A DNA stretch of 64,000 nucleotides. Source: Bacteroidales bacterium. Its GTDB lineage: Bacteria > Bacteroidota > Bacteroidia > Bacteroidales > UBA12077. The stretch is from assembly GCA_027859205.1 (NCBI GenBank), contig JAQIBH010000090.1, positions 87 through 64,086 of the forward strand, given 5' to 3'. The notes under the pieces were generated by a model. It was not told the origin of the DNA and did not search any database. It saw only the letters and a list, made by a program, of their open reading frames with translations. Of this stretch, positions 1 to 64,000 are shown piece by piece (the stretch's first letter is position 1; the number at the start of each line of letters is the position of its first letter). The position numbers and the translations under genes are program-made.

Positions 1-598
1 AACTTCCCATTGAGTGGTGGTTAATTTCTTGTCCACCACCACAAATAATAATATCTTGTAAACCACTTTTAATAAAGTTATATCCTATTCCAAGTGCATG
101 TGAACCACTAGCACAAGCAGCACTTACGGTGAGATTTATTCCTCGTAGTTTAAATATAGTCGATAAATTCATTGTAATGGTAGAATTCATCGATTGAAAA
201 ATTGCTCCTGAACCTAAAAGAGCAGTATCCTTTTTTTCTTTTAATAAATCATAAGAATTAACTATTGATTTGGCTGAGCTATCATTTCCATATAATATTC
301 CAACATCGTTATTATCAAGAAAATCATCATCAATTTTTGCTTGATTTAAAGCTTCAAGGGTAGCAATATAAGCATATTCTCCTTCTTCGGCCAATCCTAT
401 TCGCTGACGACGTTTTAATTTCCCCTTTAAATCTGGACGTTCAATTATACCTGTAAGACCTGAACGAAAGCCTAAATCTTTTCTTAATTGTTCAAATCCA
501 ACTCCAGAAGCACCAACGTAAAGAGATTTATTTACTTCTTCAATATTTTTACCGATCGTAGAATAAATTCCCATTCCTGTTATTACAACTCTATTCAT
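1..598 (-). CDS. beta-ketoacyl-ACP synthase (FabB/FabF-like, aryl polyene/flexirubin-type); runs off the window edge
   Basis: Not in the ORF track. Manual translation from ATG at 598 gives MNRVVITGMGIYSTIG...NLTVSAACASGSHALG, with the catalytic Cys motif; co-oriented with fabG and the lyase. Confidence 0.9.
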   Translation of the reverse strand, partial: MNRVVITGMGIYSTIGKNIEEVNKSLYVGASGVGFEQLRKDLGFRSGLTGIIERPDLKGKLKRRQRIGLAEEGEYAYIATLEALNQAKIDDDFLDNNDVGILYGNDSSAKSIVNSYDLLKEKKDTALLGSGAIFQSMNSTITMNLSTIFKLRGINLTVSAACASGSHALGIGYNFIKSGLQDIIICGGGQEINHHSMGS

Positions 599-622
599 AG
601 ATATATTATCGTAATTTATTTA

Positions 623-1351
623 TTAAGTATAAAGTCCACCATTAACCGAAATTACTTCGCCTGTTATATACGATGCTTTTGGCGATGCTAAAAATGAAAC
701 AACACTTGCTACTTCTTCAGCATTTCCAAATCTACTCATTGGTATAAGACGTTTATATTCTTTTTCTTCAAGCTCTTTAGTCATATCTGTTTTAATAAAA
801 CCCGGAGCAACACAATTAACTGTTATATTCTTCTTTCCAACTTCTTGAGCCAACGCTTTACTAGCTGCAATAACACCACCTTTAGCTGCAGAATAATTAG
901 TTTGTCCCGGTAATCCTTTGATGCCAGATAAGGAAACAATATTGACAATTCTGCCATACCTGTTAATGATCATATCTTGCATTAAAAACTTTGTAATATA
1001 ATAAAAACTATCAAGATTTGTATTCAAAACATCCTTCCAGTCCTCATCTTTCATCCACACAATTAAAGCATCTTTTCTTATTCCTGCATTATTTATTAAT
1101 ACTTCAATAACTGACTCTGGATTTTTTTCTTTCCATTTCCCCAAAGAAGTTCTAATTTCTTCTGGATTTGCAACATCAAATTGAACTAACTCGCCAGAAC
1201 CTCCATTACTTTTTATTTGATTTAAAGTATTTTCAGCTTCTTTGGTGTTACTTCTATAATTAATTAATACATGATATCCTTGTTCCGCAATTTCTAAACA
1301 AATTGCTTTACCTATTCCTCTTGAACCACCAGTAACTAATGCAAATTTCAT
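623..1351 (-). CDS. fabG: 3-oxoacyl-ACP reductase
   Basis: TGGSRGIG, NNAG and YSAAK SDR motifs. Confidence 0.93.
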   Translation of the reverse strand: MKFALVTGGSRGIGKAICLEIAEQGYHVLINYRSNTKEAENTLNQIKSNGGSGELVQFDVANPEEIRTSLGKWKEKNPESVIEVLINNAGIRKDALIVWMKDEDWKDVLNTNLDSFYYITKFLMQDMIINRYGRIVNIVSLSGIKGLPGQTNYSAAKGGVIAASKALAQEVGKKNITVNCVAPGFIKTDMTKELEEKEYKRLIPMSRFGNAEEVASVVSFLASPKASYITGEVISVNGGLYT

Positions 1352-1356
1352 AATAA

Positions 1357-2895
1357 TTAATTTATGCGGTTTAGTTTGTTTTTAATCAAATACCGCTTAA
1401 TATTTTCAATATGTTTATATAAAGGAGCATCCTCAATAAATTTAGGAACAATTGATCTCATTTCGTCATATAACTCTTTAGCAGGTGTAGAAAGTTTGTT
1501 CTTAAAATCCATAAAATCAATAATCTGTAATAAGCTAATGAATTTAATTGCCAATATTTCAAATGTGTTTTCTACAACTTTTTTTGTCATCAAAGCAGCA
1601 TTAGTACCCATACTTACAATATCTTGGTTATCGCCATTATTAGGAATACTATGCACATACATAGGATTCGATAATGTTTGATTTTCAGCAGTTGTAGAAG
1701 TTGCTGTAAATTGAGCAGCCTGCATACCTAAGTTCAATCCTAAAACGCCTAAATTAGCAAAAGGTGGGAATTTCTCGTTTAACTTATTGTTATATAAATA
1801 ATTTAATTGTCTTTCGACAAGCATTGACATTTTAGTAATTACTATTTTTAATTTATCCATTTCTAAAGAAACGTAATCGCCGTGAAAATTACCACCATGA
1901 AAAACATCAATATTTTCACTGTCAATAATTGGATTGTCGTTTACAGAATTTACCTCATTAATTAGAACTTTCTCTACATTTTGTATAGTTTCATACACAG
2001 GGCCTAAAACTTGAGGAACGCAACGAAGTGAATAATATTCTTGTACTTTATCTTTAATAATACCAACATCAACATGGTTATATAAATGATCAGCTCTCTT
2101 TTTAATAAGTTTGCTTGATTCAACCATTTTTCGCATTTCAGCTGCAATAAGGTTTTGACCTTTGTGAAGTTTAACCTGATTTAGTTCTTTAGAAAAATGA
2201 TCGTCGTACGATTCTACAACTTCGTTAATGATACTTGATGATGCAACTGCCCAATTAAGAAGATTTTTAGAATGAATTAGATTAATAATACCTATACCTG
2301 TCATACATGAAGTACCATTAATTATGGCTAGTCCTTCACGAAGATGAACTTTTAAAGGTGAAAGCTTATTTTCATCAAAAACTTCTTTCGCCGGACGGAA
2401 TTCACCATTAAACCAAATCTCTCCTTCACCAATTAAATTTAATGCTAAATGCGACAGCTGAACTAAATCACCACTTGCACCAACGCCACCATGTTCAAAT
2501 ATTTTTGGATATAAGTCTCTATTAATGAATTCTTTAAGTAAAAATACAACTTCGTTATGAATACCCGAATAACCTCGCATTAAAGTGTTTAATCGAGTAA
2601 TCATTAGTGCCTTTACATATAAATTTGGAATTGTATTACCTGATCCGGCAGCATGACTTCGAATAAGATTGTATTGAAGTGCTTTTTGATCCTCATCGCT
2701 AATTTTATATTGAGCCATTGGACCAAAACAGGTATTTATTCCATAAATAACCTTGTTTTTAGAAAATTCGTCCAAGAAATTAAAATTATCTTGTACTTTT
2801 TCTAAAGCTTTAGTATTTAAATCAACTTTTTCTCCTTCAAAAAGAATTTTATTAAAATCTTCAAGATTCAGATTTTCTTCCCCAATAATTATCAT
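1357..2895 (-). CDS. MIO-dependent aromatic amino acid ammonia-lyase, tyrosine ammonia-lyase-like (Flavobacterium FjTAL type)
   Basis: GASGD MIO motif, LQYNLIRSH, QEYYSLRCVPQ, HGGNFHG, NQDIVSMG; context beside KS and FabG as in flexirubin clusters. Confidence 0.88.
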   Translation of the reverse strand: MIIIGEENLNLEDFNKILFEGEKVDLNTKALEKVQDNFNFLDEFSKNKVIYGINTCFGPMAQYKISDEDQKALQYNLIRSHAAGSGNTIPNLYVKALMITRLNTLMRGYSGIHNEVVFLLKEFINRDLYPKIFEHGGVGASGDLVQLSHLALNLIGEGEIWFNGEFRPAKEVFDENKLSPLKVHLREGLAIINGTSCMTGIGIINLIHSKNLLNWAVASSSIINEVVESYDDHFSKELNQVKLHKGQNLIAAEMRKMVESSKLIKKRADHLYNHVDVGIIKDKVQEYYSLRCVPQVLGPVYETIQNVEKVLINEVNSVNDNPIIDSENIDVFHGGNFHGDYVSLEMDKLKIVITKMSMLVERQLNYLYNNKLNEKFPPFANLGVLGLNLGMQAAQFTATSTTAENQTLSNPMYVHSIPNNGDNQDIVSMGTNAALMTKKVVENTFEILAIKFISLLQIIDFMDFKNKLSTPAKELYDEMRSIVPKFIEDAPLYKHIENIKRYLIKNKLNRIN

Positions 2896-2962
2896 CTCCG
2901 TTGTATGTTGTTTAAATTGGTTAATATAAGCGCGTTAGCATTTAAGTTGTTTTTTGAATATG

Positions 2963-2970
2963 CAAATTTA
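2963..2970 (-). promoter_or_regulatory. Bacteroidota -7 promoter box (TAAATTTG) for the lyase-fabG-KS operon
   Basis: Matches TAnnTTTG about 70 nt upstream of the start. Confidence 0.55.
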
Positions 2971-3086
2971 ATAAATACTTTGAAGAATCCTTAAATTCCA
3001 AACCGTTTTAGTAGAAATTTTGGTGAATTCATGAAAACCGTAAACAAACGTGGTTTTTATAGAGCATGTAATTTATTTTAATATAT

Positions 3087-3094
3087 TAATTTTG
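3087..3094 (+). promoter_or_regulatory. Bacteroidota -7 promoter box (TAATTTTG) for the divergent ACP/BtrH operon
   Basis: Matches TAnnTTTG upstream of 3200. Confidence 0.45.
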
Positions 3095-3199
3095 GCCCTA
3101 AGTTAATTTGAATTATTTTCGTGATCTTAATCTTAAATCACAACAATACAGATAATTTAGAAATTTTAAAGCTAAAATAATTGTTGAAAACCGTAGTAC

Positions 3200-3700
3200 A
3201 TGAAAGAAAAAGATGCTTACATAGAATATGAACCGCAACAACTGATAATGTATGTTGAAAAGGAAGACGGTACATTTGGTCCTATTCAAACAGGCTCGTT
3301 TATCTCAAAAAATTACTTAGATGATTTTTGGGAGAAAATGCTTAAGCTAAGAAAATCTTTACTGGAACAGTTGAAAAATAATGAAATAACTTGCGTTTAT
3401 TTTTATAAAATCATTCATGATTTTAATGATGTTGAATTAGCTCGTAGGGCAGGAATTCCTATTTATAAAGTTAAGAAACATCAAAAAGTAAAATCATTCA
3501 AAAATATAAAGTTGTTGGATTTACAAAAATATGCTTATGCTTTTGATGTTCCCGTTTCAAACCTATTTCAAGCAGTAGTTGTTGATGATAACGAAAATAG
3601 GGCTGAGACAGAATTAGAGAAACAACCAATAATTGTTAAGCAAATTAAAACAGATAATCCAAATTTAGTAATTACAAAAATAGAAGTAAATAAAAAATGA
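3200..3700 (+). CDS. Small protein with XRE/HTH-like C-terminal part, of the kind found before BtrH-like genes in flexirubin-type clusters
   Basis: ELARRAGIPIYKVKKH...LQKYAYAFDVPVSNL helix-turn-helix-like pattern; ATGA overlap with the next gene. Confidence 0.6.
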   Translation: MKEKDAYIEYEPQQLIMYVEKEDGTFGPIQTGSFISKNYLDDFWEKMLKLRKSLLEQLKNNEITCVYFYKIIHDFNDVELARRAGIPIYKVKKHQKVKSFKNIKLLDLQKYAYAFDVPVSNLFQAVVVDDNENRAETELEKQPIIVKQIKTDNPNLVITKIEVNKK

Positions 3701-4710
3701 TAATAGAATCTTTTAATCATAAAATGGCTGCTCACTGCGAGTCTGGAACACTGACAGCATTGATAAAACATAAAGGACTTGAAATAAAGGAACCAATGAT
3801 TTTTGGTTTAGGAAGCGGTATGTATTTTGGATATTTAAGTCGTACTCCTAATTTAAGCTTCCCAATGTTTATTTTAAGAACCAAACCTGGAAAGTTAAGG
3901 AAGAAAATTGCTAAAAGAACTGATATAAAATTTATAACTCAAAAATTCAAAGATCAAGAAAAAGCAGAACAGGAATTGGATCGACTAATTGGAGAAGATA
4001 TTCCTGTTGCTTGCCAAGTTGATTTTTATTATATGGATTATATACCACAATGGGAAAGAGTTCATGCTAATATCCATTTTATTACAATTATTGGAAAAGA
4101 GGGAGACGAATATATCGTTAGTGATAGCTATTACCCGAAATTAGCTAGAATACATAAAGATAAATTGCGAAAAGCTAGATTTGCAGGTGGGTATTTAGCT
4201 CCAAAAGGTTTTATGTATTACATTGAATCTGTTCCAGAAAGTATCGATTATAAGCAATTAATTCCAGTAGCGATTAAAAATACAATAAACAATATGATTG
4301 GTGTTCAGCCACCTTTTATTGGAGTTAGAGGGATTCGAACTTTTGCTAAAAAACTTCAAGGATGGCCTAAATTAACGAGAGATGTTGATCATTTATCGCA
4401 CGAGGTGATGAAAATTAATGTTTTTCTTGAAGATCAAGGAACTGGTGGAGGTGGATTTCGATTTTTATATGCTACGTTTCTTCGTCAAGCTTCAGAAATT
4501 CTTAATAATAAAGAATTAGATGAAATGTCAAAAAAGATGATGGAAATAGGAGATGGTTGGAGAAATATTTCTTACTTTGCAGCCAAGATCGGGAAAAACA
4601 GAGATTTAGAATCGGATAGACTTCAAGAACTTGGCCAATTGATAAATGAAAGAGCCGAAGCAGAAGATAAATTTTATAATGAATTAAAAACAGTAGTTAA
4701 TAATATTTAA
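3697..4710 (+). CDS. BtrH-like (papain/C39-fold) ACP-dependent acyltransferase
   Basis: N-terminal AAHCESG Cys motif, HFITIIG His, VSDS Asp, GTGGGGFRFLY C-terminal motif. Confidence 0.8.
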   Translation: MIIESFNHKMAAHCESGTLTALIKHKGLEIKEPMIFGLGSGMYFGYLSRTPNLSFPMFILRTKPGKLRKKIAKRTDIKFITQKFKDQEKAEQELDRLIGEDIPVACQVDFYYMDYIPQWERVHANIHFITIIGKEGDEYIVSDSYYPKLARIHKDKLRKARFAGGYLAPKGFMYYIESVPESIDYKQLIPVAIKNTINNMIGVQPPFIGVRGIRTFAKKLQGWPKLTRDVDHLSHEVMKINVFLEDQGTGGGGFRFLYATFLRQASEILNNKELDEMSKKMMEIGDGWRNISYFAAKIGKNRDLESDRLQELGQLINERAEAEDKFYNELKTVVNNI

Positions 4711-4722
4711 TATTTAGGTAGA

Positions 4723-4998
4723 ATGGGAGAAAATGTTGGTACAGATCTGAAAGCGGATATTAAGAAAATGATTATTGAAACATTAAATATAGAAGATGTT
4801 ACATCAGAGGATATTGGTGATGAATTAATCCTTTTTGGTGGCGATAATACTTTAGGTTTAGATTCAATTGATGCAATAGAGCTTGTAATGGCACTTCAAC
4901 GAGATTTTAAAGTTCGTCTTGATGATCAAAATCTTGCTCGTGAGGTATTAGTAAATGTTAATTCAATTGCAAATTTTATTCAAAGCAAATCAGAATAG
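4723..4998 (+). CDS. Acyl carrier protein
   Basis: Acidic 91 aa; LGLDSIDAIEL phosphopantetheine site. Confidence 0.92.
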   Translation: MGENVGTDLKADIKKMIIETLNIEDVTSEDIGDELILFGGDNTLGLDSIDAIELVMALQRDFKVRLDDQNLAREVLVNVNSIANFIQSKSE

Positions 4999-5034
4999 AA
5001 ACTTACAAATTATAATTCCAATTAAAATTAGAAT

Positions 5035-6123
5035 ATGAAAAGTGCTTACCTGTTAGCCGGGATGAGACTATCTAGATTCATAAAAATTATTATGAAAAAT
5101 GGAATGTGTTTTTATCCTAAATATTTGGTGAGATTTCTATTTCTTTTTCAGAATGGAATATGGGCTTCAATTTTTCATAGAAAAGAAAAATCTATATATG
5201 GAGATAGAATTAAAACGCATAAATTATCTGATGATCCAATAATAATAATAGGACATTGGAGAACAGGTAGTACTTTTTTACATCAGTTATTAGCTTTTGA
5301 TTCCAATTTAGTAACTTCAAATGTTTTTCAGGGGTCAATTCCCGACAGCTTTTTAACATCGAGAAAATCTTATGAACCAATTATGGGTAGAGCTCTTAAA
5401 GGTACTCGACCAATGGATCAGGTAAAACTTAGTATGGATGAGCCTTTGGAGGACGAATATGCACTTTTCCGATTAACAAGTTATTCACCACTTGAACATG
5501 TAATTTTTCCAAAATCAAAGGAATATTTTTTGAATCATTTTCCTGATTTTTTGCCCACAAACGAAAAACTTTTAAAGTGGAAAGAGGCCGTTAAATATTT
5601 TTATAAAAAGTTAACGCTTGAAAATAATAAAGTTATTTTGATTAAAAATCCATTTCATTCTTTTAGGATTAAAGTATTAAATGAAATATTCCCAAATGCC
5701 AGATATATTCATATTATTCGTCATCCACATAAAGTAGTACCTTCTACTATTCGTATGTGGAATATTGTTGGTACTCAAAACAGTATGAATAATAAATGGA
5801 CAAAACCAAAAGTACATGAAACAAGTAATTTACTAGTAAAGATGATGCAGAAGGTTGACTCAGACTTGTCGGAAATATCGAAAGATCGGTATTTCGAAAT
5901 AAAGTTCGAGGATTTGGAGAAAGATCCGATAAATGAAATAAAATCAATTTATAAGCATCTAAATGTTGATTTTTCAAGTGAATTTGAGAAACAAATTAAT
6001 AAGTTTTTAATTTCAGTAAAGGAATACCAAAAAAATAAATATATAATGCCGGAAGGCGATAAGCTGGAAATCAATAACATCCTAAAATCGTGGATGGCAG
6101 AGAAGAATTATAGTTTGGATTAG
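5035..6123 (+). CDS. PAPS-dependent sulfotransferase (Sulfotransfer_3-like)
   Basis: GHWRTGSTFLH 5'-PSB loop, KNPFH, IIRHP..VVPS 3'-PB motif, FEDL. Confidence 0.88.
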   Translation: MKSAYLLAGMRLSRFIKIIMKNGMCFYPKYLVRFLFLFQNGIWASIFHRKEKSIYGDRIKTHKLSDDPIIIIGHWRTGSTFLHQLLAFDSNLVTSNVFQGSIPDSFLTSRKSYEPIMGRALKGTRPMDQVKLSMDEPLEDEYALFRLTSYSPLEHVIFPKSKEYFLNHFPDFLPTNEKLLKWKEAVKYFYKKLTLENNKVILIKNPFHSFRIKVLNEIFPNARYIHIIRHPHKVVPSTIRMWNIVGTQNSMNNKWTKPKVHETSNLLVKMMQKVDSDLSEISKDRYFEIKFEDLEKDPINEIKSIYKHLNVDFSSEFEKQINKFLISVKEYQKNKYIMPEGDKLEINNILKSWMAEKNYSLD

Positions 6124-6178
6124 ATTATTTTTTTGATAATTTTATCCGATTGAAAATAAAGAAAATAAGAGTATATAT

Positions 6179-7453
6179 ATGAAATTTCAGTTAATATTTC
6201 CAAAATGGAGAAAGCTTGAGGGGCAAACAACTTTTAACTTACCACCTCATGGAGCAGTAGTTTTTGCAGCAACAATACCAGATTATGTTGAAGTTGAGTT
6301 TATTGATAATAATCTTGAGGAACTTAAATATGACGATGATGTTGATTTTGTTGGCATCTCGATGCTATTGACCACTCAAATTAAAAACGGATGGGCAATT
6401 GCAGATGAATACAGGAAACGTGGTAAAAAAGTTATATTCGGTGGTATAGCAACAATGTTACATGCCGAAGAAACAATGCTGCATGCGGATTCTGTTTTTC
6501 TTGGTGAGGCCGAAAGTCATATGGATAAGGTATTCAGTGATTTTAAAAACGGCGAATTAAAGCAAGTATATAATCATATGAATGATTTGCCTCCAATAGA
6601 AATTGTGGGTCCAGCTCGTCGCGATTTATATAAACGCGAATTATATTACCACAAAGGAGTGCAAATGGTTGATTTATTTCATGCCTCTCGTGGTTGTAAA
6701 TATAGCTGTTATCCTTGTGCAGTATCCTATTTAGGAGGAAGAAATTTTCGTCCAAGACCAATTGATAAAGTTGTTGAAGAGCTTGCTACAATTGAAAATA
6801 ATAGACTGTTTATTGTCGATAACTCATTGGCACAAGATACACAGTGGGAAAAAGATTTGTTTAAGGAAATGATACCCTTTAAGAAAAAATGGGTTAGTCA
6901 TACTATCGAAGATAAACCGGAAGTTTTGGATTTGGCCGCTCAGGCCGGTGCATGGTACGTTTATCAAGCGGTTTTCGATACTTCTGATTATATTAGAAGA
7001 CGCGTTAAACAATATCATGATTATGGAATTGGTGTTGAAGGTACAATCCTTTTGGGCTTGGATAATCAAACAGAAGATGATATAAAAAGGTTAATTGATT
7101 TCTTATTAGAAATTGATCTTGATTTGGCGGAATTTACAGTATTGGCTCCATTTCCACATACAAAGGCGTATGTTGATTTAGTAAAACAAAACCGTATCTT
7201 TAATAAAGATTGGAACGATTATAACGCTGGGCAGGTGGTATATCAACCAAAACATATGAGTCCTGAGAGATTACAGGAATTGTATCAATATGCGTGGGAT
7301 ACATTTTATAAAGATGAATCTCAAGAAGAAAAAATGTTTAAGCTTTTGAAAAAAGTAGTTTCTCGTGAAATAGAAGATGGAACTTTCAGAAAACCTGTAA
7401 AAGATTTATCAAGATTAAGCTTTGGTAAAAATGTTAAACATAAAATTTCGTAA
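6179..7453 (+). CDS. Cobalamin-binding radical SAM protein (class B methyltransferase-like)
   Basis: N-terminal B12-binding domain (GGIATM), SRGCKYSCYPC CxxxCxxC, LAPFPHT. Confidence 0.88.
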   Translation: MKFQLIFPKWRKLEGQTTFNLPPHGAVVFAATIPDYVEVEFIDNNLEELKYDDDVDFVGISMLLTTQIKNGWAIADEYRKRGKKVIFGGIATMLHAEETMLHADSVFLGEAESHMDKVFSDFKNGELKQVYNHMNDLPPIEIVGPARRDLYKRELYYHKGVQMVDLFHASRGCKYSCYPCAVSYLGGRNFRPRPIDKVVEELATIENNRLFIVDNSLAQDTQWEKDLFKEMIPFKKKWVSHTIEDKPEVLDLAAQAGAWYVYQAVFDTSDYIRRRVKQYHDYGIGVEGTILLGLDNQTEDDIKRLIDFLLEIDLDLAEFTVLAPFPHTKAYVDLVKQNRIFNKDWNDYNAGQVVYQPKHMSPERLQELYQYAWDTFYKDESQEEKMFKLLKKVVSREIEDGTFRKPVKDLSRLSFGKNVKHKIS

Positions 7454-7467
7454 TAAATATTTATAAC

Positions 7468-7845
7468 ATGAACACTAAAGTTGATGATTATCAAGATCAG
7501 GTTTATAATTTTAATGGATTGTGGGATCTCCCTTCAATTTGTGGATTGAAAATTGTAAAAAAAGGAAAGAATACTTTTATTATTGTAACAGATTTATATG
7601 ACGAAAATCCTGGAACATCGATAACAGAATGGAATACAAAGCTTGCAAAAGAGATTTGTGATAAATATAGCATTGATTATAATCAGATAATTTATATTGA
7701 ACATACTCCTAATAAACAAACGAAACTATCATTTAATCAAGAATCGTTTTTTAAAGTTAGCTTTGATATTTATGATGATAAATTTGAAAATCCTCAATGG
7801 CAAGAAATAACAAAAGAAGAAATTGATAAATTATTAACTGTTTAA
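7468..7845 (+). CDS. Hypothetical protein within the ACP operon
   Basis: 125-aa ORF tightly spaced between the radical SAM and ACP genes; NPGTSITE and IEH motifs. Confidence 0.75.
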   Translation: MNTKVDDYQDQVYNFNGLWDLPSICGLKIVKKGKNTFIIVTDLYDENPGTSITEWNTKLAKEICDKYSIDYNQIIYIEHTPNKQTKLSFNQESFFKVSFDIYDDKFENPQWQEITKEEIDKLLTV

Positions 7846-7856
7846 ATTATAATATA

Positions 7857-8159
7857 ATGGCTCAAATTACAGATAAAACGAGGGATGAAGTTAAGGAAGT
7901 TGTTTTGGATTTTTTTGCTGAGGAATGTGAAATGGAGCTTGATGAAATATCTGAAGATTCAAATATCATAAGTGATTTAGATGGCGACTCTTTAATGTTT
8001 TTAGAATTAATTGAAATATTCAAAAAGAAGTTTAATTTAAATATAGAATTAAAAACAATTGGGAAATACTCTATAAAGAATCCGGTTCAAACTATTGGCG
8101 AATTAATTGATATGCAATTGCTTATTATTGAGCATGAAAACAACATTCTTGATATGTAA
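7857..8159 (+). CDS. Acyl carrier protein (second, divergent)
   Basis: Acidic 100 aa; DLDGDSLMFLEL Ser site. Confidence 0.85.
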   Translation: MAQITDKTRDEVKEVVLDFFAEECEMELDEISEDSNIISDLDGDSLMFLELIEIFKKKFNLNIELKTIGKYSIKNPVQTIGELIDMQLLIIEHENNILDM

Positions 8160-8168
8160 AACAATCAC

Positions 8169-8540
8169 ATGATTTTTGGATGTGGTATTGATATAGAAGA
8201 AATAGAAAGATTTAATAAACATTATTTTGATAAAGGTATATTATCGAATTTAGTTTATGATATTTTTACATCTAAAGAAATTGAAAACTTTTCAGTTTTT
8301 GGGAAAGAAGCCTTTTTAAAAGGCTTTTCTTTTAAAGAAGCATTTTATAAAGCACTAGATAATACAGATGTAGATTTCAAAGACATAGAAATTATTTTTT
8401 CAAACGATAAGGATTTTGAGATTTTTACCTCAAATAGAATAAAGGAGATACTTATGAAGGAAAGAATTACTGATATCACTGCAAGTTTTCATATAAGTGA
8501 CCAGTACGTTGTTTTCAAGGTTTTGTTAAAAAAATTATAA
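8169..8540 (+). CDS. acpS: Holo-ACP synthase (AcpS-type 4'-phosphopantetheinyl transferase)
   Basis: GIDIEEIERF and FSFKEAFYKAL motifs. Confidence 0.82.
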   Translation: MIFGCGIDIEEIERFNKHYFDKGILSNLVYDIFTSKEIENFSVFGKEAFLKGFSFKEAFYKALDNTDVDFKDIEIIFSNDKDFEIFTSNRIKEILMKERITDITASFHISDQYVVFKVLLKKL

Positions 8541-8543
8541 ATA

Positions 8544-9473
8544 ATGAGTAATAAAACAGCTTTTGTTTTTCCTGCATTTATTACTGAGTTTACTGAAAAG
8601 GAATTAGATTTTCTAAGCGAAAATTCCATTGATTTTACTAATTATTTGCAAAGAGCCTCTTCAGCTATAAATCTTGATTTACCAGAGTTTTCATATAGTT
8701 CAAATAATTATAGAAACAACGAGTTAAAGTCGCAACTTTTGGCATATTTATTTAGTTGTGCTTTTTTTGATATAGCAGAAAAAAAAGGTGTTGTGCCTCA
8801 TTTTGTAGTTGGATATAGTATGGGGATATACGCATCATTATATGCTGCGAAATCTATTTCCTTAGAAGAAGGTGTAAAATTAATTCATAAGGCTTATACA
8901 ATTGTTCATGAATTAACTAAAACTGAAATTTATGGAATGGGTGCAATCATAGGATTGCCAATAAAGGATATTGAGTATATTATAACTGAAAGTAAATTAG
9001 ATGCAGATATTATTAATATAAATAATGAACATTCATTTGTTATTGCGGGAAAAAAGAAAGAAGTGAATTTGGTTCTTGAAAAGGCAAAAGAGGAGGGTGC
9101 GATGTCAACAGTTGAACTTACTGTTAATACACCTTATCATTCAAAATATTTATCAAAATTTACAGATAGCCTTAAACAATATATTGATACTATTCCTATA
9201 AGCAATGCTGAGATTCCAATTATATCTACCTATGATCAAAGAGAAATAGTTAAAGTATCTGAAATTAAATCTGAATTAATATTTAATTTAACATGTAAAA
9301 TTAATTGGTATAAAACAGTGCAGAAATTGCTTAAGAAAGGTGTAAGTGATATTTATGAATGTGGTGCCGGAAAGGATTTGAAGAAAATTTCAAGATTCAT
9401 TAAAGGTGATTATCGTATGAACTTAATTTATAAAATATTAAAGGAGCCTAAAAAAGACTCCTTTTCTATATGA
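8544..9473 (+). CDS. ACP S-acyltransferase (FabD-like)
   Basis: AFVFP start, GYSMG nucleophile elbow, PYHS, ECGAG. Confidence 0.82.
   Translation: MSNKTAFVFPAFITEFTEKELDFLSENSIDFTNYLQRASSAINLDLPEFSYSSNNYRNNELKSQLLAYLFSCAFFDIAEKKGVVPHFVVGYSMGIYASLYAAKSISLEEGVKLIHKAYTIVHELTKTEIYGMGAIIGLPIKDIEYIITESKLDADIININNEHSFVIAGKKKEVNLVLEKAKEEGAMSTVELTVNTPYHSKYLSKFTDSLKQYIDTIPISNAEIPIISTYDQREIVKVSEIKSELIFNLTCKINWYKTVQKLLKKGVSDIYECGAGKDLKKISRFIKGDYRMNLIYKILKEPKKDSFSI
9440..9464. terminator. Hairpin between convergent genes, lying inside the FabD-like 3' end
   Basis: AAAGGAG-N11-CTCCTTT. Confidence 0.45.
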
Positions 9474-9484
9474 AATATAAGATA

Positions 9485-10096
9485 TTATTTAAAAGCTTTT
9501 TTCACTAAAAATGCTCCAAGAGATTTTCCACCTTTAGCATATGATTCTTGAATTCTGTATCCAGCATCATAATCATTTCCCATACCACGACCAGGAACTT
9601 TTGTCATAGTAATAACAGCTAAAACATTTTCTTTATTCTCCGTTTCAACAAATTTTACTTCAAGATTAATCATGGCATCTTTTTTCATAATTCCAATGTT
9701 AAATCCAGGTTCTGTAAAAGTTGTTTTTACAATTAATGTGTATTTAGCATTAATATTTGTTTGATCGAAATTACAGTTAGCTTTTGCAGCGTAATTATTC
9801 ATTAATTCTTCAAATTTTGGGTGAAATCTACCTTCTCTATCTGCTTCCCAATTATCTTTCCATGTATCACCTTTTCCTGCTTCAGCCTCATTATATTCAG
9901 CAACTTTTTTATTTACATAATCTTCTTCTTTATCAAACTTTCCAACTGCCATTTCACTATAGTCATATTCTAATAGTACTTCTGTTTGTCCTTTTAAGAA
10001 ACTTAAATCACCTTCAGTTACCTTAATTTTTTGCGCTTGAACAGCGGTTACACTTAGTACAACAAGCGCAGCTACAATAGTTTTTAAAATCTTCAT
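9485..10096 (-). CDS. Exported hypothetical protein
   Basis: Sec signal peptide ending AVQA/Q; 203 aa. Confidence 0.8.
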   Translation of the reverse strand: MKILKTIVAALVVLSVTAVQAQKIKVTEGDLSFLKGQTEVLLEYDYSEMAVGKFDKEEDYVNKKVAEYNEAEAGKGDTWKDNWEADREGRFHPKFEELMNNYAAKANCNFDQTNINAKYTLIVKTTFTEPGFNIGIMKKDAMINLEVKFVETENKENVLAVITMTKVPGRGMGNDYDAGYRIQESYAKGGKSLGAFLVKKAFK

Positions 10097-10132
10097 AGTT
10101 TATAGTTTTAATAGTTTAGTACGATTAAAAAA

Positions 10133-10318
10133 TTAGATATAATTAATTATAATTGCATAAATCCCATGAATAGAAGCAGTAAAAAACAGAATAATTCCGA
10201 GTAATTTATGAGTTTTATATTTTACCTTAATAAGTCTTAAACCACTTAGAAGTTGGAATAAAATTAATGATAAATTAATTATTCCAAGTAATAATATAAT
10301 ATCTACACCAAAAATCAT
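10133..10318 (-). CDS. Small two-helix membrane protein with two His in TM2 (cytochrome b-like hairpin)
   Basis: 61 aa, two hydrophobic helices, G12/G26 and H37/H51; starts 12 nt after the SOR-like gene. Confidence 0.7.
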   Translation of the reverse strand: MIFGVDIILLLGIINLSLILFQLLSGLRLIKVKYKTHKLLGIILFFTASIHGIYAIIINYI

Positions 10319-10330
10319 AATAATTTATTT

Positions 10331-10717
10331 TTATTCAACTTTAACAGTTACTTTTTCTTCGCTTTTTGATCCATGTCTGTTGCAGTGGCCTTCAGCTCTT
10401 ATTTCAAAATCTGCCTCAGCTTTAACCTTAAACTCAAGAGTAAAGTTTTGATTTTCTGGTAATTTATCTTTTGGATATTCCCATTTTTTATATTCTTCGC
10501 CATTTATTTTTACTAAAACCCAATCGGTATGATGCCCCGACGTATTACCAGAATGGCTAACTTCTATTTTTATAGTTATTTCTGTGCCCTTTTGAGCTTT
10601 TCCAGGAGCAATAACTTTTACCGAGGTTTTATTGGCATAACCATTGAAAGAGAATAAGATAAAAGCGAATAATGTGATAATTCCTGTAATCGTAAATTTA
10701 CGTTTCATAGTATACAT
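10331..10717 (-). CDS. Exported desulfoferrodoxin/neelaredoxin (superoxide reductase)-like protein
   Basis: HSGNTSGHHTDW and HCNRHG resemble the SOR HPNTTEHHI and CNIHG motifs; N-terminal signal peptide. Confidence 0.75.
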   Translation of the reverse strand: MYTMKRKFTITGIITLFAFILFSFNGYANKTSVKVIAPGKAQKGTEITIKIEVSHSGNTSGHHTDWVLVKINGEEYKKWEYPKDKLPENQNFTLEFKVKAEADFEIRAEGHCNRHGSKSEEKVTVKVE

Positions 10718-10898
10718 CCCGTTTAAATGTTTAGCTAATTTAATTAAAATTTTCTGATTTGGAAATTTGTTTAGGATTTATTGAATAATATTAAAGTGTT
10801 AAGAATTAAGAGCAAGATATTGTGCAGAAAGTAAATTAAAATCTAGGGTTAAGTATTATATGCTTGATTTTATGATTATGTTTTTTTGTATTTCTTTA

Positions 10899-10933
10899 TA
10901 TCTTGTGTCTTGTATCTTGTGTCTCACATCTTT
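10899..10933. repeat. 7-bp tandem repeat, five units
   Basis: TATCTTG TGTCTTG TATCTTG TGTCTCA CATCTTT. Confidence 0.75.
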
Positions 10934-10935
10934 TA

Positions 10936-12279
10936 TTAAATAACATCTGTTCCTTTTTTTATTAGCCACAACTTCCCAACATTTTCATAAAATTTTTCAA
11001 GTGGAAGTTTTGTTTTTAATACACTATTAAAGAAATTATATTTCGAAAGGTCATAATCAATTATTTGATTTTTTATTTCATCATAAAAAGGAGTGCCAGG
11101 CATAGGAGTAAGGATAGTATAACCAGCATAAGTTACTTTATGTGAATTAGTATATTCCGATAAAGCATTAAAATCAGAATCATCATAATCGTTCGGAATA
11201 ACATAATTTCCACGAAGCATAATTCCATTTTGATGAAAAATATTTATTGCTTCATGAATTAATTTCGCATCGGAACTTTTGTTATATCTTTTTAGTTCTT
11301 CTTCTCGAAAGGATTCAAATCCACAAATTACTACTTTTAAGCCACCTTTTGCTAGCTTTTCAATCAATTTAGGATATTTAACAGCTGTATCTGTTCTAAT
11401 ATCCATTATAAATGTTTTCTTAATTCCTTCTTCCTTAATTCGATCAAATAGCTTGTCAATAGTTGAGGTATCTACAATTGTATTTGCATCGGCAAACCTA
11501 ACAATAGGATAATCGTCGGTTTGTTTTAACTCTGTAATTATACTTTCGACGTTTCGTTTTAAATACTTCCCGTCGTACTGGCACCATATCGAGCAAAATG
11601 TACATTTATAAGGGCAACCAAGAGATGTGAAAAGGTAGGTTGATGGATATGGAGAATTCCCGACTTTATACGTTTCTTTCCATCTTTCTAAGTGTTTTCT
11701 GTTAGGAAATAAGAAATCCTTGTTTGCAGAATTAAATTCTATTGTTTTGGCTTTTGATTTTTCAAGTCTTCCTGCTCTATTAAAAATGACTCCTGGAATG
11801 TTTTCAATAGGAGTATTTAGTTCTTTCGCTTTAATAACTTCTTTAAATGTGTGTGCCGATTGCCCGGGAAGAATTATATCAACCGCAGGATCAGTAAAAT
11901 CATTTGTTGAAAGGGTTGCATGTAATCCGCCTACTACCGTTAATATATTTGGATTAAACTCCTTTGTTGCTTGTAAAATTTCAATTGCATAATAAAATTC
12001 CGATGCTATTGTGGTTGTTCCTACAACATCGGGCTTATGTTCTTTTAATAATTTTGTAACTAATTCTTTTAATGGAGGAGTCGTTTCTGGGTGAAGATCA
12101 TATTCACCTTTAGTATCAAAAACTACAACATCGTGGTCTTTTACTGCTTCAGCTACAGTAAGTAAACCTAACGGAGGGCCAATTAATTTTTTATGAATAT
12201 ACTTTTTTGCTTCTTCTGGTGCAGAAGCTAAAATCATGTTATGTGGTGATCGAGGTGTATTTATTAAAAGTATTTTCAT
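10936..12279 (-). CDS. Cobalamin-binding radical SAM protein (HpnR-like C-methyltransferase family)
   Basis: PPLGL, VGGLHAT, SLGCPYKCTFCSIW, LTPMPGTP. Confidence 0.88.
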   Translation of the reverse strand: MKILLINTPRSPHNMILASAPEEAKKYIHKKLIGPPLGLLTVAEAVKDHDVVVFDTKGEYDLHPETTPPLKELVTKLLKEHKPDVVGTTTIASEFYYAIEILQATKEFNPNILTVVGGLHATLSTNDFTDPAVDIILPGQSAHTFKEVIKAKELNTPIENIPGVIFNRAGRLEKSKAKTIEFNSANKDFLFPNRKHLERWKETYKVGNSPYPSTYLFTSLGCPYKCTFCSIWCQYDGKYLKRNVESIITELKQTDDYPIVRFADANTIVDTSTIDKLFDRIKEEGIKKTFIMDIRTDTAVKYPKLIEKLAKGGLKVVICGFESFREEELKRYNKSSDAKLIHEAINIFHQNGIMLRGNYVIPNDYDDSDFNALSEYTNSHKVTYAGYTILTPMPGTPFYDEIKNQIIDYDLSKYNFFNSVLKTKLPLEKFYENVGKLWLIKKGTDVI

Positions 12280-12428
12280 ATGTGAAGTCTAACAAAAAGC
12301 TGTTTGCGAAGATAACAAAAGATTCTAATTTATTTAAAAGGAAAGTCCCTTATGAATTAATGTGAACGACTTGATTATATATTTATGAATTCGATAATTT
12401 ATTTACAAAGCTTATTGATTTTTAAAAT

Positions 12429-14780
12429 TTAGAATTGAATTCGATAACTTGCCATTGGATATAATTCCATTTCACGATTATAATATTCTTTACCAGTTAA
12501 AGGATCTATTCTATATTCATATACACTTGTATATCCTGTTCTGTATTGTAAATCCATAGCAATTTCAACATTGTATTTGGGTTTATTCCTCTTAATTCCT
12601 AATCTTAAATTAATTCGGAAATAATCTTTTTGCTGGATTTCATAAGCATTATCCCAATCAAGAACTTCAATTCCTTGGTTTAACGTTTCTGCTACATCGT
12701 AAGGAATATAGGGTCTTCCTCCAGCATAGGTTGTTCTTAATCCAATAGAAAAAGCGTTATTCTTTCTGAAAGGAATTTCATAACCTCCTAATACATTAAT
12801 TGCGTAATTACCATTAAATGCTGTATTCCTCTTTATCCCATCATATCCCTTATAATTTGACTCATAGATGGATGCTGTAATTAAGAAATAAAAATTATTG
12901 GATAAAAATCGTTCGAGTGTAAATTCAATCCCATAGTTTTCACCAGTACCTTTATTTACTAAACTATCAGTACGTTCAATAAAATATTCAGCACCAAAAT
13001 TAAGAACGGAATACTCGGGTTGTCCTTCTTTTACAGGTACATCATATAAATATTGGTAATATGTTTCTATTTTTAATCTTAGTACATCACTAAATAAATG
13101 ATCATACCCTAAAATAATCTGATTGCTTTTTGTAAAATCCAAATTCTTGTTAGATAAAACGATATCTCCATTGTTTAGCTGGGTTTGAGTAAAATAGATT
13201 ATTCTTAGCTGCGTTTGGCTATGTAATCCATATCCAATTTTAAAAGAGTTTTTCTCGTTTAAATTCCAATTAAATCCCATTCGTGGCTCTAATGAAAATG
13301 AATTGTTCATATCAAGATATTGGGAATGTAGCCCTAAATACAGTTCTATATTATTAGTGAATTTATGTTTGAATTGTGTATATAATTGAAATAAATTAAA
13401 TTCATCGCTCAGATCAGTGAACACCTCAAATTGTCCTTCAGTCATCGTACTATCAGCAAAATTTACAAAGTATCGATCTGCAATAAGACCATAGCTAAAT
13501 GTATTTCTGCTATTAATTTTTGTGTTCACATGAGTTGTAAGGCTGGCTTTTACTTCAGATGATTCTTCACCTGCCCAAATATCTGGACTTGGGTCCCCGA
13601 CACTTATAGTATCAATTTGAGTAGTTACTTTTGATCCATACAGAGATATGGCAGTTTGTAATCTGGTTTTTGTACCAAAAAAATGAACATATGAAAGAGC
13701 TAATGTGCCAATATCAGATCCATTACTTAAATCTTCGCCCCAACTTTCAAAAGCCCAGTCTTTTTGATCATCATTAGAATCAAACATTTCGATATAGCTT
13801 TTGCCACCCATCCCAACAAAAGTCAGTCTCCCTTTTTTCATAGGAAAATTGAGTTTAAATGTTAAATCTTGATATTGTGTGGTTTCAACTTCAGCACCAA
13901 GTAAATCTATAATATCTACAAGTGAATATCTATAAGCAATTAAATAAGAGGCATTAGAGTTTTTTGAAAATGGACCTTCAGTTCCAAATTCTAAACCGTT
14001 ATAACCAAATTCAGCCCAATATTCTCTTTTTTCATTGTTTCCCGCACGCATTTTTAAATCAAATACTCCTGCAAGGGCATTTCCATATTCAGCAGGAAAA
14101 GCTCCTGTTAAGAAATCCGAATTAGTAAGCAAATTATTATTTAATATGGTTATGGGACCACCGGTTGTCCCGGATGCCGCAAAATGATTCGGATTAGGAA
14201 TTTCAATTCCATCGAGCCTCCATAATAATCCTGTTGAGGAGTTTCCCCTAATAACAATATCGTTTCTGTTATCACGAACTGACATAACTCCGGCATAATT
14301 TGCGGCCATTCTCGCAGGATCTCCATAGCTTCCCGGATATCTTTTAGTTTCATCAACCGTAAATGATCGGGCACTAATGGTTGCCATTTTATTTATAGGC
14401 TTATCTTTTTTGATAGTTGCTTTTATAACTACTTCGTCAATTGCAGTCACAGATTCGTCTAATTCAATTCTAATAATTTTCTCTTTAGCTGAGCTAATGA
14501 CAATATTATCAATAATTTGTGTTTTGTAACCAATATAACTTGCTTGAATGGTTTGCCTCCCTATAATTACTTCTTCGAATCTAAAATAACCGTTTTCATT
14601 GCTTATTGTACCTTGTTGAGGCGAAGATTCCGGTAAAATAATATTTACACTAGGTAAAGGAATCTGAGTTTCCCTATCAACAACAATCCCTCTTAATGTT
14701 TGTTTTAAATTTTCTTGTGAAGAGCCGACCTTAGTTTGGGAAATCAGCAGAGAAAGAATTAAGATATATTTTAGGTTCAT
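12429..14780 (-). CDS. TonB-dependent receptor with N-terminal carboxypeptidase-regulatory-like domain
   Basis: Signal peptide, plug motifs (IVIRGNS, NPNHF, FPAEYGNALAGVFD), beta-barrel ending in Phe (YRIQF). Confidence 0.9.
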   Translation of the reverse strand: MNLKYILILSLLISQTKVGSSQENLKQTLRGIVVDRETQIPLPSVNIILPESSPQQGTISNENGYFRFEEVIIGRQTIQASYIGYKTQIIDNIVISSAKEKIIRIELDESVTAIDEVVIKATIKKDKPINKMATISARSFTVDETKRYPGSYGDPARMAANYAGVMSVRDNRNDIVIRGNSSTGLLWRLDGIEIPNPNHFAASGTTGGPITILNNNLLTNSDFLTGAFPAEYGNALAGVFDLKMRAGNNEKREYWAEFGYNGLEFGTEGPFSKNSNASYLIAYRYSLVDIIDLLGAEVETTQYQDLTFKLNFPMKKGRLTFVGMGGKSYIEMFDSNDDQKDWAFESWGEDLSNGSDIGTLALSYVHFFGTKTRLQTAISLYGSKVTTQIDTISVGDPSPDIWAGEESSEVKASLTTHVNTKINSRNTFSYGLIADRYFVNFADSTMTEGQFEVFTDLSDEFNLFQLYTQFKHKFTNNIELYLGLHSQYLDMNNSFSLEPRMGFNWNLNEKNSFKIGYGLHSQTQLRIIYFTQTQLNNGDIVLSNKNLDFTKSNQIILGYDHLFSDVLRLKIETYYQYLYDVPVKEGQPEYSVLNFGAEYFIERTDSLVNKGTGENYGIEFTLERFLSNNFYFLITASIYESNYKGYDGIKRNTAFNGNYAINVLGGYEIPFRKNNAFSIGLRTTYAGGRPYIPYDVAETLNQGIEVLDWDNAYEIQQKDYFRINLRLGIKRNKPKYNVEIAMDLQYRTGYTSVYEYRIDPLTGKEYYNREMELYPMASYRIQF

Positions 14781-14827
14781 TAATTATATTTCGTTTTACT
14801 TTCAGATAAACAAATATACACGAATTA

Positions 14828-15394
14828 TTAATTACTTTTTATTGAGAATCCTGCTTGTTCAATAATATCTCCTAACTGAATGTATTTCCCGTGAGAATAT
14901 GCTATTAGTTCTTGATGTTGCATGTTTATAGCACCGGTTGATTTATCGATATAATTTTCAGATACTTGAATATTCACAACTTCGGCAAGAAACATGTCGT
15001 GTGATCCAAGTTCTTTAATTTCAGTTACTTTACATTCAATATTTATAGGAGATTCAACAATTATTGTAGTATTTACCTTTTCACCTTTACGAGGAGTGAG
15101 CCCCATTTCTTTAAACTTATCACAATCTCTTCCAGATTTTCTTCCACAGAAATCTGCTGCTCTAACTAAATCTTTTGTCGAGTAATTTATCACAAACTCC
15201 ATATTTCTCTTAATAATATCATGCGAGTATCGCTCTTTTCGAATAGAAACATAGCACATAGGAGGAATTGAATTAATTGTTCCTGTCCATGCTATTGTAA
15301 TAATATTATGCTCATCAGAGTTTGAGCCACAGCTTACCATTGCTGCAGGAACTGGATAAATTAATGCTGCAGGGTTTTTATTTATTTTTTTCAT
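14828..15394 (-). CDS. Flavin reductase family protein (flavoredoxin-like)
   Basis: YPVPAAMV, NIITIAW, SGRDCDKF, ELGSHDMFLAEV. Confidence 0.9.
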   Translation of the reverse strand: MKKINKNPAALIYPVPAAMVSCGSNSDEHNIITIAWTGTINSIPPMCYVSIRKERYSHDIIKRNMEFVINYSTKDLVRAADFCGRKSGRDCDKFKEMGLTPRKGEKVNTTIIVESPINIECKVTEIKELGSHDMFLAEVVNIQVSENYIDKSTGAINMQHQELIAYSHGKYIQLGDIIEQAGFSIKSN

Positions 15395-15521
15395 GATTTT
15401 TAGGGCTTGACATTAATTTATAATCCAGAAGATTAAGTATAATATGTTTAATTTAATAAAACTAGCCGTTTTTTTAACTATAACAGATGAAAAATACAAA
15501 TGAGGAAAATAAATTTTTACA

Positions 15522-15553
15522 AATAAAAAAACCGACATTTGCCGGTTTTTATT
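15522..15553 (-). terminator. Intrinsic terminator after the STAS gene
   Basis: AAAAACCG-N8-CGGTTTTT flanked by A/T tracts. Confidence 0.7.
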
Positions 15554-15892
15554 TTATTCAAATGTATCCATACACTTGTCTATATCATCGCAAATGTCGA
15601 ATACATTATGTAATTGTAACAGTTTAACCAATTCCATAACTTCTGGAGAAATATTGCAAATTTTAAATTGACTATCATTATTCTTTGCATTTCGTAATAT
15701 TGAAAGCAAAGCTCCAAAACCAGAACTGTCAACATATTCAACACCTTCTAGGTTTAGAATAAGTTTCGTATTTGCCATTGTTAAATATTGAGCAACTTCT
15801 TCTTTTAAAGACTGGGCAATTAAGATATTTAATTTGCTCACATTATCAAATGTTAGTATCTCAATTCCGTTGTTCGATTCATGTTTTAACAT
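15554..15892 (-). CDS. STAS-domain anti-sigma factor antagonist
   Basis: LNLEGVEYVDSSGFGAL phosphoacceptor motif. Confidence 0.92.
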   Translation of the reverse strand: MLKHESNNGIEILTFDNVSKLNILIAQSLKEEVAQYLTMANTKLILNLEGVEYVDSSGFGALLSILRNAKNNDSQFKICNISPEVMELVKLLQLHNVFDICDDIDKCMDTFE

Positions 15893-15909
15893 AGATTCCG
15901 GTTTAAAGG

Positions 15910-16272
15910 TTAATATTTTCGAATTTTCTTAATTTCTTTTAATTCTCTAACAGCTATATTACTTTCACTTACAAATTTAGCAATAATTTCCTTATATCCA
16001 TTAATATTCTTTCCCTCTTTTGCATTTTCCTCCAAATTTTTTAGCACATTAGCTAATTCTTTCATTCCCACCATTAGGATAGCAGATTTTGCTTTGTGTG
16101 CTGTTTTGCCTAAATTAATCCAGTCTTTATTTGAATAGCAATCATTTAATGATTTTTGATATTCTGGGATTTGCTCAAAAAACATTTCAATCAAATCTTT
16201 AATTAAGTCATTACTTCCGTCACTTATCTCATTTAAATACGAAAGGTCAACTATCTTATGATTGTTCTCCAT
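15910..16272 (-). CDS. Stand-alone Hpt (histidine phosphotransfer) protein
   Basis: DLSYL...AHKAKSA motif, helical 120 aa. Confidence 0.9.
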   Translation of the reverse strand: MENNHKIVDLSYLNEISDGSNDLIKDLIEMFFEQIPEYQKSLNDCYSNKDWINLGKTAHKAKSAILMVGMKELANVLKNLEENAKEGKNINGYKEIIAKFVSESNIAVRELKEIKKIRKY

Positions 16273-16464
16273 TATCTTTTAAAATCATTTTTTAAAAATA
16301 TCGTAATAATTTTAATGTTTAGCAAAATACAAAAAATTAATTATAAAGAATATAAGTATAAAGAGATATTAATTTTTATTTTTACAATACTTTTCTTATA
16401 ATTAAACAATCTATCTTGATTTGAGTATAAGGATTAATTAGAGACTAAATCAAACTGAATAATA

Positions 16465-17517
16465 ATGAAACAAATTTTACTAAGCATATTAACAATTTTG
16501 TTAGCTTTTAATTCTTTTTCTCAAAACCCTAATTCAATTGAAAATGAGATTAAAGAGATAAGAAAAAATGCAAGTCTTAAATATAATGAGGGTGTTAGAT
16601 TTGCAAAAGAAGGGAAATACACAGAAGCTCATAAAAAATTTGATCAATCTTTGTTTTTGTATTCTGATTTTGCGCTGCCTTATCTGGAAAGAGCTAAAAT
16701 AAAAATTATACGACAAGAGTTTGACTTAGCAATGAATGACGTTGCAAAAGCAATTGAACTTAACGACGGTTTGGGCGAAGCGTTTTATATTAGAGCATAT
16801 ATGAAATTATTAATGAATGATCATCAAAATGCATTAACAGATTTTACACATGCAATACAAAAAGGATTCACCGAATCAGAATCTTATTATTACCGAGGTT
16901 TAATGAATTTTGAATTAGGTGATTATAACAGCTCACTTATCGATTTTACATTAGCAATTGATAAAAATTATGATTTTGCGTATGCTTATAACGAACGCGC
17001 TAGCTCTAAAAGGATGCTTGGAGATTTTCATGGTGCGATTCATGATTATAAGCAAGCATTAGCATATGACTCGACCATTATCGTTGCATATGATAATAGA
17101 GGAAGCTGTAAAATAAAAACCGGAGATTTTGAGGGCGCTATAGAGGATTATACAAAGGCTTTTCAAAAAGACCCAGAGTATTATTTGGCAATAAATAATA
17201 GAGGAAGTGCCTATTATCAAATGAGTAATTATGAATTAGCACTAAAAGATTTTACTAAAGTTACTGAAATGAACAAAGAATATGCTCCAGGCTATAATAA
17301 CTTAGGAATTACAAAGATCCAACTTGCAAACTATTTGGGTGCTGAAAAAGACTTAGATAAAGCCATAGAATTAGATCCAGAATATGGTGCAGCGTATGTA
17401 AATAGGGGATATGCAAAGGAATTTTTAGGAAAATTTCCTGCTGCATGCGCAGATTGGAAAATGGCAATAGAACTTGGAATAGAAGAAGCTGAGAAATATA
17501 TTACCGAATGTGAATAA
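16465..17517 (+). CDS. Exported tetratricopeptide repeat protein
   Basis: Signal peptide plus repeated AYxNRG...A..D...AI units, ending ACADW. Confidence 0.92.
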   Translation: MKQILLSILTILLAFNSFSQNPNSIENEIKEIRKNASLKYNEGVRFAKEGKYTEAHKKFDQSLFLYSDFALPYLERAKIKIIRQEFDLAMNDVAKAIELNDGLGEAFYIRAYMKLLMNDHQNALTDFTHAIQKGFTESESYYYRGLMNFELGDYNSSLIDFTLAIDKNYDFAYAYNERASSKRMLGDFHGAIHDYKQALAYDSTIIVAYDNRGSCKIKTGDFEGAIEDYTKAFQKDPEYYLAINNRGSAYYQMSNYELALKDFTKVTEMNKEYAPGYNNLGITKIQLANYLGAEKDLDKAIELDPEYGAAYVNRGYAKEFLGKFPAACADWKMAIELGIEEAEKYITECE

Positions 17518-17534
17518 TATAAATTGTATTTAAA

Positions 17535-19613
17535 ATGAGAATATTTAAAATAACTATATTATCGCTTTTTATCCTATGTGCAAATAGTCTTTTTAGTAAG
17601 GCTCAGGAAAATCTGAAAATTAAAAAAAGCGACTTTAAAATAGAAATAAAGGAAGTAGGTTTTAAAGATGCTTGGAAAGATATAAAAGAAGGAGAAAAGC
17701 TATTTACAGCGGGATTAGGTACTTTCCCCAATGCCTTGGTTTATTATTTAAAAGCAAATAAATATAATTCAGAGTGCGCTAAGCTAAGTTATAAAATAGG
17801 TGTTTGTTATTTAGCAACAGATAAGTTTTATTATGCTACAGAATATTTGGAAAAGGCTTATTTAAAAGATAATAACATTGCTGACGATGTTCATTTAATG
17901 TTAGCTAGAGCTTATCATTTGAATCTTGATTTTGATAATGCTATCGAAAATTATAATGCTTATTACAATTCTTTTTCAGTGAAAAATTTGGAGAAATATG
18001 ATATCAGTGTCGATAAATACATAAAAGAATGTAAGTATGGGCAAGAACTTGTCAATAGTCCAGTAAGGGTAATAATTAATAATTTGGGTGAAAGAATTAA
18101 TTCTGAATTCGACGATTACAATCCTGTATTACATCCTAATCAAAACTTATTGTATTTTACTTCACGATGCAATGTTGATAAAAAAGACAAAAGATTAAAA
18201 GTAGATAATAAGTACAAAGAAAATATCTTTATTTCTGAACAGGCAGGTGAGCTATGGAGAAAACCCAAAATTATTGAAAATAAACTTGATTCAAAAAGCA
18301 ATGAGTCTTTATTGACATTATCATCTGATGGAAGTAAAATATTTTTATACAATGGTGAAGAAAATGGCGGTGATATAATGGTAAGTGAATTGAAAAAAGA
18401 TAGTTGGAAATCACCTAAAAGAATATCTGGCAGGATCTTATCAAAAAGCAAAGAAACTACAATTACTTTTAGTCCTGATGAAAGTGAAATGTTTTTTGTA
18501 TCCAACCAGTACGGTACTATTGGTGGTATGGATATTTTTTATAGTAAGATAGATGCTAAAGGTAAATGGACTGAACCAATGAATATGAATGCGGCCATTA
18601 ATACTCCTTATGACGAAGAAGCTGTTTATTGGCATCCTAAAGTAGATAAGTTATATTTTAGTTCACAAGGTCATAATTCAATGGGTGGATTTGATGTATT
18701 TGTAATGGAAAGAGATATAAATGGTGTGTGGTCAAGTCCAGAAAATTTGGGATATCCAATTAATACACCAAGCGATGATATTTTCTTTAAAATGGACGAA
18801 ACAAATAAACATGCTTATTATTCATCTGTTCGCGATAATGGTTATGGTGGAAAAGATTTATATAAAGTAATAATACTTGGTGAAGAAAAAATGTTAAAAC
18901 TAAAAACTGATGATATTTATTTAGCATGGAATCATATACCAATTGATGATTTATTTTATCATGTGCCCTCTGAAATAAAAGTAGACACTGCCTTATTTAT
19001 GGTTGGAATGGTTACAGATTCTAAATCGGGCGAATCAATAAAACTTACTAAAATTGAGGTAATTGATCTTGAGTTAAGCCAGGTTGTTGCAACAGGATTA
19101 ACAGATACAGCAGGAATGTATCAAATAAAAATTCCTAAGAATAAGGATTATGGAGTTGAGGTTACAGCCAAAGATTATTTGTTCTTTGTTGAAATTGCTT
19201 ATTTATCACAAAAACAGGTTGTTAAAAGTAAAATAACAGTGAATTTCCAATTAGATAAGATCGATGTTGGTGCAACAATGGTTTTAAATAATATTTTCTT
19301 TGAAACAAATAAAGCAACAATAAAGGTTGAGTCTACTACAGAACTTGAACGTCTTGCAAATCTGTTGATTGAAAATCCTACAATTCGACTTGAGATTTCT
19401 GGACATACAGATAATGTAGGTTCGTTCCGAGCAAATCAAAAACTTTCGGAATCTCGTGCTAAAAGTGTTGTTGATTATATGGTTAGTAAAGGTGTTGGTT
19501 CAAGTCGTCTAGAGTATAAGGGTTATTCTTTTAATCAACCTATTGCCGATAATAATACAGCTGAAGGACGTGGTAAGAATCGTCGTGTAGAGTTTAAGGT
19601 ACTGAGCAAATAA
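17535..19613 (+). CDS. TPR-PD40-OmpA family protein (PorE-like architecture)
   Basis: TPR N-terminus, PD40 repeats (GGxDIF, INTPYDE), OmpA C-terminus (GHTD, LSESRAKSV, NRRVEF). Confidence 0.9.
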   Translation: MRIFKITILSLFILCANSLFSKAQENLKIKKSDFKIEIKEVGFKDAWKDIKEGEKLFTAGLGTFPNALVYYLKANKYNSECAKLSYKIGVCYLATDKFYYATEYLEKAYLKDNNIADDVHLMLARAYHLNLDFDNAIENYNAYYNSFSVKNLEKYDISVDKYIKECKYGQELVNSPVRVIINNLGERINSEFDDYNPVLHPNQNLLYFTSRCNVDKKDKRLKVDNKYKENIFISEQAGELWRKPKIIENKLDSKSNESLLTLSSDGSKIFLYNGEENGGDIMVSELKKDSWKSPKRISGRILSKSKETTITFSPDESEMFFVSNQYGTIGGMDIFYSKIDAKGKWTEPMNMNAAINTPYDEEAVYWHPKVDKLYFSSQGHNSMGGFDVFVMERDINGVWSSPENLGYPINTPSDDIFFKMDETNKHAYYSSVRDNGYGGKDLYKVIILGEEKMLKLKTDDIYLAWNHIPIDDLFYHVPSEIKVDTALFMVGMVTDSKSGESIKLTKIEVIDLELSQVVATGLTDTAGMYQIKIPKNKDYGVEVTAKDYLFFVEIAYLSQKQVVKSKITVNFQLDKIDVGATMVLNNIFFETNKATIKVESTTELERLANLLIENPTIRLEISGHTDNVGSFRANQKLSESRAKSVVDYMVSKGVGSSRLEYKGYSFNQPIADNNTAEGRGKNRRVEFKVLSK

Positions 19614-19641
19614 GATTTAATAGTAAGAATTAAGAAAATTA

Positions 19642-19679
19642 AAAGGACAGAAAATTCAATACTGAATTTTCTGTCCTTT
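19642..19679 (+). terminator. Intrinsic terminator
   Basis: AAAGGACAGAAAATTCA-ATAC-TGAATTTTCTGTCCTTT perfect stem. Confidence 0.85.
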
Positions 19680-20244
19680 CTTTATTATGGTCAATTTAAT
19701 AAATTTGTTTTCAAACAAGCATTATTAAAATTATTGAACCGTATATAATTGGAATCAAGGATACATTTTTCTTAAAAATAAGGTCTGAAAATACCGAAGC
19801 CAATGTTATAAATAGTATATACAATCGACATTGAAAGCGGATTACGATGAATAGTAAAACCATTTATACCAACAAACATAATAATTATGGAGAAATAGTT
19901 AAGGTCAACCTAACTTGATGCATTTAGGTCGCTCTTTTTAGATTTTTTTTTTTTAAAAAGATGTAAACAATTCAATCGTGCATGCCGTCCACCATATTCT
20001 TCTTAAAATACTCACTTAGAATAAATATAGACTAACAATACGATCTAACAAGTAATTTGGGCAGGTTAAAATTCCTCGGATAATTTAAAAATGGTGTTCA
20101 GAAGAATTTGCGGAAAAACCGATTAGAATGATGAAATTTAAAATAACCCCGTTATAAGCTTTAATGCAATTGGAAAATATAACTTTCCCAAGAGGTTGTT
20201 TAAAAATTTAATCATTATAACTAACGATGCTAAGTGATTATTAA

Positions 20245-20282
20245 ATAGCAAAAGAGGGATGAAACCATCCCTCTTTTGCTAT
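20245..20282 (-). terminator. Intrinsic terminator after the multiheme cytochrome
   Basis: 17-bp perfect stem ATAGCAAAAGAGGGATG-AAAC-CATCCCTCTTTTGCTAT. Confidence 0.85.
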
Positions 20283-20326
20283 ACACCTTCATAAATAATT
20301 GCTATGAAACTATAATAATTGAAGAT

Positions 20327-21601
20327 TTATTTTGTTACGTGCATATTTAGTGCTCCAGAAACAGCTTCCTCAAGTGTTTTATCAGGAATTCCATCAGTTG
20401 CACTCCTATTATGACAACCAAGACATGAATATGCTGGACTTAATGAAGCTGGTCTTGTTGCGTCATCTCGAACTGCAGAACCATCTTCAGTAAACATTGA
20501 GTTAGCATCTACTGTAATTTTCATTAAATGAGAATGTACATCACCTTCAAAGGTACTCTCACCTCTTTTAGCACCTGATTTTGCAGCATATGGCATATGA
20601 CAATCTATACAAGTAGCACTTGCACCATGATTAGTTGTTGCTTCTTGAGTAGAATGACAAGTTGCACAATCTTTTGTAATACCATCACCGTCCCATATAA
20701 CTCGTTTGTGAGGATCATGACAAGTTATACAATCCATTCCGTTTGCGCCATGAGCAGTTTTTGTAAATTCATCCCATTGTTCATGATGCTTAATAAATCC
20801 ACCACTAGCATCTATTTTATTTGCATAACCTCTATTATGACATGTTCCACAAAGGAATGTTACGTCGTCACCTAATTCATTTGGAGTTTGAACAATACCA
20901 TCAACTTCTAATCCGCCAATTGAATTATCAAGATGAGCAAATTCGTATACTCTATCAATATTATCTGATGAAGGATCTGCAATATGGTCGCTACCAGGTC
21001 CATGACAAGCTTCACAACCTACACCACCTTCAGTGAAATCACCTAGTCCATCAACTCCTTCAAGCCAAGTGCCATCTTGAGTTCCACCGGTAGTATGACA
21101 TTTAAAACAGCTATAGTTGTATGTTTTTTTATCAGCTGGATGGTAATTTCCCCAACCGTGATTTTCGCCTCCATAAAAATTTATCTGGTTAACACCGAAC
21201 CCTGGGTTAAATTCACTTTCAGCAGTACCAATTATATCGCCATCCGTACCAACGAATCTAGTTTTCCAACCATATCCACCAACAACTCCTGCAATATTAT
21301 CCCATGTTACGCTACCATCAGTTAAATTGTTTAACCAAGTACTTTGAAAGTTATCAACTTCTACTGGGTAAACTGGTCCCAAACTACCATCAGTAATTGT
21401 AAATTTGTATGGATGTCCAGATGCCGACCAGTCAGAGTATTTTTCCGAGTGACATGATTGACACGATTCTGAGCCAACAAATTCCTTCTCTGTTGGATTT
21501 GGTGTTGGATTTGGATCGTCATCTTTTGAACAACTTGTAAATCCAATCGACAGAGCTAAAAATGCTATTGCCATAAATCTAATAATTCTTCTTTTTTCCA
21601 T
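20327..21601 (-). CDS. Octaheme c-type cytochrome lipoprotein
   Basis: Eight CxxCH motifs (CQSCH, CFKCH, CEACH, CGTCH, CITCH, CATCH, CIDCH, CLGCH); lipobox FTS/C followed by SKDDD and a PNPT linker. Confidence 0.92.
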   Translation of the reverse strand: MEKRRIIRFMAIAFLALSIGFTSCSKDDDPNPTPNPTEKEFVGSESCQSCHSEKYSDWSASGHPYKFTITDGSLGPVYPVEVDNFQSTWLNNLTDGSVTWDNIAGVVGGYGWKTRFVGTDGDIIGTAESEFNPGFGVNQINFYGGENHGWGNYHPADKKTYNYSCFKCHTTGGTQDGTWLEGVDGLGDFTEGGVGCEACHGPGSDHIADPSSDNIDRVYEFAHLDNSIGGLEVDGIVQTPNELGDDVTFLCGTCHNRGYANKIDASGGFIKHHEQWDEFTKTAHGANGMDCITCHDPHKRVIWDGDGITKDCATCHSTQEATTNHGASATCIDCHMPYAAKSGAKRGESTFEGDVHSHLMKITVDANSMFTEDGSAVRDDATRPASLSPAYSCLGCHNRSATDGIPDKTLEEAVSGALNMHVTK

Positions 21602-21671
21602 GTTTTAAATATTTAAGGATTTTAATATCTTTTAATATGGTAAAAATAGAATGCTGTTAGTTTTTTTACAA

Positions 21672-21710
21672 TAGCATAAATCACGTAATTTATGTACCAT
21701 GAAATACGTA
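21672..21710. promoter_or_regulatory. Two tandem NarL/LuxR-type (TAC-N10-GTA) operator-like sites upstream of the cytochrome
   Basis: TAGCATAAATCACGTA (21672-21687) and TACCATGAAATACGTA (21695-21710), 23-bp period. Confidence 0.5.
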
Positions 21711-21728
21711 GATAATTCTGATCTAAAA

Positions 21729-22376
21729 TTATGATAAATTTATAATATTATTTCGAAGTGCATATTTAACAAGAGCTACGGCAGATTTAACGTTTAATTT
21801 TTGCATAATATTTCTTCTATGCGTTTCTACTGTCCTGATACTAATATTTAAGTTATTGGCAATTTTTTGATTGCTTAAATCTTCAACGATCATTTTAATT
21901 ATTTCTATCTCTCTTTTGGTTAAAATTGCTTGTTCATTTTGTTCGGTAACGTTATTTTCAACAAGAGAAATTAATGTTGTAGAAGCATGTTTTCCTATAT
22001 ATTTCTCTCCTTTGGTGACAGTTTGTATTGCCTCAAACAGTTCAGCCTTTTTTGAATTTTTCAACAAATATCCATCAGCTCCAACCTTTAATAGCTGAAT
22101 TACATATTCTTTATTTTCATGCTGAGTTAGTATGATTATTTTAACTGATTTATTGTTTTCTTTTATTTGTTTTGTAGCCTCAATTCCTGATTTATTGGGC
22201 ATTGATATATCCATAATTATTACATCTGGTTTGAGATTGTTCGCCAGCTCAATTGCTTCTATTCCATCTTTTGCTTGACCAATAATCTCAATTTCACTAT
22301 TATTAATTAACATAGCTTTAATACCATCAATTATAATAGAATGATCATCTGCTAATAATATTTTTATTTTTTTCAT
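21729..22376 (-). CDS. NarL/LuxR-family response regulator
   Basis: REC domain (ADDH, MDISMP, K) plus LTKRE...TVETHRRNIMQKL HTH. Confidence 0.95.
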   Translation of the reverse strand: MKKIKILLADDHSIIIDGIKAMLINNSEIEIIGQAKDGIEAIELANNLKPDVIIMDISMPNKSGIEATKQIKENNKSVKIIILTQHENKEYVIQLLKVGADGYLLKNSKKAELFEAIQTVTKGEKYIGKHASTTLISLVENNVTEQNEQAILTKREIEIIKMIVEDLSNQKIANNLNISIRTVETHRRNIMQKLNVKSAVALVKYALRNNIINLS

Positions 22377-24169
22377 TAGTTTTCTTTTAATGGTATGTCA
22401 ATTATAATTTCTGTGCCTTGATTTTTAGCAGAGTTAAAATTAATAAATCCACTAAAAGCAGAAACCCGTTCTTCCATACTTATTAAACCAATTCCTTTAT
22501 GTTCGGTTCTTAAGCTTTCGGCTTTTACATCAAATCCAACACCATTGTCTTCAATTACAACACTTACAGTATCGGTATGATTAATAATATGAATATTTGA
22601 TTGAGATGCTTTTGAATGCTTAATTATATTATTTAGTGCTTCTTGTATTATTCTATATAATGCTTTTTCTAGTCTTGTATCAAATCTTTTTGTAAAATTG
22701 AATGCTTCAAAATTTATTTTAACACTATGTTTTGATTGAATTTCACTTATTAAATTCTCTACAGCTGTTACTAAACCAAAATCTTTAAGTAAAATAGGAA
22801 TTAAATCATAAGCAATTATTTTTGATTCCTTTATGGTATTGTCGATTAAAGTTTGGAGTCGAACAACATGTTTTGTATACTCTTTTTCCACTTTTGGTTT
22901 CTTAGTAAAGTTGTTTTCAATAGAATAAGATATAGCTGTTAACATTTGACCTAAACCATCATGAATTTCGGATGCAATTCTTAAGCGCTCTTTCTCTTGT
23001 GCTTCGTTTATTTCTATTAAATGCTCCTTACGAATTTTACTCAGTTTTTCTTCAGCCTTCTTACTTTCTCTTAAATCATGAGCAATAAAAATTACTCCAG
23101 AAAAATTATCGTCTCTATCTTTAAGAATCGAGCAAGAAAATAATACGGGAATTATTTCACCTGATTTAGAAATGTATTCTTTTTCTTTATTGTGTTGTGC
23201 ACCATATTTTATTAATTCAGAGGCTTTTAGTTTAAAACCAGATTCTTTATCTTTAATAATTACAGAAATGTTTTTATTAATTAATTCACTTTTACTGTAA
23301 GATAACAAATCACACGTTGCATTATTAATTGTTAAAATTTCTCCATCAGTGTTTGTAACTAGTAAAGATTCAAACATACCGGTTATTATACTATCAAAAT
23401 AATCTCTCGAGACTGTTAAGTTCTCTATTTCTTCAATCATTCTATTAAATGAAATTCCAAGTTCTTCTATTTCATCACCAGTATTTACATTTGCACGTAT
23501 TGTAAAATTCCCATTAGCAATCATTTGTGTTGACTTAACAAGATTTCTAATCGGAATATTTATTCTTTGAACAAATTTTAAACCCCATTTATATCCGATA
23601 AAAAGTAATATTATGGAAAACCCAATTATTGCTATAATACTGTGTTTTGAGGATGTTTTATATACAACTGTGTGATTAATTATTTCTGCATTTGTTTCAA
23701 CTAAAATTGACTGTAAATCAACGTGTATTTCGTTAATGATTATATCAATCTCATTAATAAAGGAATTTGAGACTTTTTGGCTGAAATTATGTTCGGAGAA
23801 CTCTATTACTATTTTATTAAATAATTCTAAATTCTGTTTAATTTTTATCATTAATGATTTGTTATGCCTATGTGATAAATTAGATAAACAATTATCAATA
23901 TTTGAATATGCATTGTTTAAATAAGAATCATACTTTGCATAGTTATTTTCTTCTTTGTACCGTATATAATCGTATGCTGGGGCAATAATCTGATTTACAG
24001 AAATACGTAATTCTTGTACTGCCTCAAGTTCAATATATTCAACAACGATATTATTAGAAGTGTTTGTTAATACCAAAATACAGACTAAACCGGTAAGGGC
24101 AATCAAAACATTTCCGATTAACATTCCTGTTAAACCTTTAAATAATTTATTTGCTATATTGTTTTTCAT
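22376..24169 (-). CDS. Membrane sensor histidine kinase (HAMP-PAS-HisKA_3-HATPase)
   Basis: Two TM segments, HAMP (DEIEELGISFNRM), PAS, RIASEIHDGLGQ, QEALNNIIKHS, DNGVGF. Confidence 0.93.
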   Translation of the reverse strand: MKNNIANKLFKGLTGMLIGNVLIALTGLVCILVLTNTSNNIVVEYIELEAVQELRISVNQIIAPAYDYIRYKEENNYAKYDSYLNNAYSNIDNCLSNLSHRHNKSLMIKIKQNLELFNKIVIEFSEHNFSQKVSNSFINEIDIIINEIHVDLQSILVETNAEIINHTVVYKTSSKHSIIAIIGFSIILLFIGYKWGLKFVQRINIPIRNLVKSTQMIANGNFTIRANVNTGDEIEELGISFNRMIEEIENLTVSRDYFDSIITGMFESLLVTNTDGEILTINNATCDLLSYSKSELINKNISVIIKDKESGFKLKASELIKYGAQHNKEKEYISKSGEIIPVLFSCSILKDRDDNFSGVIFIAHDLRESKKAEEKLSKIRKEHLIEINEAQEKERLRIASEIHDGLGQMLTAISYSIENNFTKKPKVEKEYTKHVVRLQTLIDNTIKESKIIAYDLIPILLKDFGLVTAVENLISEIQSKHSVKINFEAFNFTKRFDTRLEKALYRIIQEALNNIIKHSKASQSNIHIINHTDTVSVVIEDNGVGFDVKAESLRTEHKGIGLISMEERVSAFSGFINFNSAKNQGTEIIIDIPLKEN

Positions 24170-24322
24170 TAATTATATCGTTAATTACTAACTTGTTGTT
24201 GTTGAGTTTTAGTTGAATTGCAGCGCAATATAAAAAAAATATTCAGATATTCGTATCTGTTATTATCTTTTTAAAAGCAGAATTTCGTATTCTTTTATCA
24301 AACACTTTTAATAATAAAATAT

Positions 24323-24330
24323 TAGCTTTG
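24323..24330 (+). promoter_or_regulatory. Bacteroidota -7 box (TAGCTTTG) for gcvT
   Basis: TAnnTTTG 35 nt before the ATG. Confidence 0.55.
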
Positions 24331-24365
24331 TAATTCAAATATTATTCATAATAAAATATTATATA

Positions 24366-25472
24366 ATGAAAAATACAGCATTTACACAATTTCATATTGA
24401 TTTAGGAGCTAAAATGCTTCCCTTTTGCGGATTTAATATGCCTATTGAATATTCAGGAATTAATGATGAACACATGACCGTTCGTGAAAAAATTGGTGTT
24501 TTTGATGTTTCCCACATGGGTGAGTTTTGGGTAAAAGGGCCAAAAGCTTTTGATTTAGTTCAGAAAGTAACATCAAACGATGTAGCCGAATTATATAATG
24601 GTAAAGTTCAGTATTCATGTTTTCCGAACGGTAAAGGTGGAATCGTTGACGATTTATTAGTTTACAAATTTGATGATGAAACTTATTTATTAGTTGTAAA
24701 CGCAGCAAATATTGATAAGGATTGGGCTTGGGTAGCTAAAAATGCAAAGGAAATGGGATTGGAAGTTGGTAAAGAAGTTTACAATGCTTCTGATGAAATT
24801 GCTCAGTTGGCTGTTCAAGGTCCTTTAGCTTTAAAAGCAATGCAAAAACTTACTTCAGCTAATGTTGTTGATATGGAATATTATACTTTTCAAAAATGCG
24901 ATTTTGCAGGCATTAAGGATGTTCTTTTCTCTACAACTGGTTATACAGGATCAGGAGGTTGCGAAATTTATGTTGATAATAAAGATGCAGAAAAATTGTG
25001 GAAAGCTGTTTTTGAAGCTGGTGAAGAATTTGGAATTAAACCAATTGGATTAGGTGCGCGTGATACACTTAGGTTAGAATCAGGTTTCTGTTTATACGGT
25101 AACGATATTAATGATGAAACTTCAGCAATTCAAGCTGGCTTAGGTTGGATAACAAAGTTTGTTGATGGGAACGATTTTATCGATCGTGAAAAGTGGGAAA
25201 AACAAAAAGAAGAAGGTGTTCCTCAAAGATTAAAAGGTTTTATAATGATAGACCGTGGAATTCCTCGTCAACATTACAAAGTGGTTGATGCAGAGGGAAA
25301 CGAAATAGGCGAAGTTACTTCAGGAACTATGTCTCCAATAATTAAGCAGGGAATTGGAATGGCATATTTAAATAAGGGTTTTTGGAAATTAGGAACGGAA
25401 ATTTTTATTGAAATTCGAAACAAAAAAATAAAAGCAAAAGTTGCTCGTGCACCTTTTCATGAAAATAAATAA
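24366..25472 (+). CDS. gcvT: Glycine cleavage system aminomethyltransferase T
   Basis: [28 protein letters not shown]. Confidence 0.97.
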
Positions 25473-25488
25473 TTACAAAATTTTATAC

Positions 25489-25522
25489 TAAAAACCCTAC
25501 TATTTTATAGTGGGGTTTTTTA
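25489..25522 (+). terminator. Intrinsic terminator after gcvT
   Basis: AAAAACCCTACTA-TTTTA-TAGTGGGGTTTTT. Confidence 0.7.
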
Positions 25523-25551
25523 TTAACTTAGCTAGTTTAAAAACTATTGTT

Positions 25552-26268
25552 ATGTACAAAATAGAAGTTTGTTTATCTCCTGAGTTATTCGATAAATATA
25601 CTTTAGAAAATAAAATTGTTGTTATAGTTGATATTTTGAGAGCAACAAGCATTATAACCACAATGTTTCATAATGGACTTAAAAAGTTAATTCCTGTAAA
25701 TAGTTTAAAGGAAGCTAATAAATATAAAAACGATGGATATTTAGTAGCAGCTGAGCGAAATGGACGGAAAGTAGATTTTGCCGATTATGGAAATTCTCCT
25801 TTCGAGTTTACAACTGAAAATCTAGAAGGAAAAACATTGGTTTATAGCACTACAAACGGAACAAATACAATAAATATAGCTGCTAAATCTGAATCTGTTT
25901 TAATTGCATCGTTTTTGAATTTATCAAGTGTAGCTCATTATGTAGTAAATCAAAAAAAAGATGTATTAATTCTATGCTCTGGATGGGAAGGTAATTTTTG
26001 TATTGAGGACTCATTATTTGCAGGTGCGTTAACCGAAAAATTACTAACTAGTAAAAATTTCACTACGAATTGTGACTCAGTAATTTTGTCTTTAGATTTA
26101 TGGAATATTGCAAAAATTGATATCAATCAATATATAAAAAAAATATATCAATACAATCGTTTAATAAATCTTGGCATGGAAGAAATTGTTAATTATTGTT
26201 TTAGGATTGATATGACAGAGGTTTTACCTGTTATTGAAAAATATTACTTAGTTAACATAAATAAATAG
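25552..26268 (+). CDS. comB: 2-phosphosulfolactate phosphatase family protein
   Basis: VDILRATS, AERNG, GNSP, STTNGT, ED..FAG; start moved to ATG 25552 because the track's GTG lies in the gcvT terminator. Confidence 0.88.
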   Translation: MYKIEVCLSPELFDKYTLENKIVVIVDILRATSIITTMFHNGLKKLIPVNSLKEANKYKNDGYLVAAERNGRKVDFADYGNSPFEFTTENLEGKTLVYSTTNGTNTINIAAKSESVLIASFLNLSSVAHYVVNQKKDVLILCSGWEGNFCIEDSLFAGALTEKLLTSKNFTTNCDSVILSLDLWNIAKIDINQYIKKIYQYNRLINLGMEEIVNYCFRIDMTEVLPVIEKYYLVNINK

Positions 26269-26431
26269 TTTATTTCAGATTGTTTTCTTTTACATTATTC
26301 ATAAATTTATACTGCTAAATATATTTTAAAAAAAATATCAAAGATCATAGACATATAAATTGATTTATTTAAAATTTGTTCGCATATTGTATTTTTATTT
26401 TAATTAGTTAATAATTATAAAACAACCAGTT

Positions 26432-27505
26432 ATGAGAAAACATATTTTTAATGCAGGTCCGTGTAAGTTGTCAGATTCATTATTGAAGAATACATCTGAG
26501 GCAATCGTTGAACTTAATGGTTTAGGTCAATCATTAATTGAAATTTCGCACAGAAGTAAAGATTTTCAAGCTGTAATGGATGAGACAGTTGAATTAATGA
26601 AAGAAGTTTTGAGTATACCTGAAGGATATTCAGTTGTATTTTTAGGAGGTGGAGCAAGTCTTCAATTTGCTATGATTCCTTATAACTTTATGCAATCAAA
26701 ATCATTTTATGTAAATACAGGAACTTGGTCGTCAAAAGCGATTAAAGAAGCAAAAATGTGGGGCGAGGTTGTTGAAATATCTTCAAAGGATAAAAATTTC
26801 TCTTATTATCCAAAGGGATATGATATTCCTAATGATGTTGATTATGTTCATATTACAACAAACAATACAATTTCTGGAACAGAAATTTTTGAAGATCTAG
26901 ACGTTAAAGCACCTTTATTTGCAGATATGTCTTCTGATTTTTTAAGTCGTCCGGTTGATGTTTCTAAATACGATATGATTTATGGTGGAGCCCAAAAGAA
27001 TTTAGGCCCGGCAGGTGTTGCTTTTATAATTATTAAAGATGCTTTGTTAGAAAAAGTTGTAGCAGATCGTAAAATTCCAACAATGTTGCAATACGGAATT
27101 CATATCGAAAAAGGATCAATGTATAATACTCCTCCTGTATTTAATATTTTTGCTGTTCGTGAAACATTGAAATGGGTTAAAGCAATGGGCGGGGTAAAAG
27201 AAATGGAAAAATTAGCTATTAAAAGAGCCGAGTTGCTTTATAATGCAATCGATAGCAGTAATATGTTTGTTAGTCCAATTGCAAAAGAAGATCGTTCAAG
27301 AATGAACATTGTTTTTATTATGAAAGATAAATACAAAGATATTGAGGCTGAATTTATAGCTTTTGCTGGAGAAAGAAATTGTGTGGGAGTTAAGGGTCAC
27401 CGTTCAGTTGGTGGATTCCGTGCTTCTACATACAATGCATCTACAATTGAAGATGTTCAAGCATTGGTTACTGCGATGAAAGATTTCGAAGCAAAAAACG
27501 CATAA
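26432..27505 (+). CDS. serC: Phosphoserine aminotransferase
   Basis: FNAGP, EISHRS, DMSS, GAQKNLGPAG (PLP Lys), KGHRSVGGFRAS. Confidence 0.97.
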   Translation: MRKHIFNAGPCKLSDSLLKNTSEAIVELNGLGQSLIEISHRSKDFQAVMDETVELMKEVLSIPEGYSVVFLGGGASLQFAMIPYNFMQSKSFYVNTGTWSSKAIKEAKMWGEVVEISSKDKNFSYYPKGYDIPNDVDYVHITTNNTISGTEIFEDLDVKAPLFADMSSDFLSRPVDVSKYDMIYGGAQKNLGPAGVAFIIIKDALLEKVVADRKIPTMLQYGIHIEKGSMYNTPPVFNIFAVRETLKWVKAMGGVKEMEKLAIKRAELLYNAIDSSNMFVSPIAKEDRSRMNIVFIMKDKYKDIEAEFIAFAGERNCVGVKGHRSVGGFRASTYNASTIEDVQALVTAMKDFEAKNA

Positions 27506-27522
27506 ATTAATATGTAAAATAT

Positions 27523-27556
27523 AAGACTCAAAGCATTTACTTTGAGTCTTTTTATT
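27523..27556 (+). terminator. Hairpin/terminator between serC and serA
   Basis: AAGACTCAAAG-N6-CTTTGAGTCTT then T-tract. Confidence 0.7.
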
Positions 27557-27577
27557 AATCCTTAAAACCAAAGAATT

Positions 27578-28501
27578 ATGAGAAAAGTACTCGTTGCAAC
27601 TGAAAAGCCATTTGCTCCTGCAGCAGTTGCTAAAATTAAGGAAGTTTTAGATAAAGCTAATTATGAATTAGTCTTATTAGAAAAATACACAGATAAGTCT
27701 GAATTGTTAAAGGCAGTCGAAAATGTTGATGCCATGATCGTACGTTCAGATAAGGTTACAAAAGAAGTAATTGATGCATCAAATAATTTAAAAATTGTTA
27801 TAAGAGCCGGCGCTGGTTACGACAATCTCGATTTGGAAGCTTGTACTGCTAAAAACGTAGTAGCTATGAATACTCCAGGTCAAAATTCAAATGCTGTAGC
27901 AGAACTTGCCATTGGTATGATGATTATGATTGCTCGTGGAAACTACAATGGTAAAGCTGGTACTGAGTTACGAGGTAAAAAATTAGGTATACACGCTTAC
28001 GGTAATGTTGGACGATATGTAGCTCAAATTGCAAAAGGATTTGGAATGGAAGTCTATGCATTTGATCCATTCGTTGATGGCGATTTAATTAAAAAGGATG
28101 GTGTAACTCAACTTGATTCTGTTGAAGAATTATATTCAACTTGTCAGTATTTATCATTACATATTCCTGCAAACGATAAAACAAAAAACTCAATTGGATT
28201 TGATTTATTAAGCAAAATGCCAAAGAATGGAACTTTAGTTAATACAGCACGAAAGGAAGTTATTAACGAAGATGAATTACTGAAAGTTTTTACTGAAAGA
28301 GAAGATTTCAGATATGTATCTGATTTAGCACCCGATTGCATAGATGAAATTAAAATGAAATTTGATGGTAGATTTTTCTTTACTCCAAAGAAAATGGGAG
28401 CACAAACTGCTGAAGCCAACATTAATGCAGGTGCTGCTGGTGCACATCAAATTATTGATTTCATCGAAAGCGGAAATATAACTTTTAAAGTAAATAAATA
28501 A
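27578..28501 (+). CDS. serA: D-3-phosphoglycerate dehydrogenase (short type III, Lys in place of the catalytic His)
   Basis: RAGAGYDN, NSNAVAE, NTAR, TPKKMGAQT; no ACT domain. Confidence 0.88.
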   Translation: MRKVLVATEKPFAPAAVAKIKEVLDKANYELVLLEKYTDKSELLKAVENVDAMIVRSDKVTKEVIDASNNLKIVIRAGAGYDNLDLEACTAKNVVAMNTPGQNSNAVAELAIGMMIMIARGNYNGKAGTELRGKKLGIHAYGNVGRYVAQIAKGFGMEVYAFDPFVDGDLIKKDGVTQLDSVEELYSTCQYLSLHIPANDKTKNSIGFDLLSKMPKNGTLVNTARKEVINEDELLKVFTEREDFRYVSDLAPDCIDEIKMKFDGRFFFTPKKMGAQTAEANINAGAAGAHQIIDFIESGNITFKVNK

Positions 28502-28505
28502 ACCT

Positions 28506-28600
28506 AGTTCAAAGTTTAAAGTTTCAAGTTCCGAGTTTAAATGAAAACTGGGTACTTAATACTATAACTTTTAACTTTTAACAATAAACTTTTAACTAAT
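28506..28600. repeat. Inverted arrays of 7-bp tandem repeats (AGTTnnn x5, then AACTnnn/TACTnnn x8)
   Basis: AGTTCAA AGTTTAA AGTTTCA AGTTCCG AGTTTAA ... AACTTTT AACTTTT AACAATA AACTTTT AACTAAT. Confidence 0.8.
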
Positions 28601-28607
28601 AAAAAAT

Positions 28608-29855
28608 ATGGCAATAATAAAACCATTTAAAGGATTAAGACCTCCAAAGGCGATTTCAAAAGATTTAGCATGTCTACCTTATGATGTTATGAATAGCGAA
28701 GAAGCTGCTGTTATAGCTGAAGGAAAAGAATGTTCTTTATTGCATATTACAAAAGCAGAAATCGATTGTCCGGCAGGAACCGATGTTCATTCTGAAACAG
28801 TGTATAATAAAGCAGTTGAAAATTTTAAAATGTTTCAAGAAAAAGATTGGTTAGTACAGGATGATGAAGCAAAATTCTACATTTATGCGCAAACAATGGA
28901 CGGTCGTACTCAATACGGTATTGTAGGTGCAGCTGCTTGTGCCGATTATCATAATGAGATTATTAAAAAACACGAGTTAACTCGCCCTGAAAAAGAAGAA
29001 GACAGAATGGTACTAACTCGTTATACAAATGCGAATATCGAACCTGTTTTCTTTTCATATAGAGCAGTTCCTGAAATTGATACAATCGTTGAAATTATTG
29101 TAAAAAATAAGGAGGCTGATTATGATTTTGTTGCCGATGATGGTTTTGGACATCATTTTTGGGTTATCAACGATGCTAGTACTAATAAGAAACTAGAGGA
29201 ATTATTTGATACAAAAGTTCCTTATACATATGTGGCCGACGGTCATCATAGAACAGCAGCAGCTGCTCGAATTGGAATTGAAAAACAAGAAAACAATCCA
29301 AATCATACAGGAAACGAAGAGTATAATTTCTTTATGGCTGTTCATTTTCCAGATAATCAACTGGAAATAATTGATTACAATCGTGTTGTTAAAGATTTAA
29401 ATGGTTTATCTGCGGAGGAATTAATTGAAAAATTAAAAACTTCATTCGAAGTTGAAAAGATAGGTGTGGATATTTATAAACCGGTAAAACTTCATGAATT
29501 CAGTATGTATTTGGCTGGAGATTGGTATAAGCTAACTGCTAAAGCTGGAACTTATGACGATAATGATCCGATTGGAGTACTTGATGTAACAATTCTTTCA
29601 AAACAGGTTCTGGAACCTATACTTGATATTGTAGATTTAAGAACATCTGACAGAATTGATTTTGTTGGTGGAATTCGTGGATTAGGTGAATTAAAGAAGC
29701 GTGTTGATGGTGGCCTTATGAAAGCTGCATTTGCATTGTATCCAACATCTTTAAAGCAATTGCTTGATATTGCTGATTCTGGTAATATTATGCCGCCAAA
29801 AACTACTTGGTTTGAACCAAAACTAAGAAGCGGTTTGGTAATCCATAAAATATAA
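28608..29855 (+). CDS. DUF1015 family protein
   Basis: PYDV, IKKHELTR, YVADGHHR, MPPKTTWFEPKLRSGL. Confidence 0.92.
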   Translation: MAIIKPFKGLRPPKAISKDLACLPYDVMNSEEAAVIAEGKECSLLHITKAEIDCPAGTDVHSETVYNKAVENFKMFQEKDWLVQDDEAKFYIYAQTMDGRTQYGIVGAAACADYHNEIIKKHELTRPEKEEDRMVLTRYTNANIEPVFFSYRAVPEIDTIVEIIVKNKEADYDFVADDGFGHHFWVINDASTNKKLEELFDTKVPYTYVADGHHRTAAAARIGIEKQENNPNHTGNEEYNFFMAVHFPDNQLEIIDYNRVVKDLNGLSAEELIEKLKTSFEVEKIGVDIYKPVKLHEFSMYLAGDWYKLTAKAGTYDDNDPIGVLDVTILSKQVLEPILDIVDLRTSDRIDFVGGIRGLGELKKRVDGGLMKAAFALYPTSLKQLLDIADSGNIMPPKTTWFEPKLRSGLVIHKI

Positions 29856-30021
29856 TAATGAAATAAGAAATCTAATTTTAATGTAAGAATAGGGGGATTG
29901 TTAAAAGATTCTCCTATTTTTTTATAAACTTTTGTTAAACACGATTGTTATCTTTTTTAAGAAAGAACTTTTTTATTACATTTGAAATCACAATAAATCA
30001 CATAATTAAATTGCAGACTTA

Positions 30022-30696
30022 ATGGGCGTTTCTGAAAATATCAAACACTTTCTTTCCAAAGAGATACCCTCAAATGTAAAATTGATTGCGGTATCGAAAA
30101 CTAAGCCGATTGATGTAATTCTCAAAGCATATCAATCAGGATATAAAATTTTTGGGGAAAATAAAGTTCAGGAATTAGCTGATAAATATAATGATCTCCC
30201 GAAAGATATTGAATGGCATATGATTGGACATGTACAAAGCAATAAAGTTAAATATATAGCTCCTTTTGTGTCTTTAATTCATGGTGTTGACAGCGTTAAG
30301 TTATTGAAAGTAATAAATAAAGAAGGAGAAAAAAATAATCGAAAAATTAATTGTCTTCTACAGTTTCATATTGCTAAAGAGGAAACCAAGTTTGGTTTAA
30401 GTTTAGAAGAGGCAAATGAATTTTTGATATCAGAGGATTTTAAGAATCTAAATAATATAAATATATGTGGAGTAATGGGTATGGCTACATATACTGAAAA
30501 TGATGATACAATACGTTCTGAATTTAAAGAATTAGTTTATATCTTTAATGAATTGAAAATTGTGCATTTTTCGAATAATGATTTTAAGGAAATTTCGATG
30601 GGAATGTCGGGAGATTATAAAATTGCAATTGAGGAAGGAGCCACAATAGTTCGAATAGGAAGTTTATTATTTGGTGCAAGAAATTATATAAAATAG
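30022..30696 (+). CDS. yggS: PLP homeostasis protein (YggS family)
   Basis: AVSKTKP, FGENKVQE, HMIG, SMGMSGDY, RIGS. Confidence 0.96.
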   Translation: MGVSENIKHFLSKEIPSNVKLIAVSKTKPIDVILKAYQSGYKIFGENKVQELADKYNDLPKDIEWHMIGHVQSNKVKYIAPFVSLIHGVDSVKLLKVINKEGEKNNRKINCLLQFHIAKEETKFGLSLEEANEFLISEDFKNLNNINICGVMGMATYTENDDTIRSEFKELVYIFNELKIVHFSNNDFKEISMGMSGDYKIAIEEGATIVRIGSLLFGARNYIK

Positions 30697-30718
30697 TTAA
30701 TATAAATAAACATTTATT

Positions 30719-31687
30719 ATGAGTCAATTAGAAACCACTTATTTAGGATTAAAACTTAAAAATCCTGTTATAGTTGGAAGCTCAGGGCTAACCAGTTCTA
30801 TCGATAAAATTAAACAAATAGAGGAAAAAGGTGCTGGAGCTATTGTATTAAAATCAATATTCGAAGAACAAATTAAATTTGAAGCTGGTAAAATGGCCAA
30901 TGGATCAGATTCTCCAGAAGCTCTAGATTATTTGAATTATTATGTAAAGAATAATACTGTCGCGGAATATCTCGATTTGATAAAAAATGCAAAAGAAGCA
31001 GTAAACATTCCGGTCATAGCTAGTATTAATTGCGTTAGTTCAAAAGAGTGGACAGGTTTTGCTAAAAGTATTGAAGAGGCAGGAGCAGATGCCATTGAAA
31101 TCAATGTTTTTGTATTACCAAATGATAAAAATGCTTCTGCAGAGTACTATGAAAATATTTATTTTGAATTAGCAGCACAACTTAAAAATACTATAAAAAT
31201 ACCCTTCGCATTTAAGCTTGGTTCTCATTTCTCCAATCTGGTTGGATTTGTTCAAAAATTAAATGTTTCAGGAGTAGTATTATTTAACCGTTTTTATTCT
31301 CCCGATATTGATGTTGATGAACTTAAATTTACTACCTCTGAAGTATTTAGTACTCCGGCCGAAATTAGAAATTCGTTACGGTGGGTAGGTATTATTTCTT
31401 CTAAAATACCAGATATGGATATTGCAGCTTCAACTGGTGTGCATGATGGTAAAGCTGTAGTAAAACAATTATTAGGTGGAGCAAGTGCAGTCCAGGTATG
31501 CTCAACATTATATAAAAATGGTATTGACTATTTAGAAACTATAATTAAAGACCTTGAAGAATGGATGAATAAACATGGGTTTGAGAATATAGAAGAATTT
31601 AAAGGCAAAATGAGTTATTCAAAAATTGATGACCCGCTTGTTTATGAACGATCGCAGTTTATGAAGTATTTTTCTAGCATACAATGA
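30719..31687 (+). CDS. Dihydroorotate dehydrogenase-like flavoprotein
   Basis: LKNP, KSIFEEQI, LFNRFY, ASTGVH, YERSQFMK; EINVF replaces the ELNxSCPN catalytic loop. Confidence 0.85.
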   Translation: MSQLETTYLGLKLKNPVIVGSSGLTSSIDKIKQIEEKGAGAIVLKSIFEEQIKFEAGKMANGSDSPEALDYLNYYVKNNTVAEYLDLIKNAKEAVNIPVIASINCVSSKEWTGFAKSIEEAGADAIEINVFVLPNDKNASAEYYENIYFELAAQLKNTIKIPFAFKLGSHFSNLVGFVQKLNVSGVVLFNRFYSPDIDVDELKFTTSEVFSTPAEIRNSLRWVGIISSKIPDMDIAASTGVHDGKAVVKQLLGGASAVQVCSTLYKNGIDYLETIIKDLEEWMNKHGFENIEEFKGKMSYSKIDDPLVYERSQFMKYFSSIQ

Positions 31688-31688
31688 A

Positions 31689-31715
31689 AAAATCCCGCTT
31701 AATTAGCGGGATTTT
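31689..31715. terminator. Bidirectional terminator between convergent genes
   Basis: AAAATCCCGCT-TAATT-AGCGGGATTTT. Confidence 0.85.
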
Positions 31716-32214
31716 CATTTGTATTTTTGATAATACCAATAAGTTCATAATATAATGCTTCTTTATCTTTTGTAATATCTTCAACAGAGCTTTCTAATCT
31801 GACAAGACACGTGTTTGCTAACTGTGAATCGATATAATCAAAATTATCAATAACAGTAAATACCTCAAAAGCTAACAAAAAATCCGATTGGATAAAAATT
31901 TCGGTAAAGTTTTTAATATATTCATTAAATTTTAAACCATTTTTCCAGCACGAAGCAACAAGAATATTCAAAATATTTTTATAATCAGGGTTTTCTATAG
32001 CATCCATTATAATTGGAACGCTATCTTGATCATTTAAATTTTCAATTATTTGTATCGCTTCCTCACGTATAACTGTTTCATTTGTTTTGTATAATATATC
32101 AATGACTTCATATAATAATCCTTTATTTCCTTCTTTTTTTATATACTTTAAAGTATCAAGTACAATTGACAATTTTTCTGATCTTAGTTTCTTTATAATT
32201 TCCTTATTATCCAT
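31699..32214 (-). CDS. HEAT-repeat-like hypothetical protein
   Basis: All-helical 171 aa; LVASCW motif; TAAATTTG promoter box at 32261-32268. Confidence 0.7.
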   Translation of the reverse strand: MDNKEIIKKLRSEKLSIVLDTLKYIKKEGNKGLLYEVIDILYKTNETVIREEAIQIIENLNDQDSVPIIMDAIENPDYKNILNILVASCWKNGLKFNEYIKNFTEIFIQSDFLLAFEVFTVIDNFDYIDSQLANTCLVRLESSVEDITKDKEALYYELIGIIKNTNENPAN

Positions 32215-32474
32215 GATTTAACTAATAATAATGTACGTAAGATTATTAATTTTTACGATGCAAATTTAAAATAATTACTTCAATATATTAGTTAATCAAA
32301 TTATAATTTGTTAAATTGTTTTTGAAAAATTCACACTCTTTTGAAACAAAACTCATTAAAAAAATCATGTATTAACATGTTTCCCTGTAAGGGAGATGCT
32401 TTGTTTTTTAAAAAAAAGTGTTACTTTTACTACAAATTGTTTTAAATTGGTAACAATTAATAAGACGGCAAGTT

Positions 32475-33407
32475 ATGAATATGAAATTATTACATCGAAA
32501 GGCATTATATTTTTTTGCAATGTTAATGTCTGTAGCATTGGTGATTGGATGTGGCTCTGGTAAAGACAAAACAAATGATTCCGATGATATTGTTACTCTT
32601 GATTCGCTCGAAATTGATGAGCAATTAATTCAAGATGTAAAAGCAGTTAAGGAAATTTTTTATTCTTTGCCTTCGCCATTAGAAACTGCTATGATTCTTA
32701 AGCAGGCTGGAGCAAAATATAATGAGGAGCTTCTTAATCCTACAGAAAATTCTTCCAGATATTTAACCAATAAAAGTATGGCTTTAAATCTAGGTATTTA
32801 TACTACTGATTTAAGTTATGCTAGTTTGTTTGATCAAACTCAAGCAACGATTAATTATATGAATGTTTCTAAGAAAATGGCTGAAGGATTGGGGATTCTT
32901 AATGCCATTGATGAAGATATTATTGAACGTTTAGAAGTAAATATTAATAATAGAGTTGCTATTATGGATATCATTTCTGAAACAATTATGAATTCAAGTT
33001 CATTTTTTGAAGAAAATGATAGACAAGCATTGTCATCAATTGTATTAGTTGGTGGTTGGATTGAAGGTTTATATATAGCTACTAATTTAGTTGGAGCTGA
33101 TGCTAATTTTAATAATAATGAATTAATAAGTCGTATTATTGATCAGAAACTTACTTTAGGTACTGTACTTAACTTATTAGACGAGAATTCAGATAATGAA
33201 GATGTTAAGAATGTTATGACTAATGTAAACGAATTAAAAGTTATTTTTGACAAAATTAAAATTACAACTTCAAAAATAGAACCTGTAATTGATGAAGAAA
33301 CTAACGTTACAACACTTAAATCAGAGACTAGAGTATCAATGAGTCCTGCAACTTATAATGAATTGAAAGAAAAAGTTAAGGTAATACGAAGTAATTATAT
33401 ACTATAA
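32475..33407 (+). CDS. Hypothetical helical lipoprotein
   Basis: Lipobox VIG/C, acidic linker, LPSPLE, LNLGIYTTDL, GGWIEGLY. Confidence 0.8.
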   Translation: MNMKLLHRKALYFFAMLMSVALVIGCGSGKDKTNDSDDIVTLDSLEIDEQLIQDVKAVKEIFYSLPSPLETAMILKQAGAKYNEELLNPTENSSRYLTNKSMALNLGIYTTDLSYASLFDQTQATINYMNVSKKMAEGLGILNAIDEDIIERLEVNINNRVAIMDIISETIMNSSSFFEENDRQALSSIVLVGGWIEGLYIATNLVGADANFNNNELISRIIDQKLTLGTVLNLLDENSDNEDVKNVMTNVNELKVIFDKIKITTSKIEPVIDEETNVTTLKSETRVSMSPATYNELKEKVKVIRSNYIL

Positions 33408-33421
33408 AAATATCCTCTGTT

Positions 33422-33868
33422 ATGAAAAGAATATACCAGATATTAATTATACTAACAGTATTGACTCTAATACCCTTTTATGGTAATTCGCAGTGTAAAA
33501 GTTTCGCTAAAAAGGTTTGTAAATTAGAACTAACTCCATATATACACGATGGTAATTTTAATGCTGCTATTTTAACTGAGGGTGAAGATGCTGAATTATA
33601 TAAAACATTTTACGCTGGACAAAATTACAGAATCTATATTTGTGGATCAGATGCACTTCCTGAAATTGAGTTTCAGGTACTCGATGTAAATAGAAACGTT
33701 TTATACGATAATAGAAAAAAAGATTATTCCAGGTTGTGGGATTTTAAATTAGAATCGAGTCAACAATTAATAATTTCGTTAAGAGTAAAGAATAGCGAAG
33801 GAGAATCATATGAAATAGTTAGTGGTTGTGTAGCAATTATGTTTGGATTGAAAGAAGATATGGATTAA
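33422..33868 (+). CDS. Exported hypothetical beta-rich protein
   Basis: Signal peptide ending NS/QC; four Cys; 14 nt after the lipoprotein gene. Confidence 0.78.
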   Translation: MKRIYQILIILTVLTLIPFYGNSQCKSFAKKVCKLELTPYIHDGNFNAAILTEGEDAELYKTFYAGQNYRIYICGSDALPEIEFQVLDVNRNVLYDNRKKDYSRLWDFKLESSQQLIISLRVKNSEGESYEIVSGCVAIMFGLKEDMD

Positions 33869-33885
33869 TAATAAAGGTATTAAAT

Positions 33886-33921
33886 AAAAGAGCCTGTAAT
33901 AATATTATTGCAGGCTCTTTT
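33886..33921. terminator. Bidirectional terminator
   Basis: AAAAGAGCCTGTAATAA...TTATTGCAGGCTCTTTT between convergent genes. Confidence 0.85.
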
Positions 33922-33932
33922 TATATTTGCAA

Positions 33933-36731
33933 TTATGCAAACAATTTTTCTTTTAAATATTTTCCAGTATAAGATTCTCTACATTTAATCAGTTCTTCGG
34001 GTGTACCTTCAAATACGATACTTCCTCCATATTTTCCTCCTTCCGGACCCAAGTCAATAATCCAATCACCAGATTTTATTATTTCAAGGTTATGTTCAAT
34101 AATTAATACAGAGTTTCCTCTTGAAATTAGTGCATTGAATGCTTCGAGAAGTTTTTTTATATCATGAAAATGTAATCCTGTTGTAGGTTCATCAAAAATG
34201 AATAAAGTAGATTGCTTAGAATTTTCTTTGCTTAAAAATGAAGCCAGTTTAACTCTTTGACTTTCTCCTCCGCTTAAAGTGCTAGACGATTGGCCAAGTT
34301 TAATATACCCTAAACCTACTTCGGCAAGTGGAGAGAGTTTGCTTACAATCTTTTTCTCGGTTGATCCAATTCCTTCATTAAAAAACTCTATAGCCTCATT
34401 TACGGTCATCTCCAAAATATTAAAGATGTTATTGTTTCGATATTTTACATCTAAAATTTCTTCTTTAAATCTTTTCCCGTGGCAATGGTCACAAATTAAA
34501 GTAACATCAGCCATAAATTGCATTTCAACCTTTATTACACCTTCACCCTGACATTCTTCGCACCGTCCACCATCAATATTAAATGAGTAATGTGATGCTT
34601 TGAAATTGTTTATTTTAGATAATTGCTGATTCGCATATAGTTTTCTAATTTCATCGTATGCTTTTAAGTAAGTAACAGGATTAGATCTGGACGATTTGCC
34701 AATAGGATTTTGATCAACAAACTCAATGTTTTCAAGTTGGTTAATATCACCTTGTAATTTATCAAATTTTCCCGTTTTTTCTCCTGTGCCTAATAATATT
34801 TTACTCAATGCTGGCGATAATATATTTTTTACTAATGTTGATTTACCTGAGCCGCTAACACCTGTAACGACAGTTAATACATTTAAAGGAAATTTAACAT
34901 TAATATTTTTTAAATTATTTTCTCTTGCTTCTGTAACTTCTATAAAATTATTCCATTTGCGTCTCTCTTTGGGAATATTTATAAATTTTCTTCCTGTAAG
35001 ATATTTTGCTGTTAAAGAGTTTTTATCTTTGATTAGTTGTTCTCTGTTTCCGTGAAAAATAATTTCGCCACCTAATCTTCCAGCAAAAGGACCTATGTCA
35101 ATTATTTCATCAGCTGATTTAATAATATCTTCATCGTGTTCAACAACAATAACTGTATTGCCAATTCTTTGTAAGTGTTTTAAGACGGATATAAGTTGAT
35201 TGTTGTCTCTGGAATGTAAACCAATACTTGGCTCGTCAAGAATATAAAGAGAACCTACAAGACTGCTTCCAAGTGATGTAGCAAGATTTATTCGTTGTGA
35301 TTCTCCACCTGAAAGAGTTGAGGATAATCTGTTTAAAGTTAAGTAGCCAAGTCCTACATTCATAAGAAAATCTAAACGACTATTTATTTCAATTAAAATG
35401 CGTTTAGAAACATCTTTCTCAAAATCGGTTAATGTAAGGTCTTTGAAAAAGAGTTGTAACTCATCAATTGGCAATAAGACTAAATCTTGTAAAGATTTAT
35501 TATCTATTTTAATATAAGAAGCTTCTTTCTTGAGACGTGTACCTCTGCAATCGGGACAGGTTGTTTTACCTCGATATCTTGATAACATCACACGGTATTG
35601 AATCTTATATTTTTGCTCCTCTAAATGTTCAAAAAATGTATTAAGTCCCCAGAAATGCTTATTGCCAGTCCAAAGTAGCTGTTTTTGATCATCAGATAAA
35701 TCGAAAAAGGGTTTATGAATTGGGAAATCAAATTTATCAGCATTATAAACGAGTTTATTTTTCCATTCTTGCATTTTTTCCCCACGCCAACATGCGATTG
35801 CTTCTTCGTATACAGATAATCCTTTATTTGGAATTACTAAATCTTCGTCAATTCCAATAATTTTACCATAACCTTCGCATCGAGGACAAGCTCCTACAGG
35901 ATTATTAAAACTAAATGTATGAACCGTAGGATCTTCAAACTCAATTCCATCTGCTTCAAATTTATTTGAGAATGTTTCACATGTATTTGGTTCTCCAAAA
36001 GCTTTAATAATGCAATATCCCTTACCTTCCGAAAATGCAATTTGTACCGAATCTGCAAATCGACTCAAGGAATCCTCGTTTGTTTCAACTTTAATTCTGT
36101 CAACAACTCTATTAAATGAATCTTTCTTATTTATTGATGAAGAATTTTCAAGCAAATCACTGATTTTAAAAATCTCGAAATTTTGTTCAATTCTTGAAAT
36201 ACCTTCATTGTGCAACATTTTAAGATATTCTTCAAATGATTTTCCATTATTAGGAGTAAATGGGGCAAGAATTAAAAGTTTTGAGTTTTCATTAAAACTA
36301 GTAATATAGTTTACGACATCAGTTACGGAATGTCGTTGTACTATTTTATTCGAAATAGGAGAGAAAGTTTTTCCAATACGGGCAAACAAGAGTTTAAAAT
36401 AGTCGTAAACCTCGGTAGATGTTCCAACAGTTGATCTTGGATTTCTTGTGTTTACTTTTTGTTCGATCGCAATTGCAGGAGGAATCCCTTGAATGAGTTC
36501 AACGTCGGGCTTGTTTATTTTGCCTAAAAATTGCCTTGCATAAGAAGATAAACTTTCAACATATCGTCTTTGTCCTTCGGCATAAATAGTGTCGAATGCC
36601 AATGATGATTTTCCGGAACCTGAAACGCCAGTGATAACAACAAATTTATCACGAGGAATATTAATATTAATGTTCTTTAAATTATGAACTTTTGCACCTT
36701 TTATATGGATGTATTGATCTTTGTTTGGCAT
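33933..36731 (-). CDS. uvrA: Excinuclease ABC subunit A
   Basis: Two ABC cassettes ([19 protein letters not shown]) and Zn-finger CxxC pairs. Confidence 0.98.
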
Positions 36732-36907
36732 AAAAATTGAATAATAATAATAATAAAGAATGTTAACAAAACTTAATTGGTTTTGAATTAAATGATTTTT
36801 TTATTTATATTGCACTAAATTAGTTAATTAAATTCTAACCTAAAACACGGAGGATTGTTTATCGATTAAACTTCTACTTTTTTAAATCATTAAAAAAGGA
36901 GGTCGTT

Positions 36908-37498
36908 TTGAAAAAATCAAAACTCACCGATCATGAACTTGTAACAGAGTTTATTGGGGGTAAACAATCTAGTTTCGAAATCATAGTTAATCGCCACAAA
37001 GATAAAGTTTTTACTTATATCTTGTTAATGGTAAAAAGTGAGCATTTAGCTCATGACATTTTTCAGGAAACTTTTATAAAAGTTGTTAAATCACTTCATG
37101 CTGGTAAATATCAAGAGAACGGTAAATTCATATCGTGGGTAGTTCGTATAGCACATAATTTAATTATTGATCATTTTAGGAAAGAGAAACAAATGAGAAC
37201 TTTTTCTAATGATGACTACGAAACGGATATTTTTAATTCATCAAAGTTTTCTGATAGTACCATTGAAGATGATATTATTCAGGATCAGATTATGTCAGAT
37301 GTTCGCCAATTAGTAGATTTTTTACCCAATGAACAGAAGGAAGTTATTGTATTGCGTCATTTTATGGGATTAAGTTTTAAGGAGATATCAGAGCAAACAA
37401 ATGTTAGTATAAATACTGCTTTAGGCCGTATGAGATACGCTTTAATTAATTTACGAAAATTAGTTAATGAGAAAAATCTGAGTTTAACTATTGCATAA
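36908..37498 (+). CDS. ECF (sigma-70 group 4) RNA polymerase sigma factor
   Basis: DIFQETFIK, WVVRIAHNLIIDHFRK, SFKEIS, SINTALGRMRYA; TTG start. Confidence 0.95.
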   Translation: MKKSKLTDHELVTEFIGGKQSSFEIIVNRHKDKVFTYILLMVKSEHLAHDIFQETFIKVVKSLHAGKYQENGKFISWVVRIAHNLIIDHFRKEKQMRTFSNDDYETDIFNSSKFSDSTIEDDIIQDQIMSDVRQLVDFLPNEQKEVIVLRHFMGLSFKEISEQTNVSINTALGRMRYALINLRKLVNEKNLSLTIA

Positions 37499-37588
37499 AA
37501 TAAATAAAGATGAAAAAAAGTTAGAACAAAATATAATAAAGAATTAGCCGTAAGCGTTCTAAAGATAAATCAAAACTTATTATAGCCT

Positions 37589-37777
37589 ATGGTGAAAAAT
37601 TTTACTCTAACTTATCTTTACGGTAATTTTGATGAAAGTGAGCTGAAATTTAATGAATTAAATGAATATGATTTAAGTGAGTTTGATAGTATTTTTACTT
37701 TTATTGAAAAAAATACAAAAAAGATACCAGAAAGAATAGTTAATAATGTAATTGATTTTGCAAGAAACTATTCTTAA
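37589..37777 (+). CDS. Small acidic hypothetical protein downstream of the ECF sigma
   Basis: 62-aa ORF between the sigma gene and a terminator. Confidence 0.6.
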   Translation: MVKNFTLTYLYGNFDESELKFNELNEYDLSEFDSIFTFIEKNTKKIPERIVNNVIDFARNYS

Positions 37778-37799
37778 TTAATGATTACGTAAGACTTTT

Positions 37800-37832
37800 A
37801 AGAGATGATGTTAAATATCATCTCTTTTTTTA
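37800..37832 (+). terminator. Intrinsic terminator
   Basis: AAGAGATGATG-TTAAA-TATCATCTCTT plus T-tract. Confidence 0.8.
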
Positions 37833-37872
37833 TGCAAAAAACTTGACTTGTATTAATTTTTTTAATATTATT

Positions 37873-37893
37873 GTGATATCAATTTGATATCAC
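37873..37893. promoter_or_regulatory. Perfect 21-bp palindromic operator, probably for the Arc/RHH regulator of the SPFH operon
   Basis: GTGATATCAA-T-TTGATATCAC 31 nt upstream of the SPFH ATG; each half contains TGATATCA. Confidence 0.72.
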
Positions 37894-37924
37894 TATTTAA
37901 TTATTTAATTTAAAAAAGATAGAA

Positions 37925-38779
37925 ATGAAAAATGAAAAAGTATTTTCGGCAGCACCAGGTTTTTTGATGCTATTTTTGGAAATAATTATGCTGGGAATTG
38001 GTATTGCAGGTTTAATTTACTTGCATAACTTATGGTTTTTGGCTTTATTAATTATTGGTATTTTTATGCTTATAGGACTAGTAATTGTAAATCCAAATGA
38101 ATCTATGGTTCTCGTTCTTTTTGGAGCGTATAAAGGAACAATTAAGGAAAATGGTTTTTTCTGGATAAATCCATTTTATACTAGAAGAAAGATTTCGCTT
38201 AGAGCTCGAAATTTTGATAGCGAGCCTAGTAAAGTTAACGACAAGGTTGGTAATCCAATTAAAATTGGAGTTGTATTGGTTTGGAAGGTAGAAAATACTT
38301 ACAAAGCTGCTTTTGAGGTGAATGAATATGAACATTTTGTTGTTGTTCAGAGTGAAGCTGCACTTCGTAAACTTGCTGGAAAATACCCTTATGATAATTT
38401 TGAAGTTGAGGAAGCCGAGATTACCTTAAGATCGGGTGTTGAAGAAGTAAATCATGAATTGGAAAAAGAAATTGTTGAGAGATTGGAAATTGCAGGTATT
38501 CACGTTATTGAAGCACGTATAAATTATATTGCATATGCAGAGGAAATAGCAAGTGCTATGCTTAGAAGACAGCAAGCAACTGCTATAGTAGCAGCTCGAC
38601 ATAAAATTGTTGAAGGAGCAGTAGGTATGGTTGAAATTGCTTTAGAACAATTAGCTGGTAAAAACATTATTGAATTGGATCAGGAGGCAAAAGCAGCCAT
38701 GGTTAGTAATTTAATGGTTGTTCTTTGTTCTGATGAATCTGCAAGACCGGTTGTTAATACAGGAACACTAAATCATTAA
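37925..38779 (+). CDS. SPFH/band 7 domain membrane protein
   Basis: Two TM helices, KVNDKVGNPI, AMLRRQQA, MVSNLMVVLC. Confidence 0.93.
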   Translation: MKNEKVFSAAPGFLMLFLEIIMLGIGIAGLIYLHNLWFLALLIIGIFMLIGLVIVNPNESMVLVLFGAYKGTIKENGFFWINPFYTRRKISLRARNFDSEPSKVNDKVGNPIKIGVVLVWKVENTYKAAFEVNEYEHFVVVQSEAALRKLAGKYPYDNFEVEEAEITLRSGVEEVNHELEKEIVERLEIAGIHVIEARINYIAYAEEIASAMLRRQQATAIVAARHKIVEGAVGMVEIALEQLAGKNIIELDQEAKAAMVSNLMVVLCSDESARPVVNTGTLNH

Positions 38780-38789
38780 GCTCTAATTT

Positions 38790-39287
38790 ATGAAATTACA
38801 TTTCTCAGAAAAGCAGAGTTTTAGGAATGTTTGGATTCTAGTAGGCTTTATTTTAATCAATGGTCTTACTGTTTATGGGTTATACCAACAAGTATTGCTA
38901 GGAAAACCATGGGGAAATAATCCTATGTCAAATTCAGGATTAATTATCACTGAAGTGTTAGTATTTGCATTTTCTTTATGGTATTGGAATATTAAACTTG
39001 TAGTTAAAGTTCTTGATGAAGGTATTTATATTAAATTTTTAATGATGCAGTTTAAATATAAATTGATAGAATTTAATCAGATAGATACTTGTAAAGCAAT
39101 TGAATATAATGCGATTAAAGAATTTGGAGGCTGGGGAATAAAAGGAATAAAGCATAAAAAGGCATATACAACTTCTGGAAAATTTGGAGTACAATTAAAA
39201 CTTAAGAATGGGAATACTGTTTTAATAGGTACTAAAAAGCCAGATGGCTTAACTCTAGCAATAGATAAAAATCTGAATAATATTTAA
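38790..39287 (+). CDS. Membrane protein with bacterial PH-like C-terminal domain
   Basis: FSEKQSF, two TM helices, EFGGWGIK, LIGTKKP. Confidence 0.75.
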   Translation: MKLHFSEKQSFRNVWILVGFILINGLTVYGLYQQVLLGKPWGNNPMSNSGLIITEVLVFAFSLWYWNIKLVVKVLDEGIYIKFLMMQFKYKLIEFNQIDTCKAIEYNAIKEFGGWGIKGIKHKKAYTTSGKFGVQLKLKNGNTVLIGTKKPDGLTLAIDKNLNNI

Positions 39288-39299
39288 ATTAATTAGAAA

Positions 39300-39479
39300 A
39301 TGTCTAAAAAGAAATCTTTTGTACTTAGACTTAACGAGGATAAAATGAAAGCACTTGAAAAGTGGGCTGCGGATGAGTTTCGTAGTGCCAATGGTCAAAT
39401 TGAATGGATTATTACTAAGGCATTAAAAGATTCCAAGAGATTAAAAAAAACAGATTTATCAAATACTGATGAAGATTAA
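39300..39479 (+). CDS. Arc/ribbon-helix-helix DNA-binding protein
   Basis: Below the ORF-track cutoff; 59 aa, MSKKKSFVLRLNEDKMKALEKWAADEFRSANGQIEWIITKAL. Confidence 0.88.
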   Translation: MSKKKSFVLRLNEDKMKALEKWAADEFRSANGQIEWIITKALKDSKRLKKTDLSNTDED

Positions 39480-39491
39480 TATACCAAAATA

Positions 39492-40082
39492 ATGGAAAAA
39501 GAAAAGTCATCTGTAGATATTTTAAAAGAAATTGCAAAGAGAGCTAATTGGGAATTTAGTTTAACTGAAAAAACTTTAAATACTCGTTATGGAAATAGTG
39601 CGAGAAATGTAATAATTAAGAATCATCAAATTAGTGATTCATATTTTATTTCTGCTCAAACAACTAATTTTGATAAATACAGAATTTATAGTGGTATATT
39701 TTTTCCGGTTACTGGATCCAATAATTATAAATTATTGATTCGAAAAAGGAATCAGCTCGATAAGTTTAGCTTTCGTAAAAATAGACTAAGGTTTAAAATA
39801 GGGAATAGCAGCTTTGATTCAAAAGTATATATCGAAACAAATAATGATATCGAAACACATAAGCTGTTGAGTAACTCAAAAATTCAACTAGAAATTATTG
39901 AATTTGTATATTCTGCAGATTGTTTATATGTCGGATTCAATGAAATAAATCCAGGTTTTAATAAAGATTTGGAAGGGAAGAAATTTTTATCGGTATTCAT
40001 GGCATTAGGATGGATGATTGACAAAAAAATGATTGACAAAGCATATAGACTTGGTGAATTATTAAAAAGTAAGTTTAGCTAA
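39492..40082 (+). CDS. Hypothetical protein
   Basis: 196-aa ORF in operon spacing. Confidence 0.7.
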   Translation: MEKEKSSVDILKEIAKRANWEFSLTEKTLNTRYGNSARNVIIKNHQISDSYFISAQTTNFDKYRIYSGIFFPVTGSNNYKLLIRKRNQLDKFSFRKNRLRFKIGNSSFDSKVYIETNNDIETHKLLSNSKIQLEIIEFVYSADCLYVGFNEINPGFNKDLEGKKFLSVFMALGWMIDKKMIDKAYRLGELLKSKFS

Positions 40083-40093
40083 AATAAATAATT

Positions 40094-40306
40094 TTGTATA
40101 AAAATTACAAATACACTTGTTGGAAATGTAATGGCAAACAGTATGAAGTAGGTGAAATTAGAACCACCGGAAGCTTTATGATGAAATTATTTAATATTCA
40201 GAATATTAAGTTTACTACGGTTACCTGTTCGAAATGTCAGTATACAGAACTATTCAAAACTGCGAGCAGTAAGTTTGGAAATGTTGTAGATTTCTTTACA
40301 AATTAG
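40094..40306 (+). CDS. Small zinc-ribbon protein (DUF2082-like)
   Basis: CWKC...CSKCQYTELF, ending VVDFFTN. Confidence 0.8.
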   Translation: MYKNYKYTCWKCNGKQYEVGEIRTTGSFMMKLFNIQNIKFTTVTCSKCQYTELFKTASSKFGNVVDFFTN

Positions 40307-40482
40307 AAGGCAAAGATTTCATATTACTGAATGTTAGTCGATTTTGGATGATGTTTGAAAAGGTATTTTTAAATAGATTTACTAATGTTTTAACTGAATA
40401 TATATTGAAAGTAATACATTGAAAATAAAAGGTTTTACAAAGGATTATTAATTATCTTAGCAAACAATAAAATAGAAAATTA

Positions 40483-41384
40483 ATGAAAAAAATACAATTG
40501 AATTTGAGGAAGCGTTAGATGAATTTGTTGAGGAATTAAAAACTTATGTTTCTACTGAAACTGGAGATTGGACAATTAAAGGCTTTATAGATATTTATAA
40601 AAATATTTATACTATATCTTCGGATACAAAAATAGTTTCAAAAATACTTGAGATACATATTTTTCCCGAAATTTTAAGATTTGCTGAACGGATAGGATAT
40701 AAGATTATTTTAGCTGAGCATCAAAATTGGTATCCAGACTTGACTTTTGTTCATAAGCAAAATGATGCTATCAAATTCGCACTTGATTTAAAAACAACAT
40801 TTCGTAGAAATAATAAAACAGCTGGATTCACATTGGGAAGTCATGGTGCTTATTTTAAGGAGAGAGATAAGGATAAAAACATACAATTTCCATACAATCA
40901 ATATACTGGACACTATTGTTTAGGTATAATTTATACAAGAACTGACTTCGAAGAAGATTTGGCAGAAACAGAAATTTATAAAGTTAATGACTTGGAAGAG
41001 CAGTACGGAGACGTACCAGACCCAATTGGAGAAAGGCAAGTTACTCCAATAGATAACCTAAGATCGATTACTTCAGTAATTAAAGATTTTGATTTTTTCG
41101 CTGCAGCAAAATGGAAAATTTCTAGTGACAGTCAAGGTTCAGGCAATACAGCAAATATTGGTTCAATCAATGATATAGACGATTTAAAAGCAGGCAATGG
41201 AGTTTTTAGCAAATTAGGAGAATCGTGGTTCGATGAATATTGGATGAATTATGGCATTGCAACTATGATTAAAGATGGGGAAACTGTTATAATAACTAAT
41301 ATTTGGGATTTTTTAGAGTTTAAAGGTAGAACAGATTTGTTTGAAAGTGTTGTGGCAAAAGGAGCAAAAAGGAGAAAAAAATGA
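40483..41384 (+). pseudogene. EcoRV-like type II restriction endonuclease; ATG out of frame by one base across an A7 tract
   Basis: Open frame from 40476 encodes DTKIVSKILE, QNWYPDLTF, ALDLKTT (PD..DxK), FTLG and GSGNTANIGS, as in EcoRV. The only nearby ATG (40483) is in another frame and stops at 40518. Confidence 0.8.
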
Positions 41385-42364
41385 AAATATTTGTGCCACC
41401 AATAAAATCACAAGGAATAAAAACGAAACTTGTGAAATGGATATTTTCTAATGTTGCGGAAAATAAATTTGATAGATGGGTAGAGCCATTTATGGGAACT
41501 GGTGTTGTTGCTTTTAATATACGCCCCCAAAAAGCTCTTTTATGTGATAGTAATCCACACATAATTAAATTTTATAAGGCTTTACAAACTAAGGAAATAA
41601 CATCTGGCTTAGTTAGAAGTTATTTAAAAGAAGAAGGAAGTAAACTTTTAAAAACAGATGGTCAATATTATTATGAAGTACGTGAAAGATTTAATTCAGA
41701 TGGAAATCCTCTTGATTTTTTATTTTTAAGCCGTTCTTGTTTTAATGGCATGATGAGATTTAACAAAAAGGGTGGTTTTAATGTTCCTTTTTGCAAGAAG
41801 CCAAATCGATTTGCTCAAGCACTTGTGACTAAAATTACAAATCAAGTAGAAAATATTTCACAAATAATTAATAATGGAGATTTTGAATTTAAAAACCAAG
41901 ATTTTAAAGAAACATTAAAAGAAGTAGAATCTGGCGATATGGTTTATTCAGATCCTCCATACATTGGTAGACACGTTGATTACTTCGATTCTTGGTCTGA
42001 AGAAGAAGAACTAATTTTGAATAAGGGTTTAGTTGACTCAAACGCTAAATTTATTCTTTCAACTTGGCTGAGCAATAAATATAGAATTAATGATTATGTC
42101 TTTTCAATTTGGAAAGACTCTTTCATAACAACAAAAGAACATTTTTATCATGTTGGAGGAAAAGAGGCTAATAGAAATGCAGTTTATGAAGCATTACTTT
42201 CTAATATTAAATTTGAATACAGTATTTTAAATTCAGAAATGAAATCAAGGATTGAATTAAATGAGTCGCAACTTACTATAAGTGAAAGAGAATATAAAAT
42301 TCCAACTCAGTTATCTTTAACATTAGAAGAAGAACAAAAGCATATGATACATAATAAGAAATAG
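41381..42364 (+). CDS. DNA adenine methyltransferase, M.EcoRV-like (Dam/D12 class, probably GATATC)
   Basis: [46 protein letters not shown]. Confidence 0.93.
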
Positions 42365-42466
42365 AGGCAAAATCTTAGAATAATCTTTTCTAACTTCAAT
42401 TTTTTTGATTTTAAATAAAAGTTATGTCCATCTTATATATTCCAAAATGTTACTTATTTGTCAAGC

Positions 42467-42493
42467 TTAGGAGGATGAATTTCATCCTCCTAA
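42467..42493. terminator. Hairpin between the convergent MTase and rsmE
   Basis: TTAGGAGGATGAA-T-TTCATCCTCCTAA. Confidence 0.7.
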
Positions 42494-43191
42494 TTATTTA
42501 TAAGATTAATTGTATGACAAGCTACCATTCCTGCCGTTTCAGTTCTTAAACGACTTTCTCCGAGGCTTATCTCATAAAAGGCATTTTGTTTTGCTTGTAC
42601 AATTTCTTCAGTACTAAAATCTCCTTCAGGTCCAATTAATATTAAGGCATTTTCGTCTTTATTATAGATGTTTTTTAATTGGAACTTTTTATTTTCTTCG
42701 CAATGGGCAATATATTTTTTGCAATCAGTATTCTGATTAATAAAATCATTATAAGTTGTTAAATTATTTAATTTAGGTTTATAAGCTTTAATAGATTGTT
42801 TAACGGCGGATATAATAATTTTTTCTAATCTTTCTGGTTTAATACTTTTTCTTTCAGAATGTTCGCAAATTATTGGTGTTATTTCGTCAATTCCAATTTC
42901 GGTAGCTTTCTCAAGAAACCATTCAAAGCGATCGATATTTTTAGTAGGAGCTATGGCAATATGTAAATAATGGTTTCTTTTTCCAAACTCTTTTTTTGTA
43001 TCAGTTATTTCAACGATACATTTTTTAGGATTGGAGTCGATAATTTTAGCAGAATAAAAGCCACCTTTGCCATCTATAAGTTGAATTTCATCGTTTGTAT
43101 TTAATCGTAATACCTTAATACAATGTTTTGATTCAATTTCATTAAGAGTATATAAATTACTACTTAAATCTGGTGTATAGAATAAATGCAT
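42490..43191 (-). CDS. rsmE: 16S rRNA m3U1498 methyltransferase
   Basis: HCIKVLR, EKATEIG, IGPEGDF, LGESRLRTETAG. Confidence 0.96.
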   Translation of the reverse strand: MHLFYTPDLSSNLYTLNEIESKHCIKVLRLNTNDEIQLIDGKGGFYSAKIIDSNPKKCIVEITDTKKEFGKRNHYLHIAIAPTKNIDRFEWFLEKATEIGIDEITPIICEHSERKSIKPERLEKIIISAVKQSIKAYKPKLNNLTTYNDFINQNTDCKKYIAHCEENKKFQLKNIYNKDENALILIGPEGDFSTEEIVQAKQNAFYEISLGESRLRTETAGMVACHTINLINN

Positions 43192-43240
43192 TTATCTTTG
43201 TGTTTGATTAGCAAAAATAATCATTGAAAATCAATATTAA

Positions 43241-43735
43241 ATGAAAAAGATTGGATTATTATCGGATACGCATAGTAATGTTGATGAAAAAATATTGAAA
43301 TTCTTTACAGATTGCGATGAAATATGGCATGCTGGTGATTTTGGCAATATCGAAACAGCAGATTTAATATCAAAATTAAAGCCTTTGAAAGGAGTGTTTG
43401 GAAATATCGATGGACAGGAAGTAAGAATTGCATATCCAAAAATACAATCTTTTTTATGCGAAAAAGTAAATGTTTTAATGACTCATATTGGGGGATATCC
43501 GGGAAGATATGAAAAAGGAATAAAGGAGATAATAAGGGATTTAAAGCCAAAACTTTTTATCTCGGGTCACTCACATATTTTAAAAGTAATTTACGATGAT
43601 AAAAATGATTTACTGCATATTAATCCAGGTGCAGCAGGCAAATCAGGTTTGCATAAATTTCAAACGGCTGTTCGATTTACTATTGATGAAGAAGAGATAA
43701 AAGACTTAGAAGTTTTTGAAAAGCTTAGGATGTAG
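43241..43735 (+). CDS. Metallophosphoesterase (YfcE/MJ0936-like)
   Basis: SDTH, HAGD, GNID, GHSH, NPGA. Confidence 0.92.
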   Translation: MKKIGLLSDTHSNVDEKILKFFTDCDEIWHAGDFGNIETADLISKLKPLKGVFGNIDGQEVRIAYPKIQSFLCEKVNVLMTHIGGYPGRYEKGIKEIIRDLKPKLFISGHSHILKVIYDDKNDLLHINPGAAGKSGLHKFQTAVRFTIDEEEIKDLEVFEKLRM

Positions 43736-44324
43736 ATTTACTTGCAATTAATCTAATAACAGATGCTTTTCCTTGATGCAATGAACTTTCGTTTAAATTT
43801 ATTTCTTTTTGTTCAAGTAATTCGATGTTATGGTTTTTAAAATCATTTTGAATATCCTTTAAGCTATACAGTAAATCCATATTTTTTGGACCTCCAGATT
43901 TATTTGCGAACTGTAATTTCGAAAAACATTCCATTAGTATTTTACCATTTGGATTCAAATATTTTGAAAGTCCTGCATGAAAAGTGTGTCTAATAATAGG
44001 AGGTAGGTGAAGGTAAATAATTGATATTAAATCAAATTTATCTTTTGAACTAAATGTTTCTACTGTTGAATTAAGATAATTAATTTGAACATTGTTTTCT
44101 ATTGCAAAACTAAGTGCCTTATTTTTAGCAGAATCGCTATAATCATAAGCGGTAACATCCCAACCATGGATAGCAGCGTAAACCGCATTTCTACCTTCTC
44201 CATCGCCAGGTAATAGAATTTTACCCGGTGGATTATTCTCAATAAATGATTTAAAGAAATCGTTAGGTTTAACACCATAAATAAATTCTTCAGTTGTATA
44301 CCTTGAATTCCAGGATTCTTTCAC
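43725..44324 (-). CDS. Class I SAM-dependent methyltransferase
   Basis: WNSRY..YG..PN, GDGEGRNA, SGGP. Confidence 0.88.
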   Translation of the reverse strand: MKESWNSRYTTEEFIYGVKPNDFFKSFIENNPPGKILLPGDGEGRNAVYAAIHGWDVTAYDYSDSAKNKALSFAIENNVQINYLNSTVETFSSKDKFDLISIIYLHLPPIIRHTFHAGLSKYLNPNGKILMECFSKLQFANKSGGPKNMDLLYSLKDIQNDFKNHNIELLEQKEINLNESSLHQGKASVIRLIASKSTS

Positions 44325-44335
44325 TATTCTTAGTT

Positions 44336-47300
44336 TTAGTTAATTTCTTTATTTATACCTTTTTCTTCACTCTGTTGTTCATTTTCCTTTGGGTTATCTT
44401 CTATATTTTTTTCTTTTGGATCATTGTCAAGTTCTTTTTCAATTTGTTCAATTTGTAGTTTTTCTTGTTCCAATCTTTTTAGTTCTTCTGCTTTTGCTTC
44501 TTGAGCTTCCTCAAATAACCTCATATTACGTAGGAATTGAACTTTGTTTTGTTCAGTTGCAATAATGTATCTATATGGTGTTTCTCCTTTTGGTGTTTTC
44601 AGTTTTCTTGATCTTTTCCTTATATTTTGTATTACATTAACAAAGTTTTTATTATTTGAGAGTGTTTGCATAACACCTCGAGTATAAGAAAAGTAATAAT
44701 AATCTTTATTTGGAAGTTCAAAATAAAACTTCATAATATCACCACTTCTTCTTTTTAGAATTTGTAAGTATCCATTTACGTATTTATTAATAGGTTTATT
44801 ATTTATGGTAGCAATTCCAATTTTCCCATAATTAAGATAAGATCCTGTTTCGGTATACCAATTAAATTTCACACTTCCTAAAAGAACTGTATGTTGAGTC
44901 GATTTTGGTAATTTTGCTTCGTTGGTATACAGCATTAATTGATCTTTAAACACTTCATAGTCATTTTTTCCTACTAATTCGTTCATGTTTTTTTCAAAAA
45001 ACCTTGAAGTTAGACTCATCGGATCGAGACTTTGAGCAGACTGTAATTCGTACACTAAAGTATCAAGAGCTGCATCAGAGATAAATAAATCAAGACCTAA
45101 AATTAATTTGGTTTTGATTTCATTTTTCTCAAGTTTATGATTTACTGAACCTACCGGAGATAATTTTATTTGTCCTAAATCAATTCCTAAATTAACTTTG
45201 CCTTCTCCATGCTGTAAACAAAGATCTTTTTGTAAAGTAACTACATTCCCCGAAGTGTCAGGGTTTAAATGTTTGGATCTTTCTGCAATAATATATTTTT
45301 TTGAATTTTTGTTATAAAATAAAAATCCAGTCGCATCTACTAATGCAATATCGTTTGGATCTCTTCTTCTGTCTAAAAATCTTGAATAAATATGTGAAGA
45401 GTCTATTGTTATAAAACTTGCAGCATGTAATCCTCTGCCACTAATACTTTTTGTTGTTTTTGATATCGGAATATAAATACTATCTGGATTTATTTCACTT
45501 TTGAAATAGGCATAATTTGGTTCTTTTACCGGGCAACCATGTTCTAATTTAACGCCTCCATTAAATGTTAAACGTCTTCTGTTGGCATATAAAATAACAT
45601 CTCCTCGATAATTATAAACGGGGCTTAATGTGAAATTATCTTCTTTTATAATTTTACTTTTAGCTACAGTCTGGTATGAACTGTCTACAAAAATATCTGT
45701 AAAATGAATGTTTTGGATTTCTTTATTTTCGTCAATATAGTCATAGTCTCCTGTTCCAAGATATTTGTAGCGACCTTTTATATTTATTTTAGCCTTATAT
45801 ATTTTATGATATCTATTCTTTGTATTAGCAATTATCTCAGAATTTTTTAAGGTTTGAATTTCGGCAACATGCCCAATGGTTACATTATTTTTATCGGGGA
45901 ATATAAGTGCATCGGCTACTTTAATGTATTCAACTTGAGAAGCGCTAATAATGCTATCTCTCAATTTATATGTTGATTTTGTTGATGCAAATCGAAGCGA
46001 ATCCTGACTGCGATGAATTGACATGAATAAGGCACCAGGTAGATTATCATCTTTTAATTTAGCTAATTCTCGAATTTCTTGTGAGGCTGTTGAATCAACT
46101 TGCGGACTAGACTCAATAGCTATTTCATCATTTGCTATATTCCAATCAAATTTGTCCAGGTAGCTTAAATACAAATGCTTTGGAAACTTTGCAATTGTAA
46201 ATGGTTCGTTAGAGTTAAAATTTCCTATTTGGGTTGAAAAATCAACTTTCCCATTCACATTTTCAGTTATAAAATTGAAATCAGTCTTTTTTAATGATTT
46301 TAAACTGAATGTTGTTGAATCTGAGTTAAACGAATTAGATTCAAAATTAAAAAAGTTAGATTTTAATTCGGCCTTTTCAAGATTCATTGTACCTGAGCCA
46401 GTTAATCCAATTGGTTGAATAATAAGTGAGCCTGAAAGAAGAGAATTATTTCCAAACATAATGAACGGATCTCCTTTTTGCTCTGCGTACATAATATTTT
46501 TATATGGATACCAGCTAATATAAACTTCGCTTGAGCTCAATTCCGGAAACTCGATTCCGGAGGTTCGCTGCGCAAGTGTAAAGTCATTCGCATGAATATT
46601 TGTTGAATCGGGGAAGAAAATAATATCATCAGTTTGCGCTTTCGCTGTTAAATATTCCAAAGTTCCAGAGCCTTTTAAACCTTTGTTGCTTAAATCAATA
46701 ATATTGTAGTATGTTCCTTTACCTTCATAAAGAGGAAATCCTTCATCAGGAGTATTTCGCTTAAAGCCAAGTGAATTATCAGGACGCTGATAAATTGCAT
46801 CGTTAAAAGGTGGGAATATATTTGAAGAATTAAAACGACCGTCGAATCTTAAGCCCTTTGAAGAAAAATTGTCCAAACTGTCTATTACAAATGGATCAAG
46901 TTCAAAATAGAAACTGTCTCTTTTATAAATACCATCGTAAATTTGCGGATCATCGTAGTATACAAAGGAATTATCATAACTTTTAAAAATAGGATATTCA
47001 GGAAATCGTTTAAATCCCGATTTGTTATATGGTTTATCAATATATAAATCTCCTGTAATTACTTCAATTTTATTTTGGATCAAGTCCAAAAGAGGATTAT
47101 TATACATATCGCGTTCTTCTGTTTGAACCTTTATTTCTAGTGAGTTTATATTCGAAAGGCTGATTCTAAAAGTGTCGTAATGAAAATAGAATTCTTGACC
47201 ATAAAATGTAAATAATCCAGCTTCAACAATTCCAGCAAAACTAAAATCCCTGTTCTTTTGCATTATTATTTGGTTATCTTGCGGGTAAATGGCAACATTC

Positions 47301-48994
47301 TGGGAATCAGATAGAAATATTTGAGGTATTCCTTTTATTTCGAGATTGTAGTTATTCAAATCTAGTACACCATTATGATTTAAACCTTCGGTTATTGAAT
47401 TAAACTTTATTACATCATAGTCAATCTTGCCATATCGAGCATCCATAAAATCATAAAGTTTTTGCTTAATTATAGCTTCATCTTTATCGGCATCATAAAA
47501 AACAAATCCATCAACACTTAGATACATTAACATTTGTTTAATCTGGTAATCATCATATTTTAGAAAACGCGCTAATTCTTCTCCTGAAAATGTTTCTGAG
47601 TTTATTTTTTTCGAAAAGTTTTTTAAAACATAAAGTGGATGAAATTCATCTCTTAGCATAATTCTTTCAAACTCCATCAGATTAAAAAAGTTTGAAGAAG
47701 TAAATGTTGCATTTCCAATTGCTCCACCTCGCTTTTTCGTTAGATAAATTTTATCTTCATTTATTCGCCATAGCAATTGATCAAAACTCATTGATATTTG
47801 ATGGTATGAATTAAAGTATGGACTTTTTGATACAATTCTTTCTGATGGAGTTAAAGATACCTCCTTTAGTTTCGAAGTATAATTTAATGAAACCCCAGGG
47901 TGGAAAATCGAATCATTTTTTAAACGTATTGTTATTTGTGCGTTATTGGAAACAATTCGACCTTGCTTAAACATATAAGTATTTGAAACAGCAGTAATTA
48001 TTGTTGTATCATTTTTTTGAATATAAAGATGTGCTAGATTATTTTGATCTCCAGAACCAAGTAAGTTAGCACCTTTCATTGAAAATCCACCATCGTAATT
48101 TATGTCAGGATAAATATTTTCTATGTGAAACCTCTTCTGATATGAATTGAACTCAGGGTAAATAGCTCTGTCAGCAGTTATTACGTGAACTACTTGATCA
48201 GATAATCTTCCTAGTATTGGTTCGTCAAAATAAATTTTATTATAGAAGGTTACAGAATCAGCTGTATATCCTGATTTTGTGAAATTTATTTTATAATTTT
48301 TTAGAATGGCATTTACACTATTTGCTTCATAATCGGCTCTTTCCCAGTTAACAATACCATTTATTCCATGCCATTTATTAGTTGTAGGATAAAACTCGCC
48401 AGAGGTTTCAAAAATATTAATAGAATCTTTTTTTATCCTACAAGTCAAGTTAGTTTTTTTAAATACTATTTTTAATTCTTTATCAACTATAATTTCAAAA
48501 TCTTTTGAGCTTGTTTCCCAATTTGTTGAGTATGAGCTGTATAAAATATTTCTTTCAATTAATGATTTTGAATTATTAAAATAACCAGTGATTACTCTTA
48601 GTGGGAATTTTTCGTTTTCAAAAATATAATATATACCTTTTTCCCAGTTATCGTAATGTTTTAAGGCTTCTTCTGAACGATAAAAGGCCATCACTATATC
48701 AAAGTATTTTGTAAAATGAGGATTACGACGGGCTTTGTTTTTTAACATTAAATTACAAACATCAATAAATCGATCTTTAATATCATTAGAATAGTAACCT
48801 ATATTCCATCTTTCGAGGAATATTTTTAGACTATCCTCTTCGTGTTCTGGTAAATTTCTATTAACAAATCCTTCAAATTGTTCAATAAATATTGTTGAGT
48901 CTTTTTGAAATTCCTTTATATCTTGAGCAGATGTGGTTATTGCAATTAAACTCAAAATAGTAAAGAAGAAACTTTTAAATAAATAATTTTTCAT
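44336..48994 (-). CDS. Large exported beta-rich hypothetical protein (1552 aa)
   Basis: Signal peptide, long Gly/aromatic beta-strand pattern, acidic coiled C-terminal tail. Confidence 0.85.
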   Translation of the reverse strand: MKNYLFKSFFFTILSLIAITTSAQDIKEFQKDSTIFIEQFEGFVNRNLPEHEEDSLKIFLERWNIGYYSNDIKDRFIDVCNLMLKNKARRNPHFTKYFDIVMAFYRSEEALKHYDNWEKGIYYIFENEKFPLRVITGYFNNSKSLIERNILYSSYSTNWETSSKDFEIIVDKELKIVFKKTNLTCRIKKDSINIFETSGEFYPTTNKWHGINGIVNWERADYEANSVNAILKNYKINFTKSGYTADSVTFYNKIYFDEPILGRLSDQVVHVITADRAIYPEFNSYQKRFHIENIYPDINYDGGFSMKGANLLGSGDQNNLAHLYIQKNDTTIITAVSNTYMFKQGRIVSNNAQITIRLKNDSIFHPGVSLNYTSKLKEVSLTPSERIVSKSPYFNSYHQISMSFDQLLWRINEDKIYLTKKRGGAIGNATFTSSNFFNLMEFERIMLRDEFHPLYVLKNFSKKINSETFSGEELARFLKYDDYQIKQMLMYLSVDGFVFYDADKDEAIIKQKLYDFMDARYGKIDYDVIKFNSITEGLNHNGVLDLNNYNLEIKGIPQIFLSDSQNVAIYPQDNQIIMQKNRDFSFAGIVEAGLFTFYGQEFYFHYDTFRISLSNINSLEIKVQTEERDMYNNPLLDLIQNKIEVITGDLYIDKPYNKSGFKRFPEYPIFKSYDNSFVYYDDPQIYDGIYKRDSFYFELDPFVIDSLDNFSSKGLRFDGRFNSSNIFPPFNDAIYQRPDNSLGFKRNTPDEGFPLYEGKGTYYNIIDLSNKGLKGSGTLEYLTAKAQTDDIIFFPDSTNIHANDFTLAQRTSGIEFPELSSSEVYISWYPYKNIMYAEQKGDPFIMFGNNSLLSGSLIIQPIGLTGSGTMNLEKAELKSNFFNFESNSFNSDSTTFSLKSLKKTDFNFITENVNGKVDFSTQIGNFNSNEPFTIAKFPKHLYLSYLDKFDWNIANDEIAIESSPQVDSTASQEIRELAKLKDDNLPGALFMSIHRSQDSLRFASTKSTYKLRDSIISASQVEYIKVADALIFPDKNNVTIGHVAEIQTLKNSEIIANTKNRYHKIYKAKINIKGRYKYLGTGDYDYIDENKEIQNIHFTDIFVDSSYQTVAKSKIIKEDNFTLSPVYNYRGDVILYANRRRLTFNGGVKLEHGCPVKEPNYAYFKSEINPDSIYIPISKTTKSISGRGLHAASFITIDSSHIYSRFLDRRRDPNDIALVDATGFLFYNKNSKKYIIAERSKHLNPDTSGNVVTLQKDLCLQHGEGKVNLGIDLGQIKLSPVGSVNHKLEKNEIKTKLILGLDLFISDAALDTLVYELQSAQSLDPMSLTSRFFEKNMNELVGKNDYEVFKDQLMLYTNEAKLPKSTQHTVLLGSVKFNWYTETGSYLNYGKIGIATINNKPINKYVNGYLQILKRRSGDIMKFYFELPNKDYYYFSYTRGVMQTLSNNKNFVNVIQNIRKRSRKLKTPKGETPYRYIIATEQNKVQFLRNMRLFEEAQEAKAEELKRLEQEKLQIEQIEKELDNDPKEKNIEDNPKENEQQSEEKGINKEIN

Positions 48995-49015
48995 CGTGTA
49001 TGATTTTTTACGATT

Positions 49016-49855
49016 CTATTTCTTCAAGAATGTAGCAGCTACCCAGTCATTTTTCTCATGATGAGATATATGATTTATACCAAAATTAAATGTTTCTTCT
49101 CGAATCATTGTGAGATCTTTGGTATATAATCCGCTAAGTAAAAGAGTGCCATTTTTCTTTAGAACTTTTGCATAATGTTTAATATCATCCATTAAAATGT
49201 TTCTATTGATATTAGCGATAATAATATCAAACTGTTGTTCATTTAAAAGATTGGCGTCACCAATAAATACTTTAATATTTGAGCAATTATTTTTTTTAAT
49301 ATTTTCAACAGTATTATTGTACGCCCATTCATCAATATCAATTGCAGTAACTTCTTTAGCTCCTTTAAATGACGCTAAAATACCTAACACACCTGTACCG
49401 CAACCCATATCAAGTACATTTTTCTCTTCGAAGTTTTGTTCAAGTATTGTTTTTAACATTAAAAATGTTGTTTCGTGATGTCCTGTTCCAAATGACATTT
49501 TAGGCTCGATAATTATTTCATACTTTGTTTTGGGTGTATCTTTATGAAACGGTGCCCGAATAAGACATTGCTCGTCAACTAGTATTGGTTCGAAGTTGCT
49601 TTCCCAGACTTGATTCCAATTCTGAGTTTTAATTACTTCAGAGGTATATTCAATATTAACATTAGGAATTCCGTTTACTTGTAATTGTTTCACTTTTTCC
49701 AGATCAAAGAATTTTTCTAAGATATAGGCCTGTAATCCGTCATCGGTTTGGTCATAACTTTCGTATCCAATTTCATTTAGTTCAGCAACTAGAATATCAT
49801 TTATTTCTTGAGTGTTTTCAGCTGTTATTTTGCACGATAATTCAATGTAATCCAT
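49016..49855 (-). CDS. prmA: Ribosomal protein L11 methyltransferase
   Basis: PKMSFGTGHHETT, LDMGCGTGVL, ANIN, LSG. Confidence 0.96.
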   Translation of the reverse strand: MDYIELSCKITAENTQEINDILVAELNEIGYESYDQTDDGLQAYILEKFFDLEKVKQLQVNGIPNVNIEYTSEVIKTQNWNQVWESNFEPILVDEQCLIRAPFHKDTPKTKYEIIIEPKMSFGTGHHETTFLMLKTILEQNFEEKNVLDMGCGTGVLGILASFKGAKEVTAIDIDEWAYNNTVENIKKNNCSNIKVFIGDANLLNEQQFDIIIANINRNILMDDIKHYAKVLKKNGTLLLSGLYTKDLTMIREETFNFGINHISHHEKNDWVAATFLKK

Positions 49856-49864
49856 ATAAATTTT

Positions 49865-50617
49865 TTAAAACGATTTTGATATCTCAATAAATTCATCTGC
49901 ATTAAGAGATGCCCCACCAATAAGCCCTCCATCGACATCGGGATTTGCAAATAATTCCTTTGCATTTGAAGGTTTACAACTGCCTCCGTAAAGAATTGAT
50001 AAATTATTTGCTATATCGGAGTCGTATATATTTTTAATTGTTTCACGAATGAATTGATGAATTTCTTGTGCTTGATCTGGAGTAGCAGTTTTACCAGTCC
50101 CAATAGCCCAAACAGGCTCATAAGCAATTATAATGTTTATAAAATCTTCGGGAGATATTTCTTTTAACATTCCATTTATTTGCTTAGCTACAATTTCAAA
50201 GTGTTTGTTTTCTTCCCTTTCTTTTAAAACTTCGCCACAGCATATAATTGGAATTAAATCATTTTTTAAACCAAGCTTTATTTTTTCGTTAATTATTTGA
50301 TCTGTTTCGTGATAATATGCACGTCGTTCCGAATGTCCTAAAATAACGTAATTAGCTCCTGCGGATTTTAACATTGAAGCAGAAATATCACCTGTATATG
50401 CTCCGTGCGACTGATTTGAGCAGTTTTGGCCTGCAAGACCTATAGTCTTGTATTTTAAAGCTTTAGCAGCTTCATTTGTTAAAATAAATGGAGGAGCAAT
50501 AATTAACTGAACTTCTTTTACTGCATCGAATTTTTCAACAAGTTCATTTATTAAATCAACACCTTCCGAAAAGGTATTATTCATTTTCCAGTTTCCTGCT
50601 ACTATTTGTGTTCTCAT
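49865..50617 (-). CDS. tpiA: Triosephosphate isomerase
   Basis: AGNWKMN, GHSERR, AYEPVWAIGTG, YGGS, GGAS. Confidence 0.98.
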   Translation of the reverse strand: MRTQIVAGNWKMNNTFSEGVDLINELVEKFDAVKEVQLIIAPPFILTNEAAKALKYKTIGLAGQNCSNQSHGAYTGDISASMLKSAGANYVILGHSERRAYYHETDQIINEKIKLGLKNDLIPIICCGEVLKEREENKHFEIVAKQINGMLKEISPEDFINIIIAYEPVWAIGTGKTATPDQAQEIHQFIRETIKNIYDSDIANNLSILYGGSCKPSNAKELFANPDVDGGLIGGASLNADEFIEISKSF

Positions 50618-50681
50618 ATTTAATAATTTAAAAATCTTTATAGCTAATCAAAAATAAGAAATTAAACATAAAAATGTTAGA

Positions 50682-51767
50682 TTAAGGATTGCTTAGTCGT
50701 ATTCTTGGATCTAAAATACCATATAAAATATCAACAAGCGTATTGATAATTATAAAGATAACCGAAATAGTTAATACGCAACCTACAATAACAGGGAAAT
50801 CGTAATTGTTTAATGAACTGACTATAATATAACCTAAACCTTTCCAACCAAAAATGTACTCAATAAAAACAACACCTGCCATTAAAGAAGCAAACCATCC
50901 AGATATGGCTGTAATTACAGGGTTTAAAGAGTTTTTTAAAGCGTGTTTCCATATTATACGTTTAAATGACAAACCTTTTGCTTTCGCTGTTCTGATATAA
51001 TCTTGAGATAAAACATCTAACATTGAGTTACGTGCTAACTGAATAACAATTGCTAAAGGTCTTATCCCTAGAGTAAGTGCAGGAAGAATTAGATTTTTAA
51101 GTTGTAAATGTATGCCATTGCCTAGGTCATCTATTTCGTATAAATTTCCGGTTAAATTTAATCCGGTTATATCGGAAAGTACAAATGCAAAAATCCAACC
51201 GATAATAATCGCAGCAAAAAAGGAGGGAAGTGACATTCCAAGGGCCGAGAATAATAACGATGAACGATCAAAAAAACTATCTTTTTTTATTGCAGCAATT
51301 ATACCAAGCAATACACCCAGTAAAGTTGCAAATATTATTGAGGTTAGAGCTAAAATGAAAGTATTCGGCAATGTTTCTGCTATAATTTCTGAAACCAATT
51401 TTTTACTTTGATATGATCGTCTTAAAAATGGTGTTTTTAAAACAATAATATTTTCCGAAGAGATATTAAAAAGTTTTTTTACTTTTTGCTTTTTTATGTC
51501 TAAATAGAAATAACTTTCAATGTTTTTTTCATTATGAAACGAAATAATTGAAAGATCATTTAAATATTTTAAGTATTGCATCCCTTTTGATTTATCTAAA
51601 CCAAGTTCTTTCCTAATAGATTCAACGGTGGATATGTCTGATCGTTGGCCAAGCATCATTTTTGCAGGATCGCCGGGTAAAATATTAAATAAAAAAAAGA
51701 TTACAGTTATTACACCCCAAAGTATTAATAGGGCATATGCCATGCGTTTTATAAAAAAATTAATCAC
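50682..51767 (-). CDS. Peptide ABC transporter permease (DppB/OppB-like)
   Basis: PGDPA, YIRTAKAKGL EAA loop, HALKN, DPRIR. Confidence 0.92.
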   Translation of the reverse strand: MINFFIKRMAYALLILWGVITVIFFLFNILPGDPAKMMLGQRSDISTVESIRKELGLDKSKGMQYLKYLNDLSIISFHNEKNIESYFYLDIKKQKVKKLFNISSENIIVLKTPFLRRSYQSKKLVSEIIAETLPNTFILALTSIIFATLLGVLLGIIAAIKKDSFFDRSSLLFSALGMSLPSFFAAIIIGWIFAFVLSDITGLNLTGNLYEIDDLGNGIHLQLKNLILPALTLGIRPLAIVIQLARNSMLDVLSQDYIRTAKAKGLSFKRIIWKHALKNSLNPVITAISGWFASLMAGVVFIEYIFGWKGLGYIIVSSLNNYDFPVIVGCVLTISVIFIIINTLVDILYGILDPRIRLSNP

Positions 51768-51776
51768 AAATTTATT

Positions 51777-52952
51777 TTAATTAATACTTGCTAATACTTC
51801 TTCTTCTGTATCTGTATTCTCGATTTTATAATTTGTGTTTTCAAGGAATTCTGTTGTGATTTCTTTTAACGATGGTATATTATTGTGATGCCACTTACCT
51901 AATACTACACCTTTTTTTAGTAGAACTAATCCTGGATTTGATCTTACAATAGTTTTTAATGTGATTTCATCAGTTTTAAAAAACATATAAGGTGCTTGAG
52001 TGATTTTTTTAAATTGCTCAATTTCAGTTTCTAATGATGATGTTAAGCAAATAAAGTTGCCTTTTCCCGATTCAACAGCAAATTGCGCCAATTCGTTAAT
52101 AGCATCGATGTTTTTTATACTTGACTTATTTAAATTATATGCTATTAAAACAAAGGTAAATTTATTATCATTCAATACTATTTCTGTAATATCATTATCA
52201 TCTAAGGTAGATATTGTAAAATCATGAATTGGAGGTACATATCCTTCAGATATTAATTTGTTCTCAGTTGAAACCCATTCCCAAGTGGAATCAGGAAAGT
52301 TTTCAAGACTAAATTCTTTCTCAATTCCATCTTTTGTGTAAATAAGACTTGTCTCGTATTCTGCTCTCGGAGCATCATCGGGAATCTGCATTTTCTCTGG
52401 TATATATGTTCCAACATTATATGGTCTAAAATCAATTAAAGGAAGATTATTAAATGAATATACCAATAATAATAGACTAAAAAACAAAGGAATAGAAATT
52501 AAGACCCATTGTCTTTTAATAGTCCATAATATTTCGAATTTACCTATATTCAAAAACAGGATTACTGTAAAAATCATTAAGAAAATATTCTTAAAAAAAG
52601 TTTGCCAGTTTGTTAATATTAAAGCGTCACCAAAACATCCACAGTCTGTAACAGGGTTATATATTGCTAAAATAAATGTTAGTATAGTAAAGAAACTCAT
52701 AAATAGCATTAAGGCCCACACTGTAAGTCTTTTTCGAGTGGAAAATAATAAAGAGAAACCTATAACAAATTCCAAAGAACTAAGAATGATTGCTAATGGT
52801 AAAGCTAGAAATGAAAGGTAATCCATTCCGAATGCATCAAAATAATCAACAAATTTATACATAGAACCCAATGGGTCAATAGCTTTTACAAATCCTGAAA
52901 ATATAAATACAATTCCTACTAAAAATCGACTAATATTATTTAATGTTTTCAT
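51777..52952 (-). CDS. DoxX/MauE-like membrane protein (BT_3928 family)
   Basis: SGFVKAIDPLG, DCGCFGDA, DFRPY, RSNPG. Confidence 0.88.
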   Translation of the reverse strand: MKTLNNISRFLVGIVFIFSGFVKAIDPLGSMYKFVDYFDAFGMDYLSFLALPLAIILSSLEFVIGFSLLFSTRKRLTVWALMLFMSFFTILTFILAIYNPVTDCGCFGDALILTNWQTFFKNIFLMIFTVILFLNIGKFEILWTIKRQWVLISIPLFFSLLLLVYSFNNLPLIDFRPYNVGTYIPEKMQIPDDAPRAEYETSLIYTKDGIEKEFSLENFPDSTWEWVSTENKLISEGYVPPIHDFTISTLDDNDITEIVLNDNKFTFVLIAYNLNKSSIKNIDAINELAQFAVESGKGNFICLTSSLETEIEQFKKITQAPYMFFKTDEITLKTIVRSNPGLVLLKKGVVLGKWHHNNIPSLKEITTEFLENTNYKIENTDTEEEVLASIN

Positions 52953-52963
52953 TTTTATACTAA

Positions 52964-53650
52964 TTATAAGATGTTATTTGATTTGAGTAATTCAATGATA
53001 TTCGAAAAAATATCCTTGGCTTCGTCCATTTCACCTAGTTCATTGGTGCAATCAATAATTTTAAGATGTTGATCTTTTTTAACTTCATGTAAATATACAT
53101 TTCTTACTTTATCTTGAAAATCAATATCTTTTTCGTGAATATCTTCTTTACCATTTAAGTAATCTCTATCATCACCAGCTCTTTGATTTGTAAGATTTTT
53201 TCTGGTAAATTCCAACGGTACATTTAGAAAGATGTTTAATGAAGGTTTTGGGATTTTATAATAGTTATATTCTAAATCTTTAATCCAATCACTTAGTTTC
53301 TCAATTTTTTCTGGATTTTTTAATTTAGCACATTGAAAAGCAATGTTTGAATATACATATCTGTCAACTATAACCAGTTTTTCTTCCGCCAACCATTTTG
53401 TTATTTTATTCTTAGCATCGTTTCTGTCTCCAGCATAAATTAACGCAATTAAATATGGATTTACATTGTTTATATCGCCTAATTCTCCTCGTAAAAAACG
53501 AGCAACTAAATCACCAAAAATACGAGAATCAGTTCTGGGAAAATGAAGATATTCATAATTTATTTTGTTGTCTTTTAGATAGTTTCGCAACATTTTTAAT
53601 TGAGTTGATTTTCCTGACCCATCTAATCCTTCAATAACAATAAATTTCAT
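52964..53650 (-). CDS. tmk: Thymidylate kinase
   Basis: EGLDGSGKST P-loop, FP, DRY..SN. Confidence 0.94.
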   Translation of the reverse strand: MKFIVIEGLDGSGKSTQLKMLRNYLKDNKINYEYLHFPRTDSRIFGDLVARFLRGELGDINNVNPYLIALIYAGDRNDAKNKITKWLAEEKLVIVDRYVYSNIAFQCAKLKNPEKIEKLSDWIKDLEYNYYKIPKPSLNIFLNVPLEFTRKNLTNQRAGDDRDYLNGKEDIHEKDIDFQDKVRNVYLHEVKKDQHLKIIDCTNELGEMDEAKDIFSNIIELLKSNNIL

Positions 53651-53702
53651 ATATGTATATCAATTTTAGTACATTTGTGTTGTAATCATTAACATCTTAA
53701 AA

Positions 53703-54587
53703 ATGCAGCCTAAAGATACATTTTTTTCAAGAAAACTGGCCATCAATTGTGGAGGAGAATTACTAGATTTAAGCTTGCCTAAAATAATGGGAATATTAAA
53801 TATTACTCCTGACTCATTTTTCGATGGTGAAAGATATTCCACAAAAGAAAAAATGTTATTTCAAGTAAAAAAAATGATAAATGATGGTTGCGATATATTA
53901 GATATTGGAGCATATTCAACTCGTCCCGGTGCAAAGAGTATATCAGTAGAAGAAGAACTAAATCGTTTGTATCCGGCCTTAGAAACTATCAGAAACGAAT
54001 TCCCTGATATAATTGTTTCTGTTGATACATTTAGATTGGATGTTGCGAAAAAGCTTGTAAAAGATTTTAACGTGAATATGATAAATGATATTTCAGCAGG
54101 AGAATTTGATGACAAGATGTTTGAGACAATTGCAGAATTAAATGTACCATATATCATAATGCATATGATGGGAAGTCCAGAAAATATGCAAGATAATCCT
54201 AAATATAATAATGTAGTTAAGGAAGTAATAGATTACTTTCATGTGAAAGTTGAAAAATTGAAATTATTGGGAGTTAATGATTTAATAATTGATCCGGGAT
54301 TTGGGTTTGGCAAAACACTTGATCATAATTATCAATTGTTAAAATATTTGGACGATTTTAAAATTTTTGAATTGCCAGTTTTGGTTGGTTTATCCCGAAA
54401 ATCAATGATCAATAATTTGTTAGAAATATCTCCTGAAGAAGCTTTAAACGGAACCAGTGTTTTGAATACATTGGCAATTATTAATGGAGCAAATATCATC
54501 CGAGTTCATGACGTTAAAGAAGCGAATGAATCAATTAAGCTATACACTAAATTTATTAATGCTAAGGTTGATAATTGGCACGATTGA
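53703..54587 (+). CDS. folP: Dihydropteroate synthase
   Basis: ILNITPDSF, STRPG, DPGFGFGK, SRK, RVHDV; TACATTTG box at 53670. Confidence 0.97.
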   Translation: MQPKDTFFSRKLAINCGGELLDLSLPKIMGILNITPDSFFDGERYSTKEKMLFQVKKMINDGCDILDIGAYSTRPGAKSISVEEELNRLYPALETIRNEFPDIIVSVDTFRLDVAKKLVKDFNVNMINDISAGEFDDKMFETIAELNVPYIIMHMMGSPENMQDNPKYNNVVKEVIDYFHVKVEKLKLLGVNDLIIDPGFGFGKTLDHNYQLLKYLDDFKIFELPVLVGLSRKSMINNLLEISPEEALNGTSVLNTLAIINGANIIRVHDVKEANESIKLYTKFINAKVDNWHD

Positions 54588-54671
54588 TATTAATTTTATT
54601 ACATTTGTTAATAATGAGTACTTAATATGCCTGTCTGCAGGCAGAGTGCACTACATTTAGAAATTAGATAA

Positions 54672-55457
54672 ATGATTACAGCTTTTATAACAATCAGATT
54701 TTTGGATATACTGGATATCCTTCTTGTTGCTTTTTTATTGTATCAAATTTACAACCTTATTCGAGGAACTACAGCCATAAATATTTTTATAGGAATTTTC
54801 ACTTTATATTTATTGTGGCTTGTTGTGAAAGCTTTGAATATGAATTTGTTGAGTAGTATTTTAGGACAGGTTATTGGAGTTGGAGTAATTGCCTTAATTA
54901 TTGTATTTCAACAAGAAGTAAGGAGATTTCTATTGATAATGAGTACTCGATATATAACAAATAGAAAGTTCTACTTAGAGAAATTATTCTCGTTTGGTGA
55001 TAAAAAGGTAGTTGAAGTAAAAATTGATTCTTTAGTAAGTGCATGCTCAAATATGTCGGCATTTAAAACCGGTGCATTGATTGCAGTAAGCAAAAGATCT
55101 GATTTAATGAGTTTTATTCGTACTGGAGATATTATTAATGCAGATACTTCAAACAGACTTTTGGAAAGTATTTTCTTTAAGAATAGCCCTTTGCACGATG
55201 GTGCTGTAATAGTAATAAAGGATAAAATTGCAGCAGCACGTTGTGTGTTACCAGTAACAGATAGAATTGATTTACCTCCTCAATTTGGAATGCGTCATAG
55301 AGCTGCTCTTGGTATAACAGAAAAAACAGACGCCGTTGTTATTCTGGTTTCTGAAGAAACCGGTGCAATTTCTTTTGCCAAAGAGGAAAATATTGAAACG
55401 AATATTGGTCCAAATCGATTACGGCAAATTCTTGAAAAAGAGTTTTATGTAGACTAA
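54672..55457 (+). CDS. cdaA: Diadenylate cyclase (CdaA/DacA type)
   Basis: Three TM helices, FQQEVRR, PLHDGA, GMRHRAA, SEETG; TACATTTG box at 54600. Confidence 0.94.
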   Translation: MITAFITIRFLDILDILLVAFLLYQIYNLIRGTTAINIFIGIFTLYLLWLVVKALNMNLLSSILGQVIGVGVIALIIVFQQEVRRFLLIMSTRYITNRKFYLEKLFSFGDKKVVEVKIDSLVSACSNMSAFKTGALIAVSKRSDLMSFIRTGDIINADTSNRLLESIFFKNSPLHDGAVIVIKDKIAAARCVLPVTDRIDLPPQFGMRHRAALGITEKTDAVVILVSEETGAISFAKEENIETNIGPNRLRQILEKEFYVD

Positions 55458-55477
55458 ATAAATTAATAATTGTAGGT

Positions 55478-56317
55478 ATGAATATCAAAGAAATCCTGAA
55501 TTATACCTTTATTCAAACAGATCATCTTCACTTAACAGTTTATAATCTGTTAACAGCTGCATTTATTATTATAATAACAGAAATAATTATTTGGACTATT
55601 CATCGTATTTTTAAGAAAAAGATATACCCCAAACCGAATATTGATATTAGTAAAAGCCATACGATTTATCGATTGTTGAAATATTTTCTTTGGATTGCTG
55701 CTATCCTTTTTGTTTTGCAAACAATTGGTGTCAAAGTAACATTCCTATTAGCAGGATCGGCTGCATTACTAGTTGGGTTAGGATTAGGTTTGCAGGAAAT
55801 ATTCAGAGATATTGTATCGGGCCTAATTTTACTTTTCGAACGAAATATGAAAATAAATGATGTGGTTGAGGTAGAAAATGAAATAGGAAAAGTAAAAGAG
55901 GTTGGTTTTCGAACAACTAAGATTGAGACTCGGGATAACATTATTCATATAATTCCTAATTCTAAATTTATTACTCAAGAAGTTATTAACTGGAGTCACA
56001 TTGAAAAACTAACTCGTTTTTCGGTAGATATTGGAGTAGCGTATGGTTCAAATGTGAGATTAGTTGAAAAAGTACTACAGGACTGTGCAATTAATCATAA
56101 AAAAGTAGCAAAAAAACCCGAACCTTTTGTTCGTTTTAATGATTTTGGTGAATCAGCATTAGCATTTCAGATTTTCTTTTGGACAGATGAATCGTTTTAT
56201 GTAGAAAATATAAAAAGTGATTTAAGGTTTGAAATTGATAAGAAATTCAAGGAAAATAATATTAAAATTCCATTTCCTCAAAGGGATGTACACATTATAA
56301 CCGATAAGGAGAGCTAG
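55478..56317 (+). CDS. mscS: Small-conductance mechanosensitive channel
   Basis: GLGLGLQ, SGLILLFE, IPNS, GVAYGS, FGES, IPFPQR. Confidence 0.92.
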   Translation: MNIKEILNYTFIQTDHLHLTVYNLLTAAFIIIITEIIIWTIHRIFKKKIYPKPNIDISKSHTIYRLLKYFLWIAAILFVLQTIGVKVTFLLAGSAALLVGLGLGLQEIFRDIVSGLILLFERNMKINDVVEVENEIGKVKEVGFRTTKIETRDNIIHIIPNSKFITQEVINWSHIEKLTRFSVDIGVAYGSNVRLVEKVLQDCAINHKKVAKKPEPFVRFNDFGESALAFQIFFWTDESFYVENIKSDLRFEIDKKFKENNIKIPFPQRDVHIITDKES

Positions 56318-56976
56318 ATTACTTCCTTTACTTGTTTGTTTTTCTTTTTAAGCTTTGGCAGATTGGCTTTTTTCTCTTCTTTGCGAACCAACCTTTCAAT
56401 ATTTTTTTGATGAGTGAATAACATCAACACAGCCATAATTAAAGAAAATATAACTAATGTAGGTGTAGTTTCCTTGAAAATTACAATGATTAATACCGGA
56501 AATGAAAATCCGGAAATCATTGAACTTAAAGAAACATATCTTGTGAGAATTAATGTTATAAAGAAAACTCCAGCCATTATTAACGAAGGGTAGAAACTAA
56601 TTGCACATATTACACCAAATAAAGTAGCAACACCTTTTCCTCCTTTAAATCCAACATAAACAGGAAAAATATGACCTAACATAGCCGCAATTCCTAATAG
56701 CAATTGAATATTAATAAAATCACCACTGTGTGGAATGTAATATTTTGTAAAATAAATAAGGTTTACTGCTAAGAATCCTTTTAATATATCAACTACAAAA
56801 ACAACCATTCCTGCTTTTATACCTAAAACCCTAAAAGTATTTGTTGCACCTGCATTTCCGCTTCCATATTCTCTTATATCAATATTGAAAAAAGCTCGGC
56901 TAATCCAAACAGATGTTGGAATTGATCCTATCAGGTAAGCAACAATTGTAATAATAATGTTTACTACAACATGCAT
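56314..56976 (-). CDS. plsY: Glycerol-3-phosphate acyltransferase
   Basis: GSIP, GSGNAGATN, GHIFP, FKGGKGVAT, HQKNIERL. Confidence 0.96.
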   Translation of the reverse strand: MHVVVNIIITIVAYLIGSIPTSVWISRAFFNIDIREYGSGNAGATNTFRVLGIKAGMVVFVVDILKGFLAVNLIYFTKYYIPHSGDFINIQLLLGIAAMLGHIFPVYVGFKGGKGVATLFGVICAISFYPSLIMAGVFFITLILTRYVSLSSMISGFSFPVLIIVIFKETTPTLVIFSLIMAVLMLFTHQKNIERLVRKEEKKANLPKLKKKNKQVKEVI

Positions 56977-57066
56977 ATATCTAAATTTTTAAAGACACGC
57001 TAAATAACAAATTATTTATTAAGCATCAAAGTTTATGAACGTGTGTCAATTTTGAATAAAATTAAA

Positions 57067-57098
57067 AACCTTCTTTAGTTTTTAAAATAAAGAAGGTT
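57067..57098 (-). terminator. Terminator after pckA
   Basis: AACCTTCTTTA-N10-TAAAGAAGGTT. Confidence 0.65.
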
Positions 57099-57156
57099 AG
57101 AGTTTATTATTTTTATATAAAAAAATCCGTATTTATAATTATTTTAAATAATTTGA

Positions 57157-58818
57157 TTATTTTCCTGGGCACTGATTTCTTACATTTTCATCAATGTTTT
57201 TTTCTCCATAAGCTTTATCAAAGGCATCACTGAATTTATTAGCTAATCTAGTTGCAGATAAATCAAAATCTTCTTTTTCAATCCACATATTTACTGGATT
57301 TAATATTTTATTTGGAATTCCAGGACATGTTTTCGGTATGTTTAAATGAAACAAGTCATCGTAAATATATTCAACATTTTCCAGTTCGCCGCTTAAAGCT
57401 GCATTTACCATTGCTCTTGTAAGTTTAAGATCGATTCTTTTACCAACTCCATAAATACCACCAAACCAACCAGTATTTACAAGATAAACTTTTGTATCGA
57501 ATTGCTTCATTTTTTCACCTAACATTGATGAATAAAATTCTGGATTTAAAGGCATGAATGGTTGTCCGAAAAAACGAGAGAAGGTAGCTTGAGGTTCAGT
57601 AATACCTGTTTCTGTTCCCGCAAGTTTACTTGTGTAACCCATTAAAAACCAAAGTTTGGCTTGATCAGGATTCAATTTTGAAATTGGGGGTAATACGCCA
57701 GAAGCATCAGCTGTTAAAAACAATATTGTAGATGGATGACCAGAGATAGAAGATTCTTTAATATTTTTAAGAAATTTTAAAGGGTATGAAGCCCTCGAGT
57801 TTTCTGTAATTCTATTGTCACTGAAATCAAATTCACCGTTTGGATAAACCATTGCATTTTCAATAATAGCTCCATGATTTAACGGATCATCTTTATGCAG
57901 AATGGCATCATAAATTTCAGGTTCTTTATCTGGGTTTATATCAATCATTTTAGCATAACATCCGTTTTCAAAGTTAGCTATACCATCCGCGCTCCAACCG
58001 TGTTCGTCATCACCTATCAGCAACCTGTCGGGAGCAGCAGAGAGCGTCGTTTTTCCCGTTCCGGATAAACCAAGTAATAAAGCAGAATTTCCGTCCTTAT
58101 CTTCATTTGCTGAACAATGTAAAGGTAATACTCCTCCAAACGGAAGATAATAATTCATCACAGTAAACATCAGTTTTTTAACACTTCCCAAATAAGCGGA
58201 ACCAACTATAACACCCAACCTTCGATCTAAATCCATTATTACGGCAATATCGGAAGTATCTCCGTTTGGTAATATTCTTAATAAGCTTTTGTATTTTATG
58301 CTGTTAAGTTTATCAAAAGGAACTGTTAGTAATTGAAACCCACGTTCTACAAATACACTTTTTTTAATATCGTTAGGAACAGGCCTAAACATATTATCAG
58401 TAAATAATGCTGTTAATGCTTGACTAGTTATGGTCCTTACTGGTAATGCGTATTTCGAATCAGCACCAATTACTCTATCTGTAATATATATATTATCTTT
58501 TTTAACCAGAAGATCTAAGGCATCTGAAAATATCATATTAAAAATATCTTCTTTAATAGGTATATTATTAGGAGATGTCCAATCTATATTTTTTTCACTT
58601 GAAGCTCTTTTAACAATATATGTGTCTTTTGGTCTACGACCTGTTGATTCGGGTTCTGCCCATGTTGCTAATGCTCCTTGTTTCGAAGGCATTGCTTCTT
58701 TATTGTCTAAAACATGCTTTATTAATTTTTTTCTTTCAAGATTAACAAGCACATTATTGTGTCCTTCGATAATGTCAATGATTGATTTGTTAAAGGAAGA
58801 TTCAAGATTCTTGTCCAT
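57157..58818 (-). CDS. pckA: Phosphoenolpyruvate carboxykinase (ATP)
   Basis: TGRRPKD, LHCSAN, GLSGTGKTTLS, IGDDEHGW, GCYAK, TENSRASYP. Confidence 0.93.
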   Translation of the reverse strand: MDKNLESSFNKSIIDIIEGHNNVLVNLERKKLIKHVLDNKEAMPSKQGALATWAEPESTGRRPKDTYIVKRASSEKNIDWTSPNNIPIKEDIFNMIFSDALDLLVKKDNIYITDRVIGADSKYALPVRTITSQALTALFTDNMFRPVPNDIKKSVFVERGFQLLTVPFDKLNSIKYKSLLRILPNGDTSDIAVIMDLDRRLGVIVGSAYLGSVKKLMFTVMNYYLPFGGVLPLHCSANEDKDGNSALLLGLSGTGKTTLSAAPDRLLIGDDEHGWSADGIANFENGCYAKMIDINPDKEPEIYDAILHKDDPLNHGAIIENAMVYPNGEFDFSDNRITENSRASYPLKFLKNIKESSISGHPSTILFLTADASGVLPPISKLNPDQAKLWFLMGYTSKLAGTETGITEPQATFSRFFGQPFMPLNPEFYSSMLGEKMKQFDTKVYLVNTGWFGGIYGVGKRIDLKLTRAMVNAALSGELENVEYIYDDLFHLNIPKTCPGIPNKILNPVNMWIEKEDFDLSATRLANKFSDAFDKAYGEKNIDENVRNQCPGK

Positions 58819-58914
58819 AATTCAGTAAAATATCTACATTTAAAGTAAACCCCAAATTTATAAAAAATATTCACAATTAAAGTATACCTTTTGTCTTATA
58901 ATTGCCTTAAATAC

Positions 58915-58950
58915 ATAAAAAAAGCCATCATTATTGATGGCTTTTTTTAT
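58915..58950 (-). terminator. Terminator after ppdK
   Basis: ATAAAAAAAGCCATCA-TTAT-TGATGGCTTTTTTTAT. Confidence 0.88.
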
Positions 58951-58962
58951 AAAATAATTATT

Positions 58963-61680
58963 TTATCTTAAAGCAGCTTGTGCTGCAGCTAATCTGGCAA
59001 TTGGTACTCTAAATGGAGAACAAGATACATAATCCATTCCGGTTCTGTGACAAAATTCAACTGAAGTTGGTTCACCACCGTGTTCACCACAAATTCCTAC
59101 TTTTAATTCTGGTTTTACTGATCTGCCTTTTTGAGTTGCCATTTCAACTAATTGACCAACACCTGTTTGATCTAATTGTTGGAATGGATCATTCTTTAAG
59201 ATACCTTTATTAATATATATTGGTAAGAACTTACCAGCATCATCACGTGAGTATCCGAAAGTCATCTGAGTTAGGTCGTTAGTTCCGAATGAAAAGAATT
59301 CTGCATGTTTAGCAATTTCGTTTGCAGTAAGTGCAGCACGTGGAATTTCAATCATAGTGCCAACCATAAAATCAACCTTAACGCCTTTTTCTTCTTGAAC
59401 TTCAGCAGCTACACGACGAATAATTTCTTCCTGCATTAGATATTCTTCAACAGTTCCAATAAGAGGAACCATAATTTCTGGCTTTGGATTAAGACCTTTA
59501 GCTTTTAAATCACAAGTAGCTTCTATAATAGCACGTGCTTGCATTTCTGTAATCTCAGGATAAGTATTTCCTAAACGACAACCACGATGACCAAGCATTG
59601 GGTTAAATTCGTGAAGCGAATCAACCTTAGCTTTAACCACCTCAATGGAAATGCCTAATTTTGCAGCCATTTCAGCTTGAGATGTTGTATCGTTTGGAGT
59701 AAACTCGTGTAATGGCGGATCCAGTAATCGAATAGTAACACCAAATCCGTCCATAGCTTCTAAAATTCCTGTGAAATCTTCTCGTTGAATAGGTAATAAT
59801 TTAGCAAGTGCATTCTTGCGACCTTCAAGATTTTCGGCAAGAATCATTTCACGGATAGCCCAAATACGTTCACCTTCGAAGAACATGTGTTCTGTACGAC
59901 ATAGACCAATTCCTTTAGCACCAAATTCACGCGCGGTTTTCGCGTCTGAGGGAGAATCAGCATTTGTTCTTACATACATCTTGGTATTTTTCTCAGCAAG
60001 ATCCATCATTTTACCAAAATCGCCATCTAACGTTGGAGTGATCGTAGCAACCTTACCTTCATAAACAACACCTGTAGAACCATCAAGAGAGATATAATCA
60101 CCTTTTTTAAAAGCTATTCCATTAATTGTTAAAGATGTGTTTGAAACAGTAATTCCAGCGGCAGAAGAGATACAACATTTACCCATTCCGCGAGCAACAA
60201 CCGCTGCGTGAGAAGTCATACCTCCCCGCTCAGTAAGAATACCTGCAGCAGCATACATTCCTTTTAAATCTTCAGGAGAAGTCTCGCGACGTACAAGAAT
60301 TACTTTTTCACCTTTTTCAGCTTCAATTTCAGCGTCATCAGCAGAGAAAACAATTATACCTGTTGCAGCTCCTGGAGAAGCAGGAAGACCTTTAGAAAGT
60401 ACTTTTGCATTTGCTATAGCTGAAGCTTCAAATACAGGATGAAGAAGTTCGTCTAATTTGTTTGGCTCTTGACGCAAAATAGCAGTTTTTTCGTCGATCA
60501 AACCTTGTTTTAACATGTCTACTGCCATTTTAACCATTGCTGCACCAGTTCGTTTACCATTACGAGTTTGTAACATCCAAAGTTTACCATCTTGAATAGT
60601 AAACTCCATATCTTGCATATCACTATAATGATCTTCTAGTTTCTGTTGAACATTATTAAGTTCATTATAAATTGTAGGCATTGATTCTTCTAATGAAGCG
60701 AAATCTTTCACACGAACTTCTTCTGAAGTACCATTTCTTTCAGCCCAACGTAGAGAACCAATTTTAGTTATTTCTAAAGGAGTACGAACACCAGAAACAA
60801 CATCTTCACCTTGAGCATTGATTAAGTACTCTCCGTTAAATTGATCTTCGCCAGTAGCAGCATCACGAGAGAAAGCAACTCCTGTTCCAGAATTATCCCC
60901 CATATTACCATATACCATAGCTTGTACGTTTACAGCGGTTCCCCACTCATCTGGAATTTGCTCCATACGACGGTAAAGGATTGCTCTTTCAGTATTCCAG
61001 GAATCGAATACGGCACAAACAGAACCCCATAATTGATCCCATGGATTTGTTGGGAAATCTTCACCGGCTTTGGCTTTAACAACAGCTTTAAAGTCTTCTA
61101 CTACAGCTTTTAAATCTTCTACTGTCATTTCAGTATCAGTGGAGTAATTATTATCTTTTTTTACTTTATCAAGAACTTGTTCGAAAGGACAGTGTTCACC
61201 ATTTTCAGCTTCAACACCCATAACAACGTCGCCATACATTTGAATGAAACGACGATATGAATCGTAAGCAAATTTTTCGTTTCCAGATTTCTCAGCAATA
61301 ACTTTTACGGTTTCATCATTCATACCTAAGTTAAGAACAGTATTCATCATACCTGGCATAGAAGCTCGAGCACCAGAACGTACAGATACTAAAAGAGGGA
61401 ATTCTTCGCCCTTTGCGCCAAATTTAGCATTCATTGTTTTTTCTGTGGTAGCAATACCTACTTCTACCTCAGCTTTCATTAATTCAACAACAGCATCTTT
61501 TCCTTTTTGATTATATTCTGTACATACTTCAGTAGTAATTGTAAATCCTGCTGGAACAGGCACTCCAATAAGGTTCATCTCAGCAAGATTAGCTCCTTTT
61601 CCTCCTAAAAGGTTTTTCATTGAAGCGTTTCCTTCTGCTTTTTTATCTCCAAAAGTATAAACTCTTTTTAAGTTCGACAT
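58963..61680 (-). CDS. ppdK: Pyruvate, phosphate dikinase
   Basis: GGKGANL, SVRSGARASMPGM, GGMTSHAAVVARG, GTNDLTQ, CGEHGG; TATCTTTG box at 61747-61754. Confidence 0.98.
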   Translation of the reverse strand: MSNLKRVYTFGDKKAEGNASMKNLLGGKGANLAEMNLIGVPVPAGFTITTEVCTEYNQKGKDAVVELMKAEVEVGIATTEKTMNAKFGAKGEEFPLLVSVRSGARASMPGMMNTVLNLGMNDETVKVIAEKSGNEKFAYDSYRRFIQMYGDVVMGVEAENGEHCPFEQVLDKVKKDNNYSTDTEMTVEDLKAVVEDFKAVVKAKAGEDFPTNPWDQLWGSVCAVFDSWNTERAILYRRMEQIPDEWGTAVNVQAMVYGNMGDNSGTGVAFSRDAATGEDQFNGEYLINAQGEDVVSGVRTPLEITKIGSLRWAERNGTSEEVRVKDFASLEESMPTIYNELNNVQQKLEDHYSDMQDMEFTIQDGKLWMLQTRNGKRTGAAMVKMAVDMLKQGLIDEKTAILRQEPNKLDELLHPVFEASAIANAKVLSKGLPASPGAATGIIVFSADDAEIEAEKGEKVILVRRETSPEDLKGMYAAAGILTERGGMTSHAAVVARGMGKCCISSAAGITVSNTSLTINGIAFKKGDYISLDGSTGVVYEGKVATITPTLDGDFGKMMDLAEKNTKMYVRTNADSPSDAKTAREFGAKGIGLCRTEHMFFEGERIWAIREMILAENLEGRKNALAKLLPIQREDFTGILEAMDGFGVTIRLLDPPLHEFTPNDTTSQAEMAAKLGISIEVVKAKVDSLHEFNPMLGHRGCRLGNTYPEITEMQARAIIEATCDLKAKGLNPKPEIMVPLIGTVEEYLMQEEIIRRVAAEVQEEKGVKVDFMVGTMIEIPRAALTANEIAKHAEFFSFGTNDLTQMTFGYSRDDAGKFLPIYINKGILKNDPFQQLDQTGVGQLVEMATQKGRSVKPELKVGICGEHGGEPTSVEFCHRTGMDYVSCSPFRVPIARLAAAQAALR

Positions 61681-61991
61681 TTTCTATATGTTTAAGATTT
61701 ATAAATAATTGACTATGATTGCTTTAACAAAAATGTTAGATGAATACAAAGATATTTAAAAAATTACAAATTCTGAACCTGTTATCAATTATTTTAATAA
61801 TTATGTTTTGTAATTTATAAATCTAAAAATTGGATAATTAAATTGTCATATTATATTAACCTTTTTGGAAGCATAAAGGAAGAAAAATAGTTCAAGAGCG
61901 AATGTTCAACGTTAAGTGTTGCCTCTATTGTTAAAATTATTTTATTTGAGCAAATAATTATTCATTTTTAATTACTAATTGTTAATTGAAT

Positions 61992-62891
61992 TTATGATCT
62001 GGGATGGAATTGAATTATTGCATCACGTAAATATTCACGATCGAGGTGTGTGTAAATTTCTGTAGTTATTATTGATTCATGACCAAGCATTTCTTGAACT
62101 GCACGTAAATCTGCACCTCCATCAATTAAATGTGAAGCAAAAGAATGCCGAAAGGTATGAGGACTTATGTTTTTATGAATTTCTGCCTGCACGGCAAGGT
62201 TTTTAACAATTGTAAAAATCATTACCCGCGATAATTGTTTGCCTCTGCGATTTAAGAAAACAATATTTTGACTTTCCTTATCAATATTCGGCAATAAATT
62301 TCTATCCTCAAAATAGTACCGGATTTCTTTCATTGCTTTTTGACTTATTGGTACAAGACGTTCCTTATCTCCTTTACCTACAACGCGAATAAAGCCATCG
62401 TTAAAGTAAATATTTGAGATTTTAAGATTTATTAATTCAGAAACTCGAAGACCACAACTGTAAAGTGTTTCAATAATTGCTTTGTTTCGTTGTCCTTCGG
62501 CTTGACTTAAATCTATTGCTGCTATAATCATATCAACCTCTGCAATAGAAAGAAATTCTGGAAGCTTACGTCCAATACGTGGCGATTCCAATAAACTACT
62601 GGGATTAGTTTCTATTTTATCCTCAAGAATTAGAAATTTAAAGAAAGCCTTTAATCCTGATATTATTCTTGCTTGTGATCTTGCATTTAAACCAAACTCG
62701 TTTATCCACTCAATAAAATCTTTTAAATTTTCAAATTTAATATTGATGGGGGAAATTTGAATATCTTTTATTTCAAGAAAAGTAACTAGTTTACGAATAT
62801 CGGTTTCGTATGCTGTTATGGAATTGTTTGATAAAGACTTTTCGAGCTTTAAAAAATTTCTAAATTGAATTATGCTATCTTCCCAGTCCAT
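61992..62891 (-). CDS. xerD: Site-specific tyrosine recombinase XerD
   Basis: GLRVSEL, GKGDKER, HTFRHSFASH, LGH, TTEIYTH, FHPR end. Confidence 0.93.
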   Translation of the reverse strand: MDWEDSIIQFRNFLKLEKSLSNNSITAYETDIRKLVTFLEIKDIQISPINIKFENLKDFIEWINEFGLNARSQARIISGLKAFFKFLILEDKIETNPSSLLESPRIGRKLPEFLSIAEVDMIIAAIDLSQAEGQRNKAIIETLYSCGLRVSELINLKISNIYFNDGFIRVVGKGDKERLVPISQKAMKEIRYYFEDRNLLPNIDKESQNIVFLNRRGKQLSRVMIFTIVKNLAVQAEIHKNISPHTFRHSFASHLIDGGADLRAVQEMLGHESIITTEIYTHLDREYLRDAIIQFHPRS

Positions 62892-63178
62892 TAAGTTTAT
62901 GTTAATTAGAGATTCTTAGAAAACACCAAATTACTCACGATCATTTTTATTTTTAATGAAGTTCGTGAGCTTCGCAAAGTTCTGCGTTACTCTCAACTTA
63001 AAAACAACCGTTTACAAAAGTAAACTCCTTGATTTTCAAGACTTCGAAAGTCTTGTCTTTGACGCTTTCTAAAAACCTCTTTTAAAATAGTAGTTTTATT
63101 TAAAGCCAAATTATTGAGCTGTCATCTTTCAAAGTTAATGTTTATGCTTAAATTTGTGTTAGATTTAAATGAGAAAAT

Positions 63179-63604
63179 ATGAAAATTCAAATTATTAATG
63201 GACCTAACCTAAATTTATTAGGGACACGAGAAAAAGATATATATGGTGATATCAATTTCGAAAAATACTTAGATTCACTATATGAGGAATTTGATGATAT
63301 TGAGATAAATTATTATCAGTCGAATGTTGAAGGTGAGATCATAAATAAATTGCATGAAGTAGGATTAAATTATGATGGTATAGTACTAAATGCTGGTGGT
63401 TATACACATACTTCTGTTGCTATTAGAGATGCAATAAAAGCTATAAATTCACTTGTGGTTGAAGTACATATTTCTAATGTTTTTGCAAGAGAAGAGTTTC
63501 GTCATACATCATTAATCGCACCTAATTGTATTGGAAGTATTTCTGGTTTTGGTTTAGATAGTTACAGACTTGCAATTGAAGGATTGAAAAAATTGAAAAT
63601 GTAG
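63179..63604 (+). CDS. aroQ: Type II 3-dehydroquinate dehydratase
   Basis: NGPNLNLLG.RE, QSNVEG, HTSVA, EVHISN..REEFRH. Confidence 0.97.
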   Translation: MKIQIINGPNLNLLGTREKDIYGDINFEKYLDSLYEEFDDIEINYYQSNVEGEIINKLHEVGLNYDGIVLNAGGYTHTSVAIRDAIKAINSLVVEVHISNVFAREEFRHTSLIAPNCIGSISGFGLDSYRLAIEGLKKLKM

Positions 63605-63683
63605 TCAGAATTCAGAGAAAAAGTTAAGTTGAAAGGATAAAACGGATGCAAGAGACAAGTTAAAGGTTGTAGATAATTAATGG

Positions 63684-63718
63684 AACTTCGAACTATGTAC
63701 TTGAAACTATGAACTAAT
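63684..63718. repeat. 7-bp tandem repeat, five units
   Basis: AACTTCG AACTATG TACTTGA AACTATG AACTAAT. Confidence 0.75.
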
Positions 63719-63724
63719 TATATT

Positions 63725-64000
63725 ATGATTAAGAAAACAAAAATTGTAGCAACTATATCAGATAAGACTTGTACACCTGAATTTATTGAATCATTGTATA
63801 ATGAAGGGATGGATGTTGTTCGTATGAATACTGCACATCAAAATCGGGAAGGTGCTCTAAAAGTCATACAAGATGTGAGGAAAGTATCAGGAAAAATAGC
63901 TCTTTTAATAGATACAAAAGGACCTGAGGTTAGAACTGTTAAGACAGATAATATTGTTGAATTAAAAAAAGGACAACAAATTTTTATTAAAGGTGATCCA
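63725..64000 (+). CDS. pyk: Pyruvate kinase; runs off the window edge
   Basis: Not in the ORF track; MIKKTKIVATISD...VRMNTAH...LIDTKGPEVRT. Confidence 0.93.
   Translation, partial: MIKKTKIVATISDKTCTPEFIESLYNEGMDVVRMNTAHQNREGALKVIQDVRKVSGKIALLIDTKGPEVRTVKTDNIVELKKGQQIFIKGDP

Follow-up and report, generated by a model that had tools for sequence, protein, structure and literature searches.

Positions 1–14,780 of the window (the whole stretch of 64,000 nucleotides analysed, from an uncultured Bacteroidales bacterium) form the right-hand end of a flexirubin-type pigment-lipid cluster of ~45 kb, the remainder of which lies on contig C128. An extra operon in this region, recurring in hundreds of uncultured relatives, encodes a sulfotransferase and a second unit for acyl transfer, together with carrier proteins of its own and a radical SAM (rSAM) enzyme of two proteins, whose complex is predicted. 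Based on gene identities, paralogy, modularity, co-occurrence with the flexirubin tyrosine ammonia-lyase (TAL) FlxA, and a predicted interface between the first rSAM (rSAM1) and its partner, the region is probably the end of a cluster for a TAL-primed aryl polyene and a dialkylresorcinol that carries a three-module accessory arm.

Gene content and cluster extent

All of the genes named in the initial annotation proved to be real open reading frames in their assigned places (Table 1). Its β-ketoacyl synthase (KS) is represented only by the N-terminal 199 aa, as the gene is cut by the end of contig C190, 86 nt from the window start; this part is 83% identical to a 407-aa KS of the complete relative G008, and the remainder of the gene is found at C128:1-1080 (88% match to the rest of the gene). 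Contig C128 further holds an ACP, an LpxL-like acyltransferase, the true DarG and DarH, an ABC transporter, a thioesterase, KSs, LolA2, a glycosyltransferase (GT), an MMPL fusion, FAD oxidases, an Ntn hydrolase, a CoA ligase, and, within the flexirubin part proper, a third B12-domain rSAM (TIGR04072, 425.7 bits). DarB (605 bits; cut-off, 550) is on contig C180, unlinked to the rest of the cluster. Using tblastn, 19 of 20 window proteins were collinear in G008 and, as the order also recurs across further loci, it is not due to chance. The genes of the + strand are separated by only −4 to 55 nt and were therefore read as one operon. An APS kinase domain, for the supply of PAPS, is present in G000.

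Table 1. Features at the cluster end of the window
Feature	Position	Strand	Evidence
β-ketoacyl-ACP synthase, N-terminal 199 aa	2..598	-	PF00109, 80 bits
FlxB, flexirubin SDR-family ketoreductase	623..1351	-	NF053542, 405.7 bits (cut-off 340)
FlxA, flexirubin-type tyrosine ammonia-lyase	1357..2895	-	NF053541, 836.2 bits (cut-off 700); PF00221, 531 bits
DarG', divergent DarG-family paralogue	3200..3700	+	NF053545, 46 bits; NF053536, 43.7 bits; both below cut-off
DarH', second BtrH-related acyltransferase	3697..4710	+	NF053550, 324.8 bits (cut-off 300); BtrH_N + DUF4872
ACP1, PRK09184-type carrier protein paired with DarH'	4723..4998	+	PF00550; NF006617, 46.9 bits
PAPS-type sulfotransferase (Sulfotransfer_3), Stf/CurM superfamily	5035..6123	+	PF13469, 111.3 bits
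rSAM1, B12-binding-domain radical SAM enzyme	6179..7453	+	PF02310, 34.9 bits; PF04055, 26.8 bits; CKYSCYPC
125-aa partner of rSAM1 (unk125)	7468..7845	+	no Pfam or NCBIfam match
ACP2, second carrier protein	7857..8159	+	PF00550, 34.2 bits; DGDSL motif
AcpS-type 4'-phosphopantetheinyl transferase	8169..8540	+	PF01648, 44.9 bits; TIGR00556, 44.2 bits
FabD', divergent FabD-like acyltransferase	8544..9473	+	PF00698, 48.4 bits; GYSMG serine motif
203-aa exported protein or lipoprotein	9485..10096	-	signal-peptide-like N-terminus; no family match
128-aa desulfoferrodoxin-domain-like exported protein	10331..10717	-	PF01880, 29.6 bits
rSAM2, second B12-binding radical SAM enzyme	10936..12279	-	PF04055, 54.3 bits; PF02310, 51.2 bits; CPYKCTFC
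783-aa CarboxypepD_reg/Plug-type outer-membrane barrel	12429..14780	-	PF13715, 58.6 bits; PF07715, 24.7 bits

With excerpts of the published descriptions of the flexirubin cluster (Schoner 2014, PMC3992019; genes in PMC12968099), the present cluster shares FlxA, FlxB, a type II KS/ACP/dehydratase set, DarG, DarH, the ABC pair, LolA2, GT/DUF2062, DarB, the MMPL-acyltransferase-methyltransferase fusion, the FAD oxidase, the Ntn hydrolase, and the CoA ligase. It differs from the cluster as set out in those excerpts in its three B12-domain rSAMs, sulfotransferase, second DarG/DarH/ACP set, 125-aa rSAM partner, and private ACP/AcpS/FabD-like set, and in the unlinked position of DarB. In a search of full-text literature, no paper connected a sulfotransferase or radical SAM enzyme with clusters of the flexirubin, dialkylresorcinol, or aryl polyene kinds. 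Genomes drawn from across the phylum agree with the initial annotation that this is a flexirubin-like cluster extended beyond the canonical gene sets: FlxA was over cut-off in 22 of 400 other genomes, and none of the 22 had a match to rSAM1 or the TIGR04072 rSAM in searches that scored at most four first-look candidates per genome and may have missed some matches.

A duplicated acyl-transfer unit

The first gene of the operon had been called HTH-like, which holds for its fold, as the five-helix core of the AF2 model (pLDDT, 73.4) superposes on XRE/Cro-type domains (1.5–2.2 Å over 53–60 residues, with Foldseek E values of only 4e-3 to 0.1); its identity is that of a divergent DarG paralogue, recognized by a weak match in the lack of any Pfam match. 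An alignment revealed a C-terminal extension in DarG' that is absent from the true DarG. The DarG' gene overlaps by 4 nt with that of DarH', a second copy with 38% identity to the cluster's true DarH. H13-C14-E15, H123, N125, H127, and D143 of DarH' are kept with the true DarH in ≥95% of 43 sequences and, judged on this alignment, DarH' is a distinct paralogue retaining the conserved Cys/His set. The BtrH-like protein that the initial annotation counted among the parts of the operon is thus present, not as an addition to flexirubin clusters, but as DarH, a standard flexirubin/dar gene here in second copy. ACP1 has an LGLDSI serine motif and shares 37% identity with the main cluster's 84-aa ACP.

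BtrH and BtrI are a pair from butirosin biosynthesis, and in the window, too, a BtrH_N domain (133 bits) adjoins a dedicated carrier protein, an arrangement that by analogy suggests acyl transfer from ACP to an acceptor, though the butirosin pair serves an aminoglycoside and the context here is a lipid pigment. The arcuflavin dar operon of Azoarcus sp. BH72, as far as it is described in an excerpt of PMC3949708, has a small conserved protein that precedes a BtrH-like one, along with a carrier protein and an ABC exporter, and corresponds to the unit duplicated in the window. The window copy differs in that a sulfotransferase and an rSAM follow in place of ABC genes, in the C-terminally extended DarG, and in the distance of DarH' from the true DarH.

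The rSAM1 pair and carrier-protein genes

The B12-domain score of rSAM1 is marginal (PF02310 cut-off, 32.1), its Radical_SAM score falls below the Pfam cut-off (29.5), and every NCBIfam match is far under cut-off, placing it in no characterised subfamily. It is nevertheless very highly conserved, with a mean column identity of 77% (36 sequences) and 73–77% identity to proteins in Tannerella, Parabacteroides, Prolixibacteraceae, and other records. TIGR04072 ('lipid biosynthesis B12-binding/radical SAM protein'), a ladderane-associated family that is itself uncharacterised, is likewise a B12-domain rSAM inside a type II FAS-like lipid cluster, but rSAM1 (53.5 bits) and rSAM2 (16.9 bits) belong to different families (cut-off, 360).

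The partner, unk125, adjoins rSAM1 in 67 of the 80 loci compared. It has invariant residues (G17, S23, C25, N47-P48-G49, T53, P81, E92) and an AF2 model (pLDDT, 86.6) with no recognised fold. The predicted rSAM1–unk125 complex scored 0.73 (best control, 0.17), a mark that 58 of 80 solved complexes attained, as did 2 of 110 mismatched pairs; three runs shared ≥85% of contacts, with a partner pLDDT of ≥84. The predicted interface places rSAM1 residues 176–179 and 183–188, beside the CxxxCxxC cysteines, against conserved loops of unk125.

In the last part of the operon, FabD' scores under the cut-off of TIGR00128 (149 bits; cut-off, 260.9). The operon's own ACPs, phosphopantetheinyl transferase (PPTase), and FabD-like gene would fit an independent pathway, a counterpoint to the explanation preferred here.

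Modularity and co-occurrence

The 80 loci consisted of 23 genus-type loci and 57 in which rSAM1 was below 83% identity. Of the 57 non-genus loci, 45 had unk125 and 16 had the sulfotransferase; ACP2, FabD', and AcpS were present in 5, 4, and 1, respectively. From these gene arrangements, the + operon is a composite of three separable modules, DarG'-DarH'-ACP1-sulfotransferase, rSAM1-unk125, and ACP2-AcpS-FabD', each occurring apart elsewhere. Given this separate occurrence and the lack of a ketosynthase, the operon is not one self-contained pathway. At least one flexirubin-core-type gene was within 10 kb at 41 of 57 non-genus rSAM1 loci, where a typical row is GT-MMPL-FlxV-FlxW-rSAM1-unk125-(hydrolase)-FlxY, and at 12 of 15 non-genus sulfotransferase blocks. 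The initial annotation had held that its reading would be refuted if the + operon commonly occurred without the TAL/KS genes. At the level of the locus this is so, with no TAL within 10 kb at 14 of the 15 non-genus sulfotransferase blocks, but not at the level of the genome, with FlxA over cut-off in four of five non-genus genomes with the block that were tested (the exception being G474).

FlxA was over cut-off in 9 of 10 rSAM1-bearing genomes tested outside the genus, compared with the 22 of 400 in the phylum draw. Within the genus (n = 37), 26 genomes had FlxA, rSAM1, and the sulfotransferase and six had none, three of the latter being 91–98% complete, though related genomes are not independent and such counts overstate the support. 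Of the five discordant genomes, four are ≤79% complete and the fifth (G007, 96% complete) has a piece of rSAM1 at a contig start. DarB was not found in four good genus genomes with all three genes (G016, G049, G050, and G013) and was over cut-off in only two of five outside carriers; an acceptor other than a dialkylresorcinol is therefore conceivable.

Proposed role and alternative explanations

The chemical steps of the arm (sulfation, methylation) and its product, including the 'sulfated, C-methylated aryl-acyl lipid' of the initial annotation, are putative. The DarG'-DarH'-ACP1-sulfotransferase module duplicates the cluster's own unit for acyl transfer from carrier protein to acceptor and links it with a PAPS sulfotransferase. 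The pigment lipid, or its resorcinol, may receive a second acyl group from an ACP, and a hydroxyl of that lipid may be sulfated. Together, rSAM1 and unk125 would form a two-subunit enzyme whose substrate may be the polyene, the acyl chain, or the resorcinol; for a B12-domain rSAM, C-methylation is what one would assume by default. ACP2-AcpS-FabD' may give the operon its own means of priming carrier proteins and loading them with malonyl groups, and the ketosynthases of the main cluster would extend the chain. The accessory set further includes the lipoprotein, the outer-membrane barrel, and rSAM2, whose probable roles are in tailoring and in placement at the outer membrane.

It is distinctly improbable that the product of the + operon is instead a sulfated (acyl) lipid distinct from the pigment, built on the operon's own carriers, and that the operon lies beside the pigment cluster only by chance or shared regulation. 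The two ACPs, PPTase, and FabD-like loader, the rarity of a nearby TAL at non-genus sulfotransferase loci, three of those 15 loci (L060, L065, and L078) without any flexirubin-core-type gene, and G474, with its block and no FlxA over cut-off, are all compatible with such a lipid; the operon, however, has no ketosynthase, reductase, or dehydratase, its DarG', DarH', and ACP1 are paralogues of flexirubin/dar parts, in other lineages the block and FlxT/U/V/W/Y genes form a single same-strand row, and FlxA, rSAM1, and the sulfotransferase are jointly present or absent in most genus genomes. The sulfotransferase might also be of the CurM/OLS 'activating' type, sulfonating a hydroxyl on an ACP1-bound intermediate so that it can serve as a leaving group when elimination, decarboxylation, or ring closure follows, with a product free of sulfate. 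Its gene is directly 3' of an ACP gene, its best solved relatives in a single-sequence search are the CurM (1.3e-8) and OLS (2.4e-8) sulfotransferases, and DarH', of a Cys/His acyl-transfer or hydrolase type, could release the chain. This role is nonetheless unlikely, as a family profile puts the Stf-type enzymes (2z6v, 9.6e-14; 2zq5, 1.7e-12) far ahead of CurM/OLS (2.3e-7), the matches cover mainly the C-terminal half, and a CurM-type thioesterase is absent beside the gene. The Sulfotransfer_3 fold is common to all of these (2z6v, 2zq5, 4gbm, and 4gox), and the 5'-phosphosulfate loop (GHWRTGST) and RHP...PS region of the window enzyme align with the structures, but the similarity is distant (E values, 1e-13 to 1e-7) and the window enzyme stands alone in a flexirubin-type cluster; none of 635 homologues at E ≤ 1e-10 names a tested function.

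A lesser share of our confidence goes to rSAM1 and its partner not being a methyltransferase and serving, in anaerobic lineages, as an O2-independent stand-in for another pathway step, for instance the formation or aromatisation of a ring, a desaturation, or a rearrangement. The failure to find rSAM1 in any of the 22 phylum-draw genomes with FlxA and its extreme conservation are in keeping with this, as is Tannerella forsythia, where rSAM1 directly adjoins true DarG-DarH-ABC genes and a DarB-like ketosynthase (a label taken from the G000 member of that gene cluster). There is no equivalog for rSAM1, and its sole PDB match (E = 2.8e-4) is AprD4, an rSAM with a B12 domain that acts as a dehydratase rather than a methylase. 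Among characterised B12-domain rSAMs, however, methyltransferases are the majority. The ring methyl of flexirubin also derives from methionine, according to an excerpt of Schoner 2014 (PMC3992019), which argues against the non-methylating role.

rSAM2 and conserved neighbours

The second rSAM, which the initial annotation had included, is part of the same system. It lies 1.46 kb past FabD' on the opposite strand, is distantly HpnR/BchE-like (TIGR04367, 141.6 bits; cut-off, 650), and has matches (60–69% identity) beside rSAM1 in nine loci outside the genus, a count that leaves out L035 for its genus-type gene row. The 128-aa desulfoferrodoxin-like protein is mainly a feature of genus-type loci (19 of 23, against 2 of the 57 others), and the 783-aa barrel, whose gene usually comes right after that of unk125, occurs in 13 of 23 and 17 of 57, respectively. 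Of the 23 genus-type loci, 17 have the 203-aa protein, as do 12 of the 57 others; in several loci it directly follows the barrel.

Gene content and operon structure

The window begins 86 nt from the end of its contig (G000:C190:87–64086) and was examined to ~16 kb, with gene calls derived from an ORF listing and from Pfam and NCBIfam profile searches. All of the genes named in the initial annotation were recovered in this way, with the ketosynthase (KS) present only as an N-terminal piece. The nine genes of the plus-strand operon are spaced -4 to 55 nt apart.

Features at the start of the window, in sequence order (profile cut-offs in brackets)
Feature	Position (nt)	Strand	Profile match or motif
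Ketosynthase, N-terminal piece	2–598	-	
FlxB reductase	623–1351	-	NF053542, 405.7 bits (340)
FlxA tyrosine ammonia-lyase (TAL)	1357–2895	-	NF053541, 836.2 bits (700)
DarG', 166 aa, weak DarG match	3200–3700	+	NF053545, 46 bits (170); NF053536, 43.7 bits (70)
DarH'	3697–4710	+	NF053550, 324.8 bits (300); BtrH_N/DUF4872 domains
Acyl carrier protein ACP1	4723–4998	+	
Sulfotransferase	5035–6123	+	PF13469 (Sulfotransfer_3), 111.3 bits (27)
rSAM1	6179–7453	+	CKYSCYPC; PF02310, 34.9 bits (32.1)
125-aa protein	7468–7845	+	
Acyl carrier protein ACP2	7857–8159	+	
AcpS-type PPTase	8169–8540	+	
FabD' (FabD-like acyltransferase)	8544–9473	+	TIGR00128, 149.1 bits (260.9); Acyl_transf_1, 48.4 bits
Exported protein or lipoprotein, 203 aa	9485–10096	-	
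61-aa hydrophobic ORF, then 128-aa exported desulfoferrodoxin-domain-like protein	10133–10717	-	Weak Ferric_reduct match (61-aa ORF)
rSAM2, B12-domain radical SAM	10936–12279	-	CPYKCTFC; PF02310, 51.2 bits
Outer-membrane (OM) barrel	12429–14780	-	
Flavin reductase, then STAS and Hpt domain genes	14828–16272	-	

The protein first labelled BtrH does contain a BtrH_N domain, and its identity is instead DarH, for which it passes the equivalog cut-off. Residues H13-C14-E15, H123, N125, H127 and D143 are common to DarH' and true DarH, with the DarH' group 51–90% identical internally and 32–38% identical to true DarH (window copy, 38%). Judged by sequence, DarH' falls within DarH on both score and Cys/His residues, and there constitutes a separate paralogue group. 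DarG' aligns with true DarG across the helix-turn-helix (HTH) core, bears a C-terminal extension and scores below both profile cut-offs, and was treated as a putative divergent paralogue and not as a member of the DarG family. Its earlier description as "HTH-like" is borne out as a fold, the five-helix core of an AF2 model (pLDDT 73.4) superposing on XRE/Cro domains at 1.5–2.2 Å over 53–60 residues, with Foldseek E-values of only 4e-3 to 0.1. The product called FabD is an acyltransferase that scores below the FabD equivalog cut-off and has GYSMG as its nucleophile motif in place of GHSxG, and can be placed no more narrowly than in the Acyl_transf_1 superfamily.

Among smaller genes nearby, that for the 128-aa desulfoferrodoxin-domain-like protein occurs in 19 of the 23 genus-type loci (rSAM1 ≥83% identity), where the 61-aa ORF had no tblastn match. 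The flavin reductase (genus-type loci only), STAS and Hpt genes lie just beyond the conserved accessory set.

A flexirubin-type cluster divided between two contigs

In a complete genome from the same genus (G008), gene order matches the window for 19 of 20 proteins and a full flexirubin-type gene set lies to the left of the TAL. This set comprises a KS, an ACP, an LpxL-like acyltransferase, a TIGR04072 B12-domain radical SAM protein (422.5 bits) and a FabZ-like protein; true DarG (160 bits), true DarH (468.7 bits), an ABC pair and a thioesterase; three KS-type genes, another ACP, a deacetylase, LolA2, FabZ and a GT/DUF2062 protein; and an MMPL-acyltransferase-methyltransferase fusion, two amine-oxidase-type flavoproteins, an Ntn-hydrolase (AAT) and a PaaK-type ligase (CoA ligase). 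Contig C128 of the window's own genome holds the entire set in unchanged order at 64–91% identity. Because C128 opens with the missing remainder of the window's KS, C128 and the window's contig are the two halves of one ~45 kb cluster, in which two sets of genes expected of flexirubin biosynthesis occur, namely FlxA/FlxB and the type II KS, ACP and dehydratase accompanied by LolA2, GT, MMPL, FAD oxidase, Ntn-hydrolase and CoA ligase. A second TIGR04072-like protein is encoded away from the cluster (G000:C122:16879–18156; 331.7 bits, below the cut-off of 360).

A scan of the proteins placed DarB on a third contig, C180, unlinked to the cluster (605 bits, cut-off 550). As for DarA, the 309-aa gene beside DarB has no family match, and its Tannerella counterpart gives a weak flavodoxin match only. 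DarB exceeded the cut-off in 27 of the 37 genomes of the genus, including 22 of the 26 with the full module, and was not found in four good genus genomes carrying the full module; outside the genus, it exceeded the cut-off in only two of five carriers. As some module carriers are without DarB, the acceptor could be something other than a dialkylresorcinol. The common presence of DarB together with the module in this genus also argues against the module being a simple substitute for DarA/DarB. In one genome with the sulfotransferase block, DarB appears as two overlapping matches (positions 2–113 and 106–377; G476:C35:43443–44571), which suggests a frameshift or assembly error.

A further block in the source genome (G000:C4:44748–50071; L094:8748–14071) encodes an O-methyltransferase (weakly FlxJ/BchU-like), a YbgC-type thioesterase, an enoyl-CoA hydratase, an AcpS-like PPTase, a second hydratase, a StlD/DarB-family ketosynthase (111.7 bits, below the cut-off) and an OMP beta-barrel protein. 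Its counterpart in G008 (G008:C1:904017–909273; L098:4018–9274) lies ~17–21 kb left of the FlxY-type ligase, and in other lineages a thioesterase-hydratase-hydratase-KS series directly follows rSAM1 and the 125-aa gene. Possibly this block is a second branch for ring formation within the pathway.

Modularity and distribution of the operon

Species-representative genomes contained 278 relatives of rSAM1, and gene content was counted by tblastn of the window proteins against the best 80 of these 278 loci, which by record title are almost all from uncultured Bacteroidales or Bacteroidota. The 23 genus-type loci keep the gene order of the window, with KS, FlxB and FlxA in 18 of them and the rest on short contigs. 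Among the remaining 57 loci, the 125-aa gene occurs in 45, the OM barrel in 17, the sulfotransferase in 16, ACP2 in five, FabD' in four and AcpS in one; rSAM2 matches (60–69% identity) occur in nine, while a tenth locus with a match (L035) has the genus-type gene row. Clustering of all ORFs in the loci placed rSAM1 repeatedly in one of three settings. In the first, downstream of the GT and MMPL fusion, it has FlxV/FlxW-type genes on one side and an alpha/beta hydrolase with a FlxY-type ligase on the other; in the second, in Tannerella, it adjoins true DarG and true DarH along with ABC genes and a DarB-like ketosynthase; and in the third the order is DarG'-DarH'-ACP-sulfotransferase-rSAM1-125aa-OM barrel-lipoprotein. 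From these counts and contexts, it follows that the plus-strand operon is three joined modules, DarG'-DarH'-ACP1-sulfotransferase, rSAM1 with the 125-aa protein, and ACP2-AcpS-FabD'.

Four loci titled as Leptospirales, Thiohalospira or Alphaproteobacteria (L042, L052, L053, L082) carry rSAM1 at 75–84% identity, with the full genus-type row in L053, and mislabelling or mis-binning of MAG contigs, not gene transfer, is the probable explanation.

Linkage to the flexirubin pathway

Within the genus, FlxA, rSAM1 and the sulfotransferase occur together in 26 of the 37 genomes and are jointly absent from six (three of them 91–98% complete), though related genomes are not independent observations. Of the five discordant genomes, four are ≤79% complete and the fifth (G007, 96% complete) has only an 85-residue piece of rSAM1 at a contig start. 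Neither rSAM1 nor the TIGR04072 protein was found in any of the 22 FlxA-positive genomes from a phylum-wide draw of 400 (≤4 first-look candidates scored per genome), from which it follows that canonical clusters lack these genes, in agreement with the earlier suggestion that such enzymes lie outside the known flexirubin sets.

Radical SAM proteins and the 125-aa partner

Both rSAM1 and rSAM2 have a CxxxCxxC motif and an N-terminal B12-binding domain, consistent with their initial assignment as cobalamin radical SAM enzymes. Across 36 sequences, rSAM1 has a mean column identity of 77%, and it is conserved across families (73–77% identity in Tannerella forsythia, Parabacteroides, Draconibacterium and Prolixibacteraceae records) and has a small partner of its own, for which no fold is recognised. 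This partner, the 125-aa protein, has no family match; it has invariant G17, S23, C25, NPG47–49, T53, P81 and E92 and a confident AF2 fold (pLDDT 86.6), for which Foldseek returned no PDB match at E ≤0.001. When 48,161 chains were compared by VIA-align, a histidine racemase half-domain ranked first (Z 5.4, rmsd 3.6 Å, 89 aligned residues) and several proline-racemase/DapF-like rows lay at Z 3.6–4.2, scores below the level the tool deems meaningful; the resemblance of the SxCG loop to these enzymes is a lead only.

A predicted complex of rSAM1 with the 125-aa protein scored 0.73, compared to 0.17 for the top of three controls. Of 80 solved complexes, 58 attained this mark, as did 2 of 110 mismatched pairs (counts that apply only approximately, as own alignments were used). 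At least 85% of contacts agree across three runs, with partner pLDDT ≥84, and the predicted interface joins rSAM1 residues 176–179 and 183–188, beside the cluster cysteines, to conserved partner loops 18–22, 44–54 and 78–91. The model supports putative binding of rSAM1 by the 125-aa protein.

A paralogue of rSAM1 (~30–33% identical) in genus relatives was matched through one in-frame TAA/TAG in five genomes (G008:C1:1829327–1830514, G021:C22:2161–3348, G009:C170:2447–3637, G018:C58:15422–16606, G048:C162:4128–5309) and without a stop in others. The interrupted form may represent two genes or a pseudogene, among other possibilities.

A proposed accessory arm and its alternatives

The sulfotransferase motifs GHWRTGST and RHPHKVVPS, which we take to be the PAPS-binding loops, align with the corresponding loops of the CurM sulfotransferase (ST) and Stf structures, and with its domain match the protein is predicted to be a PAPS-dependent Sulfotransfer_3 enzyme. 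Its 635 homologues at E ≤1e-10 are almost all from uncultured Bacteroidales, and the sole functional label among them is an automatic 'omega-hydroxy-beta-dihydromenaquinone-9 sulfotransferase'. An APS kinase domain in the source genome shows PAPS supply but is otherwise uninformative about the sulfotransferase, which is missing from four of the 33 genus genomes (out of 37) with an APS kinase.

The best-supported account, based on gene identities, paralogy, modularity and co-occurrence, is that the plus-strand operon belongs to an accessory arm of the flexirubin-type pathway. We infer each chemical step of this arm: a second ACP-to-acceptor acyl transfer would be coupled to sulfation, two-subunit radical SAM tailoring would be performed by rSAM1 and the 125-aa protein with rSAM2 in addition, the carrier proteins would be privately primed and loaded, and the outer-membrane components would belong to the same arm.

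An independent sulfated lipid, made without reference to the flexirubin pathway, is improbable. Common occurrence of the operon without the TAL had been named beforehand as grounds for abandoning the connection, and at the level of the locus this is what was found, with no TAL within 10 kb in 14 of 15 non-genus sulfotransferase-block loci; genome-wide it was not, as FlxA exceeded its cut-off in four of five tested genomes with the sulfotransferase block and in all five tested rSAM1-only genomes, including T. forsythia (22 of 400 in the phylum draw). At least one flexirubin-core-type gene was also found in 12 of the 15 loci and in 41 of all 57 non-genus loci. Despite the TAL rarely being nearby, the tie to the flexirubin pathway holds. 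The sulfotransferase might otherwise be a CurM-like activating enzyme with an unsulfated final product, to which the adjoining ACP gene and a marginally best single-sequence match to CurM ST (1.3e-8) are relevant; a family-profile search ranked mycobacterial Stf-type enzymes (9.6e-14, 1.7e-12) first, ahead of the CurM and OLS enzymes (2.3e-7), and no CurM-type TE (decarboxylating thioesterase) adjoins the gene. We consider this explanation improbable.

Within the accessory arm, chemistry other than methylation by rSAM1 is somewhat unlikely. Neither radical SAM protein falls within a characterised methylase subfamily, all NCBIfam matches being far below cut-off (best for rSAM1, TIGR04013 at 61.6 bits against 251; best for rSAM2, HpnR at 141.6 bits against 650), and PDB matches are to AprD4 only for rSAM1 (2.8e-4) and to 9ccb (1e-8) and TokK (7.6e-6) for rSAM2. 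A more specific proposal, which we consider doubtful, is that rSAM1 and the 125-aa protein, the latter having an invariant Cys and capping the iron-sulfur/SAM site, would together be a radical SAM enzyme of two subunits, of a kind not described before, for an oxygen-independent aryl-polyene/resorcinol lipid step performed otherwise or skipped by aerobic flexirubin producers, and that with DarH'-ACP-sulfotransferase it would yield a class of sulfated pigment lipids widespread in uncultured Bacteroidales. T. forsythia, too, has the radical SAM part.

Flexirubin-type pigments, aryl-polyene esters of dialkylresorcinols that show a KOH shift, serve as a chemotaxonomic marker for the Bacteroidota, mostly from aerobic isolates, and the present variant points to an undescribed membrane lipid, possibly sulfated and radical-SAM-tailored. 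T. forsythia is a culturable oral pathogen carrying rSAM1, so the function could be tested there. Searches of full-text literature, for the most part outside subscription journals, found no paper combining flexirubin, a sulfotransferase and radical SAM, and none combining aryl polyenes, radical SAM and Bacteroidales. Among the papers found there on flexirubin, dialkylresorcinol or Tannerella, none was seen to describe the module; PMC13455363 (flexirubin and Tannerella) does not, and PMC8406957 (dialkylresorcinol and sulfotransferase) has no bearing on it. Among the sequencing runs listed, the window stretch itself is present in no RNA run and in three DNA runs (X1–X3) from one study (P1), labelled as saline spring metagenome.
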